Below are positions 1 through 64,000 of a stretch of DNA of 64,000 nucleotides, piece by piece. This DNA is from Mytilus edulis (taxonomy: Eukaryota). The notes under the pieces were generated by a model that did not search any database, had not been told where the DNA came from, and saw only the letters and a list, made by a program, of their open reading frames with translations. Location: positions 13,330,001 to 13,394,000 of the forward strand of contig NC_092352.1 of NCBI RefSeq assembly GCF_963676685.1, given 5' to 3'. The translations under genes and the position numbers were made by a program. Numbering within the stretch: the first letter of the stretch is position 1; every line of letters begins with the position of its first letter.

Positions 1-115
1 TCAAGTTCCAATCATGTAAGGGAAACTCAAGTTACAATCATGTAAGGGAAACTCAAGTTCCAATCATGTAAGGGAAACTCAAGTTACAATCTATAAGGGA
101 AACTCAAGTTACAAT
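1..115. repeat. 26-bp tandem repeat, about 4.5 copies, truncated by the window edge
   Basis: Unit TCAAGTT(C/A)CAATCATGTAAGGGAAAC is visible directly. Confidence 0.9.
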
Positions 116-488
116 CAGAGAAGACAAATTATAAAACTTCGAGAGAATACTAACCAAAAGACATAGATAGAACAGCCCAAACTGTCCAGAGTCATCTTTA
201 GAACAATTTCAAAATTTTAAACATGGAAATTTACAGAAAAAATGTATCATTTAAATCATATTAAGCATGTTAAGCAAGCAATAACCAACTCGCAATAACC
301 ATCAGTTAGTCTTCCTCCATATATGAAAATCAAGTATTTTGTGTATTAAGGCTCCCATAGTTAGCAGTAAGTTACAGGTAATTTCATATTATCAGAGAGT
401 AGTGGGTTTGAGGGAAGAACTTTCCTGTTGGTATATGGAAAAAGACCCATAACTAATAACAAACCTTTATCTTATCAACTTGATTAAC

Positions 489-3400
489 CTCTGCATAATT
501 GTCTAGAAGTACTTTGACTATGTTAGCATATCCATGTCTAGCAGCAAGTATCAGACCTGTACAGGAATCTTCATCTCTGCAATTATAATACAAAATATGC
601 TAATAACTTTCAGGTAAATCAAAATATGAAATCATTTTTGTTTTACTAGTAAAAATATATCTGCTTCAGAGTTAAATAAAACATGGAAAAATTAAGATAA
701 CAATTAAGACTGCTCAAGAGGGCACTTTTTATTCCTCCTAATATACTAAACATTCTAGTTGGTAAGTTCTATGGTCATATGTTTAATAACCCATAATATC
801 TGTCTAAAAAGTTTGTGCTTATCAGTATAAAATTATTAATAGAAAGACCATTCACTAAAAGATTTTCTTATTTGCTACTAACCAATCAGATTTTTTTTAT
901 CAGTAAAATGTGGCTATTCTTCTACATTTTTGTCTTGACAAACTGTTATGCAAAGTATGATAAAATGTTATAGTAGATAAATAACTCCACTAGAATTACA
1001 AATTTAAAGAAATATGGAGAACAGTTTTAAAGAAGACCATTTTCTTCAGTCAAATGTTTAATTCAATAGATGATGAATTATTACCTCCTTGCCACATCCA
1101 TTCCTTACACCGCAAAACCCATACTTTTTTGATATGACAACAATATTTGGCAAAACTTAAAGAGCTGAGTATCACCATACCTTGCAGAGATGTCAGCACC
1201 CAAAGTAAGGAGTGTCTTAACTGATTTATAGTGTCCTGTTTGACAAGCTAACATCAGTGGGGTCCTTCCATCATCATCACCATCATTCAACTCTGTCTGA
1301 CTGGCATTATACAGAATCTCTATAGCATTATTATTATCATTCCTGGTAATATATAAGACATATGGTTAAAGCAAGTGTGATAACACTGAATTTCTTGCAA
1401 TCTTGATTATAAATGATGGGTAAAAGTATTGCTACATTTTCTCACAAAGAACTTGCTATTGATGAATGAATCATTAAATAATGTTGTAGTCAGGTGACCA
1501 ATATCATATTAAGATACAAACATTATAATGATATGTTGACAGTAATCTCATTGACAATCAAACCACAATGTAAATCTTATAACTTTTATATAGGTACTTT
1601 GAAGACTTGCTATATATTTTTTGTTGTAGAATAGTTACTGGAATGTTTATTTAAGAATTTTTAACATGCTATGAAATAGAATTATCTCCCATGTCATAAT
1701 TTACAGCAGTCTCAAATTGGGTTATCTCCCTTATCCTGACTATTTATCTCCCATGTCACAATTTTCTTTAATCTCAAATAGAGGTATCTTCCATATCACA
1801 ATTTTCTATAAATTTTCTATAATCTCAAACAAAGTTATCTCCCATGTCACTATTTTCTATAATCTCAAATAGAGTTATCTCCCATGTCACAATTTTCTAT
1901 AATCTTGAATAGAGTTATTTCCCATATCACAATATTCTATATTTTTTTCTACATCTCAAATAGAGTTATCTCCCATGTCACAATTTTCTATAATCTCGAA
2001 TAGAGTTATCTCCCATGTCACAATTTTCTTTTCTCACAAATAGAGTTATCTCTCATGTCACAATTTTGTGTTTTCACAAATAGAGTTATCTCCCATGTCA
2101 CAATTTTCTATAAATTTTCTATTATCACAAATAGAGTTATCTTCCATGTCACAATTTTGTGTTTTCACAAATACAGTTATCTCCAACATCACAATTTTAT
2201 AATCACAAATAGAGTTCCCAATTTTCTGTTTTCACAAATAGAGTTATTTCCCATGGCACAATCTTCTGCAGTTCAAATACAGAGTTTTCTCTCATTTCAC
2301 ACAATTTCCAGGGTTTTTTATTAATGTAACTGGGTGAAAATTGTAATAATAAATCTAGCATTTTTTGACATTTTCCAAAATGTAAATTGCTGCTTCAATC
2401 TCAGAAATACAAATAGTAAACTTACTCAGCTGCAATGTGGAGTGGTGTTTTCCCATTAATATCTCTACTGTCTACAATTAGGTTGTGTTTAATCAATGTG
2501 TTCAGAATCTGTAAAATCAAAAAACTTAAAGGAGATTTTCATCATGAAAAGCAAACCTGATGGATTCGCCTAAAGTGAAAACTATGATTTCAGTAAAACT
2601 ATCATTTCATTTTAAGCTAGAATCATTATAAATGAATCATAATAGTGAATTTTACATATTGTCAGTTACAAAAAAATTGGCAATATCTGAACCTATTAAA
2701 TTCGATATTTGATTTTAGTTATTACCATGACCCAAGCACGTTTCCACGAAGACTATACCACATTTATCCCATGTTTATACCATGCTGTTAAAGACCATAG
2801 TAGGATTTTTAGTACACCAATGCCGTCCTGATCAAGCTGTTCTTACGTTCATACTATGATCATCAAGCTTATTGTCATTGTCATATAAAATTTGGAGAGC
2901 TTTTGTTTTGTCCGTAAGTAATTTGGACCCCTTGTCCTTCATCGCCAATGGCTCAATCATTCTTAACACATCTGTGTCATCCCTACTATTGCTCCCTAAA
3001 GCATCAACGTTTGATATTGATGGACCAGCAATAAGTTGTGATTCCGGTTGGATTGTTCGGTACGACATATATCTTCTGGACCAAGATTGGTTACTCTCAG
3101 ATATCCCTCTGCCTCTACCCTTATCCTTACGTAGATTTTGGTAGCATGACTGTGTTGTTTCTGAGAAACTCTATGTATCAATAAAAAATAGAAGGAATTA
3201 TACAGTATTTATATGGAAAAGGATTTTGACGTCATTGCTGGGAGCGTGGTAAGATCGCGGTATGAACTTGTTATGATGGTAGTATGGTCGAGGTAAGAGC
3301 GTGTTTTAATCACAGTCCAAGCTTGGAAAGATCGTGTTGCAATCGGATAAATTGTGGTATGGTCATAGTGAGGATATGATGAGAGTAGAAAGATCGTGAT

Positions 3401-6400
3401 AATCGCAGTGTGGTAGCAGAATAAGAACGTGGTATAATTGTAGTGGGATCTTTGTAGAAGCCAAATGAGGACATAGTAGAAACGTGACTGAAACGAAAAT
3501 TTTATTTTTCATGCCACTTATACTGCTAGCTCTCCTGATCTGAATTTATTTTAGATCGCGGGAGCGTGGTGCCATCTTGGTCTAGTGAGACTGGGGCTTA
3601 ACCTGTATTCTCCCTTTTTTGTAGCATCTTAAATGAGGCTAGCCATAGAGAGGCTACTAATTCAAACATAGTATATTTACCATTGTATTGCCATTCTTGG
3701 CTGCATAATGTAAAATGGTCTGATCATTCAGGTCAATGGCTTCTATCAAATTAAAACAACCTTTCTGCAATTAGAATTAGAACATAACTAAATAAAATGC
3801 CTTAAATGCAAAAAAATATTAGCATGACTGAATCCTAAAGTATTTTGAAAAGTGAGGATGTTGCATTGTTTTTAAAAAGGACTTATGTACATAAAAATGA
3901 AACAGCTATTGTGAAATGATTAATGTTGGGTTTTTTAAATCAAAAACAAAATATTTGTATTCTTTCTGGTTAAAATAAAAAATAAATTAAAATTACCTAT
4001 TAAAAAAAAAACATATGTCTATATGACACCTAGCCCTAAGCAATATGACATTTCTATCTCAATTAAACAGAGAAATCTGGGTCAAAACCCGAATTTGGCA
4101 TATCTTAAACAGAGAAATCTCGGTCAAAACCCTAATTTGGCATATCTTAAACATAAGGAACTAAGTTTCAAGTTGATAAGCTACAAAATGACAAATGCAT
4201 CAAGTTGTTGTGAGCACAAACTACCATAAACCAAAACTTGAACCTGATACAAGATAGAAAGAAGGAGGAACAGACTAACAGACAGACAGATACACAGAAA
4301 ACATAATTCCCACCTAGTAATGTCCAGGTTCGAGGGGTTGTAAAAACATGAATAATTCCATTATTAAATTCATACTGCCTTTGGCCATCTATAAATCATT
4401 TTACCTCTTTCAGCAAAGTTTCTATAACTGGTAGATGTCCAGATTCTACAGCTAGATGCAAAACAGTTTTATTATTTATTTCTGTCTCAGCTATTTGTGC
4501 TCCACTTGATATTAACAGCTGTATGGTCTCAAGGTGTCCTTTACTGCTGGCCATTAACAATGGTGTATACTGGTCAATAGCTGTACTGTTTATGTCAGCT
4601 CCCTGCAAAACAAGGACCAATGTTTAATATCAGTGTTTAAAGTACATGGACACTTGTATAGGAATATATTCAGTATAAATTGTGTTTGGTCACATCTCAA
4701 TATTGTTTGTCCTTCGGAATTAAAGTTTGCTTTTGGTTGTGACAGACCTCTGATAGTTGCTGTCATATTTGTTTACCACTTTTGTAGACATAGAGCTGTT
4801 TTGAGCTTGTCATATTATATTTGTTGAAGACCTGATCAACCAACCCGGAATGGTATTTGGTTTATTTGTGTCACCAGGTTGTTGTCTCATTGGTATATAC
4901 ATTTACCCTACTATTCCTTCTAAAACCACAATTAAAATTATGATCTGTATCAGCATATTTGATTTGAAAACTAAAATTTGCATATTTCTTATTTTGTCTC
5001 CAATTTTTTTCTAAACATATTTATATAGCTCAGTCAAGTAAATAAGGAAAACTTAACAATTAAAGATAAAAGTCCCAAAACTATCACACAAAAAAAAATA
5101 ATTTAATAAATTACCTGTCCCATAAGAACACTGATGATTTTATGTCTGTTATGTAAAGCAGCCCTACAAAATAACAGTGAAACATAAGAAGGCATGGTAC
5201 GATTGCCAATGAAACATCAGAGACTAAATGACTTAGAAGTTTGCAACTATAAGTTACTGTACTGCCATTTGCAAAACCCAAGAACCAGATATGACAAAAT
5301 TAAAAATGTGATAACAATACAGTAAACTTCAAAATAAAAAAGATGTTATGAAGATAATGAAGATTTATGAGTGATTCTTCACTGACTTTTGTTAATCACA
5401 GATCTTGTGTTATCAAACTATAGTTTTGGTGGTGAACTGCTAACAATTCTACTGTACTCTTCATGCTTTTTCATTAAAAGAACAAATTAACATCAAAGTA
5501 CCATAGATGCTGCGAGCCAGCCAATCGGATTATCAGAAAATGCAGCAAACAAACACCTGAATTATAATACTAAATTTTGCACTTACGAAAGTGTTATTCA
5601 AACCAGTTGTTATATGGATTATTGAGTGGGGTTGACAAATTATTCATAGTTTCTATTGAAGTCATTTAAAATTTCCCTAGGTACTTGAATATTCAGTGCA
5701 AGACATAATGCAAAGACTTGTCTTTTGTGTAAAACCGAATGCTGACCCCTAAATCATTTTTGATTCTGTCATTGGGCTGCTGTCTCATTGATGTGTTGTA
5801 AATTCAGAAATCAATTATGAATCACTGATTGCTGGTACAAATGTCAGATTTAATTAATGCAATTGCAAAAATTTGTAAAGAAAAATCACTACTGAAATGA
5901 TGAATATGAGTTTTTATGATTACAAACAAATACTGTTGTATATTTTGCATTGATAAAAAAACATTGCAATAATTTCTGAAATATACCTATGACAAGGAGT
6001 CATCAAGTCTTTGTCTAAAACATTAACATCAGCTTTATATCTGAGCAACAATTCCACCATCTGTATATCACCATTATTGGCAGCTATAGATAGAGGAGTT
6101 TGGTTACAGTTCTGAAAAATAAAATTAAAAAATTAAAAAATATACCAGTTTTGTACTATAGATAACTCAAACTACTGTAAAAGTAAAAAATGAAGACATT
6201 TCTTTTTTTTAAATAATTTAGTAAACTTTATTCACTTTAAAAAAAACTTACATTCTTCAGCTTGCTTCTTTTAACCTGCCTCCTGAGATACATATGTGTA
6301 CTGTTAACAAACTTTTTTAGATACTGCTAAATTTTTTAAAACTGCTTATTTTTACAAAAGGACTTTGTCTTTAAAATGTTAAAATATAACAACTTACATT

Positions 6401-9400
6401 CATACCATTTACATTTGAACCTCTCTCCAAGAGACTCTGTGCAACCTATTACAAAAAAATAAAGAATCTCATTATTCAAATATACAATATATTTGTCCCA
6501 GTCAACCAATCATTATCCAAATGAACACTATATTCATCCTAATCAACCAATCATTATCCAAATGAACACTGTATTCATTCTAGTGGAAGAAGCATTATCC
6601 AAATGAACGCTATATTTGTCCTTCGGACTCAACCAACCATTTTTTAAATATGAACATTATCTCCATACTGGTCAACCAATTATTTTCTAAATGAACAATA
6701 TATACATCTTAGTCAAAATCCGTTTCATAAAATTCCACCCCTGCAACATTCTATATGAGCCTTTCCCAAGTCACCTGTATTCAGTGGTTTGTTGTTGTAT
6801 ATCATATTTGTTTTTTATTGTTTTGAACATAAATCAGACTGTAACTTTCTCATTTCGATTATCCACATTTGAAATTTTGAGGTGTTTTATAGCTTACTAA
6901 GCAGTATGGGCTGTGCTCAAATTTGAAGGCTGTATAATGACCTATTGTTGTTAACTTCTTCATCATTTGGTCTATTGTGGAGAGTAATGTTTAATTGCCA
7001 ATTATGTCACATCTTTTTATTTATTATTGATCAATATAAATGATCATAAATTATCATGTGGAAGTTGGTATAATTTTATAACTCAAATGTTTTTAGAGGA
7101 TTTTAGTGACATTAAACCTACCTGTAGTTTGTTATTGGTAACAGCTAGATGAAGAGCAGTATTCCCTTCTTTATCCTCATGATGTAGTAAGTTCTCCTCT
7201 GACTCTGTTCCTCCTTGCCGCAAAGCTGAAATTACATATTAGAAATAAAGGTATGTTTTTTTTTCTATTGTGTTTTAGGGGAAATATTTCCTTTGTAGCA
7301 GATACAGTGCAATTTAACCTAAAGCGCATGGAGCTTTATCAACTAGACAAAAATTCAAAAACTCTTATTCACTACCAAAAGTACAATATCAAATTATGTT
7401 AAAAATGGACCAGGAGAGAAGCGTTTTCAACACAAACAATTAGAGCAGGAATAACTATTACATGTAACTGCTTACCTGTCTTTAGATAATAAGACATTGT
7501 ATCCTTCATGTCTTCTGCTGCTGATAGGAAGAAGGGTGTGAAGTCATTTATGTCTGTAGCAAATATGTTAGCTCCATTCTGCACCTGTAATTTTATATTA
7601 TAGAGACTTTAACATAATTACTCATTAGAGAATTTTGTTTAGGCCTAACAAAGGGAAAATACTACATAATATCTGATCATGTTTCACATTAAGGATGTTT
7701 CAACACATATTATATAAAATCCCTAACATGCACAAGTGTAGACATAATAACACTTACCAAAAACTGCACTGTTTTTTCTTGTTTATGTGCTGTTGCTTCA
7801 TGTAAGGCAGTTTGTCTGTCCTCATCTACAGCATTAACATCACATTGATCAAAGTCCAGCAACACCTTAAATTACAGACAATATATTCACTTTAAGATCT
7901 CAGGTGACCAAACACACTTTGACAGAAATAAATTGGATATTTCATATCAATGGTTCAGAAGAGTGATGTTCAAGTTAAATGAAATATTTAAAATAAAAAA
8001 ATTACAGGTTTAGGATATACATGAAGTTTTGTTGTAGACTGTTTTGATTGAAAATTAAACTAATTAGGAAAAAAAAACATGATCAAAATTACTAAATTAT
8101 ATAAGAAGATATTTGGGTTTCACCAGTATTGCCAAGTTTCACGAAGAAAATTTATGAGATTTGGCCAAAACAGTAAAGATTAAAGAGAAAAACAGTAGAT
8201 AAATAAACATGAAAATGTGTGAGTCTCAAACTATTAACTATTTGCCAGAGACTTAGCATAAATAAGACAATAACCCAAAAACAAAACAAAACTAAAAGAG
8301 GTATCAGTATTTGATTTTCTATTATGAAGTCTGACCTTTATAACAGGAATATTACCACGTCGAGCTGCCACATGAAGAGGAGTTTTCTGTTTAGCTTCTC
8401 TAACATCCACACTGGCGCCTTGCTGTATCAACATTTTAACAGCCTCCACACAATTATTCCTGGCAGCCAGATGAAGTGGAGCAACACCATAAGGTCCTTT
8501 AACATTCTTGTCTACAATAAAATATCTCATTAGGTGTATGATGAATACAAATTTAACTTTTACAATAGGTAAAACAAAAAGATTATCTAAATAGATTTTT
8601 TACAAATATCTCTAAAAAAAAAAAGGAAGTATAGAAATGCATAAAATGTGGCTAATAAATGTCCTGTGTAGATGATCTAAACATCTCAACTTTGTACCTA
8701 TGTATAAAATTGTATTGTAAGATTTTTTTACTGAACATAAAACAGCATCTTCTGCAAAATTCTAAATGTTCGATGAGAAAATAAGCATTGCTGAAGACTG
8801 TGGTTGTCGTTTTTTGCTGTATACCATGTTTGTATTTTATTCCTTTTTTTTATAAAGTCAGGCCACTTCTTTCCTGGTTTGAATGGCCTTTTGTAGCTGA
8901 CTGTGCGATATGGGTTTTGTTTATTGTTGAAAGCAGTTCAGTGACCTGTAGTTGTTAATTTCTATGATATTTGGTCTTTGGTGGAGAGTTTTCTCATTGG
9001 CAATTATACCACTTCTTCATATTTTTATGCCCTGTCCTCTAAAGGTCTTGTGCTTATTGTGTGTTATTAGGTTGCTATACCCCACTCATGGGCCCACATT
9101 AATTAGTTAAATTTTTTTCCTGAGGTTTTTTCCTATAACTTTATGACATCCTTTACCAACCAATATGCTCAACATCATAGTCAGTATAAGTGCATTTTTT
9201 CTTGTCAATTCTGTAAGTATTTTGTTGTAGACAATCAATTATTGACTCCATTGAGGTTAATGTACTAATACACTGAAGCACTTGATTTGTTTACATTTAG
9301 TCAAGATTTTTATTTGAGCATACTTCTGAATATTTATATCTCACACTGTCCTGCAAATCACTTAGCTTATGTAAACACATTAATACCTGCATTGTATTTA

Positions 9401-10954
9401 AGAAGAACTTCAATAATCTTTGATTGATTTAATCGTGAGGCATAATGTATAGGTTTAAAACCATGACTATCTGTTTCTGTTGCCTTTTCTGGGTTTTCCT
9501 GCAGCAAACTTTCTAGTTCTTTCGTTAAGCCTTCTTTCACAGCCTGCATCAATAAATCAACTAGCTAAGATCCAATTTATATAATGCTGGATAATTAAAA
9601 CCTAAATCACCTATTTTTCTCCTTAATTTTTTTAATTGATAAATATATGATAAAACAAATGATTTTTTAAACAAGTTCACTTTGGACTATTTATAAAAGT
9701 AAAGTGTAATTGGCATTTTAAAATGATTATGAAGACAGATTTATAATTTGTTGCATTATTTTCCAATAATTTGAAAGGACATGTTAGGAAAATTTCAAGC
9801 TCTTTAAATGTTTACCAACTAATGGAAGTTTTTAACGAACTTGACTGGCTATACAGCCCTTGCACGGTCAGCTAAATGTTTAATGTATTTTTCATGAGGT
9901 GATCTGTAAGCCAAGTTAGTTGAAAGGCAAAATTTAACATTTTCCATATAATATTCATTAATCACTATTCTGTAAACAAGTTCTCGTCATAAATATACTG
10001 GTTTTGATAGGGATGCAATTAATCAATATTTGGTTTGTTTAAACTAACAGAACAATTAATGAGCTAACATTGGTAAATGTACAATTTTTATCAATTTTTA
10101 TAGTCTGATTTTTTTTTACCATTACAAAGTAATTTTACTAACCTGGCTTACTGTAACCTTTTTAACTACTTGTCTTTGACCTCCAACCTTTAATCTGTGT
10201 TTATCAAGAGCTGGTGCTACAGCTGCTATGCCTTGTACTTTAGACCATTCTGCACCATGATGTGAACTTTCAGAAAACTCAGCATCTCCATTCTTCTGTG
10301 AATCATTTTCTCCTCCTTTCAATGGAGCAGGATGCACAGCAGAAATTGTATGAGCTTTGGACCAATGATGATTTGTTGGTTTATGAGATTTCATGTCCTT
10401 TAACGGAGTGTTGGTTGGGGAAGGATTTTCATTGGCAAGGACCATGGGTACCTCTGACACTGTTGTCTGTTTTGGTGACTCTGTTTCTGTAACATTACTT
10501 TCTGTTTCATATTCATTATAAGTGTGGTCCATTTCTATTTCAGTTCTGCAACATAAAATAAATAAATCAATTCAAATCTTTTTACAGAATTTTTTATAAA
10601 GTGCCTTTCATTGTCTTATTGTATGTAGGTCAACAAAAACAATGTTCTGCACACAAACATATTGAATTTGCCAATATTATACCTTCTTTAAATAGAAAAT
10701 AAAAAATGCAATTAACTATTTCATCAGCAATTAGTTATTTTATTGAATATGAATGTCTTTGAACAAATTAGATGTAAAATAAACACAAACTTTGTTTGCA
10801 GTGTTCTAGTTGGTGTAGGATTTGTAGTAACCATGGGTACCTCTGATTCTGTTGTAAGTTGATGTAATTGTGGTTTTGAATCATTTTTTTCCATAACATC
10901 ACTTTTTGTTTCTTTTCTTGAGTTATTAATGACATCATTATTACTGTACTCCAT
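489..10954 (-). CDS. Multi-exon ankyrin-repeat protein, N-terminal part (693 codons, about 15 ANK repeats); probably a TRPA1-like channel; 3' end lies outside the window
   Basis: GT-AG exons join in phase: 10954-10791, 10545-10143, 9564-9387, 8511-8336, 7865-7758, 7584-7476, 7225-7122, 6445-6398, 6111-5987, 5163-5115, 4602-4405, 3764-3681, 2508-2426, 1342-1181, 576-489. Repeated TPLHxAA-type motifs include APLHLAA, TPLHVAA, TALHLAV, TPLLMAS, TILHYAA, TPLHIAA and TPLMLAC. The TRPA1 call is inferred from repeat number and layout; no transmembrane region is in view. Confidence 0.85.
1675..2310. repeat. About 40-bp intronic minisatellite, roughly 15 copies
   Basis: Unit AAATAGAGTTATCTCCCATGTCACAATTTTCTATAATCTC. 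It accounts for the spurious ORF 2055..2324. Confidence 0.9.
2720..3598 (-). mobile_element. Probable truncated non-autonomous PIF/Harbinger-like element
   Basis: Right terminus ...GTCTAGTGAGACTGGGGC followed by TTA. Subterminal GCGTGGT/GATCGCG repeats. A degenerate coding remnant (MLPKST*G*GRGRG...) on the minus strand. The left terminus was not found. Confidence 0.45.
6501..6720. repeat. About 41-bp degenerate tandem repeat, roughly 5 copies
   Basis: TCAACCAATCATTATCCAAATGAACACTATATTC recurs. Confidence 0.75.
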
Positions 10955-12283
10955 TTTATTCTACTTCAGTTCTGTAACACAAATATATTTAACATTGTAC
11001 ATGTATAACTTTTTAAACATAAGCTAGCTTTACTTTTTTGTGTTTTGGCCCACAGACTGCCTTAGATGGGGCCGCTCCAGTCATGCTTCACTGATTCCCA
11101 AAATAATCAACCAAAATTTTCCCACAAACAGAAATAATGAACGCATAGAAAAAAAACTGATGAAACCAAATTTGGTTACTGGTAATTATAAATAATTAGT
11201 TTTAATTTATACATAAAGAATGGATTTACTTTTTGATAAATATTTAATAGTGAGAAAGTTCAAGTTGTATTTATTTTAATTACACTTCATTTATCAATTA
11301 TTTTATTTTTTTATATCTCAGCATTTAAAGTTTTTATTTAGTTTTATTGGAAACACTCATCTTATCAATATTCAAACACTTCATTAAAAACCAAAATGAC
11401 TAGTTTCAAATACGGTCAGTTCAATTAAATTAAATGGAAATAAGATGTGAACATTCAGTTAAATGTTTGAACTAAAATACAATCATTGAATAACAAAATA
11501 ACAATATGAAAAGAAAACTGTTTTTTTTTCTTTTTTTTCCCTTCGGAAAATAACATCTTTTCGATTCTTTTCATTATCAAATGTATTGTCAATTTTTTGG
11601 TTCTGTTTAGCATATTGAATTTGCCATTTTAGTTTGGATCTCAAACTCATAAATCACTACATTTGTATTTTCTTAAGTTATACATATGGTAATTATGATA
11701 GTTAAGTGATTTTATTTTGAAAGCTAAGTTTTTCACTACTTTTTGTAATCAATCATAGAAGTTCTATATTGACTTTAGGATAGAAATCTTTTAAAAAAAA
11801 ATGATATATAACAAACTGCAACAGATTGATCTGGATTCCAAATTTAACACAACATCTAGCTGATAGAAAAATCCACCTGCCAAGAGGGTTAAAGTCATGC
11901 TATACAGATTAATGTTCTCTTTAAATAATTATTTTTTACTAAAATTGTACTTATAATATTTCAGGAAGAAAGCCTAGTTCTAGATTTTTGATTTCATATA
12001 CATTAAGTCAATTATTGTGATACAAAATATGTTGATGCTATCTGCTTCAGCATGACTGAGGCATTTATCCACTAAGGACCATGGGAGATGAAATTAGACA
12101 TTTCTGTATTCACATGTGATTGTAAGGACTTGAACAATGATTAAAAATCTCATCTATGATATAGATCACATGGGTCAGACTTAAACTTATCTGTCATCTC
12201 CCCAACCCCTCTCCCAGACATTGACAGTAATTTCTTACATTTACAAAAATCAATTAGAATTTGACTGAACTCGTCATATATAT

Positions 12284-13931
12284 CACAGGCAATATTTTCC
12301 AACGTGATTTTAACATTGGAATCACAAGATATACACGTTGTTCATACCCGCACTTGAGTAGAACGTGAAATGAGCAGAAATGTAATATTCAGGTTGTGAG
12401 CACAATGTGATATAAACGTTCTTCACACATGATATTCACCTTGCAGATAAAGCCACATGATATCAACATGATAATACAACGTGATAATCACTTTGAATAT
12501 AAAGCTACGTGATATAAACATGATAATACAACGTGATATTCACTTTGAATATAAAGCTATGTGATATCAACATGATAATACAACGTGATAATCACTTTGA
12601 ATATAAAGCTACGTGATATAAACATGATAATACAACGTGATATTCACTTTGAATATAAAGCTATGTGATATCAACATGATAATACAACGTGATAATCACT
12701 TTGAATATAAAGCTATGTGATATCAACATGATAATACAACGTGATATTCACTTTGAATATAAAGCTAGGTGATATAAACGTGATAATACAACGTGATATT
12801 CACTTTGAATATAAAGCTACGTGATATAAACGTGATAATACAACGTGATATTCACTTTGAATATAAAGCTAGGTGATATAAACGTGATAATACAACGTGA
12901 TATTCACTTTGAATATAAAGCTAAGTGATATAAACGTGATAATACAACGTGATATTCACTTTGAATATAAAGCTACGTGATATAAACGTGATAATACGTG
13001 ATATTCACTTTGAATATAAAGCTACTTGATATAAACGTGATAATACAACGTGATATTCACTTTGAATATAAAGCTAGGTGATATAAACGTGATAATACAA
13101 CGTGATATTCACTTTGAATATAAAGCTAGGTGATATCAACATGATAATACAACGTGATATTCACTTTGAATATAAAGCTAGGTGATATAAACATGATAAT
13201 ACAACGTGATATTCACTTTGAATATAAAGCTAGGTGATATAAACGTGATAATACAACGTGATATTCACTTTGAATATAAAGCTACATGATATAAACGTGA
13301 TAATACAACATGATATTCACTTTGAATATAAAGCTAAGTGATATAAACGTGATAATACAACGTGATATTCACTTTGAATATAAAGCTAGGTGATATAAAC
13401 GTGATAATACAACGTGATATTCACTTTGAATATAAAGCTAGGTGATATAAACGTGATAATACAATGTGATATTCACTTTGAATATAAAGCTAGGTGATAT
13501 AAACGTGATAATACAACGTGATATTCACTTTGAATATAAAGCTACATGATATAAACGTGATAATACAACGTGATATTCACTTTGAATATAAAGCTAGGTG
13601 ATATAAACGTGATAATACAATGTGATATTCACTTTGAATATAAAGCTAGGTGATATAAACGTGATAATACAACGTGATATTCACTTTGAATATAAAGCTA
13701 CATGATATAAACGTGATAATACAACGTGATATTCACTTTGAATATAAAGCTAGGTGATATAAACGTGATAATACAACGTGATATTCACTTTGAATATAAA
13801 GCTACATGATATAAACGTGATAATACAACGTGATATTCACTTTGAATATAAAGCTACATGATATAAACATGATAATGCAACGTAAAATTTATGTCAAGAA
13901 GACACATGGAACAAATGAAATATTATCTGTT
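12284..13931. repeat. 52-bp satellite array (about 27 copies, about 12457-13883) inside a MITE-like element
   Basis: Unit GTGATATAAAC-GTGATAATACAAC-GTGATATTCAC-TTTGAATATAAAGCTA(G/C). Flanked by an imperfect inverted repeat, CAGGCAATATTT ... AAATATTATCTG. Confidence 0.9.
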
Positions 13932-14061
13932 GCACTCATTGACAACATTTTGTTTCTAAGTTATCTCATTTTGAAGATGTCTTTTTTTTGGTTCTTAATT
14001 AAAGTATTGTAAAACATTTTTAAACCGTCTTTTTGATAATAATGATTATCAGCTACCTCAG

Positions 14062-14215
14062 CAGTGGCGGATTTAGAAATTTTCATAAGAGGGGGCCCAC
14101 TGACTGCCTAAGGGGCCTGATTCCGTCACGCTTCAGTGATTCCCTATATAACCAACCAATTTTTTTCTGAAAAAGGGGGGCCTGGGCCACATGCCCCCCC
14201 CTAAATCCGCCTCTG
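14062..14215. mobile_element. Short MITE
   Basis: TIR CAGTGGCGGATTTAG / CTAAATCCGCCTCTG. Confidence 0.8.
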
Positions 14216-14985
14216 CTCATATTCATATTTCATTCACATGCATGACTGTGTATGCAATATTTGTAGCTGGATCCTCCATCAACTCTTATATTACTATCAT
14301 TGCAATGTATTGTCCTCCAAATTATATTTTCTGGTTGTATTCAATGAAGACCCATTGGTGGCCCTAATTAAAGCTGTGTTCATGTTCTTTGGTCAGACAA
14401 AATCCCAGAAATTATTTGAATTACTAGTACCTGTACTACAAATTTGACAGTGTAAACAAGAGCACTACATTTGTAATTTAATTACTAATAAATACTTACA
14501 TGATAAACAAGCATTTCCTTATGTGATATTATTCCTCTTCTGAATAATTCTTACAAACTAATCACAATCGTGAAATTTCCATATCTTATATTAAGCCTTC
14601 TATTTTCCTGGTGTCTTGTTTCACCTTATGATAGATCACATAAAATGTTCATGTAGCTAGAAATTTAAAGGCAACAGAATTATTACCATTAATCCCTGTA
14701 CACATATATATATATATTACCTTGCAAGTTATTTAAAGTAAAGGAAATATCTTTTAAAAAATCTAATTATTCTAGACATAATTAAAATTTTTAAACTTTG
14801 TAGAAATATCAAAAACAGATTTGTATGATAATATGGTAAGATTCAATACAGTTTATATACTAGATGTTCATTATTGTCAATAATTCTACATATTGAACTT
14901 TGACATCAAAATTTATTAATTGCTTTTAAATACATCCATACTATTATATTAATAGTTATCAAAGGTACCAGGATTATAATTTAGT

Positions 14986-15029
14986 ACGCCAGACGTGCGT
15001 TTCATCTTCATAAGACTCATCAGTGACGC
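14986..15029 (-). ncRNA. Minimal type I hammerhead ribozyme motif in a Penelope-like terminal repeat fragment (about 14950-15137)
   Basis: Minus strand reads GCGTCA CTGATGA GTCT TATGA AGAT GAAAC GCAC GTC TGGCGT. It has the core boxes CUGAUGA and GAAA, a GUC cleavage triplet, stem I GCGTCA/TGGCGT and stem II GTCT/AGAT. Confidence 0.7.
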
Positions 15030-15430
15030 TCATATCAAAATATTTATAAAGCCAAACAAGTACAAAGTTTAAGAGCATTGAGGATCCAAAATTCCGAAAA
15101 GTTGTGCCAAATACGGCTACGGTAATCTATGCCTGGGTTTACCTGCATGAAATAATGAACAAACACTTTCATTAACTTGATATTTTAATATACTTCAAAA
15201 TGTTGTACTGTTACACAAGTGTTGGTTAAAATGTTCTCAAAATATTTGAAAAGTTAAAAGGTTTCTGACCATATAAGTACAATGTAATACAAATATTGTT
15301 TGGGTGATTTTTAATATCATATATTCATACATTTATCAAATATAATATGTGAGTAATAGAGATTTATGATGTGTCAAAAAATAGCCAGTAATTATTAGCT
15401 TTAGGTATATTTTCCATACCAAAAAAGGAT

Positions 15431-15733
15431 AGAATAAAATTTCATTTCAATAACTGTATAAATATTTGAAATGAATTATCTTCTTATCAGTGACTTTTAC
15501 TTGACTATAAGATTAGAGATTATGTCTTCAGGCTTAAATATATATATTTTTTTTAAATATATATTTAACCCCAATGCAAATTATAAGAATAAAATTTCAT
15601 TTCAATAACTGTATAAATATTTGAAATGAATTATCTTCTTATCAGTGACTTTTACTTGACTATAAGATTAGAGATTATGTCTTCAGGCTTAAATATATAT
15701 ATTTTTTTAAATATATATTTAACCCCAATGCAA
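15431..15733. repeat. Near-perfect tandem duplication of about 150 bp
   Basis: 15431-15579 is repeated at 15586-15733. Confidence 0.9.
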
Positions 15734-15829
15734 CCGTACAGTGGCCCAAAGCTGTTAATTCCTGTGTCATTTGGTCTCTTGTTGACTGTCGTCTCATTGA
15801 CAATCATACCACAACTTCTATTTTATATA

Positions 15830-18026
15830 AAACCAGATGCTCCGCAGGGCACAGCTTTATACAACTGCAGAGTTTGAACCCTGAACATTGGGGCAAGTAT
15901 GGACACAACATTCAAGCTTGATACAGCTTTGAATTTGGATTGTGATTAAATAGTTGACACAACACAGGTTTCTGACACATAATGAATGTGGTTTAAGAAC
16001 TTAAACTTAAAAACTTAAAATTTTAAATTGGACATTGCCTACACAGCCAATTTTGCATAGGTACTATGTATGTACCAAAAATTTGTAGTACTGGAAATAT
16101 ACTTTTCATATTCAGTACTATTTTGTTACTCTAAAATTATTGTGATATTTAGGTACTTGTATTTTACAGTATTAGATTTGTACTTGAAAATTTAAGTACT
16201 ACATATTTTTGGTTACATTTTCAGCATTTTGATAGTATGTCTATTTTAAATCTCTTAAAATTATGATTTTCAAACATGGAATATTGTGATCCCTTTTGGT
16301 ATTATTTCTGTACCAAAATTTTAAGTACAAATCAAGTACTGTAAAATACAGGTATGTAAATAGTACAATAATTTTAAAGTAAAGAAATAGTACTAAATAT
16401 CAAAAGTAAATTTTCAGTACTACAGATTTTAAGTACAAAAATAGTAACTATGCAAAATTGGCTGTACGTTTTATGGTCCAATATCAAAAATCTAAATACA
16501 TGGTTAGATTCAGCTTAACAAAGAAACCCCAAGAATTCAATTTTTGATGAAATCAAATAAAGTTCAATTTTGGACCCTTTAGAACTCAATGTGAACCAAT
16601 TTGATAACCGGGCCTAAATATCAAAAATCTAAATACATGGTTAGATTCAGCATATTGAAGTGAAGAACCCCATATATTGAATTTTTGTTGAAATCAAACA
16701 AAGTTTAATTTTGGACCGCAATTTGGACCAACTTGAAAACTGGGCCTATAATCAAAAATCTAAATACAGGTTTAGATTCAGCATATCAAAGGACCCCAAG
16801 GATTCAATTTTTGTTGAAATCAAACAAACTTTAATTTTGGACCCCGATTTGGACCAACTTAAAAACAGAGCCTATAAGCAAAAATCTTAATACTTGTTTA
16901 GATTCAGCATATCAAAGGACCCCCAAGGATTCAATTTTTGTTAAAATCAAACTTAGTTTAATTTTGGACCCTTTAGACCTTAATGTAGACCAATTTGAAA
17001 ACGGGACCAAAACTTAAGAATCTACATACACAGTTAGATTTGGTATATCAAAGAACCCCAATTATTTAATTTTTGATGAAATCAAACAAAGTTCAATTTT
17101 GGACCCTTTGGGCCCCTTATTCCTAAACTGTTGGGACCAAAACTCCCAAAATCAAACCCAACCTTCCTTTTATGGTCATAAACCTTGTGTTTAAATTTCA
17201 TAGATTTCTATTCACTTATACTAAAGTTGTGGTGCAAAAACCAAGAATAATGCTTATTTGGGACCTGTTTTTGGTCCCTAATTCCTTAACTGTTGGGACC
17301 TCAACTCCCAAAATCAATCCCAACCTTCCTTTTGTGGTCATAAACCTTGTGTTTACATTTCATTGATTTCTATTTACTTATACTAAAGTTATTGTGCGAA
17401 AACCAAGAATAATGCTTATTTGGGTCCTTTTTTGGCCCCTTATTCCTAAACTGTTGGAACCAAACATCCCAAAATCAATCCCAACCTTCCTTTTGTGGTC
17501 ATAAACCTTGTGTTAAAATTTCATAGATTTCTATTTACTTTCTATTTACCAAAACTCCCAAAATCAATCCCAACCTTCCTTTTGTGGTCATAAACCTTGT
17601 GTTAAAATTTCATAGATTTCTATTCACTTTTACTAAAGTTAGAGTGTGAAAACTAAAAGTATTCGGACGAAGACGACGACGCAGACGACGACACCAACAT
17701 CATACCAATATACGACCAAGTTGTATAAAAACCCCAAGAATTCAATTTTGTTGAAATCAAACAAAGTTTAATTTTGGACCGCAATTTGAACAAACTTGAA
17801 AACTGGGCCAATAATAAAAAATCTAAGTACATGTTTAGATTCAGCATATCAAAGAACCTTAAGAATTCATTTTTTGTTAAAATCAAACTTAGTTTAATTT
17901 TAGACCCTTTGGACCTTAATGTAGACCAATTTGAAAATGGGACCAAAAATTAAGAATCTACATACACAGTTAGATTCGGCATATCAAAGAACCCCAATTA
18001 TTCAATTTTTGATGAATTCAAACAAA
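15830..18026 (+). mobile_element. Non-autonomous Helentron/HINE-like element with internal tandem repeats, plus a partial duplicate
   Basis: Starts AAACCAGATGCTCCGCAGGG. Internal repeats of about 125-170 bp (TTAGATTCAGCATATCAAAG; CAAAATCAATCCCAACCTTCC). (GAC)n microsatellite near 17667-17692. Family assignment is inference. Confidence 0.65.
16043..16465. mobile_element. Fold-back MITE nested in the preceding element
   Basis: TIR ACAGCCAATTTTGCATAG / CTATGCAAAATTGGCTGT; the imperfect inverted match extends about 150 bp. Confidence 0.85.
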
Positions 18027-18034
18027 TATAAAAA

Positions 18035-18280
18035 AGAAGATGTGGTATGATTGCTAATGAAACAACTATCCACAAAAGACCAAAATGACACAGAAATTAA
18101 CAACTATAGGTCACTGTACGGCCTTCAACAATTAGCAAAGCCCATACCACATAGTCAGCTATAAAAGGCCCCGATAAGACAATGTAAAACAATTCAAACG
18201 AGAAAACTAACGGCCTTATTTATGTAAAAAAAATGAACAAAAAACAAATATGTAACACATACACAAACAACAACCACTGT
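18035..18280 (+). mobile_element. High-copy dispersed SINE-like repeat; further fragments near 5186, 6770-7020, 8800-9025, 21490 and 41685
   Basis: AAGAAGATGTGGTATGATTGC.AATGA.ACAACT...ACTATAGGTCAC.GTACGGCCTTCAAC recurs in both orientations across the window. Confidence 0.75.
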
Positions 18281-18840
18281 ATAAGAAAAATGCTTCTGCA
18301 CTGAAATGATCCAACCCTTTCATTCTTACAGTATTCTTTTGGAACCCTAGGCACATGCCAAAGTATATATCCTTTTTAAATAGCACCACAGAGCAGTAGC
18401 CAAAGTAGCTTTAAAGAGTCCTAAAACTATTTATATTCAATAAGATATTGAAATCAAAAGTTGATTTTAAAAATTTAGCTTTGGGCACTCTCTCTTGATC
18501 ATGAAGAGCTTCCTTTATAAGGTTTGTAACGCGGCTGAAACCAGGGCTAGGGGATGTTTTAAACTTCAGTGAGGTGACAGATTTTGCACTGTATTGAAGG
18601 TCGCTGTAACTTTGAGATGAAGAACAGCAATAAAAGTGATGTTCCTTTGCTTTTTTGTGTATTTTTCTGTGCACATACTGAATTTCTCATGGATGGATAC
18701 CCCATACAGTTTTCTTTTCTTAAAATTAACTGAAGGATTGATGAAGTAATTGATCAAACAAAAACGTAAAACCATTCATAAAATGTAACTGTAACCTAAA
18801 ACTTACAAGTTTGACTGCAATAAAATATCTATTTGTCTCA

Positions 18841-18952
18841 GGCCAAATACTTTTAAGTCTTAATGATAGTCTAACCTAAAGCATCTTGTCATTATTTATT
18901 AAGCACTGTTTTTTAGATGTAACTGGAACCATACATACTATTTTATTTGGCC
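18841..18952. mobile_element. Short MITE with 3-bp TSD (TCA); same family as 39385-39618
   Basis: GGCCAAATA ... TATTTGGCC termini flanked by TCA/TCA; shares GTAACTGGAACCA with the second copy. Confidence 0.7.
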
Positions 18953-21900
18953 TCAACATTTGACATTTGTTGCAGGAGAGGCAAACAGTATAGAGGATAG
19001 CAAAGACAACTCCATGTTGTACATTTACCCAAGCTTTCATATATATATATATATATACATGATCTCTAAATTGAAATACATTAACACGATATGTAGGACA
19101 TGAATAAATAGAGATTTTAGGTTAAAAAAAAACAATGTGACAGCAACCCAAAACGTCTTGTATAAAAAGTATAAATATTGTTACTTATAAACTTGAACTA
19201 CAAAATTCACACACATACTTCATTTCAAAATTGTTTTTCTCCAAAAAATAATTTCCATATAAATAGTTATCCTTGAAAAAATGTAGGGTATCAAATTTAT
19301 AATCCAGCTAAACAAATGTTGAACTAAAAAATATCAGTTGATCAAATAGAATTAACCTCAAACTGATATATATAACGAAATGCATACTATCTGATAAAAG
19401 CAGCTAATTATTAAACCACTCTCCACAGTTAAAGAACGGATTTCTAAATTTACTAACTAAAATTTCATTCTATACTCTTTTCAAATCAAAAATCTAACCA
19501 AGTATCTATTTTGCATAGACATTTTAACATTAATTTCTTGAGATTCCCAAGTTAAATATAAAATTTAAATACTTAGATCTTAATAATACAGAATTAAAAG
19601 TAAACTTACTTAACACTATACATGTGACCTGTTCAGGTAATTCTGTTTTAAATCCTTGTTAAACTATAGTGACATCTTTATACAACTGATTAACAAAAAA
19701 ATTTAAACTGTGGAAATCAATAAGCCGTTTAACCTCAATAAAAGAAAAAAAAAATTCCATTTTACCTGTCCAAGGATAATTAGGATGATTATCCTAACAA
19801 TACTTATCTTTTTGATGATAATAGAAAATATACAATACATATACGAGACTCGTATTTAATTTGACTGTTTGTTCTATACATGTAAAAAACATATCTGAAA
19901 ACATTTGCTTAGCGAACTTTTGACAACGTCTTCTTTCATATCTATGGACAGTATTATATAAACTAAAAGTTAAATTATTAATGTTTAATCATACCAAAAA
20001 TTGACCAAATACATTGTCCAGGCTAACACCAAAAGTCATAATTCTATTTACAAATAGATATCTAAGATAATGAACTTTAATTAACAGTAATGAAGTAATG
20101 AAGATGAATTCATCAATAAATTTTCAATTGGTTTTTGGTGGGTTTTTTTAGGGGAGGGACAAAAATGACTGGTTCTGCCTCTGATTTAAACATGTTTAAA
20201 ATTGATCAGTATTGTTGAAGGTCATGTCTGGAAAAAGAAGTAAAAAAAAATCCTTATACAGTTCCATATAATTATTATAAAGTGTACAACTTCAATATAT
20301 TTGCAATATTCCTGTGAAGTTTCATGGTTTTAGATCTAAGAAAACTGTAATAGGATTTGTTTACATAAAACTTAAACCCTCTTTTATAAATTTTGCTAGA
20401 AAAAAAAGTTCTAAAGTCTGAAAAATATAGCAGGAGAACAACTTCAAGATATTTGAAGTGCCCCAGAGTGGTAAACAGACCCACATGTATCATCCCTCAT
20501 GACAACATATTGAACTTAGAAGGGACAACAACTTGCAGAAGAAATCCAAGATATCTGAAACAAAATAGATAAGTGGTACATGTTCTACAATTACATGGAA
20601 GAAAGTTAACAATTGTATTGACCAATATAAAGTTTACAGTACATTGGATCTTCAGTAATAAATTCATAAAACCAAAGGAAATTCACAAGCAATTATTGAA
20701 TTGAATTAAATCACATTGACTATAGAGTATCTTTTACAATAATGCTTCTAAATTTAAAACCAATTTGTTTATACATTTTTAATTGTATCAATTAAAGATG
20801 AAACTTCATCAATACCTTAATCAATGTGCCATTTAAGTTGTTAACAAATCATTTTTAAAATAGAACAACTAAAAAAGTAATTTTAATGCAATCAAGATTT
20901 TACAAGAATGCACTATTGTTGTGCTAAGCTTATATAACCTCCACTAGTAATTTAAAGTATCCAGAGACAGAAAGTAATTGTGTGGCAGATTCCATAAAAG
21001 CACATCACAATTGAGCTGGTCACCAAATATTAAGTCATTCTATTGAATACTTTCCCAAAAGTATGAAGAAAAATGTTAGGGTTCATTCATCATTTTAAAA
21101 ATCCAAAGTATCGGTAGACAGAAAGAAGTTATTGGAGAGATCTCAAAAATAATCAATGTTACCAGACATCGATGCTGAGTTGTTGACCAAATAAGAAATA
21201 ATTCTGTGTTTTAGTTTGAGAAAAAAAAGTGTGACTAAAACATTTTCAGACAATGTGATTGCAATACATCCCTCACTTTTAGAGTGGAGCAATAAAAATA
21301 AGTGTAGTAGAAATGGCTTACCCTTTTTTGAGCACCTTTTTTTATCCTAAAACTGGCTGATTGATGCGAAATACACCATTTTCTTTTCTTTTCTTGCTGT
21401 TTTTCCTTTTATCTGTTGGCCATGGTGTTGAAGACCTGTTTGAAACTTTCTACTTAGTAAAATGCCATGTCTTAACAATATAAAAATAAGAAAATGTGGT
21501 AAGATTACAATGAGATAATTCTTTACCAGAAACCAAATGACATAGACATTACCAACTATAGGTCACTGTACAGCCTTCAACAATGAGCAAAATCCATACA
21601 GTAAAGTCAGCTGTATGCATATTGTAAAAGTATTGAAATACTTATCATTTGTAATACTGCAATCTGTTTCGAGCAGAAATTTAAATTTCCTATAAAATTA
21701 ATTCCACTGAAAACAAGTCATTATATTTATGTCACATATCACTCTGCCAAACATTGTAAATAACCAGGTTAACACTAAACTAATTCTGTTTTGGGTTTTT
21801 TTCCTTTACAATAGCAGTTTATACCTATCTCATACAGAATATGATTTAATAGGCATAAACATGAAAATTAGCCAAAAATTGTCAGTTAAGGGCAATAACT

Positions 21901-22570
21901 CCTTGGTGCAAACTGGAAATCGGTAGATCTCGACATTCTTAGCATGTTTGCCACTACCAGATAAGTTCTTTTATAGTTTATAAGACATATGGCAATTAAT
22001 GCATGTTACCCAGCTGTTCTTTTTTAGCCAAGGCAGCCATTATTCTTGACAGACAAGATTAAAATACAAAAACTTTGTGTTGGATATGCAAAGGAACAGT
22101 TCAAGACGGTTTTGCAGGTTCAGTGGAAAAGATTTTAGAAAAAGTTTACAACAACAGACCTAATAGACCTAGGAGGGCTAAACACTAGTCTTATACTGCC
22201 ACATGTAAATTTGTTTTGTTGAACTGGTATTGTTTAAATTCCTGTATTTCAGTTTCCAATTTTTGTTTCCTCAACATAGTTTATTAAGTGCTAAAAGAAA
22301 ACCTTTTTTTTTAATTGTCACAGATTGACATTTTGTTATTTACTTATGCTGTGTGCTATATTTTTCTTCCCATAAAATTATTTGCCTAAACCTCATTTCT
22401 CAATCTGCTGCTATTGGCCATTTTTAGATATTTTTTTTTGAAACACTAGCACAGAGGTCAAAGTGAAATATTTTCTGTTTGATAGAAAGGTTAATACTAC
22501 TTTAAAGATATGTTTCAGAGATACTATATTATGTGGGGCTGGTGAGAATTTTAAAGCAAGAATATACTAT

Positions 22571-23550
22571 AGTATTAATGTATGGACTTTTTCATATTGG
22601 CCCTGTAACATGCCCGAGGTGTTAATAATGGCCAAGGATGGTTGTAATGGCCCTGAGGCAACGCCGAGGGCCATTACAACTGTCCGAGGCCATTATTAAT
22701 ATCAAGGGCATGTTACAGGGCCAATATGAAAAAGTCCATATATTGATACTTTTATTAACCAACTATAAAGGCATCTTCATTCAAGAACAGTCTTCGAGTC
22801 TCGGATCCAAAATATTATACAGCTATCCACAAACTACAACAGGACCAATACAGAAAGGCCCGTTTCATAACATTTTTTATTAAATTGTTTTAATTCTTCG
22901 ATTAAACAAAGAGTAGGAAACTTACCGTGAAGAAGATACAGGAAATTTTTTTCATAGCTGAACTTCTACTTGTCTTTTCGCATGGAATTTTGGTCAACAT
23001 TGTGACTGTCAGATGTAATTTCTGATTTCTCATCCAAGTACTTAATTTTATGCTATTAAAATTCATTTCATCTAGCAAATAAAAAGTAGCTGGGAAGAAT
23101 AAATCAGACAGTTTAACTATTCTTTAGTCTGCAATCTGAGGATTGAACAACGGAAATTAAACAGTGATAATAATCGAAAGTCGTACTCGAAAAAGGCTGT
23201 GAAATATTTCCGTTTCAAGTCGTTACAAAACAATGTGAATGAACATCATTTAAACTTGTTTTTATGATATTAAGTTTTAAAAAAAATAAAAAAATGTCAC
23301 GCTTATTTAAAGAAATAAACGACATTTTGATTTAATCGATGTCCCGTTTCATCTGTTCATAATGCATGACTGTGATTTCGTAATGCACGGGTGTGATTTC
23401 GTAATGCATGACTGATATTTCGTAATGCATGACTGAGATTTCGTAATGACTGGCTGTAGCAATTTTTCCGTTCATAATAACCAGATGTTGAAATTTTCCC
23501 TTTATAAAGCATGGGCATTTCTATACATATTGTAGTAAGTTGGTTAATAA
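22571..23550. mobile_element. Element with a 180-bp terminal palindrome and a subterminal inverted repeat (Crypton-like non-autonomous architecture)
   Basis: Hairpin at 22571-22750 centred on GGC-AAC-GCC. TTATTAACCAACT (22752) pairs with AGTTGGTTAATAA (23538-23550). Internal TAATGCATGACTG.GATTTCG repeats. Superfamily is inference. Confidence 0.7.
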
Positions 23551-23746
23551 AAGTTTTTTTTGATCCTGAAGATTAAAAAAGTCAGGTCTTCAGATCATAA
23601 AACTAACAAATAAAAAACTATGCCCAACAATAAAATGAGTCAAGGTTTCAACAAACATAAATTTATTTGTCCTTATAATACACTAATTCAAACAAATATC
23701 GTTCTTTTCACAATGTTTTTTTAAAGACTCAAACTGTCAGAGCCAT

Positions 23747-26700
23747 CTACACAGCTTCAGGTGACTTTCGTCGTTCCCAGATCATTCTATGCTTTTGTTT
23801 CATGTAAGCCTCAACAACAGTAGAGTTATATCCTAAATCACCATCTACAAAGGATGAATAAATTATACTTAAAAAAAACATGCAAGAATAAAATCCAAGT
23901 TGTATAAATCACCATCTACAAAGGATGAATAAGTTATACTCAAAAAACATGCAAGAATAAAATCCATGTTGTATAAATCACCATTTACAAAGGATGAATA
24001 AGATATACTTTTAAACACAACATGCAAGAATAAAATCAAAAGTTGTAAAATCTCAGTATTCTTTAAAAGACTTTAAAAAATGTTCTCTTCACACAAGGAT
24101 AACTTTTTTTACAAGAAAAATTAGGTGCACAACCACATAGTGACATACTACCTGAGAAGTCTGAATACATTACAAGAAATGTTTTCCAAAATTTGGACTA
24201 TAAAAAAAGGTTTGCAATATATTGCAAGTAATGTTTTCAAAAATTTGTACTGCAAAAACAAAGGTGTGCAAGTTTCAATGTAACAGGGTTGGGAAGGTGA
24301 GCTGTGGCTATAGTTTATTAAGTTACATTCGTGTAGTATTTTCATACATTCACATAGAACATGTGTACCAAATTGTACCAAACTACCATCATTATGACAA
24401 TTGATGGAACTGTGTCCCTATTTAAAGTGTACTCAAGTCTAATATGTCACTTCAGTAATCTGATGATCATTCTATTTTGATATTTTTATTAAATTTGTTT
24501 ACAATATCTGATCACTGCCAAAAATTCTATTTATCCATTTTCCAAATAAAGTTTAGTACAATTTATAAATTAGGGTAAATGAGATTCAAACTAAACCTTG
24601 ATCACTGACCCTTGAAATGTGGTCCATGTGATGTGACCTCTATCTGATGGACATGTAGACATTGCGAGAAACTTATACACAAAACATAGTTATCCTATTA
24701 CTCATATAAAGTGAATATTTCACATGAACAAACAATTTTTTTTCTAGAAGTCACTGAACCATAAAAATAAGGTCAAGGACATCAAACATATGACGGATGG
24801 AAAGTTTGTAATAAAAGACATCTTTACACAAGGTATGAAGCATTTCGCTTCTACCTTCTTTAAAATAAAGCTTGATCAAAATAATTTATTAGTTATCATA
24901 GAACATCTTTATAATCACTTCCTTATTTCTGTCTTAAACTTTACATGTACTGATTAAAGTCTGATTTTGTATAAATAACATAAATTGTGTAATGCTAACA
25001 AGTTCAGATTTGTTAAAAATGTTACTGACAATGAATAATGCAGTCTTCATTTTAATTAAGGTGGTACCCAACACCTTACTTAAATTGATTTGGCTTGTAT
25101 AATTTTCATAAAAATTTGACAAAATATTTACTTTTTTTCAAAACAAATGAACCAATCACTTTCTCAGAAAAAAATGGTTGGATACATAGCAGTTTGACAA
25201 ACAGTGGTGTAGCTTGCATGTATGCTCAGATGCTCAAGCATCCACATCATTTTGATAAAAAAAAAATTAAAATAAAAAATTAAAAAATGTATTCGTAGGA
25301 GTTGAACTCGTATACTTGTATCCAAATGTAGCAAGGATGGAGATATGAGGATAATGTCCAATCATTTCTAAAGCAGTATGCACGGTCTTTTATGTATGAT
25401 CAATTAGTTTATGAAAACAAGATGTATCAATCGCAGAAAAGTGTTCTGACTTTCTGACTTCTTTCGTAAAAAGTCTATGTCGTCAGCTATGGCAAGCCCA
25501 GACAGAGGATGATGACAGGCAAACCCGCGGAGATGTCTCATCTGAAATTTGGGCCAAGCGGAGAGATGGCTTCTCAACTGACGTAGCAACGTTACTAACA
25601 ACTAAACCACCATTTATATCCTAGAATCGTTTCCTCTGACTTGAAAGAAGAAGTGATAAAAACATGAATTGAAAAAAAAATAGAGTATGATAATTAATGG
25701 GCCTATATTTACCCGTTTCCATCTAGATACAAATAATATTTTTTCAATAAAAGAAGAGCCAATGCCCCCATATTGCAATTTTTTTTTTCTATCCAAGAAG
25801 CAAGAATATAACTAAAAATAATATCTAAAGAGAAATAAAAGCTTCAGAGCAAATGCAATGGGATTTCCATTATAATTTTTATTTCAAAGGGGCATAACCA
25901 GTTAAAAATATTTGATCAGGACTTATTTTTGATAATGTCAAAGACATTGCTGATGATTTAAGTTTTTTAATAAAAATCTGGAAAGAATTATACACATGAG
26001 AGTGCCAACAAGACCGAACAGACGGAGGGACGGACGCCCGATATTTCCATGTCCCCTGCAACGCGTTAAGTGAAAGAATAATCACTTCGGTTCCTATATT
26101 CTGAAGTTCCAGCATATACAGAAGTGCTGCTGTAATGGGTCCATTTTTGAGATGTCAAATATAAGATTTGGTGGAAACTTTTACATCAAATATTTATCAT
26201 GTTTATGAATTGAATGATAATAGTTTTGAGAAAACAATAAAATTATGTTGGAAATATATGAATGGTTGAGTATTTTGAAATTACATAAAAACTCTAACAA
26301 GTGATGGATTCTGGGGGAGTACACGTGCAAAAAGGAAATGTCAGAAAAAGATATATAATTTTCTGCATAAAAAGATCTCTAAAAAAAAATTCGCCTCGCT
26401 TTGCTCGCCAACAGTTTGGCATCCACATCATTTCAATCCTGGCTACGCCACTGACAAACACTAATTTTGATCATTGAGGAGCTTAATATATCCTTAACAA
26501 TACAATGTGATTAAAACGTTTAGCTGATTTTACAGAGTTATCTCCGTGTAGTGTTAGGTACCACCTTAATAAAAAATCTTACAACACAGGCCAGTACAAA
26601 TATTGTTGTACCAGCAAAATTTTTCTTAAAGACAGATTTCAAAGTTCAAAGTTTTTTTGTGAAGAAAGATTATTTTGATGAGAGAAACAACAGTGTTTGG

Positions 26701-29700
26701 ATACATACATTTTATAAACCAGTTTGTAGCTGCCTCCTCACTCACTGCTGCTATGGAGGCACACTTAACAGGAGCGTCTTCTCCCTCATAGTAATTACAA
26801 TCTATATAACGATCTTTCAATATTCTTACAATTTTACTGTCCACCATTCTGAAAATATGAAAAAAAGAACTTGATGACTTTAATTTGTACCTATATATGA
26901 AATGAAAGGAATGCAATAACTAGTAATGAAATTGAGATTTGTTTTTAGTTTTTTTTACATCATAGTTTAAAATCTTTTGATATACATAATGCATGTAATA
27001 TTTACTTACAGTACCAACACACAGTGTTCCAGCTAGCATGAAATGGAGGGGCGCCGCGCCCCGCCCCCGAAATTTTGCGCCCCTCTGCCTTTTTTAAGCG
27101 CCCCTGCGCCCCTCTGTGCCCTTTTGAAAAAAAGTTTAAAAAACAATCTTTTTTCCTCATATAGTCGCCATTTTGTTTAGTTCTTTATACACACACTTCA
27201 TTAAGACAACAGATTAAAATTGTTGACACTTGTTACCTGATTATAATCACCTATTTGATTAGAGTCAATTACTTAATCAGGTGAAATTTACGACCCTGTC
27301 TAATCCCTTTACCCTGAAGCACCAAACATCGAAGTTAAATGAATTGATTATTTTAACACCTGACGATGCAAAAGATAATTTATAAAATAAATGTGAACGG
27401 TGTTCATTTCTATTGTATTTGTTATTTATTATGTCATTTAAAAAGAATCATTCCAATAGGTCAAAATGCATGAAACATGATGTAACTTTGACCTCCGTAG
27501 CAGAGTTCAAAAAATTTATGGGTCACTGAATATTCACAATTCAGATCGTTTTTGTTTTGATGTTTTTATTTTTTAAACTAATCTTTCAACCTAGTTTTAA
27601 TCCAGAAGAAAGTAAAAACATTGCTTGACTGTACCTTAAGTTGAATATCTACATCCAAATTAGATTAATTAAAACTGTAATCCATGATCACAAATTTGAA
27701 TGCTTTGTTTACAATTGTTGAAAGCCATGTGCTTTTTGGTGGGAACATTCGGGAAACCCCTTATTAACAGGAAACAGTTACATTTCATTGTTATTTATAG
27801 ACAGTAGGAATTTCATTTTGGAAATCATTTTGATTACAACTGCTAAGATTCATTCATGAAAAATTATAATAATTTCTTGGGGTGAAACTGATAATACTTT
27901 TTTATTAAAATAATTTACATCTAGGGGTATGGAAAGGGGGGCTGTTTTTTTTTGGGGTTTTTTTTCTCAATAATATTACAAATATATATAAAGTTCACCA
28001 GTCTGAAAATACATGGTTAAATGGATTTTATTTCTGAAAAACTCATGTTTATTTAATTCCTTTATTATTTCCATCATAATAAGAAACAAGCTACATGTAT
28101 ACGGTATTTCAAACATATATTTTTGGCTTTTATATAAGAACATTCAAGACTATTAATATGTATGTGCCTGCAGTAAAAACAAACCTGGTAAGGCCTAAAA
28201 AAATTCTACAGGGCCCTTGAAAAAACTTTTGGATCCAGGCTGGCCTTCAGAGAAAATGTTAAGTATTGTTCCTGACTGTATTGCAGATTTATGTGAAGTT
28301 TTTAAACTGACATGCACAATTCATTTCACAAGTGTAATAAAAATAATTCTACAAAACAAGGCAGCGCATCGCGTTGCAAATTCATCTTAGACCCACCATG
28401 CATCAAGAAATATGTCTTTATGTGGTAATATTAAGTATTTGATTTTTTTCAGTGAGAACGCGCTAAAGTGCCCTTTTTAAAAACGCGCCCCTCTATTTTC
28501 AAATCCTAGCTGGAACACTGAACACAAATACCTGAACAGTTCTCATGGACAGGATCTTTAATTTGTTTGGACTATCTTAAATCTACAATCAATGTCAAAT
28601 TTCCATAATGATACAAAAATATAAAGATATGACACACAACCACCACTTTCAAACAGGGATAAACTAGCTTTTTGATTCTAAAAATTGATAAATAAATTAA
28701 GCATTGACTGCCAAAGATTGGCCAACAACTCCTTGTCTCCTGACAACAATTCTTTTTTTTCAAAACACATGAAGATATGAAATTAGGCAACCACTGACAA
28801 AGTCCTTGATTGTGGCAAGGTTAAACTAATAATTACTATACTCTAAAATCTCATCCCTTTACTGTTTCAATCTCATCCAATGGACTTACAAAAGGTTCAA
28901 GAAAGAACACACAGTTGACTCTCATTGTCTCAAACTAATTTCAAACTTCATGTTCTCTCAAATTTAAATGTATGTCTATCCCGATTTAAAGATTTACCTT
29001 ATATTTACTCCTGATGTCTCAAAATTCTTGCAATTTCAATTTGTTTTAGTCACTTGCAGTCAGTCGGATAAACTTTTATGTAACAAGAGTGAACTGTATG
29101 TTCAAATATATGACAGAAAAAGTACTTTAATTTTTTAGTTATTTTTTAGTTATATTCAAGTAAAATATAAACAAAAACAGGAGTACCGATACAAAAAAAA
29201 CGATATAAATCATATAATGGTCACAGTTACCAGTGGATATGATGTCATGACCATTCTTCCTTCTTCTAACGTAGATGAACTTACTTGTCTCTTTTCCACT
29301 GTTCCTGTGCTTCGTATATACATGCTGTTTCATTTACATCACACTGATCAATTGTTGGTACTCGGTTAAACCTTCTGTGGTAGTATGGGTACTTTTTCTG
29401 GAATGGCTGAACAAATGTTTCTGTAATGATAAAAAAATTCTTTACAGTGTACAACATATATTAGTCTGCTTAAGAATTCAAATATTTTAACATTTCAGGC
29501 TTTCAATTTTTATGCTGTTGAGGGTTCCTGATAAAAGTAGATTCAGAAAAGCATGCAAGACTAAAGTGGCAGATTAAGAGGGCTTACACACATCCCCCTT
29601 TTTAGATTGGAATATAGTATCCTTTTCTAACATAAACTCATACTCACTTTATGCAATTTTGCCTCCACTTTAAAAATATCTGGAAAACCCCCCTGCTTTG

Positions 29701-32700
29701 GACACAACAAATGTATATAGAACTAGTGTTATTTTCATTCTGCTAAGACTAGCCGTCACAAAACAATCATTACTTGACAATTACATTTAATGTGACATAC
29801 AATTCAAGAATCAGAACTGAGATAAGTATACCTTATAAATATAAAACAGTTGAGATGATATTTTTTTCTTTCTAATCAGTCGTTACCAAATAGTCTCCAA
29901 GAGTCCAAATACTGTGAAAGTACTTTAATTTTTGGGTTTGATTTAAGTGGTTTGAGCAAAAGTTATGTGTTCATTGGTTTTTAAATTCATGGATTTTGGT
30001 TTTCTTAAAAAAAAAAAAGGAGAGAAGAATTGAGGCCATGATAACCACATGTTATATTGTATTTTATAATGATTTTATGACATTGCAAAATAAGATGTTC
30101 ATTTTAACTTACTATATTGTACATGTCATTCGTCTATAAAAACGGACAATGTTCAGCAAATTTAAAGTAAAATAATTGATTTCAGAAACAAGCCAATTCA
30201 TCTATGCTTACAAATTGCCTCGATTGAAGGAAATTGCAAAGTAAACATTTAAATTTTTGCACACATGTAAATCATAGTAATGACACTAGTTAGCCCAAGA
30301 TCGAGTGATCAACAGATAATTAGAGACTATCAAAGGTGTTAATTAGGCCATAAACATGTAACTTAACATGCTTAAAGAGAACAGTTACATAAACAAATGT
30401 TATAAATGTACATTGAATTGTAATATTTATTCTTAAGCATGCCCAACCTGAAATTACTAACTATGAGGCTAAAAAATAACACTTTATCCTAGCAAATCAT
30501 GACCAGAAATCTGACTTTCATCAACATGATCAATAAAATTACAAGTTTGAGCTTTCTACAAAGCTGTGGACCACATCACTCTATCCTATATGGTAATATG
30601 GGTGTATTTGGTTGTTGATTTAGTATTGGAAATTTGGTATTTTTTAGAAATCGATTGATATAAAATGGATTTGTAAGACTTGGAATATCAATTTTTGACA
30701 AATTGTATATATATTTTTTTCTGCTTGAAAACAATTATGTGATTGTGGGTGCATTGGACAAAATGTGAACTTTATTGAACAAAATAAAGTCATTACAAAG
30801 ACTGTGATAATTAAACTTATTTATACAAAATTTATTTTACACATTTTATTAAATTTACAATTGTAATTCAAAGTTGAGGTGTAATGGGATATGTTTCAAC
30901 TATTCTGGGAATGTTATGCACAAACCTTCACAACATTAACTTATAACATAATGTTGCTACGCCAACCACAACTGTATATTTCTTAGTCATTATTAAAATA
31001 CTATCTGAATAATCAAGTCTTGCTCATCAGATCTTTAATACAGGAACCCAAAGGCATTTTCATTTGATTATACCATAATACATGTAGCTGGGAACAGTAT
31101 ATCTAACAATATATATGTTCCTTGTAATAGGTACTTCTATGAGTAAGCATGAAAATTAACTATAATTGTACACTTGAACACTGAGGTCAAAACATGGAAG
31201 CATCTTGAGTTTACAAACTTGGTGAAGCAGGAAACAAAAATATAGATTGGCATTTCAACATTTGTGCAAGAAACATACACAGAAACTTCTCTTAGTTGAT
31301 TAAGAACATTTAAATTGTCACTAAATATTGTTGTATCTTTTTGAGGGATAGACTGCAATGTCTTGTTGTACAATCAGCACTAGGCAGTTGTAACATTTAC
31401 CTACATTTTCTACATTTACATGCGATCATGCTATAGGCGCTTTTTGACAGGATGCAGCCAGTTACGACTCCAATCAATGAAAATCATTACCTCATGGATC
31501 AAAATTCTCTCTTAATCCACCAACAGTGGAGAGGAGGGGAGTGGATCATAACTATTGTCCTAGGCTAGTGAAGATGAACACAATGGCTTCCAACACGATG
31601 AAGGGTAGTCGTCTTGAAAAAAAATAATTTAGCAAAGCATGCAAAGGGAGACATATAGCTCTAAACATGTATGCCAGTCTTGGATTTGGGAAAAAGGGGG
31701 GGGGGGGGGGGGTAAAGTTTAAAGACGAAGAGTAAAGACTTAAGGTTCATGTGGACCCTATGGCTAAAACGGCCTTATTCTCACCTCAAAATTTACTCTC
31801 AGTACAGATAAACATGTGGATCTGTAAACAAATTCAGGCATAGCATGCCCTAGATAAATAAATTTCAAAATATATACGTTTATGTTTAAGAAAAATAAAA
31901 TACGGTAAATTTTAATGGATCTAAATATCCAGAACGTTTGATTTACAATGTAAATTATCTGGAAATTTGGGTCTGTCAAATCTTAACAGATTTTAAATTT
32001 TATATTCACCGGAAGTGAAGTTTCGTTGGTAATTGTGGGAAGTCATTTCCAAACAAAAAAGTATTTCCCCACTTCAAATGGAATTGTATCTTATTAAATC
32101 CTTTCTTTTGAATATTTCTGGAAAAATTTTACATCAATAAGCACAAAAAAGGTAGGACTTTGTAACTATGTAAAAATTTCTAACCGGCAATGAAAATTTC
32201 TTGTCAAATTTAGGTGTCAAAGTTCGCCCCAAAATTTGCCCTCAAACTCCAGACGTAAAAAATGGCTTTGAACAGCATTATGACGTAGTAGGAAGGCGTC
32301 CCAGAAAAAATTAAAATAGCCTTGCCAGATTATTATTTGGGCTACCCCACAGGTAATAATTGAAGTGAGCGATATTGATTGACATGGACAATAATTGGTG
32401 ATTTTAACTGTGTACCTGTCAGAGTGGACCATATCAAGGGGGTAGCAGTCCTTTGCGCCAATTACTGTTTTTCAGGGGTATCATTTGCGCCAAATTTTAT
32501 TTTCAAAATGTATCATTTGCGCCAATTTACCTGTACATATATCTATCATAAATATTAATGATTACTATATATGTATTCTTATTTTTGCCCCAAAAGGTAT
32601 CACATGTTAGGAGATATTTCACCATAAAGACGAGTTTCTGAAGAGAATTAAATGACTTAAGCAGCATTAGACAGTTAATGTACAGAGAGAGAATAAAAGT

Positions 32701-34971
32701 ATTGCTTTGCTTAACAAAGATATGCCAATATAGAAAATAGAAGTTTTTGCTCTTTATGTTTTAGCCACAAATGTTGATGACACAGAGCTTTGTTCCCACC
32801 ATGCGTATGGGCTTTATTATTATTATGAACAATAATTAACTTTTTTATGGAATTCATCCTTCAATGTTTGTGTTTTTGGACAATAAAAAGAAGTTAAAAG
32901 CTACTACATACATTAAATTGGGAAGTACCCATGCAGCAGCAGTAATAAAAACATATGTTTCAGAAAAGGAATCATGTGCCGTGTTACACTGCCGGTTCCA
33001 AGTCGGAATAAAGGAGTAAGGAAGTAATTTTCTTTTAACTGACGCAATCGTATGTTTTATTTTTGGCGCAAATGAAACCATCTAATTTTAAAACATGTGG
33101 CGCAAACGTAGCATTTGAGAAAAAAAGTTGTGGCGCAAAATGACGCATTTTTGGCGCAAACGGATCTCTCCCATCAAGGGAATCTCAAGTGTTTGTTAAT
33201 TTTATCACCTTCTGCAGGACCGAAAAAAAGTGCACGGCACAATCCAGTTAAGGGAGCTACCATTTGATTTTTATGGGGGGGCTAGGATGAAAAATTTTGT
33301 CCTGCTTTTTTTTTTAGTTGTAATCTCTGTCCTGCCTTTTTATTTTTTACTCTATTCGGTCCTGCCTTTTTTTTTACTAGTTTATCCTGACTTTTTTTAC
33401 ACAAATTGTCATCCTGCCTTTTTTTTTAACAAGTTTCTCATCCTGCCTTTTTTTTTTACTCAAAACTCCTGTCCTGCCTATTTTTTTCAAATTTCATCCT
33501 AGCCCCCCCATAAAAATCAAATGGTAGCTCCCTAAGTTATGAATTTTCTAAATCATACAATGCATTTGAATTCTATTTATCTAGAGCATGCTCATTATGC
33601 TATATGCCTTAAAACTTTTCCAGATACACAGGTTTGTCTGTACTCTGAGTAAATTTTGAGGTGAAAATACGGCCATTTTAGCCATAGGATCCACATGTAC
33701 CTTAAGGATTATATACCCTTGTGTTGATTCAATGCTAAACCTATGGAAATTTTATAGAAAATCCACAGCCTTTATCCTTGCACTATCATATTTAGCAATT
33801 TGATGACTGATAGATATAGGATTATTGCGTGTAGTGCTAGCATTGATTTCAATAAAACAAGTTTATTAATGTAGTTATTGGTAAAAACAAATCAAAATAT
33901 GGAACAAATCAAGTACACCTTGTAGGGTGCACTTAACTTTGGTGACTCAGCAGAGGTATTTTGGAATTTACAGGTTGGTTTGAACTTTTTGTAAAAAATA
34001 AACACTAGCACATCATAGAAAAGCAAGTGAGTAATCTATGTTTCAAATTTTATAACAAAAATCTCTGTATTAAAGGCTGTGGATTTTCTATAAAAATCTT
34101 GGTTTATTTGCCACAAAGTATTCTTTTTCTATTAAATGAAATAAAACAGTAAATAATAATGCTTTGCATCAAGTTTCCCCTTGGTGTATGTACAAAATGG
34201 CCTATCTCTATTATTCGTTATATCTGTATCTCAGATCTGTAGTTTTGATACAATTGAAGTTTGAAAAATTCGTTCAAAAATGGCTACAGAAGGTATCATA
34301 AACCTTAAGGCCTCAGATCACAATTAATTCCCTTTGTTCGTGGTCTAGGAATATAGTTCCCAATTATTATATGGGGTATTTCTTCCCAAGTAATCTGTCT
34401 ACTGTTTTCTTTGAAATGTTTACTATTTGAGTGGTCCTATCAGTTGCATATATATTGAAATAAGTAAAACATGTGGAAAAAAATGATTGTTGAAAGTGAA
34501 AGTAGTGATTTGGCCAAAATGAAAGTAGGGTAGAAATCAGCCTTCGTCATTTATTCAAGATTCAAATCCTACCATTGGCATGCTAATAGGGCCCTCAAAA
34601 GAAAAAGCACTGATGGATTGTACTGGGACAAGCATATTTAATTATTTTATTAGAATAATAATGGTCTATAAGCAGTTAAATTTATTTCATGTTTGTGGTG
34701 GTGCAAATTTTTTAATTCAATTCGACTTTAACTAAAAAAATGCATTGTAGCCAAGGGGAAGAATAATTGTGTTCTGAGGCCTTAAACAGTTAAAAGTATA
34801 CTATAACAAAACCGACTTTCCGTGCCTGATATGACAAATTATTCTTCCATACTAGTTAAAGAAGACAACTCATTTACCCTTAACCCAAGATGTTGGACCA
34901 TCAAGAATTTTGTACATTGCCACCAGACCACGATCTACTCCTTTTGGGGACCTTTCCTCATTATTAGCCAT
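23747..34971 (-). CDS. NDUFB10: NADH:ubiquinone oxidoreductase subunit B10 (PDSW), 155 aa, 4 coding exons
   Basis: Exons 34971-34878, 29420-29285, 26848-26709 and 23844-23747 join in phase. Translation: MANNEERSPKGVDRGLVAMYKILDGPTSWVKETFVQPFQKKYPYYHRRFNRVPTIDQCDVNETACIYEAQEQWKRDKMVDSKIVRILKDRYIDCNYYEGEDAPVKCASIAAVSEEAATNWFIKYGDLGYNSTVVEAYMKQKHRMIWERRKSPEAV*. Family hallmarks are YYHRRFxRVPTIDxC, the twin Cys pairs and WFIKYGDLG...AYMKQKHR.IWERR. AATAAA lies near 23662-23667 on the minus strand. Confidence 0.95.
23834..24047 (-). repeat. Three tandem copies (about 70 bp) of the NDUFB10 last intron-exon junction
   Basis: AAATCACCAT(C/T)TACAAAGGATGAATAA...CATGCAAGAATAAAATC...GTTGTA occurs three times. 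Confidence 0.9.
25060..26565. mobile_element. TTAA-flanked (Kolobok-like) MITE containing a nested TIR element at 25202-26453
   Basis: Outer: TTAA|GGTGGTACCCAACAC ... GTGTTAGGTACCACC|TTAA. Inner: CAGTGGTGTAGC ... GCTACGCCACTG with 5-bp TSD ACAAA. Confidence 0.85.
27022..28520. mobile_element. Non-autonomous hAT-like element with 6-bp TSD
   Basis: TIR CAGTGTTCCAGCTAG / CTAGCTGGAACACTG; AACACA on both sides; subterminal GCGCCCC motifs. Confidence 0.9.
32441..33172. mobile_element. MULE-like MITE with 8-bp TSD
   Basis: ATCAAGGG at 32433-32440 and 33173-33180; subterminal TTTGCGCCA / TGGCGCAAA arrays in inverted orientation. Confidence 0.8.
33252..33532. mobile_element. MITE with TAA TSD (Harbinger/Zator-like)
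   Basis: TIR of about 40 bp, GGGAGCTACCATTTGATTTTTATGGGGGGGCTAGGATGAAA, with its inverse; internal TCCTGCC(T)n repeats. Confidence 0.9.
33750..34095. mobile_element. TIR element
   Basis: TTTTATAGAAAATCCACAGCCTTT / AAAGGCTGTGGATTTTCTATAAAA. Confidence 0.75.
34309..34781. mobile_element. TTAA-flanked Kolobok-like MITE
   Basis: TTAA|GGCCTCAGATCACAATTA ... TAATTGTGTTCTGAGGCC|TTAA. Confidence 0.85.
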
Positions 34972-35448
34972 TTCATGCAGTTCATCCACAGATACGAATC
35001 CTTCATAAATGACCTTCACCGATACCTTTTCTGTTTTACGGCATTACCCTGGAATAAAATACCATATATAATGAGGTCATATAATAAAATGAACAAATGG
35101 GAAGAAACAGTTTGGGTTTGAATGCTATAATCGAGCGTATAAAACGTTATTATTTAGTTTAATAAGTGTTGCCCTTTATCTGATTGTCGTAATGGTGAGG
35201 CCGTAAGCTTGAAGGGTAAATTACGGAAAATATTTTTTTTTATATGTATCTTTTTGATTACTTTAGAAAAGGGAAATACAGTTATGACTTAAAATTTTCT
35301 TGAAGTTGATTTTTTCATCTTCATTGATGTAATTCAAATATTCTCTATGGAAAGTTTGATGATTTATATTTCCTTATTGCACCTCGTCTGTGGGAAAGCG
35401 GAAGTTGCCGTACACATCATCTTTCTTTTTGCATGCCGAATTCAGACG
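34972..35448. promoter_or_regulatory. Bidirectional promoter/5'UTR region of NDUFB10 and RPL3, with an ETS-type site and a TCT/5'TOP tract
   Basis: Divergent ATGs at 34971 and 35449; GCGGAAGT at 35398-35405; pyrimidine tract CTTTCTTTTT at 35421-35430, typical of ribosomal protein gene starts. Confidence 0.8.
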
Positions 35449-38400
35449 ATGGTAACGTGTACTTTCTATCCGTTTAAATCCATTCATTTTCCACGATATA
35501 AATGATAATTTTATAGCCTCATTTACAAAATTAAACATCTAATTACATCTCTATTAGTTTTGATTTAAATTTGAGGCATATTTTATATTTAAAACTGTCC
35601 TCGCGCTGATGTCTGAAAACTGAATATTTACCATTTGCCGAAAAAGTTGCAACTTCACTTGTGTCCCTCTTTGATTATAAGTATATCTTTAAAACCGAGT
35701 ACCAAGTAGAGCTTTTACTTCGAGTGTAATGTTATTTATATTACCAATTTGTTTGTAGAAAATAAACCCGATCCATTGGTTCTTTAAAGCAAGACCAGAT
35801 AAATATAAAATTTACCCCATTCTCGTTAACCAACTCTCCTAATATAATGAAAAAGGTTCAATTCCAGACAACTCGCCCAACTAAAATTATTCGCTTGAAC
35901 TTTTGACAAATTTCAATCACTTTCCATTGAGGTAGTCCAAATAATTGTGACGTCTGGCAAGGCTATTTTAATTTTTTTCTGGGACGCCTTCAATGTGGGA
36001 TCAAAAAAAGTCAAAATCGAAAAATACCCACAGCAGACGGCATGATTATCTGGACTACCATTGAGGTATCAGATATTATTTTGTTTTATGATGTTGAAAT
36101 TTTACTGGAAGCTGTATGGTATCCAGTAATGGCAGACAAATAGCGATAAGGTGTATTACAGAGCATATTAAAGGACTAAAGAAATGCTATCGCTCAACAA
36201 CTTTTGTACCTGTTAGTCTTGAGAGATGACAGTTTTGAATATTGCTGAGCTCATAAAGTCCATAAGCAAAGTTGTTAAGTGTTTATGTAGCTCTTCCTGG
36301 ACATTGTCAATTCTTTAATTTGGCTGTCTTGAGTGCTGGCCAAGTACTTCTCAATCTGTTGTGAATTTCAAACACTGCATTGTGGCTTAAACATGTGTAA
36401 CAGAACTATTTTTTTTTGATACATGTATGACTGCAATATTTTTTTTAAATTTGGTCGTATGTAAAGAGAAATTGAATGTACATGATATCTGTATAAAATA
36501 AATTGTTGATTCAAATTGTAAGAAGTTTTATTTTATTTTTATATTTTCAGTCTCATAGAAAATTCTCGGCTCCTCGGCACGGTTCTAAAGGCTTCCTCCC
36601 CAAGAAGAGGGCCAAACGTCACCGTGGAAAAGTGAAGTCATTTCCCAATGATGACAAGAACAAGCCAGTTCATCTCACAGCATTTATTGGATACAAGGCT
36701 GGAATGTCCCATATTGTCCGAGAAGTTGATAGACCAGGATCCAGTATGTTGATTTTAAAGTTATTTTATAGTTAATATAAAAGGAATATTATGAGACTAC
36801 ATTTGTAGTAAGGACATGTATTAAATCAAGTACCATAAGTGTTCTTCCTGGAAGGTTTTTGAATGCAAAACCTTGCTATTCATATCCATATAGTTTCTAA
36901 TTTCCCGTGCCTTCCTTAATACTTTTACCCGACAATATCAAATATCAAGGTAGTTATTTACAAGCTTTTCAAATGGTATAAACATTTCACTGATGGAAAC
37001 TAGATCTGTGACAATTTTGTAACTTATTCTCATAAGATTCAATAAAATGCCAGCTACAATTTCGCAAACGATTTCAGATGATTGATGGGGCAATCACCAG
37101 TGCTTCTGCCCACAAGTCAAATGCAGTCTTCACACTGAGTGGCAGCCCAGGCTGGTAAAATTGCTCTTGGGCCTGTTAAAATCATATCTACAGGCCAACA
37201 GAATCTTAACTAAAAAAATTCAAAAATTGAGCTCCGGGTCTGTATAGATTTTGAAGTTCATCGTGAAGACTGCAAATGACATTTTTCCTAGACTGGGACT
37301 TTGGACTACTCATTGAGTCTTGTTCAGACTATTTTGATGAATATAAAATTTAATAAATCATGTGGTTATTTTAAAGTTGATTTATCAGGTCAGGAATAAC
37401 CACCAATTGGTGGATTATACCTCAATTGACGTATAATCCACCAATTGACATATAATGGTATAGACCAATTGGTGTATAATTCATTGTTTTTCAAAACAAA
37501 TTATTCTACCAAAATGGAGCATTGTTTTCTTAAAACCATATTATGGTATGAAAACTTGTCAAACATTTCTAGTTTAGTATAGTGACATAACATATTGCAT
37601 TTAATCAATAATTGTATTTGCAGTTTCTTCTATTGTTATCTTGTCAATTCTTGATTGGCAAATTTACCTGTAATCACCTGTCAATGGACATCATTATTGT
37701 CTGCAGTCATGTGATCATGAGTACAACTCCACAGGTGAATGGAGCTCTTTGTTAATACTTGACTTTCATTATCTAAAGTCAATCATGGTCAATAGTACAA
37801 ATGTTTCAACAAAAGAATTGATGTACACATGCATTCTCAAGAGATGCAGCAGGCTTTGACAAAACTGAAACTTTCGGAGGACTCAATAAGGGTCATAAAA
37901 TAGGTTGCAAGTTGCAAAATCATGCTCCTATCTCACACTAGCATTTTATTACAAAACATTTGCATTATACGTCAATTGGTCTATACCAATATACCTCAAT
38001 TGGTGGATTATACGTCAATTGAGGTATAATCCACCAATTGGTGGTTATTCCTGACCTGTTTATACAAACTGACATTTCAATTTTATTTTATAGAATCTCA
38101 CAAGAAAGAGATCGTAGAAGCTGTAACTATTTTGGAAGCACCACCCATGATGGTTGTAGGTGTAGTTGGATATATTGAAACTCCAAGTGGTTTAAGAGCA
38201 TTTAAAACCATCTTTGCTGAACATCTTAGTGAAGAGTGCAAAAGACGTTTCTACAAGAATTGGTATGAACAAAAGTTCTTTATATATTGCTGTAAAAATG
38301 ATACTTCACAGAAATTTATGAAACAACACAGGGCCTAGGTGTGTGATCTCTGTCATTATCTCTATGGATTTTCATTTCTCACAATTTTATTATTTAAAAA

Positions 38401-41400
38401 TTCCAGAGCAATTGAAAGACATATTTTGGAGTTTGTTTCTCATGGAAATCATTGTTACCAGGGAATGTAGTTTTGAAAATTTCCAATTTGAATGATTGTA
38501 CAGAGGGGGCCTTTATACTAATTGATATTAAAGCTACAAGTCAAAATCTAAACACTAGTAGAACAGACTAGATGATTAACATATAGTATATCTGTCTAAA
38601 GGTGGTTGAAAGTTCAGGATTGATATACATATAATTATACATTTATTGAATAGAACTGATTTGCTAATTTGTTTTGTGCACTCTTTCTTTTTCAATATTT
38701 ACAGGTGATTGATGCCACGAGATTGACAGTGTCTCATTATCAATCACTAGGAAAGTGGCTCAACTTGAAGCTCCTCTTGGTTTTAAACCAATGAGCTTGT
38801 TACAATGACGTTTCCGCTCATGAATATAATTTCATGATGAAACGGTTCATATTTATTTAAGGTACCGATCAAAGAAGAAGGCATTCTCCAAGTCTGCCAA
38901 GAAATGGCAGGATGAGGCTGGAAAGAAAGAGATAGAGCGTGATTTCAACAAGATGAAGAAGTACTGTAGAGTCATCCGAGTCCTTGCACATACTCAGGTA
39001 AGGCAATTATTTCGACACAAAATGTAGATACAGTGCAGTCCAGTGTATCCGCGCACCCAAGACTTGTGATTTCACTTTGTTCAACTAATAAAACCAACAA
39101 TTGGATAATACTTTTATTTCATAAAATCTTCTGTTTGTATGGTTTCACCTTTAAGATTTTGTGTAATGTATGTCCAAAATTAGGGGAACCCTGTTCTGAG
39201 AGTTCCTCAAATGTCTGGTGATATGGTGCATGCCTTCCAAAAATATCTTATTTTGAATAAAGGAAAGATTTTCTACTACAAAATTTGGCTGAATGTTAAC
39301 CAAGCACACTGCCAAGGATACATAGCAAAAGTTATTTCCATCTGATATAAATTTGACTTAAATAACACGAATTTTATCTGATGAGGCCAAATAAAAATAT
39401 ATGTGTGGTTCCAGTAACCCTACCGTCCCTACTTTTTCGGCTGAAAAATAGCCTACCCTAAATATTTTATTGTCATTTTTCATTAAGCACTGTTAAAGTC
39501 AGAATGTTGCTCCCATAGACTCAATTTAAAAAAAAAAACATAAAATAAAAAAATATCCCTACCTACCTTAACTTTTTTTCAGATGTAACTGGAACCACAC
39601 ATACTTTTTTATTTGGCCTGATGTAATTATTTTAATCGAAATTGGCCATATATTGTAAATCAAGGGATTGGAGTTGTTTATTTGATGAAATCCGCTAATG
39701 CGCTGCATCACCAGCCGCGGGGACTGGGGACTCCACTGTACGTCTTTAAAGAAACACCACAGTAATCTTAATTTGTGGTAGCGAGCTGACTGAGTGCAAG
39801 AGGTCTGGTTTAAATACCTGGTGCAGTCTAACCAAAACTGCACGTTCAAAATGACACAGGTTACATGACAACACTCGAGACATAATAAATGTAAGAACTA
39901 TAGAAACTTGTTTCTAATTTCTGGATAATAGACTTGTAAAGTAGAAAAAAATCATTGAAAAATACAGAAATAAAAACACAGTGAGAGAAAAAAAATCTAA
40001 ATGATGTGTTATTACCAGATAGGCCCATTCTAGCATTTGAATCTAATACAGCATAGCATAAACATCAAAATATTGATCAACCCTAAATGAAAATATCATT
40101 CTTTCTATTTTTGGTGGCATGATTTACGTTGTGGTGCTTAGCTTATATAATATAGTACTGAACATTGTCTTTATTGCAGACCAAGTTGATGAAGAAACGT
40201 CAAAAGAAAGCCCACATTATGGAGATCCAAGTTAATGGTGGTACCATCTCCCAGAAAGTAGACTGGGCTAGAGATTACTTTGAAAAGAGCATCCCAGTAA
40301 AGAATGTGTTTGCCCAGGATGAAAACATTGATATCATTGGTGTAACCAAGGGTAAAGGAGTAAAAGGTAAGATTGTAAACAAAAGAAAGGTGTTGAATAA
40401 CATTGTTTCAAAAAGTTTTAAAATCCACTAGTACAGAAACAAAACTTGTCCCTCTATATGGCTACAATTTTTTTTTTAAATTTTCACCTAGTCCAAATCA
40501 ATAATTACTAGTCTGGGGCACAAGACTAGTGGCTAACAGTGCAGACTGGTACAAGTATTACAGTAGCTTTCTTTTAAAGAGACTGTTTATTACATCAGTT
40601 CAAATCATGAAGAATTTTGTCATATTTAATATAACATCTGTTGAACTTGTATTCTTAGATTGAGTTTCTGTTAAATCTGTCTCGTGACTACTGAAAGATC
40701 CACTCGTGTTAAAAGGATAAATGCAAAAATATCAAAAGTATTGGTAAAGCTCTCTGTGACAACTCCCAACATTATCCTCCAGTTTAATATATATAATGTA
40801 TTATGTTAATAGGTGTAACATCCAGATGGCACTGTAAGAAATTACCAAGGAAGACACACAAAGGTCTACGTAAGGTAGCCTGTATTGGAGCTTGGCATCC
40901 AAGTCGTGTCCAGTTCACTGTGGCCAGAGCTGGACAGAAGGGTTACCATCACAGGACTGAAATCAACAAAAAGATCTATCGTCTTGGTGATGGATACCAC
41001 ACTAAGGAGGGCAAGCTTATCACAAGCAATGGTTCTACTGAATATGATGCTGATGAGAAGCCAATCACTCCAATGGGAGGATTCCCTCATTATGGAGAAG
41101 TATCAAACGACTTTGTCATGGTTAAGGGATGTTGTGTTGGACCCAAGAAGAGAGTTGTCACACTTAGAAAGGTACATTTTATTTAAACTTCAACATCATT
41201 ATGAAAAAAAATGGAATTGCTGTCAATGAAGAATAAAACAAGTATGTGTTAATATTATAACACTGTGTTATATACAGTTAATTATTTTTGTTAAATTTGA
41301 GAATCAATCAATGATGAAACACATGGAAAGTATCCCTGCCGGGATACTCTGAATTTGATGAAGATTTCACCCATGTTGCCTTCCTTCTGATGATTGATTC

Positions 41401-42335
41401 TTGAAATACATGTCAATTTTAAATACAGTTAAAATAAATACTATCTGGGAACACATGCACATTGTTGCTTTACAATAGTATATAAATTTACATTTTATGT
41501 TTGTTTCTGTTTACAGTCTCTCTTGGCATCGTTCAAAAAGAAGCAAATGGAGAAGATTGACCTGAAATTCATTGACACCGCCAGTAAATTTGGTCATGGA
41601 CGTTTCCAGACATTCAAGGAGAAACACAACTTTATGGTAGGTTTAATTGTATACTTTCAGGCATCATTATTTAAATAGATATATGAAGATGTGGTGCGAG
41701 TCCCAATGAGACAACTCTCCATCCAAATACAATTTTTAAAAGTAAACCATTATAGGTCAAGGTACAGACTTCAACACAGAGCCTTGGCTCACACCGAACA
41801 AAAAGCTATGAAGGGCCCCAAAATTACTAGTGTAAAACCATTCAAACGGGAAAACCAACGGTCTAATCTATATTTAAAAAAAAAACGAGAAATATGAAGT
41901 AAACACGATAAATAAAGGGGGTAAAAATAAGTTGTAGGGAGTTGCAATATAACCCTTGTTAATTTGGAGCTGTTAATCTAAATGATGAAACACGTGGATG
42001 ATGTCCCTGCCAGGATATCCTGAATTTAGTGAAGATTTAACCATGTTGCCTTCCTTCTGATAGATTAACTATTCAATTGTTGGGCTTTCACAAACACCAA
42101 ACCAGGCAAAACTACAGATTACTAAAATGATTTCGGTAATACTTTACAAAATCACTATATAAACGTACATATTTATTACATTTAAGTGTTGTTTTATTTG
42201 CATTTCTCTTGTAAACAGGATGATACTCTTATTTAAAAAGTATCCACCATGCTCACCTGCATTTCTAATATATGTGTTTTCCTATTTTAGGGTCCACTCA
42301 AGAAAGATGCTGTAGCAAAAACAGAGGCTTCTTAG
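35449..42335 (+). CDS. RPL3: 60S ribosomal protein L3 (uL3), 403 aa, 8 coding exons
   Basis: Exons 35449-35451 (ATG), 36551-36743, 38094-38262, 38862-38997, 40180-40366, 40813-41171, 41517-41636 and 42291-42335 sum to 1212 nt in frame. Translation [13 protein letters not shown]...[30 protein letters not shown]...[13 protein letters not shown]...GPLKKD. AATAAA at 42355-42360. Confidence 0.98.
35932..36058. mobile_element. Small MITE in RPL3 intron 1
   Basis: GTAGTCCA ... TGGACTAC flanked by a CATTGAG direct repeat; its core is also present, inverted, at about 32293-32329. Confidence 0.8.
37124..37272. mobile_element. Short MITE with 6-bp TSD in RPL3 intron 2
   Basis: CAAATG|CAGTCTTCAC ... 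GTGAAGACTG|CAAATG. Confidence 0.8.
37386..38058. mobile_element. Fold-back element with TIRs of about 95 bp and a 5-bp TSD in RPL3 intron 2
   Basis: TTTAT|CAGGTCAGGAATAACCACCAATTGGTGGATTATACCTCAATTGACGTATAATCC ... perfect inverse ...GTTATTCCTGACCTG|TTTAT. Confidence 0.92.
38705..38861 (+). promoter_or_regulatory. Candidate unproductive (PTC-containing) 5' extension of RPL3 exon 4 via an alternative 3' splice site
   Basis: Branch-like GCTAAT at 38663-38668, pyrimidine tract at 38681-38693, CAG at 38702-38704. Splicing from exon 3 gives TG|G TGA (Trp, then stop). The segment contains three hairpins. Confidence 0.65.
39385..39618. mobile_element. MITE with 3-bp TSD (TGA) in RPL3 intron 4
   Basis: GGCCAAATAAAAA...TGTGTGGTTCCAGT / ACTGGAACCACACA...TTTTTATTTGGCC. 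Confidence 0.85.
41301..41400 (+). ncRNA. SNORD83: Box C/D snoRNA, U83/SNORD83 family, copy 1 (RPL3 intron 6)
   Basis: Terminal stem GAATCAATCA/TGATTGATTC; C box ATGATGA at 41311-41317; D' CTGA at 41349; C' TTGATGA at 41355; D CTGA at 41387-41390. The guide TGTTGCCTTCCTT matches vertebrate U83 as I recall it and is complementary to 18S AAGGAAGGCAGCA. Confidence 0.9.
41972..42069 (+). ncRNA. SNORD83: Box C/D snoRNA, U83/SNORD83 family, copy 2 (RPL3 intron 7)
   Basis: Terminal stem GTTAATCTA/TAGATTAAC; C box ATGATGA at 41982-41988; D box CTGA at 42057-42060; identical guide CCATGTTGCCTTCCTT; paralogous to copy 1. Confidence 0.9.
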
Positions 42336-45300
42336 AAATGGGACATTTCAAATGAATAAAAATTCTGTGATGTAATTGTACATGTCCATTTTTGTAAAAG
42401 TTTACTCGTCAAATAACTTCGTTACTAGTGACACATTTTTATATTGGGCCAGTTGAAGACCAATTGGTGGCCTTTTGCTGTTGTCTGGTCATTGATCAGG
42501 TTGTTGTTTCTTTGACATATTCCTCATTTCCATTCTCAATTTTAGTTGAGTCGTTTTAATAGTGTTGCTATAATGACTATATATGTTCTCATTTGTATGC
42601 AATATATACTACTGGATGTTAAACACCAACAAATGAAAAAAATTATCAGTTTATCAATGTGCATGTGGTGTGATTACCAATGAGATGACTATAAATCAGA
42701 CCAAATGTTGAGGGGTCACCTATTGTATTTTTTACTCATTTCCTTCAACAATTTGAGAGAGAAAACCACCTACAGCATTATGAATTACCAAGAAAAGACC
42801 AAGGTATGCAAGTCTGATTTAGAAAAATTATATACAACAGCAAACGAAATAGTGTAAAGATTATGTATCCAGGCACAATGTACACCAGTCACTGCAACTT
42901 AACTCGAAAAATTGCAGTTGGTATAAATCTATCCCCACACAATGAAAAAGTTGCCAACAAGAAAAAAAATTGTCAAAGATGTTTTCAAATCCCCATTGAT
43001 ATGACATGATTTGGCTTCTTTGCTTTAAATCTACAAGTTTGCCCGATTGGCATGCCGCAGTAGGATTGAACAAATATATGGCCGGGTCTTTGTTGCTGTT
43101 TTCCAAATTGAAATAGAAATCCGATGTAATTAAATGCCAATGAACAATCACAGATTGTTAAAGTAAGCCATGAGAACTTCAAATCGGAAATCACAGATTG
43201 TTAAAGTTAGCCATGAGAACTTCAAATCGGAATCAATAGACCACAATTGAGCGTATATATGTTGTGGCATAAATTCTCGTTTATTTTGCAACTTGTCTTG
43301 ACACTTCAGAATTGACTTACTACTGAAGGATAGGTTTGAATTGTGGTATACAGTATTCAAGAGTTCCCGGTCATAATGTCCAGTGGCAAATATTTCTGCC
43401 ATCACCTCAAGTTGTAAGCAGCTGTATGGGTTTAATATGCATTAATCAATATTCAAATTTTGTCCCATCAAACTTGGGAGGATCCTTTCATCAACTACGA
43501 GACCAAATGACTTTCTTCGGTCTTGCATCATTTTTCTTGAAATCCTCTAGCAATAGTTAGGTTATATTGTAATCACTGTATTCATATAGAGGGGATTGAG
43601 GTAAGCAAGCTACAAGAAACTGGATTGGCTTACAATTTGAAACAACAAACGGTATTCTTTTACTTTGATATAATAATGTTTTTCTAATTACCGAATGGTG
43701 TACGAGTATCTTGATGGGCCATGTCGTTTGTACCTTGTAGAAAGTTTCCAAAAACACTTGTAAAAAAGATGTGGTATTAATGCCAAAGAAACCAAAATGA
43801 CAAAAATTACAACTAGAGGTCACCATTAAAAACTAACGGGCTTATTTATATAAGAAAATGAACGATAAATCACTGAATTGAAGGCACATACATACATTAA
43901 TTAAATTATTATGATAATGCGGCGGATCCCAACCCTTTCCTTGACCTTGGACAGTGGTATAAGAACGAACTATAAAAATCAGTTGAAAAATTCTTAACGG
44001 GTACTTGTACATCCCAACAACAAAAAGACACTAGGAACAGATCTGAGAGAACTAACAGCTAGTCGTGCATCTAAGACTAAATTATCAATCCGTACACATC
44101 CAACATTCAATGGATTTAGTGTAAAGGAGTCATAAACAGTCTGAGAAAAACATAACCTTCTGCAATGCCAAGATACAGGTATCGACAGATTATAGACCTT
44201 GTTTCGCTATATGACTTAATTTTGATTTCATAGTTCCATTAAACGAAACATTGCTGTCACGTTTACCTAACAAAAACAATGGACTAAAAATAGTTATCAA
44301 AAATTCTATTACATGTAAAAAGAATTTGCCACCGAACTTTTTTTTAAATGATTCATTTAGAATCCTATCAATCAGTCCTCAATCATTTCCGTCAACAAAA
44401 CTAGTATTTGAAATAATTAAAAAATCTTAAAAGTTCTTGTGTGGGAAAAACTGATGCCAAACTTGAGTAAACAACATCCTGCCATAGGATTTACAAGTGA
44501 AGTATCACTGAGATATAATAAACTAAAGTGTACAAAAATGATGATAGAAAATCATTTGACCGATACATAGTTGCCAAATTAAACTTTGGTCAATTATGTG
44601 AAAATATATTAAATAAGATGTGTTTTATTACTAATGGTCCTCATTTAAGTCCGATCAGTTTATGCAGGTCTGTCACCCAACTACTACCAGAAGCAACTCT
44701 ATTCTACCCCTACATTTTTTTTAATTTCTGAACAAAAATCAAGCGATAGATTTTCATTGAATACTTGCATGTCGTTTATTTCAATGAATTTACAATTGGA
44801 AAAATATAGAACCGAAAATGTGTTTCTCGTCCAGAATGTTGATGATGGACACCTAGATAAAATGGACAATTTGCATACGAATGTGATGAACTTTAGTGTT
44901 TCTATTGACAACAATTTTTAAAAATAAATTTCCCTCTTAACCAGTCGACAGACATACCTTAGTATGGATATTTTAAAGTTTGGTTTTTAACTACACTTAT
45001 ATTTGATATAGTGCTAGCAGAGCAGACCGACAGATTTGACAGTAGCAAAGCTACATTGCTTGTAAATTTTTATTTTCAACATCAATTTTACTATGCTGAA
45101 TTGTTCGTCACATGGGGGTTACCCCCCCCCCCCAAAAAAAAAAATAATAAAAAACACAACCCCTGCTTACACTTTATAATCCAGTGCTTAGAAACGTACA
45201 ACTATTGATCAATAACCGGTTGATTTATTTATAATTGTTGTAAACTCGGGTTATGAAAATCTGTCTATGTATACATGTTTAAACAAGACAATAACAATCA

Positions 45301-46623
45301 AAACCAAGGAGTAAATAAGAACTCACAAAACCAAAAGACTTTTACATCATCAGTTATAAATAATAAAGAAGAAACAACACGAACTCCACTAAAAACCGGG
45401 CTTGAAATCAGGTGCTCCGAAAGGGTAAGCATTTCCTACACCGTAAACGGCACCCGTCGTGTTATTTCTTTGTTCAGTTCGGTAATGATAAAAGGTTATT
45501 ATGACTGAGGAAGAATATCAGATAGAGGATGAAGAGAAACTGTAAGAAACAAAAATGATCATCAAAACAAGATCTCTTATGGCAAAAAATTTGTTTTCCA
45601 CTTATAGAAGTTGTTGTACTGTAAATTAGTCAACAATGCTGTAGGAGTTGTAGCCTTTGAAGGATGTTAAAAAGAAAATGGGGTTTTCTATTTTCTTTCT
45701 TGAAACTAATCGAAATATGATCTCATTGCATTGTATGAATTTTATGCAAAATTGACAGCTCCTTGATATCTATAGTTTTTTATTGCAACAGAGGTGTAAA
45801 AGGTTTGTATACGGCCGTTTATTGTATACCTTTGTCCGTCCGTCGTCAACATGTTGGACATTGAACTCGAAAACGCTTAAACCAATTTGCGAAATGTTTT
45901 AAAATATCTATTGAGGTTGGCTCCCTTTTGAATTTTATAAATTTGAGATTTTACGTTTTCGAGTTTTGGGGTTTTATTCATTTAAAAAAAAAGGGGGGGA
46001 TTTTCCAGTGTTCTGACAATTACTCGCAAACACTTTCAGCAATTAAGTTGCACTTAATTTTGGTATTTTTTTGTGTCGATTGACATAGGTCTCTTATAAT
46101 TTTTATAAATTTTAATGTAAGTTTCTAGGTTAAGTTGTTTTATTCATTACAAAAAGGGGGATCAGTTTCCAGTTTTCTAACAATAACTCAAAAATGCTAT
46201 AAAGCAGTTTTCATTGAAATTTGTCGACCGATTTATATCTATTAAGATAACCTCTTAAATAATTATTTAGTTGTTTGTTGGGTTTTTTTAATTTCTGATT
46301 TGACGTTGAGAAGTTGTTGAACTTTATGTTTTGAAAACGCAATGGGCGTATCATGCACTCATGGCGCAGCTGTTAATTTTTTTTTCTGATGCAAAACAAC
46401 ATGCACTTAACAATATATGTATGAACGTGTTTAAATTGTACGTGTAGTTTAAAAACAATCACATTTTATCAGCATTATAAACGCAGTAAAACGTGGCTTG
46501 CGTTAAAAAGGTTATATCCCCGGCAGAAAGCATACCGTAATTATCAATCCAGATTAAAATTTTGCTAATATGTGCGATGCAATCACAGATCTGTGTAGAG
46601 CAACGTTCGTGGCGTAATTGTCA

Positions 46624-46650
46624 TTACGTCAGAATTACGTCCTTAGCAAC
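46624..46650 (+). promoter_or_regulatory. Candidate CRE-like and RFX X-box motifs upstream of the WD40 gene
   Basis: TTACGTCA at 46624-46631 and GTCCTTAGCAAC at 46639-46650, about 110 bp before the ATG in a locally CpG-rich stretch. Confidence 0.45.
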
Positions 46651-46759
46651 ATATAATCTGGTATTATGGAGGTAACGTGAAGTCGCAGACAGCAATTATA
46701 TGGTATAAACAGCAACACCTGAAGACTTTTGACGACTCATAGTAAACTGGCGATTCGCA

Positions 46760-49700
46760 ATGTCGTCGGTAAATTTGCCGCCAATTAAGAACCTTGTTAA
46801 ATTCACGAAATCCACAAAATCAATCTCAGCTCTTGATACTGAGAACGTTAGTAAGAGTAGAAGGAAATCAGGAGTAAAGAAAAGCAAAGAATTCGATCCC
46901 GATAAAATTGCAGCAGAAGTTCGATATGCGCAACTGCAATCAATATTTGGTAATGCAGAAGACGGTTTAAACATAAAAGAGTTTAAAAGAGCAATGAGAG
47001 AAACTCTTGGTAACAAAATGACGGATGATGAAATCGAACTACTCTTCATGAAGGTTGATGCTAACTGTGACGGAGTGGTCGACTGGGAGGAATATGTAAC
47101 ATATAATTTATTAGAATATCAAGGGAAGTCACTGATGAAAGAGATGATGAAAGAAATACCTTTTCCTCACGAACCAAAACAAATTCCGAGTCGTCACCGA
47201 GAGGTTATTGTTTCGATCCTATTTTACCCCAACGTGCGGAGACGAGACGGTCGTTGTTATATAGACCATACAAATGGTAGGTATGTTACGATCAGCAAGG
47301 AGGGAATTTTGTCAATTTGGAACGTGCATATGAAGTTAATCACAAGTTTTAATACTATATCTGAGATTGGAGACAGGGCAACACAGCCATGGTTGATCGA
47401 CTTGGCGTGCATTTACAATGTAGGAATGGTAGCAATTTCGTCAACAGATCGGGACATAACTGTCTTTGATCTACAGGGAAACAATTTTAGGAAGAAATAT
47501 CATCTCATAGGACTAGACGACTGCATAACATGTATGCATTACTGGGTAGACTTAAATGATATGAATGAAGCAAAACTCCTTTGGGGAGACACATCGGGAA
47601 GCGTTTGTGTAATTATCTTCAAACAATGCCTTCGTGGAGGCCTGTTTGGTTCATTTGGTGTGAAAAGGGGTGGATTTAAAAGAATTAGCTTACCTGAAGT
47701 TATAAGGGGTTTCTACAAAGGTGCAAGAGGATATAGATTTAACCGAGTTCATAGTGATTGGGTGTTGCGTTTAAGGTATATTCCAGAATTAACTGCCTTC
47801 ATATCTTGCAGTCAATCTTCTGATAACTCACTTTGCGTGTACGAAATCGGAAAGAAAAAGACGAACTCAGTGATTAAGATCAATAAGGGAATTCTTTGTT
47901 TTGATTACTGTCCAGGAAATAACATCATTGTTACTGGTGGTATGGATTACTGTATCCGAGCATGGAATCCCAAAGTTAATGCAAAGTCTATGTATGTGTT
48001 GAAAGGATACACTAAACCAATTAATCAAGTTGTAATTAATACCCGAAAGAGCCAGATCATTGGTATAGACAAAAGACGTACTATACGAGTATACGACATG
48101 AAAGACCAATCATGTCTTCAGCATGTTAGTGGCAGAGTGGTAAAACTTGGGAAAGTTCCATTGTCGGCGGTTTACTTTAACCCAGTGTTACAGACACTAA
48201 TCATAGCTACAAATCATCTTGCCGTGCTTCAGAAATCTAATGAAGAGGAAAGGGCTGCAGATATCGAGTCTCATACAAAACCAGTTGTTTGTGTTCTATA
48301 CAATAAGCTCTTCAAATTCGTAGTTAGTGCTTGTCAGGATTCTGTGATCAGTGTTTGGGACCTGTATACTGGAGAAAAAGTTATACATGCTGCCAATGCA
48401 CATGTCCGTGAGGAGAAGGGCATCATAGTACCAGTAGAAATAACATCAATGGCATTTGATGGTCCACTGCGACGTGTTATCACAGGGGCCATGGACGGTA
48501 GTATCAAAGTGTGGAACTTTAATAACGGAAGTTGCTTGCAGACATTCAACACTCCGGATGGAGTAGAAATAACAGGCATAGTTAGTATCAATCATCGAAT
48601 ATTTGCCACTGGATGGTCAAGGAAGATGCATATTTTCATTGACGGTAGAGGAGAAGAGCATCGAAAGGACTGGAGGCAGAAACACAACGAAGATATCCTG
48701 TGCATGTCTTATTTAAGTCCCAATATCATCGCAACTGGTGCTTACGATGGAGATGTTGTTGTGTGGTCACGGGACACTGGACACGTTTACTGTACTTTAA
48801 ATGCAGGAAAGAGTATAAAACCGATTGGAGATACAAAAAACAAGAACAAGGATGACAGACCAGACACAAGCCAAAGCGGAAACTCGGAAGCTAAATCAAG
48901 TGAATTAGGTTTTTCATTTAACATTTTTGAGAATCTTGCGTCAGAAGAAATGCTGAAAAAGAGAGTAAGAAAAGCGAGTTTTTTACATAAAAACATAGAC
49001 ATCTTAAACAGAGTTAAAGGAAACGTCTTAATGAAAGAAAACAAATGGTCACAGAAAATCGGTCGCTTAGATGATACACCAGTAGAACATCCGTTACTCC
49101 CATTGTATAGGAACCAAGACGATTCACCAGTAGATGGAACAAATCAGAAACCTCCGAGTCGAGTGGCGAGTAGACGAGAAGATTATGATGATCTTTGTAA
49201 AATGTATGAGTCGTCTATTGAATGTATCTTATTTTTAGAATCGCGTGATAGAGAAAGCGAGGAAACTGCCATCTTAATTACGAGTGGAGCAGAAGGATGG
49301 ATTCGTGCCTGGTCAATTTACCACCAAGGAGGCCTTTTAGGTCAATTCAATGCTGCACACAAAGTAGGAGAAGGTGTACATACAATGTGTACTGACGAAA
49401 AAAATAAACTGCTATTCACAGCAGATAGCTGTGGATATGTTAAAATGTGGGATTTGTCAGAATATTGCACAAAGAAAGTGCTTACCAAGGCACGTAGGGC
49501 AAAGCGATGGAAGTATCTTAATGATACGTTCACATTTGTTAAATTTTCATATTGTTATGAACAGCCACCGGAAATCCTTATCTCATCAAACAAAATGCCA
49601 TCCAACATCAACAACAGACCACCACCAGCATCTTCATTGCCAAAGATAACACTAAAATGGCCCTTACTTGTGAACTCATATCGGGCACACACAAAAATTA

Positions 49701-51538
49701 TTAACAAAATGGAATATGTTGAAGGAGAAAAACTTCTAATAACTGCAAGTAGCGATTGTGCAATTCGACTTTGGACTCTTAACGGACTTTATATAGGTAC
49801 GTTTGGTGAAACCTGGGAATCTATTCCAAATTTATTAAAACAGATGCCTACAGCAAAAGTTCGTATTCCATCTGATTTGCGTCGATCAGGTTCGGCAAGT
49901 ACTTTAAAGGTATTAAACGGAGGACGTTCAGGACTATGGCAGCAAGCACTCGATGGGGCAAAGAAAATTATTCGCGATAAAGCAGAAGAAGTGGAGTTTG
50001 AAAAAAAACTACAAGAAGAAAAATGCGAAACAAAATCACCATGTGATGACGGGGATGGCCCAGAAACTGCAAGTTCCATCCCAGCTAGTCGCCCAAAACC
50101 CAAACCAACAGGCGGTGTTTTCAGTGACATTCTGGGGAAATCATACAAAAAGACAATGCGACACAAGATGCCTCCTAAAATGGACAAGTTTGTGGAAATC
50201 AATTCATCGGTGAGTATTAATCTGTTCACATTGATTTGAGCACGTGGTCAAAACCATGAAAACACTAGCTATTAGATATACATATATACTAAACAATCTT
50301 AATGAATAAGTTGGACATACATAGTGGTTGTAGAAGTATTTTTATTCTTGTGTAACATTCTTGAAGTTATCAATACCTGACTGCCCCTTTATTCCGAGTG
50401 TCTGAACCGATCTCTATTAATTCTATAAACAGTATAGCAGGGTAAATTATGTTTGATTTTACTAATGGTTCATCTTGAATTTTGAAACATATACATGCTC
50501 ATCTTTTTAGAAAACATGATAATAAGATAACAAAAATATACATGAATCATGGTCAATCATGTCTCGAATAAAGCCATAGGTACATGGGAACAGGATTTTT
50601 TTTAGCCCCGGTCGTACTTTTTTTTTCCCCAAATGTTTTGTTTCTGTTAATTTCAATTACTTTCGCGCTTTACTGTATAATAGGAACATAAAAATACTAG
50701 AACTAACTTGTATATGCTATTACTATCAATTCGAGGGTTACTGTCCACATATTTTGCAATTTGGAATGTCAACTTCTGAAGCAAAGTTGTTCACCTCGGT
50801 AACTTCTTGTTATTTTGTGATTTGCAAAGATCTCAGCAGTCTGAAAAAAAGTAAATTCACTAACGTACTGAGCTCAAAAATCCAATGGCAAAATCAAAAG
50901 ATCAAACGAATGGACAACATTGAACTGTCATATTCATGACAATTTGGTACAGGAATTTTCTTATGCATAAATGGTGGATTCATCCTGGTTTTATAGCTAG
51001 CTAAACCTCTCACTTGTATGACCGTAGCATAAAATTACATATTTACTTATACAAATACTTGTATATTAAAGCACACATTATATCTAAATCACAATGATAA
51101 AAAGGCATTATGTATCGACACCCCTTAGCCATGCACTATTTCCATATTGAAGTTAAACTTTTGCTATCATGTCTCTATTTTCTTCTTTAATAGATAGCTG
51201 TGTATCGCTGCCTGCCATTCTCAGAACTCAACGTGGACAATGATCCAGAACAAATGAAACGTATAGATGAATTAAGAACACTTTATTTCGGTGGATCTAT
51301 TCTGTCTAAAATGAAGGGAAATTTATATGCCCGCAATCGAGAGAAAGGACCAGCGTTTGCTGGGCTATACAACAAAATTACACAGAGGCAGCCTTTACCA
51401 AAAGGTATAAATCAAGCTGGAAGAATAAAACGAGCCCAGAATAAAGTCAAAAAGACACCAGCATCTTTCTTTGACGCACTCACTATTAAAGAATTCAAAC
51501 ATGAAACTGATACAATAGACAAAATACTCAAGAACTGA
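46760..51538 (+). CDS. EF-hand plus tandem WD40 protein of the WDY / WDR49 (CFAP337) / EFCAB8 family, about 1264 aa, 2 coding exons
   Basis: Exon 1 is 46760-50209 (donor TCG|GTGAGT). Exon 2 is 51194-51538 (TAG|ATA GCT GTG TAT, phase 0, IAVYRCLPF). N-terminal EF hand LFMKVDANCDGVVDWEEY; many WD repeats (TGGMDYCIRAWN, TGAMDGSIKVWN, TASSDCAIRLWT). AATAAA at 51574-51579. Confidence 0.88.
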
Positions 51539-52769
51539 ACATTGTAAAATGATATGCTATCATGTAGGTGTATAATAAATACTTTAGAAAAATTAATTGA
51601 AGAATATATTGTATAATTGGACGATGGTGGTGAATTAAAAGTTGTAATATGCTTAAAATATGTAACAAATGAAAATAAATTTTATTTATATACACAGAAC
51701 ATTGTAAGATATTTAGTTCATTTTAGCCAATTAAAGATCTTGATTTGTTTTACTATCATCACTTACGGCTGCCGGTGATCAGCTGATACTAAATTTTAGT
51801 TAATTAATGTCCAGTTGCAAATATTACATTAATATTCAATATATTAACAATCAGTTTTCATGATTGGCAGAGGAGACCGGTGTGCCAAGAGAATCATAGT
51901 CTTTTGGTAGGTAACTGGCGCTGACTGAAAATCCTATTAAGATTGAAGTCGAGTGCACCTTGCGGGAATCGAACTCAGCATTAGTGTTGACATGCTATGG
52001 ATACTTCAGTTCAACTACTTAGACCACTATATCACTACACTTGTATCTATTGTTTTGTTACGAAAGACCTTTTTAATGGCTAAGTTGATATTATACAGCA
52101 GAATTAAATATGGTCTACCTGACGGAAGATCATGAGGATTCTTTGGTAAAGGTTGAAATAAATTTCTGTAAACATTAACAATTTTTGTCGTATGGAACTT
52201 GGAACGTTGAACGTTTTCAAATGAATATACCGTTTTGAGCAAAGTTACCTGGCTCACAGTGTCATGAGAGCTTTGGCCAATGTCAACCAAACTTTAACTG
52301 AATGATCCTTTTGTGCATCTTGTTCCAACCAATCAAGCAACAAGGCCACCATAGTCAAAAATATAACATAAGTTCAAAATGCATTTATTGTCTTGAAAAG
52401 CTTAAAAACTAGTGAAAATCTTAGAGAGAGAAAATATTTTCATAATTTCAAGAAATATATCCTTCTTAATTCCACATAACTTATTACGATTTTTGACAAA
52501 TTTTCCAAGCTTTTGTCTATTAATTTTAAAATTATAATTATGTATAATAGATAAAATAGATAAGTAGAAATCATAACAGCAAAAATTATCAGAAATACCA
52601 AATCTACATATTTGTCTAACTTTCAAAACCATTGGATAACTCCTTACAAGAGATCTTGCCTAAAGTGACATTTTGTCACTTGCTTACGAGTCTTGCCTTT
52701 TTCTTAAAAACTATAATAGATAAAAAAATAAAAAAAATAAAAAAAAACTGTGAACAGCATAAACGATCA

Positions 52770-53155
52770 TAAATACAAACTAGCAATACTAGGAGGCAGA
52801 CTAGTAAATGTGGCATTCAATCCTAATAAATGTCAACATCTAAGAGTAGCAAGACTGAAGTCAGTGAAATATATTCAGTTATGGCAAACTACAACATACA
52901 CGGTCACGTCTTCGAAGAGAATGAATGACACGTTAAAATATCTAGGTGTCACTTGAAACATTCATATTGATAACATCGGCAAAGAAAGCTAACAGAGCTT
53001 CTCAAAACAATAACAACACTGTCCATTTAAATAAACTAAAGCATTAAGCTACCAGGCACTCACAAGACCCTCGCGGTAAGTCCACTCACGAAAAAATCAA
53101 CTTTCAACTAAGAACAACACCAACAAACAGGAACCTATACAACGCCGAAGTGCTA
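52770..53155 (+). mobile_element. Degraded CR1/L2-type LINE ORF2 C-terminal fragment
   Basis: Frameshifted motifs AFNPNKCQHLRV, KYLGVT, IHIDNI and YQALTRP, typical of the post-RT region of CR1-group elements. Confidence 0.7.
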
Positions 53156-53609
53156 TATATCAGGAAAGGAGAGAACAATGTAAAGTCGTTATTGTTTATA
53201 GAGTATGACACAGACTGACTGACGTACACTATAAAATTTTACAGTCAGTACACCAACAGCAAGAGGGCCCACAGAACTTTACTAAATATTTTTACTCATG
53301 TGAGTGAGTGCATAGAACGAGGAAAACATCTCATATTGTGTTACGCGGCTAATGTTTTACGAGAAAATCCAATTATCTGTTAAAATATGTAGGCATTGCA
53401 CAATGTCTTGCGTTTTTTGAAAATGCTTATGTCATCTTTATACTAAACCAGTTAGAGTTTACTGATTGATACTTTAGTTTGGGAGAATATAATTTATTTG
53501 TGAATAGTAATTGTCTTTGAACTATAGCTTTCAGTAACTGTGGGAACTCCTATTGCGGTGCTTTGTGTATATTGTTATTATGTGAGTGTTTAGAGTGACT
53601 CGAACCGAT

Positions 53610-54793
53610 CTTTTGAGTCGAGCCTGCGACTTTTGTCTCAGAAAGCTCGACATAGGGATAGTGATCCGGCGGCGGTGGCGTAAATCATAACTTCTTAAAG
53701 TTTTATATTTTTTGAAGGTGAAAGACCGGCATGGATTCTTCATACTTTGTATATACATGCCTTATGTTTAAATACGAAAGTTCCGTCTGTCATATTTTCA
53801 TTATCCTGGATCTCATTTTCATTGTTCAGTGACTACTGAAAAAAAGTTATTATTTTTGTAATGTTAATTTCTTTTTTATTATGAGTAATAGGATACCTAC
53901 ATTTTTTAGTTTGTGCGTACCTTGCAAGGTCCTCATGTCCGTCAGACAGTTTTCATTTGACCTCAACTTATTTCATGGATCAGTATCGTAGTCAAGTTTA
54001 TTAGCAATAGGTCTTCTATATTTGGTGTATGGAATGATTGTCAGGTGTACTTGTCCAACTGATAGGTGTCATCTGACCTTGACCTCATTTTCTTGGTTCA
54101 GTGGTCAAATTTAAGTTTTTGAGTTTTTATCTTTTTTCTAATACTTTATGCAATACCGGTAGGTCAACTATATATGGTGTATGGAAAGAATTTATGATGT
54201 ACACGTAAGTCTCGCGTGTTTTGTTTGACCTTGACCTCGTTTTCATGATTCATTGCTCAGTGTGAAGTTTGGTGTTTTGGTTTGTTTTCCTTAAACTTTA
54301 AGCAATAGGTCAACTGTATTTGTTACATGGAAAGATTGTAAGATGCATTTCTGTCTGATAGGTATCATCTGACCTTGACCTCATTTTCATGGGTCATTGG
54401 TCATTGTAAAGTTTTCGTGGTTACGTTTGTTTCTAAGATCCTTTAAGCATTAGGTAAACTATATTTAATGCATAGATTGATTGCATGGTGTACATGTCTG
54501 TCTGGTATGGTTCGTCTGATCTTGACTTCATTCATTGGTCAATTTTGAGTTTTCCTGGTTAAGTCTATTTCTTAGAAACTATAATTAAGCAAAGGTCAAC
54601 TATATTTGGTGTATTGAATGATTATAAGGTGTACATGTATTTCTCGTGTGGTTTATCTGACCTTGATCCCATTTTCGTGGATCATGTTAAGTTTATGTGA
54701 TACTTGTAGTAAAGTTATATTATATTTAGGAATATCAACATAAAATCAATGGTTCTAAAGAAGGCGAGACATTTCATGGTGTGCACTCTTGTT
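53610..54793. mobile_element. HINE/Helentron-like non-autonomous element with internal TGACCTTGACCTCATTTTC repeats, copy 1
   Basis: Begins CGAGCCTGCGACTTTTGTCTCAGAAAGCTCG (hairpin) followed by (GGC)n; ends AGGCGAGACATTTC...CACTCTTGTT. Second copy at 62900-63655. Confidence 0.8.
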
Positions 54794-54939
54794 ACGGTTT
54801 GTTCTTACGTTGTTCACATACAGAGGGTTGTGTGCATTTTCAGCCCACCACATTCTCTACGTGCCTGTTCAGAGTCAAGAGTATGTAGTACAGGGTTTGT
54901 CGTTTGTTCATGTCATAATTCATTATTGTTTATCCTATA

Positions 54940-55495
54940 ATTTTATGGCCCCGCAACGAAGTTGTCGGTGCCATATAGTTTTACCCTTGTCCGAAATTCC
55001 GTCATTCCGTCATTCCGCAACAAACCACGGAGTTTTTTTTCTTAACGCCTTCAGATATTGGGCTGATTTTTGGTATGTGAGTTTACCATGATGAGTTACA
55101 GATCAAGTTTAGTTTTGTTCCGCTCGGCTAATTTTTGCTGTAATTTCGGGCTTTGGACTTTGATATTTTTTTCAAAATCACAGTTATACGGACCTTTTTT
55201 CTAAATGCTTCAGATATTGGGCTGTATTTTGGTATGTGAGCTAACCATGATGAGCTACAGATCAAGTTTAAGTTTCGTTCCACTCTGCTAATTTTTGCCC
55301 AAATTAAGGGTTTACAACTTTGGAAAATTGTTGAAAATCACAGTTATATAGACATTTTTCTATACGCCTCCAGATTTTCAACTGATTTTTTATATGTGAG
55401 ACTACCATCATGTTTGTGTCCACATGTGTTATTGAAATTGCAGATTTTTCAACTTTTTGAGACGGGGCCATTCGTGTCGCTTTGACACATCTAGT
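54940..55495. mobile_element. HINE/Helentron-like non-autonomous element
   Basis: ATGGCCCCG...hairpin...(TCCGTCAT)n ... CGGGGCCAT subterminal inverted repeat; internal repeats of about 160 bp. Confidence 0.7.
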
Positions 55496-55502
55496 TATTA
55501 TT

Positions 55503-56415
55503 GCAGTGGCTATTATGCAAGCTCCGGCAAAATAATCTCTTTGGGGCTATTTCTAATACCGGCCTCGGCACAATAGCCTCCTAGGTGCTATTTTGCCGGC
55601 TCCAGCAAGATAGCGATTTATATAGAGTTTTGCTATTTTGCCGGTATTAATTAAGATTAGAATAGAAGTAAACAAATTAAGAATCATGAGAAAACAAATA
55701 TAGAATATACACTTAAATAAGAAATCTCGATACGAATAGGTCTTCTTTACAACATTTATAAACTGCTTCTTTTGCGTCTGCATCACTTTTTCAAAAAATA
55801 TAGATATATGCATAATCATTCAACATTCATAGAACTTAGTAAATGCTGTCAATTAATAGCTAGATTTCTATTCATCGTCTCAAGTGTACAATATTTTTTA
55901 TCAATCTGTGCATCATCGGTCTTTATTGCACGATACACTAGATATTGTTATGGTTTTCCATTTGGTTTTCATGAATGCATCTGGTTTTCATGAATTTTAT
56001 AGTCCCCGTTTCACGTTTCTAAAGATACACATAGTTGTCGTTTTCAAAGTGCTGCCGAAACCCTGCTGTATATAGCTCTTCATATTAGTCGAGCTTAGCG
56101 TTTGATTCAAGTTGAGACTCAGATTCAAGTTTGTTTGATAACAAATTGTTGTCTTCCATTTACGAAATGTTCAACAGATAAATTTGCATATAATTTTAAG
56201 AGTGCATCTCACCAAAAGTGGATAAACTAAACCCGAAAGGCTTGTTGAAGACTAAACGTCATGTAGACATCTCAGTAGCCACATATATCATTTGAGCCGA
56301 TGATAAATAGTTTCAATAAAATGTATTTCATATAGACTGATTAAAAATCTGACTGAAAAGACCGGCAAAAATAGAAAATCTCTATCTTGCCGGAGCCGGC
56401 AAAATAGCCACCGCC
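55503..56415. mobile_element. TIR element with GCTATTTTGCCGG subterminal repeats (MULE-like)
   Basis: Inverted arrays GCTATTTTGCCGGCTCC / GGAGCCGGCAAAATAGC at the two ends; TSD not resolved. Confidence 0.65.
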
Positions 56416-56679
56416 TTTTTAAATTTTGAATTAGGCCGTCGGTTGTTTATTGTTTTAATTGTAGTTTCACGTTTTCCATGTCGGGGTCTTTTATAGTCGA
56501 CTACTATGGCTGCTTTCCCCATTTATAAGACCGTTCAGTGTTTTGATTGAGCCGTACCACCACTTCATGTTAACACTGGTGGATAGTTGTCTCATTGACA
56601 ATCATACCACATCTCCTCATTTTTTTTTACACAAAATGTAAGCACATATCCACGTTAGCACTATAAATAGAATAATACT

Positions 56680-56881
56680 GAGGGGGGATAGGAGGGGTCC
56701 TGATCCCGAAATCCCGGACTTAAAAAAACGAAATCCCGAGGTCCCGAATTTAAATAAAGTAAATCCCGACGTCCCGAAATCCAAAAAAAAAGAATTCCCG
56801 GATCCCGAAAGGGTCAATCCCGAAATCCCGAGCTTAAAAACACCCGATCCCGGAGTCCCGATAAAGGTACTATCCCCCCTC
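56680..56881. mobile_element. MITE with 6-bp TSD and ATCCCG repeats
   Basis: AATACT|GAGGGGGGATAG ... CTATCCCCCCTC|AATACT; a degenerate relative lies at about 57815-58008. Confidence 0.88.
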
Positions 56882-57264
56882 AATACTGACATATATTCAC
56901 AAAGCAAATAAGTAGCAAAACATTTAAATAAGGAAATCAGGGGAAAAACACACTTTAACTAGTAAAGGCAAGGCAAACGATTAATGAAAAAGCTCAGCAG
57001 AAAGTTTGTACAATAAACACAAGTTTTACAGTACTTCTTACGTAATCGTGGTACCGTACCTTACCGTCCGAAACCGATTTGTTCATTAGAAAATAATTTT
57101 GGCGGGAGAGTTGCAAAATGTAAACAAACAACACTGATTTTAGTTACAGCAATTTGAAACATACGTATAGTGATCTTTCAGGTTTTCACAAGTATAATGT
57201 CAGTCACCACGAACAATTTTTATGGAGCAAAAGGAAAGAGGTATACAGCCGAGTCTTGAAAATC

Positions 57265-57513
57265 CATACCTGTCAACTTTTCAAAACGGGGGCTTTGCGT
57301 GCAAGATGCTTCTCATAGTCCTACAAAACCTTTAACGGGGCCTTCAAATATATTTTAATGTTGCTTTTTGGCTTCTTTATACTTTTACTAGCCTATAGCC
57401 ATTATAAAATTAATTGTTTTGTTTAAATTGTGGACACAATTGCTCTTTTAATTTTTCATTTGGGAGCCTCCATGAGGAAAATCCCCCGCAAATAGTGACA
57501 GTTGGCAGGTATG
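57265..57513. mobile_element. MITE with 6-bp TSD
   Basis: AAAATC|CATACCTGTCAACT ... AGTTGGCAGGTATG|AAAATC. Confidence 0.85.
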
Positions 57514-58094
57514 AAAATCCCTGGACAAGGGCGGATCAAGCCATTTAAAAAAGGGGGGTTCCCAACTTTAAGATAAAGGGGGGTTCCAACAAATATGTCC
57601 CAATACCTGACCATGCAAGGGCTGAGTCCAAGTCGTTCAAAACTTCCATTTGTTACATTTACAGAATTGTTTTCTAAACTTAAAAACCATAAACAAATTC
57701 ATCCACCACGAACTTGCTTTTGGATACAAAACCACAAAATTTTAACCCCACGAAAATTAAATATTTAGTGTACAGTATTTGCCCAGCGACAATGTAAAGT
57801 TATGGGGTATATGTGAGGGTGGATATGACCTTTATTGGGACTCTGGGATTGGGTGTTTTTAAGCTTTTGACTTCAGGATCTGGAAATTCTTTTCTCGAAT
57901 TTCTGGATGTAGGGATTTAAATTTATTAAAGTTTTGAGACCTCTGAAATTTCGTGTTTTATTAGCCCAGGATTACGGGATCAGGGCCTCTCCGACCCCCC
58001 CCCCCTTTATATGTGATAAAAAAGTTCCCTAATTTTCAAATCCAAGGAATTTGTCACATTGGTCAGTTTGATCATTTATCTAGTTAAGTTTATT

Positions 58095-58395
58095 TTGTAT
58101 GCCCCACCTACGATAGTAGAGGGGCATTATGTTTTCTGGTCTGTGCATCCATTCATTCATCCGTCTGTTCATTCGTCCGTCTGTCCCGCTTCAGGTTAAA
58201 GTTTTTGATTTCGTAAGTTTTTGATGAAGTTGAAGTCCAATCAACTTGAAACTTAGTACACATGTTCCATATAATATGATCTTTATAATTTTAATGCCAA
58301 ATTGGAGTTTTTACCCAAATTTCACGATCCACTGAACATAGAAAATGATAGTGCACGTGGGGCATCAGTGTACTTGGGACACACACATTCTTGTT
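58095..58395. mobile_element. Short HINE/Helentron-like element
   Basis: ATGCCCCAC...GGGGCAT hairpin, (TCCG/TTCA)n microsatellite, terminal GTGGGGCAT...CATTCTTGTT. Confidence 0.7.
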
Positions 58396-58993
58396 TTACC
58401 TTTAAAATAATTTTGTACATGTATATATATTTTTATATATAATAGTTTACAATGAAATTTGTTACATGCACACATATATAAATTGTGGTTTTTATCCAAT
58501 GCAATCATAGGTTTGAAAGTTGTTTTCAATTTAGACTTGTTTATATTTCGTTTGTTTGAGCTTGTACAATGTATTATATTTTCCCTCTGGTTTATATAAT
58601 CCGTTCATCCTATTTTGACTCTTGAATTCAAGAGTCTATCCTAAATTGAGGAAAATTAAATGGCCTTCCAAATTCTTTTCAATCCCTAACATCACTGAAG
58701 AGACATTAAACACTTTCAAGGTGAACAATGCGTCGAGGCATCCCCGCAGCCAGGCTGAACAATGCGTTGAGTCATCCCAGTAGCCAGGCCGAACAATGCT
58801 TTTATGCATTGACAATCGTGATGAAAATAATTTTCGTCTTTTTAACTCATTTTCCCCCGTAAAGCTACGTTTAACCCAATAAATATCAAGGTTTTCAAGA
58901 AGCTAGCATGTTACAGTATAAGAATACATATTCTTACTGAGTTTGACACCTAATATTTACCACAATACAATGAAAGATCGGTAGCGTCAACAA

Positions 58994-60484
58994 CAGGGTT
59001 TCCCCTGGGTTAATTATTTTTTTCGCCACCTTCTTCTTCTTTCGTAGTTCCCTCCTGTTTAGAAGCACTCGGATGAGACCGATAAATGTTAGCAGTATAT
59101 GTACATTAAAACACACAATAAATCCTCTGTAAAATATGAATGAACAGCATCCTCCACCATAAAAACCAGTGTATTTACAACAAGTTGTGAATTTATATAT
59201 AAGCATTAATATAGGGACTTTTAAAGTAATGTAATATTAAAATGGCTAGAGATATATTAAATAAATTACATGTTCGTCAGGCTCGGGAATACCTCTTTGG
59301 CCAAAACAATATATTTTTTGCCACTTTATTATTTTTTTCGCCAAGTAACATAACTATATTTTTCGTTTAAAATTTACCTTTTATTCTACCTCTCCCCCCC
59401 CCCTTCCCCCTTTCCATTAAATAAGGTGATTTTGCTCCATTGTGTCTATGATTATTCTCTCAAACTTATTTTAGAGTTTACATTTAATGAATAACACACT
59501 AAACATTTACTTTAAAACAACAGATTTTGATCATTTTGTTTTTAACATAAAAGGGAAAAATATTCATTGTATTTTAAACAACTTTTCTAAATGAGGGGGC
59601 CACTACTTTTAATAATAAAGAAGATACAAGTCCTGGAATATAACAAAATTAATGGACATGTTTTGATTATATAATACCAGTATAGTTTGTAGGGAAAGTT
59701 TCTTTAATAGGAAAATACTGAAGTGCCCTTCTGTACTAAGAAGTGTGTTTTACAACAAAACAAAAGCTTTTATCACATGAAATTGATCCCTCATTTCATG
59801 TGTAGTCATAACATTGAAGGGCTACTCTTTTTCGAGGGGTTGTTACCAACCTTTTGGATAGATTTCTTCATAATGACAGTTTTCTTTTCTTGACCATCGT
59901 AAATGAAAAAGATGAGACGTAAAACTATATGCTTGAAACAAGCGTGTCACTCAAACGACTTTAAAGTAGTCTCTCTAATCAATGACATATATTAAAGTCA
60001 AAGGATAATTAAAGTTTTAAATCAGAGATTATTCTTGATTGATTTTGAACATTTTTCTTCACAACAACAGCTTTCTTTTCTAAACTATCTTTAAAAGGAG
60101 AGGAGACGTCAAAAGTTTGATTCAAACATGTGCGTCACAAAGTGGTAAATAAATTCTGTATGTGACATTTAGCGGAAGCCATTTAATCATATCATTTTGT
60201 CAAACAATTCAATCAACCACTTTATTTATTAGTCCTTTGTTGTCGATAGCTATAAAATGCAATCAGCTGATAATTGATTTTCTGTCCAAATCTTAATGAG
60301 CTTAAGGTGAATTCCGAGTATTGTCTGATCGGGTAAAGTCCGAGAAACTCAAAAAAAGTAAATAAACAAGATGGAGGAAAATATATTTCTTTCGCCAAAT
60401 TCTTTCGCAAATGACGAATTTTTATCGCCACAATTATTATTTTTCGCAAAAGTGCGAAAATGGCGACTGCCAGCTGAAACCCTG
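58994..60484. mobile_element. Non-autonomous hAT element with 8-bp TSD, inserted upstream of the piggyBac ORF
   Basis: GTCAACAA|CAGGGTTTC ... GAAACCCTG|GTCAACAA; TTCGCCA subterminal motifs. Confidence 0.92.
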
Positions 60485-60766
60485 GTCAACAAACAAAATA
60501 AGTCGTCGCCATTTTGTACAATACATGTGACCTTTTTGGTCAAGAAAATGTTATTTGGAAGGAAAGTCAAATATAATTTCATTATTAATTTGATTTATAT
60601 AATGATAAAAATTACGAAAAAATTATTTTAAAAAATCCACGGAGAATAAAAAAAGCAAAAGGTCGCACTCCTTTTATGGAAAATCTAAATAAAACTATCC
60701 AATCAAGGACGCCAAAAGCGTAGTAAATATAGTAAAATGTCGTCTGTAACATTTTAAAATACAAAA

Positions 60767-61800
60767 ATGTCCGACACTTCAGAGGACGAGTTTGAGGGTT
60801 TTCGGCGGGTGAAATAGAACTTGCTTGTCAAAGATATCAAATACAATTAGCCCAAAATGGCATAGGTGATGATTTCATGATAAGTGATGTTGAAAGTGAA
60901 CTTTCAGATAACAATAATGATGAACCTGAACTTGTTGACGTAAATAATGCCGGTGATGCCCCCAACAATGATGGATGGCACCAAGAATTTGATATTTTTG
61001 AAAGAGGTCTCCCCCATCTGTTCCAGCCTAGAAATACTACTGGCCCACAAAATATATTAGGCCCAGAGAAGGATATCATTGATTTTAGACTGTTCCTATC
61101 TGACAACCTTTTACAACAGATAATTGAGAAAACTGATAGTTATGCAAAGATGCAAAAAGATATGAATCCTGACCAGAACAAATCAGCTTGGTCTTGTCCC
61201 TCCTTGCCTGAGATGAAGGCTTTTATTGGTATAACTTTCCTAATGGGTATTGATGTAAAGCCAGATATTAAGTCATACTGGTCTAAAGATTGTTTAGAAA
61301 TCCCATATTTTGCCACTGTTTTGGCATGTGACAGGTTCATGCAGATAATGAGATATCTACACTTTACTGATCCCCACCTGCGAGTTCCACAAAGAGGGGA
61401 GCCTAATTATGACCGTACTTACAAAGTCAGATACTTTATGGACGCCCTTAACCAACAAATGAGAGACCAATATATATCCATACGAGAGGTGGCAATAGAC
61501 AAGTGCATGATACCGTACAAAGGAAGGGTTGCATTCAAGCAATACATGCCAGCTAAACCAACAAAATGGGGAATTAAGCTTTGGGCCAAAAAGAGTGTTC
61601 TTCAAGATGCTGGAAATTATTAAGTTTAATGCTTACCGTCTGTTACAAATGTCACCTGGTCACCAGTGAGCAAACTACATCAATGACCTTTTGGGATTTT
61701 TCTAAATCAGTTGCAACTCAACTCATTGCAGGGTATACAACACGGGACAACCGTAGGGGGAGGCCATCTAACCTACCTGTAGAAGTCCAACTAACACAGA
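60767..61800 (+). pseudogene. piggyBac transposase (PGBD4-like) pseudogene, frameshifted and internally deleted
   Basis: MSDTSEDEFEGF start, then a frameshift. Motifs EMKAFIGITFLMGI, YWS, RFMQIMRYLHF and AIDKCMIPYKGR..FKQYMPAKPTKWGIKLW. The sequence then jumps directly to KRVFFKMLEIIKFNAY and F..SVATQLI, so the middle of the DDD core is missing. Confidence 0.92.
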
Positions 61801-62899
61801 GATCTATTTATGAACATGTTTTTTGATGCACACTTTTAATTTTATAGCTAATTTCAAACATAGTTTATTTCTTTTTTAAAATTCAAATGAAAATTATTCT
61901 TTATATATAGAATGATGTTAAACATTGATTAAATGCAGCTGGTCAATCATGTTATTCTCTTATCTTAGACTGTCTGGAAAAAGGCGGAGCTTTGTCTATA
62001 TTTAATTACTTCATCACAGATGTTGGTCAAACTCCCGCCAAATGCCAAGTTAGTGTTGGACAGTTCACATATAATACAAAATTTACAGCATTAGAGCATC
62101 AAAGACACAAAGTGTGTGGTTCTATTGATATAGTAATGGTATCAGAACACTCCTGGGGTGTTGCCAGTGGAACGTTTGTATTTATATTGACTTTATAGGG
62201 GTTCTAAGGGGGAAATTCAGTTTTTATGTCATTTCTCAGAACAATTTTTCATGAGAACTGTAAGGAAAAAATGAAAATAGAAACTTTATGGATAACCCCT
62301 TTGGCTTGACTTTGATATATATGATTAAAGGGTGTATTTTCTACAATACTGTGTCCCAGTTTTTGGATAATTTCTTTCTAAATGAATTTATAGGTCTCCA
62401 AAGATGAAAGGTGAAATGAGGTTTGGCAACCAGCAGTTAAATCAATATATCTTCTTACTGGAGGCATATATCAAAAATCTGAGACACTGTTTTGGAGATT
62501 GTATATGGTTGATTACAGGGATGAAAACAAATTTTTACTACCATTTGACATGAATGTGCCATTTTCATCCAAGTTGGAAGACCACTTTTTTGGCAATTAG
62601 TGAGCTATATTTTGAGATAAATCAAACCAAAAATAAATTTATATATAATTTAAGAAAGAGTTATATTTCAGCTTTAAAATGAGTTTTGATTTTTTTTTTA
62701 GGAAAATACATCATATTAGTAAAATTTTGGACGAAAATGCAAAGAAGCTGAAATCTGACAAAATTCCAAAGGAGTTCAGACCTAGGTAAGTGGTATATTC
62801 TTTTTCAGCTTGAAATAAGTTAGCTGTACATCTTGGGTGTAGTTAAGTTGACCAATCAATAAGGGTAAGATTTAGATGATTTGGTTTGTACACCACTGA

Positions 62900-63655
62900 T
62901 TTTTTGACGAGCCTGTGACTCTTGTCGCAGAAAGCTTGACATAGGGATAGTGATCCGGCAGTGGCGGCAGCAGCGTTAGCTAACTTCTTTAAAGCTTTAT
63001 ATTTTAGAAGGTGGAAGACCTGGATGCTTCATACTTTGTATATGGATGCCTCATGTTATGAAGTTTTTGTCAATCACATGTCCAATGTCCTTGACCTCAT
63101 TTTCATAGTTCATTTTAAATTATATCTTATTATAAGTAATAGGATAAAATATTTGGTATGTGCGTACCTTTGCAAGGTCCTCATGCCCGTCAGACAGTTT
63201 TTACTTGACCTGGACCTCATTTCATGGATCAGTGAACAAGGTTAAGTTTTGGTGGTCAAGTCCATATCTCAAATACTATAAGCAATATGTCTTGTATATT
63301 CAGTGTATGGAAGGTGTCATCTGACCTTGACTTCATTTTCATGGTTCAGTGGTTATAGTTAAATGTGTGTGTTTTGGTCTGTTTTTCTTTGTGCTGTATG
63401 TAACAGGTCTACTATATTTAGTGTATGTAATGATTGTAAGGTGTACATGTCTAGCTGGCAGGTGGCAGGTGGCATCTGACCTTGACTTCATTTTCATAGT
63501 CATAGTCATAGTCATTGGTCAATGTTAAGTTTTCTTGGTTAATGTTTAGTTTATGTGACAGTTGTAATAAAGATTTTTATTTAGTACGTATACTATCAAC
63601 ATAATATTAATGATTAGTAAAGAAGGCGAGACATTTCAGCTTGTACACTCTTGTT
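62900..63655. mobile_element. HINE/Helentron-like element, copy 2 of the 53610-54793 family
   Basis: Same 5' hairpin, GACATAGGGATAGTGATCCGGC and 3' AGGCGAGACATTTC...CACTCTTGTT, with fewer internal repeats. Confidence 0.8.
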
Positions 63656-64000
63656 TTATGGTTGTATAATTTCCATTGACAAATATTTCAGGTATATTCA
63701 GGTTTTCAGAGAATAGACACTATACATATAGCAATCAGCAGCATGTGAAATATAGTGATGGGGGGCTACTAGGAGAAGGGTTCAATAAATCTGACAACTC
63801 CTGCTCAAGATGGGTGTACTGGATAAGATCAGCTCAGAAACTGTGTGTCATCAATATTATTTACACTTTAGTTGATGAACACTGTATTTCCTAAATATAT
63901 GGACACAAAGCTACCCAACTTACACAGACCTTTTGATAAATGTTTTGTTTAGTCAGAAAGAAAGAATCAACACAAAATCTCATTCTTCGGAAATAAACAA

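What the first reader, a model, noticed from the sequence alone, without database searches (positions are those of the whole stretch)
34878..35451. RPL3 and NDUFB10 are head-to-head, echoing the vertebrate RPL3L-NDUFB10 pair
Seen: the two start codons are divergent and about 480 bp apart. The interval is free of recognisable transposons although both flanking introns are full of them. Known (from memory, to verify): human NDUFB10 lies divergent from the muscle-specific paralogue RPL3L on 16p13.3, whereas the U83 snoRNAs sit in RPL3. Inference: this window shows the ancestral bilaterian unit (NDUFB10 + RPL3 + U83), which vertebrates partitioned between paralogues. It may also couple ribosome and complex I subunit transcription.
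Basis: partly seen in the sequence, partly recalled or inferred. Interest (0 to 1): 0.8.

Follow-up and report, generated by a model that had tools for sequence, protein, structure and literature searches.

The report
Ancient head-to-head RPL3–NDUFB10 gene pair
In this mussel genome the genes for ribosomal protein L3 and the complex I subunit NDUFB10 start back-to-back about 400 bases apart, and the same neighbourhood turns up in a clam-like animal, a non-mammalian vertebrate (next to the RPL3L-like copy) and, in tandem, an ant, so it is probably an inherited bilaterian gene pair and not a new kind of system.

Summary
RPL3 (+) and NDUFB10 (−) are divergent, with start codons 478 bp apart (35449 and 34971).

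RNA reads put the RPL3 start on a classical pyrimidine (5'TOP) tract at C35421/C35425. NDUFB10 5' ends lie at about 34977–35048. There is no RNA at all across 35111–35413, and the two genes are read from opposite strands. The interval is single-copy in the 1.37 Gb genome and CpG-rich. Both flanking introns carry repeats with well over 1,000 copies each.

The evolutionary reading is partly supported. In 72 NDUFB10-bearing metagenome contigs:
- A clam-like contig has the same head-to-head pair, with ATGs 273 bp apart.
- A non-mammalian vertebrate contig has NDUFB10 head-to-head with a divergent, RPL3L-like uL3 gene.
- An attine-ant contig has the two genes adjacent but in tandem.
- At least two contigs have a different upstream neighbour, so the linkage is patchy.

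Two U83-like snoRNAs sit in mussel RPL3 introns, just under Rfam's thresholds. A paper places human U83A/B in RPL3.

Shared transcriptional control is untested. The two core promoters are separate, and no intergenic sequence is conserved between mussel and clam-like contig.

The parts
34878..34971 (-). NDUFB10 exon 1, coding part (ATG at 34971, donor after 34878, phase 1)
   Evidence: Translation. Loose ends at 34878 read into exon 2. Frame continuity with exon 2.
34972..35048 (-). NDUFB10 5' leader and dispersed start sites. It holds three upstream ATGs in one frame, forming a 23-codon uORF (from 35006) that overlaps the main ATG.
   Evidence: Molecule ends at 34977, 34990 and 35019. RNA contigs reach 35030 (X8) and 35048 (X1). 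Depth falls from about 80 to about 1 beyond 35010. uORF translation.
35049..35420 (.). Untranscribed, single-copy, CpG-rich intergenic core between the two start sites
   Evidence: Zero depth across 35111-35413 in 4 runs. One genomic copy. CpG o/e is 1.1 against a window mean of 0.5.
35064..35071 (-). TATA-like TATATAT/TATATAA about 25-30 nt upstream of the distal NDUFB10 5' ends. Weak evidence, because the region is AT-rich.
   Evidence: Motif scan; position relative to contig ends.
35398..35405 (+). ETS/GABP-like GCGGAAGT, 20-27 nt upstream of the main RPL3 start
   Evidence: Single occurrence in the window, 0.29 expected.
35421..35451 (+). RPL3 exon 1: start on C35421/C35425 within CTTTCTTTTT (5'TOP), a 24-28 nt leader, and the ATG as the only codon
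   Evidence: Molecule ends at 35421 (7), 35425 (41) and 35427 (23). The X8 contig starts at 35425 after adapter sequence. Joint to 36551.
36551..36743 (+). RPL3 exon 2
   Evidence: Pfam Ribosomal_L3 E 7e-29. Joints and loose ends at 36550 and 36743.
38096..42340 (+). RPL3 exons 3-8. Approximate positions: 38097-38270, 38857-39012, 40177-40374, 40812-41186, about 41540-41640, about 42295-42340.
   Evidence: Pfam and HMM matches exon by exon. ORF lists.
41303..41398 (+). U83-like C/D snoRNA in RPL3 intron 6
   Evidence: Rfam snoU83B 34.3 bits (gathering 35), E 2e-4.
41974..42067 (+). U83-like C/D snoRNA in RPL3 intron 7
   Evidence: Rfam snoU83 35.8 bits (gathering 50); snoU83B 32 bits.
29285..29420 (-). 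NDUFB10 exon 2
   Evidence: Pfam NDUFB10 E 2e-18. Splice sites read.
26709..26848 (-). NDUFB10 exon 3
   Evidence: HMM match. Sequence and splice sites.
23747..23844 (-). NDUFB10 exon 4, including the stop codon
   Evidence: HMM match. ORF 23747-23881.
34380..34800 (.). High-copy repeat in NDUFB10 intron 1, about 80 bp from the exon 1 donor
   Evidence: At least 1400 first-look candidates; the 40 scored copies are 93-97% identical.
35919..36221 (.). High-copy repeats in RPL3 intron 1
   Evidence: At least 2126 first-look candidates. Heterogeneous reads and loose ends.

Best explanation
This is a genuine divergent housekeeping promoter region of about 400 bp joining RPL3 and NDUFB10, and the neighbourhood is inherited from an early bilaterian ancestor. 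Shown: two separate core promoters face away from each other. RPL3 starts on a TCT/5'TOP pyrimidine tract, with a single ETS-like GCGGAAGT 20-27 nt upstream. NDUFB10 starts at dispersed sites 373-448 bp away on the other strand. Nothing is transcribed between them. The interval is single-copy and CpG-rich, while the adjacent introns are filled with repeats. Shown by comparison: the same head-to-head pair in a clam-like contig, NDUFB10 head-to-head with a divergent (RPL3L-like) uL3 gene in a non-mammalian vertebrate contig, and the two genes adjacent but tandem in an attine ant. Inferred: (1) The pair was adjacent in the bilaterian ancestor. (2) After the early-vertebrate duplication of RPL3, the copy that became RPL3L kept NDUFB10 as neighbour, while RPL3 kept the U83 snoRNAs. 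(3) The pair persists mainly because two essential promoters packed into a few hundred bases leave almost no room for a harmless breakpoint or insertion. Co-regulation through shared ETS/GABP-type input is possible but not demonstrated.
For: Gene identities and structure. Start sites, splice joints, opposite strandedness and the silent interval. Single-copy interval against repeat-filled introns. CpG o/e 1.1 against 0.5. Single ETS-like site. L053 has RPL3 exons on the minus strand upstream of NDUFB10, ATGs at 2174 and 2447, and an NDUFB10 closest to the clam Mya among named proteins. L063 has uL3 exons on the minus strand and NDUFB10 on the plus strand; its NDUFB10 N-terminus matches mammalian NDUFB10 from residue 1 at E 1e-10; its uL3 exon 2 scores 104.6 bits against vertebrate uL3, while the mussel's scores 112.9. 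L055 has the RPL3 stop at about 4806 and the NDUFB10 ATG at about 5675 on the same strand, and its NDUFB10 is 87% identical to that of the ant Pseudoatta argentina. Literature: the 'RPL3L-NDUFB10-RPS2 locus', Rpl3l 'emerged in early vertebrates' (PMC10287911), and SNORD83A/B in human RPL3 introns 5 and 7 (PMC3412847).
Against: The linkage is patchy. L039 has a TBCB-like gene as the divergent neighbour, and L033 has a TAO-kinase-like gene upstream. Termite-like contigs (8.7 kb upstream), L048/L049, L062 and L037 (5-10 kb upstream) show no RPL3. Taxon assignments of the metagenome contigs rest on similarity only, and L053 has no named close relative. The RPL3L identity of the L063 gene is inferred and was not tested against a reference RPL3L. 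The ant arrangement differs in orientation. Intergenic sequence is not conserved between mussel and L053 beyond chance.
Confidence: 0.72

Rival explanations
1. The interval is a truly shared bidirectional promoter. Common elements (for example the ETS/GABP site, known as NRF-2 for respiratory-chain genes) co-regulate cytosolic ribosome and complex I subunit output, and selection for this coupling is what has kept the genes together.
For: Starts are under 1 kb apart with one CpG-rich, repeat-free interval. There is a single ETS-like site. An ETS core (GGAAGT) also lies next to the RPL3 start in L053. Both genes are expressed in all four runs, with an RPL3:NDUFB10 depth ratio of 6-17.
Against: The ETS site sits 20-27 nt from the RPL3 start but about 350-420 nt from the NDUFB10 starts. 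The two core promoters are of different types (TOP against dispersed/TATA-like). No intergenic sequence is conserved between mussel and L053 beyond chance. In vertebrates the partner is muscle-restricted RPL3L while NDUFB10 is a general complex I subunit, and in the ant the genes are tandem, so adjacency survives without a shared promoter. Co-expression was not tested.
Confidence: 0.25
2. The adjacency in mussel and vertebrates is coincidence or convergence; there was no ancestral unit.
For: Several NDUFB10 contigs lack RPL3 nearby. From memory, Drosophila and C. elegans have the genes unlinked. The orientation differs in the ant.
Against: The same two single-copy genes are immediate neighbours in contigs assigned to three phyla, and three of the four cases share the same head-to-head orientation. 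The chance that a given pair becomes adjacent in a genome of over 10,000 genes is about 1 in 10,000 per lineage (inference).
Confidence: 0.06
3. NDUFB10 is driven from a distant promoter through an upstream non-coding exon, so the short distance between the ATGs is misleading.
For: None found. Upstream ATGs in the leader might suggest a complex 5' end.
Against: No read joint enters NDUFB10 exon 1 from upstream. Contigs end at 35030 and 35048. Depth is zero from 35111 to 35413 in four runs, and the strandedness fits.
Confidence: 0.03

Closest known systems
Vertebrate RPL3L-NDUFB10 neighbourhood (human 16p13.3)
   Same: A uL3-family gene and NDUFB10 are immediate neighbours. They are head-to-head in the vertebrate contig L063. 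The preprint names the locus 'RPL3L-NDUFB10-RPS2'.
   Different: The partner is the muscle-restricted paralogue, not the housekeeping RPL3. The spacing is larger: at most 1.7 kb from uL3 exon 2 to the NDUFB10 ATG in L063, and several kb in human from memory. No U83-like snoRNA was found in the covered part of the L063 gene. An NRF-1-like GCGCATGCGC lies upstream of NDUFB10 in L063 but is absent from the mussel interval.
Conserved ancestral microsyntenic pairs with 5'-5' orientation, e.g. HSPD1-HSPE1 (Irimia et al. 2012, PMC3514665; Davila Lopez et al. 2010, PMC2871058)
   Same: A divergent pair with a very short intergenic distance, kept across phyla, involving housekeeping or mitochondrial functions.
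   Different: The two products do not work in one complex or pathway. The pair was not found in the texts or held supplements searched. Its orientation is not kept in the ant.
Ribosomal-protein gene promoters with a TCT/5'TOP start and nearby ETS/GABP sites
   Same: The start is on a C within a pyrimidine tract, the leader is short, the first exon ends at or just after the ATG, and an ETS-like site lies close upstream.
   Different: Binding of any factor is untested. Knowledge of GABP sites in mammalian RP promoters comes from memory and was not checked here.

Membership tests
Bidirectional (divergent) promoter gene pair | Two genes on opposite strands with 5' ends facing | tested here: met
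   RPL3 is on the plus strand and NDUFB10 on the minus strand. The stranded run X21 shows opposite read orientation for the two genes.
Bidirectional (divergent) promoter gene pair | Transcription starts less than 1 kb apart with nothing between them | tested here: met
   Starts at 35421/35425 and at 34977-35048, so 373-448 bp apart. Zero RNA depth across 35111-35413. The interval is single-copy.
Bidirectional (divergent) promoter gene pair | Shared regulatory elements or co-regulated output | not tested
   Only four runs were laid, and both genes are expressed in all of them. No perturbation or tissue series was available.
Conserved ancestral microsyntenic pair (sense of Irimia et al. 2012) | Orthologues adjacent in several distant animal lineages | tested here: met
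   Mussel window; clam-like L053; vertebrate L063; attine-ant L055. Taxon assignment is by similarity only.
Conserved ancestral microsyntenic pair (sense of Irimia et al. 2012) | Relative orientation conserved | tested here: inconclusive
   Head-to-head in the mussel, L053 and L063; tandem in the ant L055.
5'TOP ribosomal protein gene | Start on a C followed by an uninterrupted pyrimidine run | tested here: met
   5' ends at C35421 and C35425 in CTTTCTTTTT.
snoRNA U83/U83B (Rfam RF01179, RF00593) | Score at or above Rfam's gathering threshold | tested here: not met
   34.3 against 35 (U83B) and 35.8 against 50 (U83). Full-length matches with C and D boxes and the conserved UGCCUUCCUUCUGA stretch. 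Works like U83; formal membership falls just short.
Vertebrate RPL3L (for the uL3 gene of L063) | Groups with RPL3L and not RPL3 in a tree or by best match to a reference RPL3L | not testable with these tools
   No vertebrate RPL3L chain appeared among the solved-structure matches, and full-length searches need a joined model. Indirect evidence only: lower similarity to vertebrate RPL3 than the mussel's RPL3 has.

The most novel reading that the evidence does not exclude
The RPL3-NDUFB10 divergent promoter is a regulatory unit more than 500 million years old that ties cytosolic ribosome output to respiratory-chain output through shared ETS/GABP-type input. Vertebrate RPL3L, not RPL3, would then sit at the ancestral locus beside NDUFB10, which could bear on the reported link between RPL3L-containing ribosomes and mitochondrial activity in heart.
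Probability: 0.1. Interest if true: 0.6.

Novelty: new member of a known kind. Interest (0 to 1): 0.4.

Why it matters
It adds a well-documented example to the short list of non-paralogous gene pairs that have stayed neighbours since early bilaterians. In this case experimental start-site evidence comes from a mollusc. For people working on RPL3L, it suggests that the muscle paralogue, not the housekeeping RPL3, kept the ancestral neighbour, while RPL3 kept the U83 snoRNAs. It also offers a compact (about 400 bp), repeat-free invertebrate promoter suitable for a dual reporter. It does not reveal a new mechanism.

Tried and rejected
- The look-up of encoding contigs was tried for NDUFB10 of Branchiostoma floridae, Lingula anatina, Ylistrum balloti and Parasteatoda tepidariorum.
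- Scans of genome contigs and viral contigs with the NDUFB10 alignment gave nothing.
- Literature: no paper or held supplement links RPL3 or RPL3L with NDUFB10 as a syntenic pair.
- A search for the contig accession prefixes in papers gave nothing.
- The cluster look-up of fragment proteins and a protein search for L053 gave no names.
- k-mer sharing between the mussel and L053 intergenic regions is at chance level. The shared TGCCGTAAA, at similar distances from the NDUFB10 ATG, is not significant.
- NRF-1, YY1, Sp1, CRE, E-box and DRE motifs are absent from the mussel interval.
- Molecule starts at 34990 may be clipping artefacts, because some reads carry small insertions at 34991-34996.
All searches were exon by exon, which kept full-length RPL3 relatives out of reach.
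Full report
**What is in the window**

The window is AT-rich animal DNA (33% G+C). I did not verify the genus.

On the plus strand, Pfam Ribosomal_L3 matches a series of exons from 36.5 to 41.2 kb. On the minus strand, Pfam NDUFB10 matches exons at 29.4, 26.8 and 23.8 kb. Both genes are single-copy in the 1.37 Gb assembly.

- RPL3 exon 1 carries only the ATG (35449-35451), followed by a GT donor.
- NDUFB10 exon 1 runs from ATG 34971 to a donor after 34878. It joins exon 2 (29420-29285) in frame.
- Read exon by exon, the NDUFB10 coding sequence is 94+136+140+98 nt, about 155 codons.

**Transcript evidence**

I laid two raw RNA-seq runs and two sets of RNA contigs on 34000-37000.

- The RPL3 exon1-exon2 joint (35451/36551, GT..AG) is seen in 101 reads of X21, 8 reads of X24 and a contig of X8.
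- RPL3 molecules end at 35421 (7), 35425 (41) and 35427 (23), inside CTTTCTTTTT. The X8 contig begins at 35425 directly after adapter sequence. This is a classical 5'TOP start with a 24-28 nt leader.
- For NDUFB10, loose ends at 34878 read straight into exon 2 (244 reads in X24, plus contigs in X1 and X8).
- NDUFB10 5' ends lie at 34977, 34990 and 35019, and contigs reach 35030 and 35048.
- Depth falls from about 80 to about 1 beyond 35010, and is zero in all four runs from 35111 to 35413.
- In the stranded run X21 the two genes have opposite read orientation.
- No joint enters NDUFB10 exon 1 from further upstream, so the "distant promoter" refutation test fails.

The two starts are therefore 373-448 bp apart. 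The 34990 ends may be clipping artefacts, because some reads carry small insertions at 34991-34996.

**The interval itself**

- 35050-35420 occurs once in the genome.
- The neighbouring intron stretches 34380-34800 and 35900-36250 gave at least 1400 and at least 2126 first-look candidates.
- CpG observed/expected is 1.1 in the interval against 0.5 for the window. That puts it in the top 7% of 477-bp windows.
- GCGGAAGT occurs once in 64 kb (0.29 expected), at 35398-35405, which is 20-27 nt upstream of the main RPL3 start.
- A TATA-like TATATAT lies about 25-30 nt upstream of the distal NDUFB10 ends. This is weak evidence in AT-rich sequence.
- NRF-1, YY1, Sp1, CRE and E-box motifs are absent.
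- The NDUFB10 leader holds three upstream ATGs in one frame. They form a 23-codon uORF that overlaps the main ATG.

**Relatives elsewhere**

All searches were made exon by exon.

An HMMER search with the 44 residues of NDUFB10 exon 2 gave 190 proteins. This is the main gap in the work.

Instead I scanned JGI metagenome contigs with an alignment of 40 NDUFB10 proteins. This gave 72 loci. I then searched them with the mussel's RPL3 exon peptides. Three loci carry RPL3-family exons.

*L053 (9.3 kb, marine).* RPL3 exons 2-5 lie on the minus strand upstream of NDUFB10. Reading the sequence, RPL3 again has an ATG-only first exon after a pyrimidine tract (ATG at 2174). NDUFB10 starts at 2447, so the ATGs are 273 bp apart. 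Among named proteins its NDUFB10 is clearly closest to the clam Mya arenaria (174-176 bits against 123 or less for others). A protein search found no named close relative.

*L063 (8.85 kb).* A uL3 gene lies on the minus strand (exon 2 at 3668-3483) and NDUFB10 on the plus strand (ATG at 5374).
- The NDUFB10 N-terminus aligns from residue 1 with pig, cattle, sheep and mouse NDUFB10 (E 1e-10). It aligns worse with the human chain (27 bits). So this is a vertebrate, and neither mammalian nor human.
- Its uL3 exon 2 scores 104.6 bits against vertebrate uL3. The mussel's exon scores 112.9 against the same chains. This fits the divergent paralogue RPL3L, not RPL3, but that identity is inferred.
- A GCGCATGCGC (NRF-1-like) lies about 60 nt upstream of the NDUFB10 ATG.
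- A candidate ATG|GT first exon for the uL3 gene at about 4241 would put the start codons about 1.1 kb apart.

*L055 (15 kb).* RPL3 ends at about 4806 and NDUFB10 starts at about 5675 on the same strand, so the genes are adjacent but tandem. Its NDUFB10 is 87% identical to that of the ant Pseudoatta argentina, which makes it an attine ant.

*Negative loci.*
- L039 has a TBCB-like gene as the divergent neighbour, and L033 has a TAO-kinase-like gene upstream.
- Termite-like loci have no RPL3 within 8.7 kb upstream and 6.5 kb downstream.
- L048/L049 (5.5 kb upstream) and L062 and L037 (10 kb upstream) have no RPL3 either.

The linkage is therefore patchy, not universal.

**snoRNAs**

Two full-length U83-like C/D RNAs lie in mussel RPL3 introns 6 and 7, just under Rfam's thresholds. 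A paper places human SNORD83A/B in introns 5 and 7 of RPL3, and places the sponge relative in RPP0 (PMC3412847). No U83-like match was found in L053, L055 or L063. L055 has a SNORA73-like match in an RPL3 intron.

**Literature**

- A preprint names the "RPL3L-NDUFB10-RPS2 locus" in human.
- Rpl3l "emerged in early vertebrates" (PMC10287911).
- No paper or held supplement that I could search describes RPL3 or RPL3L with NDUFB10 as a conserved pair. The supplements of the main microsynteny survey are not held.
- From memory only: the human genes are divergent and a few kb apart, and the two genes are unlinked in Drosophila and C. elegans.

**Interpretation**

The same two single-copy genes are immediate neighbours in contigs assigned to molluscs (two lineages), a vertebrate and an insect. 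Three of these four cases are head-to-head. Independent origin is very unlikely, so an ancestral bilaterian linkage is the best reading (about 0.7).

The idea that vertebrates split the unit is descriptively consistent: NDUFB10 stays with the RPL3L-like copy and U83 stays with RPL3. The route to that state (genome duplication with reciprocal loss, or a local copy) was not tested.

Transcriptional coupling is not shown, and several results speak against a strictly shared promoter:
- The two core promoters are of different types and about 400 bp apart.
- The single ETS-like site hugs the RPL3 start.
- Nothing in the intergenic sequence is conserved between mussel and L053 beyond chance.
- The adjacency survives in vertebrates with a muscle-restricted partner, and in the ant without a shared promoter.

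Passive retention seems at least as likely as selection for co-regulation. By passive retention I mean that two essential promoters in a few hundred bases leave no harmless breakpoint.

**Verdict**

This is a confirmed, neatly documented divergent housekeeping promoter and a probable ancient microsyntenic pair. It is a new member of a known kind, of moderate interest.

Noticed in passing
window 46760-50239 (+): An uninterrupted 1159-codon ORF encodes an EF-hand pair followed by many WD40 repeats (Pfam). A single-exon gene of this size stands out in an intron-rich genome and may be a retrogene.
   Followed up: no
window 23834-24052: A 69-bp tandem repeat (3.1 copies, 88% matches) includes the 3' splice site and first codons of the last NDUFB10 exon. 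This places near-copies of the acceptor region just upstream in the intron.
   Followed up: partly
window 34929-35006 (-): Three upstream ATGs in one frame in the NDUFB10 leader form a 23-codon uORF that overlaps the main start codon. Transcripts starting at 34977 would skip most of it.
   Followed up: partly
window 34380-34800: A repeat of about 400 bp has at least 1400 candidate copies. The 40 scored copies are 93-97% identical. Several lie in arrays spaced about 1.3 kb apart on other chromosomes (for example C7:23335207/23336529 and C4:89767829/89769157/89770481), and the repeat is represented in RNA reads.
   Followed up: no
window 1105-9552 (-): Several ORF pieces encode ankyrin repeats, presumably exons of one ankyrin-repeat gene downstream of NDUFB10.
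   Followed up: no
L055 1887-2097 (+): A SNORA73-like H/ACA match (53.7 bits, gathering 74, E 2e-10) lies in an intron of the ant RPL3 gene.
   Followed up: no
L063 5308-5317: A palindromic GCGCATGCGC (NRF-1-like) lies about 60 nt upstream of the vertebrate NDUFB10 start codon. No such site exists in the mussel interval.
   Followed up: partly
window 34991-34996: Some RNA reads and one X1 contig carry 1-nt insertions in the NDUFB10 leader, while an X8 contig matches the window exactly. This points to two haplotypes or closely related species among the public runs.
   Followed up: no

What the first reader, a model, noticed from the sequence alone, without database searches (positions are those of the whole stretch)
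41301..42069. Two U83-type snoRNAs in consecutive RPL3 introns with compensatory changes and unrelated terminal stems
Seen: both copies keep the C and D boxes and the guide TGTTGCCTTCCTT. The segment before D' is a hairpin rather than a guide (AGTATCCC-TGCC-GGGATACT versus GATGTCC-CTGCCA-GGATATC). The 9-10 bp terminal stems differ in sequence but pair perfectly. The D boxes are 126 and 230 nt from the acceptors, further than typical. Known: vertebrate RPL3 hosts U83A/B, long regarded as orphan-like. Inference: host-snoRNA linkage predates the protostome-deuterostome split. The D+5 rule points to the A at the fifth position of 18S AAGGAAGGCAGCA, supporting a real rRNA target.
Basis: partly seen in the sequence, partly recalled or inferred. 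Interest (0 to 1): 0.7.

Follow-up and report, generated by a model that had tools for sequence, protein, structure and literature searches.

The report
Known U83-type guide RNAs in mussel
Two small guide RNAs sit in the last two introns of a mussel's ribosomal protein L3 gene, are both expressed, and are predicted to direct a well-known methyl mark on 18S ribosomal RNA; the same guide lies in the same gene in humans and fruit flies, so this is an ordinary and likely ancient arrangement.

Summary
Real, but mostly known. Both box C/D snoRNAs are there (41306-41392, 41977-42062), in the last two introns of the single RPL3 gene of a Mytilus mussel. Small-RNA reads (three runs, one study) come from the sense strand only and show textbook mature ends. 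The 13-nt guide pairs with this genome's own 18S and the D+5 rule gives A429, the site of human Am468, fly Am425 and yeast Am420. That target is published (SNORD83A/B, Me18S-A425, snR52), so 'orphan-like' is out of date. The fly guide is also hosted in RpL3 in published tables. I found the guide in RPL3 introns of an ascidian, an insect, a clam and an unplaced animal, so an ancestral bilaterian link to the gene is likely. The intron differs between lineages, and other animals use an MCM gene or RPLP0. Rfam scores fall just under the snoU83B cut-off (34.3 and 32.0 against 35). Left unexplained: the hairpin before box D', whose 11-nt core is identical in the ascidian and clam copies and nearly so here, and in whose loop the 34-nt 5' fragments of both copies end. 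The scan noted this family before in a yeast, not in RPL3.

The parts
35449..42335 (+). RPL3 (uL3) host gene, 403 aa; coding exons 35449-35451, 36551-36743, 38094-38262, 38862-38997, 40180-40366, 40813-41171, 41517-41636, 42291-42335
   Evidence: Open spliced frame; Pfam PF00297 E 1.9e-56 for exon 6; 6 of 7 introns seen as joints in reads or contigs, the first not; 99.8% identical to a protein named Mytilus galloprovincialis uL3; one copy found in the genome
41172..41516 (+). Intron 6 (345 nt, after coding base 1047), host of copy 1
   Evidence: 791 reads over the joint in X24
41306..41392 (+). Mature snoRNA copy 1, 87 nt
   Evidence: 5' end at 41306 in 3 of 3 small-RNA runs (44, 15, 58 molecules), 3' end at 41392 in 1 of 3 (7 molecules), + strand only; Rfam snoU83B 34.3 bits, E 1.8e-4
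41296..41405 (+). External stem of copy 1 (41296-41310 with 41391-41405; 11 contiguous Watson-Crick pairs, 15 with two G-U), mostly trimmed from the mature RNA
41311..41317 (+). Box C of copy 1
41321..41376 (+). Internal stem of copy 1 (41321-41326 with 41371-41376), overlapping the first bases of the guide
   Evidence: 72.5% of cells paired in 16 sequences
41329..41348 (+). Hairpin before D' in copy 1; 5' fragments end in its loop at 41339
41349..41364 (+). Boxes D' (41349-41352) and C' (41358-41364) of copy 1
41374..41390 (+). Guide (41374-41386) and box D (41387-41390) of copy 1; pairs with own 18S 425-437, D+5 = A429
41637..42290 (+). Intron 7 (654 nt, after coding base 1167), host of copy 2; holds a high-copy repeat at about 41674-41873
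   Evidence: (369 reads over the joint in X24)
41977..42062 (+). Mature snoRNA copy 2, 86 nt; 71 of 87 aligned columns identical to copy 1
   Evidence: 5' end at 41977 in 3 of 3 small-RNA runs (18, 16, 18 molecules), 3' end at 42062 in 1 of 3 (5 molecules); Rfam snoU83B 32.0 bits, snoU83 35.8 bits
41972..42069 (+). External stem of copy 2 (41972-41980 with 42061-42069, 9 Watson-Crick pairs)
42000..42019 (+). Hairpin before D' in copy 2; reads carry A at 42003, turning the G-U into A-U; 5' fragments end in the loop at 42010
   Evidence: (41/41, 40/40, 48/48 reads)
42020..42060 (+). Boxes D' (42020-42023), C' (42029-42035), guide (42044-42056) and box D (42057-42060) of copy 2

Best explanation
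These are two expressed box C/D snoRNAs in the last two introns of the mussel RPL3 gene, predicted to guide 2'-O-methylation of 18S rRNA A429 (human Am468, fly Am425, yeast Am420) and likely descended from a U83/snR52-type guide that already sat in RPL3 in early bilaterians. Shown: sequence elements, splicing of both host introns, sense-strand small RNAs with ends 5 nt before box C and 2 nt after box D, and complementarity to the genome's own 18S. Inferred from established box C/D biology: release from the debranched intron by exonuclease trimming, binding of SNU13, NOP56/58 and fibrillarin, methylation of the base paired to the fifth nucleotide before box D. Inferred: the D' side is not a guide because it folds into a hairpin; the long external stems make up for the far-from-acceptor position; the two copies arose by duplication into a neighbouring intron and are redundant; the snoRNA has moved between RPL3 introns in different lineages.
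For: Rfam: best hits are snoU83B, snoU83, snoZ13_snr52 and snoU83D, and only these two places match RF00593 in the genome at E<=10 among 52 scored candidates. Target: 13-nt pairing with one G-U at 18S 425-437, the best duplex in 18S/5.8S/28S (-21.7 against -18.9 kcal/mol for the next). Site and guide are published: A468-SNORD83A, chicken A429 = snR52 = U83a/b, fly Am425 measured by RiboMeth-seq at about 0.67-0.82 and lowered on fibrillarin knockdown, equated with human 468 and yeast 420. Expression and ends; no other small-RNA peak in the gene in the one run laid over it. Structure: hairpin 88% of cells paired, 5 of 6 pairs with a change on both sides in 16 sequences; whole structure beats 500 of 500 shuffles on covariation score and all six slid controls. 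Host: RPL3 in human, fly and 4 of 118 metagenome stretches, placed as an ascidian (L019), an insect-like arthropod (L055), a clam (L086) and an unplaced animal (L099). External stems permit splicing-independent assembly in human (review passage).
Against: Both copies miss Rfam gathering scores (34.3 and 32.0 of 35 for snoU83B; 33.7 and 35.8 of 50 for snoU83; 0 hits at gathering). Methylation and protein binding were not measured. The three small-RNA runs are one study; full-length 3' ends were listed in one run each, on 7 and 5 molecules. Against a stable ancestral host: the intron differs (after coding base 688 in L019, about codon 298 in L055, 1047 in copy 1, L086 and L099, 1167 in copy 2; human introns 5 and 7); 10 of the 12 loci with the same hairpin type have no RPL3 exon in the DNA held (2 in an MCM gene, 8 of one near-identical type with host not established); sponges use RPLP0; snoRNA location is reported to be unstable over deep time. 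The covariation controls do not correct for relatedness and 7 of the 16 rows are one near-identical group.
Confidence: 0.85

Rival explanations
1. The guide function is as above, but RPL3 was colonised independently in vertebrates/ascidians, insects and bivalves because ribosomal-protein genes are favoured hosts (constrained drift); the shared host is convergence.
For: Different introns in each lineage; other hosts in sponges and in L028/L105 (MCM gene); fly RpL3 hosts three different C/D snoRNAs, so RPL3 takes in snoRNAs readily; PMC3511168 finds location unstable across eukaryotes.
Against: The same gene, out of about 79 ribosomal-protein genes and many other hosts, in human, ascidian, fly, a second insect-like arthropod, mussel and clam; the ascidian copy lies in the intron after base 688, which by my recalled human exon map is the SNORD83A intron; ascidian and clam copies share an identical 11-nt hairpin core; movement between introns of one gene is reported for sponge U83 itself.
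Confidence: 0.25
2. Besides guiding A429 methylation, the RNAs have a second role through the conserved hairpin before D' (a protein-binding or cleavage site that yields a defined 34-nt 5' RNA, or a strand that pairs with another RNA when opened).
For: CCCTGCCAGGG is identical in the ascidian, clam and MCM-hosted copies and differs by one base in each mussel copy; 5' fragments of both copies end at the same loop base in 3 of 3 runs; the Rfam snoU83B consensus also has a hairpin at this place.
Against: The loop differs in 8 other loci (GGCG/GGTA type) and in the vertebrate consensus; L055 and the fungal-type loci lack this core; no run of complementarity of 10 or more Watson-Crick pairs to own rRNA, spacers or U1 in the 5' half of either copy; an exposed loop in a protected particle is the expected place for decay cuts, and the libraries are size-selected.
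Confidence: 0.12
3. One copy is a decaying duplicate (copy 2, with a weaker hairpin, a repeat inserted upstream and 230 nt to the acceptor).
For: C-A instead of C-G at the hairpin top and a G-U in the assembly; mature copy 2 folds no better than shuffles (z -0.67); high-copy repeat in the same intron.
Against: All boxes and the guide are intact, it is expressed with correct ends in 3 of 3 runs, the common allele restores A-U at 42003 (4 of 4 runs), and its 9-bp external stem is perfect.
Confidence: 0.04

Closest known systems
Human SNORD83A/SNORD83B (U83A/B; Rfam RF00593 snoU83B)
   Same: Same 3' guide and D box, same 18S site (A468), two copies in two RPL3 introns, a hairpin before D' and a short internal stem in the Rfam consensus.
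   Different: Human copies are in introns 5 and 7; the mussel copies are at the positions of introns 8 and 9, and the mussel gene lacks two introns in the middle. Hairpin sequence differs. One G-U in the guide. Scores 0.7 and 3 bits under the Rfam cut-off.
Drosophila snoRNA:Me18S-A425 (FBgn0086056, CD23)
   Same: Box C/D, 80 nt, guides 18S Am425 (equated with human 468 and yeast 420), host RpL3 (PMC11014333 Tables S3, S4, S6).
   Different: One copy listed; its intron and sequence were not seen here, so the hairpin could not be compared.
Yeast snR52 / Rfam RF00335 snoZ13_snr52, RF01179 snoU83, RF01175 snoU83D
   Same: Same 3' guide TGCCTTCCTTCTGA and 18S site (Am420).
   Different: Middle region differs; scores 15-34 bits under their cut-offs; no RPL3 host seen for the fungal-type loci.
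Sponge SNORD83-like snoRNAs (Perina et al. 2012, PMC3412847)
   Same: Conserved U83 guide, duplicated in two introns of one ribosomal-protein gene, with the intron differing between species.
   Different: Host is RPP0 (RPLP0), not RPL3.

Membership tests
Box C/D methylation-guide snoRNA | Box C (RUGAUGA) near the 5' end and box D (CUGA) near the 3' end | tested here: met
   both copies
Box C/D methylation-guide snoRNA | Internal D' and C' boxes | tested here: met
   CTGA and RTGAAGA (one change from consensus) in both copies
Box C/D methylation-guide snoRNA | 10 or more bases complementary to a target directly before D or D' | tested here: met
   13 nt, one G-U, own 18S 425-437
Box C/D methylation-guide snoRNA | Stable small RNA with ends a few bases outside boxes C and D, on the host's sense strand | tested here: met
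   5' ends 5 nt before C in 3 of 3 runs; 3' ends 2 nt after D in one run each; no antisense reads
Box C/D methylation-guide snoRNA | Binds SNU13, NOP56, NOP58 and fibrillarin | not testable with these tools
   Needs immunoprecipitation
Box C/D methylation-guide snoRNA | Target nucleotide is 2'-O-methylated and depends on the guide | not testable with these tools
   Measured only at the equivalent site in fly, human, yeast and Xenopus
Guides of the 18S Am468/Am425/Am420 site (U83A/B, Me18S-A425, snR52) | 3' guide ending GCCUUCCUU-CUGA with D+5 on the fifth base of AAGGAAGGC | tested here: met
   A429; equivalence table and chicken A429
Rfam RF00593 snoU83B | Score at or above the gathering threshold of 35 bits | tested here: not met
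   34.3 and 32.0 bits; the ascidian relative L019 passes with 48.1
Rfam RF00593 snoU83B | Hairpin before D' and internal stem as in the family consensus | tested here: met
   Consensus printed
Rfam RF01179 snoU83 / RF00335 snoZ13_snr52 | Score at or above gathering (50 and 47 bits) | tested here: not met
   33.7/35.8 and 31.8/27.3 bits
Positional orthologue of human SNORD83A/B | Same host gene | tested here: met
   RPL3 in both
Positional orthologue of human SNORD83A/B | Same intron | tested here: not met
   Human introns 5 and 7; here the introns flanking the 120-bp exon for residues 350-389, exon 9 in human RPL3L; equal numbering in RPL3 is recalled

The most novel reading that the evidence does not exclude
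The hairpin that replaces the D' guide is an ancient functional element of animal U83, kept letter for letter between a tunicate and bivalves for over half a billion years, and its loop is a programmed cleavage or protein-binding site that releases a defined 34-nt 5' RNA with a job beyond 18S methylation.
Probability: 0.12. Interest if true: 0.6.

Novelty: new member of a known kind. Interest (0 to 1): 0.2.

Why it matters
Modestly. It adds lophotrochozoan and tunicate points to a snoRNA-host pairing already on record for human and fly, making U83-RPL3 a likely case of a gene-level link kept across bilaterians while the intron changes; SNORD100-RPS12 is a published parallel. It also shows that Rfam cut-offs miss expressed invertebrate members of this family. 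It does not resolve an orphan: the target is published. Only the conserved hairpin and the fragments ending in its loop could lead somewhere new.

Tried and rejected
Rfam at gathering scores over the window: 0 hits. Pairing of the hairpin core with the 5' end of U1 snRNA: rejected, the genome's own U1 differs there. A second guide in the 5' half: no long or shared match to own 18S, 5.8S, 28S, spacers or U1. Other snoRNAs in RPL3 introns 1-5: three weak C/D-like candidates, none with a small-RNA peak in the one run laid over the gene; the guide motif seen in L019 intron 3 is absent from the window. Further U83 copies or an RPL3 paralogue in the genome: none found (these searches score only the best candidates); own model R1 finds only the two copies in the window, by construction. 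One search used a structure that I had put in the wrong register and is void; one search is the corrected count. Host of the eight-locus group: no RPL3 exon in 0.7-7.1 kb of held DNA, one Ig-domain stretch about 1.8 kb upstream in L039; host left open. The look-up of sequencing runs listed no holder on record as RNA; the raw-read runs came by species label. Papers not held: Huang et al. 2005 and Jady and Kiss 2000. Paper searches gave no report of a mollusc U83 in RPL3 and no explicit statement of bilaterian ancestry for this pair; subscription papers and snoRNA databases were not searchable.
Full report
Setting. The region lies in an eight-exon RPL3 gene on the + strand (35449-42335) that splices to an open 403-residue frame. 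The protein is 99.8% identical to one named Mytilus galloprovincialis uL3 and groups with it at full support, so the animal is a Mytilus mussel. A search with exon 6 found one RPL3 in the 1.37-Gb genome. Six of the seven introns are seen as joints in reads or contigs; intron 1 was not.

Observation. Both RNAs are present as described, with boxes C, D', C' and D and the guide TGTTGCCTTCCTT. D ends lie 126 and 230 nt before the acceptors. The guide plus D box occurs twice in the genome, both times here; a shorter 14-mer has 5 matches, and only these 2 have a C box. The copies are identical at 71 of 87 columns. In the hairpin before D' two pairs change on both sides, one turns to G-U and the top pair is lost in copy 2.

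Family. Rfam gives nothing at gathering scores. At relaxed thresholds 7 of the 8 hits in 7 kb fall on the two copies: snoU83B 34.3 and 32.0 bits (cut-off 35), snoU83 33.7 and 35.8 (50), snoZ13_snr52 31.8 and 27.3 (47), snoU83D 21.3 (55). They therefore work like U83 but are not formal Rfam members; an ascidian relative does pass (48.1 bits).

Target. I took this genome's own rDNA. The guide pairs with 18S 425-437 over 13 nt with one G-U, and the fifth base before box D faces A429. It is the best duplex in 18S, 5.8S and 28S (-21.7 against -18.9 kcal/mol). This is published ground: chicken GGgCD10 for 18S-A429 is equated with snR52 and U83a/b (PMC2653536, table passage); human SSU A468 was reassigned to SNORD83A (PMC5027482, passages; also the table passage of PMC11550049); fly Am425 was measured by RiboMeth-seq, drops on fibrillarin knockdown and is equated with human 468, yeast 420 and Xenopus 433 (PMC11014333, main-text passage and rows of Tables S3, S4). 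Methylation in the mussel is inferred, not measured.

Expression. In three small-RNA runs of one study (174, 111 and 244 reads laid on 1.2 kb, about 13% of each run read), reads pile up on both RNAs on the sense strand only. 5' ends are at 41306 and 41977 in 3 of 3 runs, 5 nt before box C; 3' ends are listed at 41392 (7 molecules, X21) and 42062 (5 molecules, X22), 2 nt after box D. Most of each external stem is thus trimmed away. An mRNA library has no depth on either RNA but shows both introns spliced. Over the whole gene, in the one small-RNA run laid, these are the only peaks. The commonest listed 3' ends are in the hairpin loop (41339 and 42010, the same base in both copies, 34-nt fragments); size selection may favour such lengths. 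All reads of copy 2 carry A at 42003, which turns a G-U into A-U, as do contigs of three further runs, two of them under other organism labels.

Distance to the acceptor. A review passage states that human box C/D RNAs sit preferentially about 50 nt before the branch point and that long external stems can make assembly independent of splicing (PMC5519232); long external stems that run past the mature ends are described in PMC4150776 (passages). Both copies fit that picture. The distance is not peculiar to the mussel: relatives lie 74-78 nt (L019, L055, L099), 99-146 nt (L028, L105) and 311 and 741 nt (L086) from the next acceptor. The compensation is inferred.

Host gene. Human SNORD83A/B lie in RPL3 introns 5 and 7, and sponge relatives in RPP0 (PMC3412847, passages). 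The fly guide Me18S-A425 is listed with host RpL3 (Table S6 row), so a protostome with the same host is already on record. A pattern scan of metagenome contigs gave 118 stretches (capped; flanks fetched for 80). RPL3 exons surround the RNA in 4 of 118: L019, sister to Phallusia (92% identity; 99/93), an ascidian; L055, with insects; L086, sister to Mya, a clam, with two copies in one intron; L099, unplaced (the plant Ziziphus row was left out of both trees and Wuchereria out of the second; unnamed proteins were not used). I did not determine hosts for most of the other stretches, many of which look fungal or are chance matches (my judgement). Twelve of the 118 share the CCC...GG hairpin core: 2 in RPL3, 2 in introns of an MCM gene (L028, L105) and 8 near-identical loci with no RPL3 exon in the DNA held. 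The intron varies: after coding base 688 (L019), about codon 298 (L055), 1047 (copy 1, L086, L099) and 1167 (copy 2). The mussel's two introns flank the 120-bp exon for residues 350-389, which is exon 9 in human RPL3L (PMC6123807, passages); that RPL3 is numbered alike, and that base 688 marks human intron 5, is recalled. The simplest reading is an ancestral bilaterian U83 in RPL3 that hops between introns and sometimes leaves (about 70%); repeated colonisation of a favoured host is the rival, in line with the mobility reported in PMC3511168 (abstract and passages; U83 is not named in its main text, its supplements were not opened and may bear on this).

Structure. On a MAFFT alignment of 16 animal-type sequences (the two copies and 14 from 10 loci; L039 and L076 left out as near-duplicates, L055 because it lacks the hairpin) the hairpin has 88% of cells paired and 5 of 6 pairs with a change on both sides; the internal stem has 72.5%. 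The whole structure exceeds all 500 shuffles on percentage paired and covariation score but not on further pair types (378 of 500), and relatedness is not corrected. The 11-mer CCCTGCCAGGG is identical in L019, L086, L028 and L105. I found no partner for it in own rRNA, spacers or U1. It most likely only occupies an unused D' guide; a second function is the bold reading.

Verdict. A true, expressed pair of U83/snR52-type guides, correctly read by the first stage, with a published target and a host link already visible in published human and fly data. Searches found no report for a mollusc. New member of a known kind; interest 0.2.

Noticed in passing
window 38680-38861 (RPL3 intron 3): A strong pyrimidine tract and AG at 38703-38704 lie 157 nt before the weak-looking normal acceptor; use of it would put a stop codon directly after exon 3. 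Human rpL3 regulates itself through a cryptic 3' splice site in intron 3 coupled to NMD (PMC3177206, passages). Short motifs (GCTCCTCT, CATGATGA..CATATTT) are shared with the clam L086. One contig covers 38461-38890 at depth 19 against about 3600 for the mRNA but begins before this AG, so use of the site is not shown.
   Followed up: partly
L019:3985-4040 and L019:4619-4696: The ascidian RPL3 carries two more box C/D candidates: one in intron 3 with a guide complementary to 18S about 1656-1664 of the mussel numbering (U43-like, label recalled) and one in intron 4 matching Rfam snoR1 at 29 bits, E 0.025.
   Followed up: partly
L028:351-442, L105:295-385 and 774-865: U83-type RNAs with the same hairpin core in consecutive introns of an MCM helicase gene (Pfam MCM_lid; MCM6 by my recall): a host switch with local duplication in an unplaced animal.
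   Followed up: partly
L023, L026, L033, L039, L045, L076, L077, L128: A near-identical group of U83-type RNAs with a GGCG or GGTA hairpin loop, two in tandem in L045, with no RPL3 exon nearby; an Ig-domain stretch lies upstream in L039.
   Followed up: partly
window 41674-41873, also about 35930-36160, 37000-38060, 39050-39620, 40440-40530: High-copy repeats in RPL3 introns; the one in intron 7 draws small-RNA reads on both strands.
   Followed up: no
window 41517-41636, 42291-42335 (run X24): A run with the same species label differs from the window at several fixed exon positions (e.g. 630 of 630 reads at 41531) although only one RPL3 was found in the genome; possibly a related species or a divergent population.
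   Followed up: no
window 42190-42219: A second pyrimidine tract and AG inside intron 7, 71 nt before the used acceptor; no joint to it was listed.
   Followed up: partly
window 39682-39789 and 36091-36248: Weak C/D-like candidates in introns 4 and 1 with 6- and 8-bp stems and 10-nt rRNA matches; no small-RNA peak, likely chance.
   Followed up: yes
G000:C8:42702771-42728200, C1204, C1405: U1 snRNA genes in tandem arrays with a period of about 1353 bases, 42 matches scored.
   Followed up: no

Follow-up and report, generated by a model that had tools for sequence, protein, structure and literature searches.

Tandem copies of a covarying bulged-hairpin motif in intron 3 of the Mytilus edulis RPL3 gene, a candidate cis-sensor of an unproductive-splicing switch

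Results

Anatomy of RPL3 intron 3

The window (the whole 64-kb stretch of Mytilus edulis DNA that was analysed) contains the gene for ribosomal protein uL3 (RPL3), which is single-copy, with only one locus in the 1.37-Gb genome. The features around its third intron are as follows.

38094..38262, + strand: RPL3 exon 3; its translation runs to FYKN and then the TG of a Trp codon, with junction reads and loose ends at 38094 and 38262
38263..38861, + strand: intron 3, 599 nt, phase 2, starting GTATGA; GT..AG junction with 914 reads
38663..38668 and 38681..38693, + strand: candidate branch site GCTAAT and polypyrimidine tract CTCTTTCTTTTTC of the upstream acceptor, from sequence
38702..38704, + strand: upstream unproductive acceptor CAG, followed by GTGA; sequence and reads of junction 38262^38705
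38705..38861, + strand: 157-nt 5' extension of exon 4 (the poison segment), with an in-frame TGA at 38706-38708 from sequence, and RNA depth
38859..38861, + strand: productive acceptor AAG (TTTAAG); 914 junction reads
38862..38997, + strand: RPL3 exon 4; translation and junction reads

The productive acceptor has an A at position -3 and an AU-rich tract, which makes it weak by consensus, while the upstream acceptor has a C at -3 and 80% pyrimidines from -22 to -3 and is consensus-strong. This pairing of a strong upstream site with a weak productive TTTAAG had been described in a sequence-only reading of the DNA, and every feature that it named was found where it had placed it. The word GCTAAT is the putative branch point of the upstream acceptor. 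Exon 3 ends in AAT TG at 38262, and an mRNA joined to the upstream acceptor reads TG/G TGA, with the later exon junctions >50 nt beyond the stop; the immediate premature stop and the four junctions 3' of it that had been claimed were borne out, all four being confirmed by RNA-seq reads.

A 261-nt region containing the poison segment is single-copy in the genome, which rules out a repeat or transposon origin of the segment, and the presence of only one RPL3 locus rules out a paralog or pseudogene as the source of the unusual junction.

Use of the upstream acceptor

In raw RNA-seq the predicted junction 38262^38705 (GT..AG) was present, with 7 reads from 6 starts against 914 for the productive junction (0.76%), and these reads extended up to 71 nt on the shorter side. 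It was the only alternative GT..AG junction with at least 3 reads among the five RPL3 introns examined. RNA depth was about 10 (9.7) in the bin 38640-38784 compared to 0-1.3 in the upstream part of the intron, rising only downstream of the upstream acceptor. The alternative junction was absent from two contig-only runs, a type of data in which rare forms are dropped. The upstream acceptor is used in vivo at about 1%, and intron 3 thus has two competing 3' splice-site units. The weak AAG downstream yields the coding mRNA, and the strong CAG upstream yields an mRNA with 157 nt added, starting with a stop, which would be expected to be a substrate of nonsense-mediated decay (NMD).

A level of 0.76% could also reflect a tolerated cryptic site. 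The low steady-state level fits splicing noise, with occasional use (<1% of transcripts) of a cryptic acceptor that happens to be strong and an incidental structure around it, but the other four RPL3 introns, at similar depth, showed no comparable alternative junction.

Hairpins of the poison segment

The segment 38705-38861 was folded with RNAfold (minimum free energy -45.2 kcal/mol, z = -3.75), and 1 of 200 dinucleotide shuffles was equally stable. The three hairpins that had been proposed by eye were returned with exactly the same boundaries.

38705..38747, + strand: hairpin 1; predicted fold, with an outer stem of 10 bp and an inner stem of 5 bp separated by an asymmetric internal loop (CCAC / AU)
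38768..38798, + strand: hairpin 2, motif copy AAGCUC/CUC/UUGGUU-loop-AACCAA/U/GAGCUU; strict scan, model R1 33.8 bits, model R2 25.8 bits (E 1.3e-4)
38809..38844, + strand: hairpin 3, motif copy CGUUUC/CGC/UCAUGAA-loop-UUCAUGA/U/GAAACG; strict scan, model R1 34.8 bits, model R2 27.5 bits (E 4.4e-5)

The extension ranked 9th for stability after GC correction out of 1597 windows of 157 nt taken from the 64 kb, and only 1 of 449 GC-matched windows was as stable. Other windows of extreme stability include transposon-like inverted repeats (at 22.5 kb and in intron 2).

Hairpins 2 and 3 are two tandem copies of one motif, 10 nt apart. Hairpin 3 ends 17 nt before the productive AG, and a branch-like word, UUCAU, lies in its 3' arm 27 nt from that AG. 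In an extended hairpin 1 domain, the CUUUCUU of the upstream tract is predicted to pair with AGGAAAG at 38749-38755 (z only -1.8); that this domain might mask the upstream pyrimidine tract is a weak idea drawn from the model. The only SNP detected in the extension, a common C>A at 38718, falls in the hairpin 1 bulge.

Definition and covariation of the motif

The motif can be written as helix-CUC / CNC bulge / U-helix ... helix-A / U / GAG-helix. On the 5' side, a helix ending in CUC or UUC is followed by a 3-nt CNC bulge and a second helix starting U(C); on the 3' side, after an apical loop of any length, the second helix ends in (G)A and is followed by a single bulged U and a GAG or GAA that closes the first helix. 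It measures 30-60 nt, has about 9 invariant nucleotides and is present in 1-3 copies per intron ahead of the productive 3' site. Across its 14 copies there was no variation in the C-G and U-A closing pairs, the C.C bulge or the bulged U.

In the motif alignment 90% of cells were paired and both helices covaried, with a covariation score of 0.646 compared to 0.194 in shuffles (0 of 500 reached 0.646) and 0.07-0.14 when the partners were slid. Pairs outside the rule by which the motif was selected covaried too, and RNAalifold predicted the same structure. A kink-turn was ruled out: the bulged strand is CNC-UC without GA, tandem sheared G.A pairs are absent, and the GAG pairs with CUC as Watson-Crick pairs, with covariation in the adjoining pairs.

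Intron 3 had no Rfam match at a threshold as loose as E<=10, and as far as was found the motif has no description in the literature. RPL3 is a snoRNA host, with U83-type snoRNAs in introns 6 and 7, and a ten-letter string in hairpin 3, AUGAUGAAAC, is identical to the C-box region of two U83-like copies; both points would suit an intron-3-hosted gene for a small non-coding RNA, be it a snoRNA, miRNA or mirtron. Such a gene is nevertheless extremely improbable. Together with the missing Rfam match, a size-selected small-RNA library gave 0 reads on 38640-38861 versus a mean depth of 26 and 12, with sharp ends, on the U83 copies. There is also no D box before the exon, the hairpins (31-36 nt) are too short for a miRNA precursor, and most copies in other species read GAUGAG, which holds no C box. 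A box C/D or H/ACA snoRNA was ruled out on the lack of an Rfam match, a D box and small-RNA reads, and a miRNA on the lack of small-RNA reads.

When the mussel's own 28S rRNA was searched for the motif hairpin, the best match reached 8.2 bits (E 1.2) so that no hairpin mimic was found there and simple rRNA mimicry is not supported. A looser scan for two long-range strands in rRNA returned only noise, which speaks neither for nor against a mimic made of two distant strands.

Distribution of the motif across loci and genome

Orthologous loci were taken from one metagenome scan with the exon-3 peptide. Their taxa were inferred from best named hits and a quick tree, and the identity tables and tree were built on concatenated exon translations; the database searches were run with single exons or with the natural cDNA contig L003. 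The loci from other organisms were <=76% identical to mammal-type uL3, none being vertebrate-like. The intron was found at the same codon position (after YKN-TG/G) in 13 complete and 2 partial RPL3 loci among these.

A strict scan found the motif in 12 of 16 RPL3 loci of other animals that hold all or part of the intron at the exact codon position, and covariance-model matches added three loci to these carriers. The scan gave 12 matches in 14 orthologous introns totalling 4784 nt and another 2 in partial introns, a count made on the same introns in which the motif was first spotted by eye, so that the unbiased parts of the analysis are the leave-out model and the matches outside training. Outside the intron, the same loci gave 1 match in 97 kb, and shuffles gave a mean of 0.076; no match was obtained on the antisense strand, nor in the remainder of the window, 127 kb counting both strands. 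The motif is shared between phyla, at least molluscs and arthropods, in this orthologous intron and is absent from the control sequence of the window.

Covariance model R1 found further copies in L029, L030 and L053, loci outside its training set. All of its matches with E<0.9 (22 of 22) were in intron 3 on the sense strand, which makes up about 5% of the search space. Model R2 was built from other species, without any Mytilus sequence; in the 64-kb window it ranked hairpins 3 and 2 first and second (E 4e-5 and 1e-4). In a search of the 1.37-Gb genome, hairpins 2 and 3 were the only sites at E<=10, with hairpin 3 the best match. Hairpin 1 gave no covariance-model match; it is not a copy of the motif, and the other bivalve lacks a conserved counterpart. 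The conservation among relatives anticipated in the sequence-only reading therefore holds for hairpins 2 and 3, which are shared far beyond bivalves and covary, but fails for hairpin 1.

Carriers comprised bivalves, a chelicerate (mites) and a pancrustacean-side clade. In the pancrustacean-side group the motif intron of RPL3 was kept while neighbouring introns were lost, and the motif also occurs in the partial locus L032, whose best hit places it closest to Hymenoptera. In the heterodont bivalve L005 a CAG precedes an AAG acceptor by 159 nt, and the interval contains three hairpins of the motif type. In several other carriers there was no obvious strong upstream acceptor before the motifs, and the outcome there may therefore be intron retention or something else.

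These results bear on the noise explanation, for which the common SNP and the lack of conservation of hairpin 1 can be cited. Against it, a model from other phyla recovers hairpins 2 and 3, and the heterodont bivalve has the same layout of CAG, three hairpins and AAG. The motif scan, the covariation and the model matches already largely refute noise, which we consider very unlikely.

A constitutive structural role was also weighed, in which the hairpins make the weak productive acceptor work by shortening the distance from branch to AG and by hiding decoy AGs and pyrimidine tracts, like yeast zipper stems, with no feedback and with the upstream junction as a by-product. The weakness of the productive acceptor would suit such an aid, and AAG is also the acceptor of the orthologous introns of L005, L006 and L058. 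Hairpin 3 sits between a TGAC word (38806) and the productive AG, and might bring the two close together as the sequence-only reading suggested; the 5' strand of the motif is pyrimidine-rich and in L010 ends in CAG, so that pairing would mask a decoy site; and a structural splicing enhancer is documented in yeast RPL7B (PMC12311795). Pure structure, however, leaves the invariant closing pairs, C.C bulge and bulged U unexplained, as it does the tandem layout and the restriction to one gene in the genome, and we regard a purely structural aid as unlikely. The RPL7B enhancer is itself a target of autoregulation, so this explanation and a regulatory one are not exclusive.

Discussion

We favour the reading, to which we assign a probability of roughly 0.62, that the Mytilus event is a version of the RPL3/uL3 unproductive-splicing switch with the tandem hairpins as its cis-sensor. 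Hairpins 2 and 3 would form the sensor of a feedback loop: a specific protein, most likely free uL3, would bind them and cover the branch-point and pyrimidine-tract region of the productive acceptor, splicing would shift to the upstream unit, and RPL3 output would fall.

The binding protein might instead be some trans-factor distinct from uL3, for example a splicing regulator or a factor coordinating ribosomal proteins, in which case the switch would be regulated and not autoregulated. In the human RPL3 model uL3 acts through hnRNP H1, KHSRP and NPM on G-runs, with no hairpin (Russo 2011, PMC3177206); that these factors bind intron 3 and set the isoform ratio speaks for such a factor, as does the failure to find a look-alike of the motif in 28S rRNA. 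On the other side, a factor that has a single pair of target hairpins in 1.37 Gb, kept for over half a billion years in one gene for a ribosomal protein, would most simply be that gene's own product. RPL3L, a paralog of uL3, can be crosslinked to intron 3 of RPL3 in human cells, where it drives production of the NMD isoform (PMC12811116), and autoregulation through an intron element is the rule for RPL10A, RPL30, RPL22 and RPS14. A trans-factor other than uL3 is on balance rather improbable.

The motif looks like a previously undescribed control element of the feedback loop known in mammals, worms and flies. Going further, it may be a direct uL3-binding element ('L3RE') of the RPL3 pre-mRNA, older than the split between Lophotrochozoa and Ecdysozoa and maybe pan-bilaterian, with free uL3 on the tandem copies redirecting or blocking the productive 3' splice site. 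This is put forward as a tentative prediction; if it is true, the L3RE is a conserved cis-sensor that was missed by an earlier cross-phylum sequence comparison of the RPL3 intron.

RPL3 is a classic metazoan case of a ribosomal protein limiting its own synthesis via unproductive splicing. Through this switch RPL3 can make up for missing RPL3L in human muscle; that paralog is mutated in a fatal neonatal cardiomyopathy (PMC12811116). A compact covarying motif that is confined to the RPL3 intron in molluscs, chelicerates and pancrustacean-side arthropods offers binding, structure and minigene work a target of about 35 nt that can be mutated, and its covariance model can serve as a search model to follow the element across the animal tree. 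For mussel annotation, the read-supported unproductive isoform should be flagged as non-coding.

Comparison with known systems

Unproductive splicing of RPL3 at the orthologous intron is known in mammals, worm and fly, so the event itself is not new in kind but a new member of a known set, while the motif appears to be new. Nor is the antiquity of the event new (PMC4937301).

Yeast ribosomal protein genes offer a parallel in autoregulation by intron structures that are read by the gene's own product and block splicing (the RPL30 kink-turn, RPL22, RPS14B and the RPL7B zipper stem; PMC8047918, PMC12311795, PMC4838235). The yeast elements inhibit splicing outright and are often mimics of rRNA sites, whereas the predicted outcome in Mytilus is a 3' splice-site switch with NMD, and neither an rRNA look-alike nor a kink-turn was found.

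The mammalian loop (Cuccurese 2005, as cited in PMC4937301) is closer: in the same gene, a cryptic 3' splice site inside intron 3 extends exon 4 in the 5' direction and introduces an immediate or early stop, and a uL3-family protein is implicated at intron 3. The steady-state share of the unproductive isoform is similarly low, at 1.4% in human (42% without NMD; PMC12811116, 2026) and 0.76% in Mytilus. The sequence-only reading had proposed the same intron and mechanism as in mammals, which stands as regards the orthologous intron, the use of an upstream acceptor and the premature stop, but not as regards G-runs of the human type near the cryptic site. The human cis-elements are G-runs bound by hnRNP H1, plus KHSRP and NPM, and a bulged-hairpin motif is not described there; in Mytilus no G-run enhancer (hnRNP H1 site) was found near the cryptic acceptor or in the extension, and the sole G5 run of intron 3 (at about 38505-38509) lies 195 nt 5' of the cryptic AG, so the cis-logic in Mytilus may not be the one published for human. 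The human CLIP signal also lies upstream of the alternative acceptor, while the Mytilus motif is between the two acceptors.

The orthology with intron 3 of human and intron 1 of worm is taken from PMC4937301 (Takei et al. 2016), which reports alternative splicing of the orthologous intron in worm rpl-3, human RPL3 and fly RpL3. NMD-target isoforms arise from this intron in C. elegans rpl-3 (Mitrovich & Anderson 2000, as cited in PMC4937301), and unproductive isoforms of Drosophila RpL3 are reported (Hansen 2009, PMC2689934), as in the Mytilus event; among Caenorhabditis species the alternatively spliced intron is unusually conserved. Takei et al. found no conserved stretch of the RPL3 intron common to phyla (PMC4937301). 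The motif, shared by molluscs and arthropods, is short in sequence with a variable loop and would be easily missed by sequence alignment.

The L10ARE of RPL10A/rpl-1 (PMC4937301) differs in being a conserved sequence of roughly 40 nt between alternative 5' sites, as against a structure-defined hairpin upstream of the productive 3' site, and in being bound directly by the encoded protein, which selects the unproductive site, while uL3 binding of the Mytilus motif is only predicted. Like the motif, it is a short element between competing splice sites in an orthologous ribosomal protein intron, conserved across phyla.

The RPL3 gene and its intronic snoRNAs

The RPL3 (uL3) gene in the window was found to be complete and to lie on the + strand. 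Exon limits were read by eye and then fixed by junction reads, and two box C/D snoRNAs were identified with Rfam:

~35421-35452, + strand: RPL3 exon 1, ATG at 35450
36551-36744, + strand: RPL3 exon 2
38094-38262, + strand: RPL3 exon 3
38862-38997, + strand: RPL3 exon 4
40180-40366, + strand: RPL3 exon 5
40813-41171, + strand: RPL3 exon 6
41303-41398: U83/U83B-like box C/D snoRNA, RPL3 intron 6
41517-41636, + strand: RPL3 exon 7
41974-42067: U83/U83B-like box C/D snoRNA, RPL3 intron 7
42291 to ~42375, + strand: RPL3 exon 8

The encoded protein has 99% identity to a uL3-like protein of Mytilus galloprovincialis, with which it groups inside the bivalves in a quick tree, and the gene is single copy in the 1.37-Gb assembly. 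A metatranscriptome contig (L003) encodes, over exons 3 to 8, a protein identical to that of the window, with a few silent differences in the DNA; the opening 143 nt of the contig (L003:1-143) are unrelated to RPL3 exon 2 and may come from a chimera formed in assembly or from an alternative 5' end. Both U83-like copies score 34-36 bits, near or under the Rfam gathering threshold, and reads of a small-RNA library show both to be expressed, their 5' ends falling at 41306 and 41977. The C-box region of both is AUGAUGAAAC, with ten letters identical to the 3' arm of a hairpin in intron 3 (38809-38844).

Two acceptors of intron 3 and an unproductive isoform

Intron 3 contains two competing acceptors, with a stop codon after the upstream one and conserved hairpins between them. 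Every sequence element named in the sequence-only reading was located where it had been placed: GCTAAT at 38663-38668, a pyrimidine tract at 38681-38693, the upstream acceptor CAG at 38702-38704 and the productive TTTAAG ending at 38861. Splicing from 38262 to 38705 joins TG to G TGA, giving the premature stop that had been claimed. The junction 38262^38705, which that reading had put forward for an RNA-seq search, was present in X24, a raw-read run from the same species of which ~19% was read, with 7 reads (6 distinct starts, <=71 nt on the shorter side) compared to 914 for the productive junction, a share of 0.76%. The corresponding human isoform stands at 1.4%, rising to 42% with NMD disabled (PMC12811116). 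No other alternative GT..AG junction with >=3 reads was observed in four other RPL3 introns examined (358-970 junction reads each).

Depth in X24 was ~9.7 in bin 38640-38784, and 0 and 1.3 in two bins over the upstream part of the intron. In two contig-only runs from other studies intron 3 was whole or mostly present (depth ~12-30 versus thousands for exons) and the junction was absent, contigs being prone to lose rare forms. No small-RNA reads were found on the extension between the acceptors in a size-selected library, in which both U83 copies, as a positive control, had sharp-ended reads. On this RNA evidence, the unproductive RPL3 isoform is real and rare at steady state.

Common, synonymous-looking exon SNPs (38164, 38940, 38977, 40242, 40275 and 40844; 30-70% of X24 reads) were observed in RPL3. 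Within intron 3, each contig shows 6-7 SNPs and several indels over the 442 nt that precede the cryptic acceptor, compared to one SNP in the 157-nt extension (38718 C>A, in the bulge of hairpin 1), which is a weak hint of constraint.

Fold of the extension and a conserved bulged hairpin

The claimed fold of the extension (38705-38861) into three hairpins was reproduced, with an MFE of -45.2 kcal/mol (z = -3.75; 1/200 shuffles equally stable). The extension is unique in the genome and ranked 9th among 1597 same-length windows across the 64 kb after GC correction, the other extremes including transposon-like inverted repeats.

Hairpins 2 (38768-38798) and 3 (38809-38844), 10 nt apart, are two copies of one motif. 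From 5' to 3' this consists of a helix whose 5' strand ends in CUC (or UUC), a three-base C-N-C bulge, a second helix from U(C), an apical segment of 3 to ~40 nt, a return strand to (G)A, a single bulged U, and GAG (or GAA), which closes the first helix. Metagenome contigs were scanned with the exon-3 peptide, returning 80 RPL3 loci, the majority cDNA-like or without intron 3; in 13 distinct genomic loci an intron occupies the identical site (between TG and G after ..YKN), and 2 further loci end inside it. These introns are otherwise unalignable, and nearly all carry one to three motif copies.

A strict structural pattern gave 12 copies over 4784 nt, the sum of the 14 complete orthologous introns, and another 2 in partial introns, compared to an average of 0.076 after shuffling of the introns, none on their antisense strand, 1 in 97 kb outside the intron in the same loci, and none in the remaining 127 kb of the window (both strands). 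This raw enrichment is post hoc, since the motif was first spotted by eye in the introns counted; the leave-out and non-training results are free of this bias. The cleanest test that the motif is beyond chance is the leave-out search, in which a covariance model of the 12 non-Mytilus copies was run over the whole window without filters: the top hits were hairpin 3 (27.5 bits, E 4.4e-5) and hairpin 2 (25.8 bits, E 1.3e-4), with the third at E 0.23. A further covariance model (R1) found extra copies in non-training loci (L030, E 7e-4; L029, 5e-3 and 6e-2; L053, 0.13), and its 22/22 hits at E<0.9 lay on the sense strand of intron 3, ~5% of the search space. In a whole mussel genome scan, only the sites of hairpins 2 and 3 emerged among 150 first-look candidates scored.

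The 14-copy alignment has 9 invariant columns and 90% of cells paired. Its covariation score of 0.646 (0.194 in shuffles; reached by 0/500) fell to 0.07-0.14 once partners were slid. Pairs outside the selection rule were also paired and covarying, in both purine-pyrimidine orientations, and RNAalifold alone predicts the same structure. Conservation of the proposed stems was borne out for hairpins 2 and 3, whose motif helices covary, and did not extend to hairpin 1 (38705-38747), which resembles the motif in topology (a CCAC bulge opposite AU), lacks its conserved letters and was detected by no covariance model.

A near-perfect copy (GUCUC-CGC-UCGCUCA...UGAGCGA-U-GAGGU; L049:224-276, E 0.23) sits in the coding part of exon 3 in an RPL3 gene, probably non-animal, without an intron at this position. 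It was not seen in related contigs and may be chance or lineage-specific.

Distribution of the motif

The loci were placed from their best-matching named uL3 proteins together with a quick ML tree. L005, the sister of Mya, is thereby a heterodont bivalve; within the chelicerates, L019 falls with a mite; L032 is nearest to Hymenoptera; and a single pancrustacean-side clade, in which the adjacent intron 2 is lost and intron 3 kept, comprises L021, L023, L027, L029, L030, L031, L053 and L058. L006/L009 and L010 could be placed only as animals. Intron 3 of L023 gave no motif hit, the long-branched L081 (~65% identity) lacks the motif, and no vertebrate-like loci were in the set. As carriers include bivalve, chelicerate and pancrustacean-side loci, the motif goes back at least as far as the ancestor shared by molluscs and arthropods. 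The heterodont locus closely repeats the Mytilus layout: a CAG precedes an AAG acceptor by 159 nt, three motif-type hairpins lie in the interval, and the blocks GCUCCUCU and CAUGAUGA(A/G)AC are conserved. The weak AAG productive acceptor was also found in L006 and L058.

Other features of the window

The window's most stable local fold by a wide margin (22521-22757, MFE -95 kcal/mol for 157 nt) is presumably a long inverted repeat. A MITE-like element of ~670 nt in intron 2 (~37389-38058), with long terminal inverted repeats (GGTCAGGAATAACCACCAATTGG...), underlies a number of the 157-nt windows that rank highest for fold stability across the 64 kb. In intron 4, 39365-39654 has an RNA depth of 20-60, skipping a repeat at 39523-39556, and is probably a repeat expressed elsewhere; 39655-39944, by contrast, has zero depth. 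The 3'-terminal ~140 nt of intron 5 (40670-40812) have a depth of ~36, ~5% of exon depth (139-271 in contig runs), with many fragment ends at 40807. This stretch is single copy and unstructured, with a good CAG acceptor and pyrimidine tract at ~40780-40782; no alternative junction, Rfam hit or small-RNA reads were found on it.

A possible mechanism

The productive branch point must presumably lie downstream of 38704, a region that hairpins 2 and 3 would nearly fill. The 3' arm of hairpin 3 contains a UUCAU word 27 nt from the productive AG, and the hairpin ends 17 nt from that AG. A protein binding and locking the tandem hairpins would mask the productive branch region, leaving the spliceosome to take the upstream unit (GCUAAU, strong tract, CAG) and yield the premature-stop isoform, presumably bound for NMD. 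Free uL3 would be the most economical binder, because the motif is confined to the RPL3 gene itself, because other ribosomal proteins (L10a, L30, L22 and S14) act likewise, and because in human cells the paralog RPL3L, which crosslinks to the intron, drives the NMD isoform (PMC12811116). Against this stand the human model, which works through G-runs and hnRNP H1 (PMC3177206), the single, distant G5 run of mussel intron 3, and the lack of a hairpin look-alike of the motif in mussel 28S rRNA. Taken whole, the reading of Mytilus intron 3 as a regulated switch is given a probability of about 0.6; putative direct binding of the motif by uL3 is more tentative, at somewhat under even odds.

Relation to known systems

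NMD-targeted unproductive splicing of RPL3 at the orthologous intron is established in mammals and reported for C. elegans and Drosophila (PMC4937301, PMC2689934, PMC3177206, PMC12811116). The Mytilus isoform is thus a further case of a known type of event, expected from the literature, and the idea of its antiquity is not a novel one. The sequence observation is confirmed, and the interpretation first placed on it is supported in part, for the use of the poison acceptor and the conservation of structure.

The extension and motif were also compared with snoRNAs and miRNAs, and the motif with kink-turns, and were assigned to none of these classes. The motif had no match in Rfam 15 and no description was found in a full-text literature search. 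It is the conserved bulged-hairpin element that merits further work; it opens the long-standing question of how RPL3 pre-mRNA senses uL3 to direct test. Takei et al. (2016) found no cross-phylum conserved stretch in the RPL3 intron, unlike the L10ARE of RPL10A, which is conserved across phyla (PMC4937301); sequence alignment would miss an element defined by structure, in which some nine bases are fixed and the loop is free to vary.
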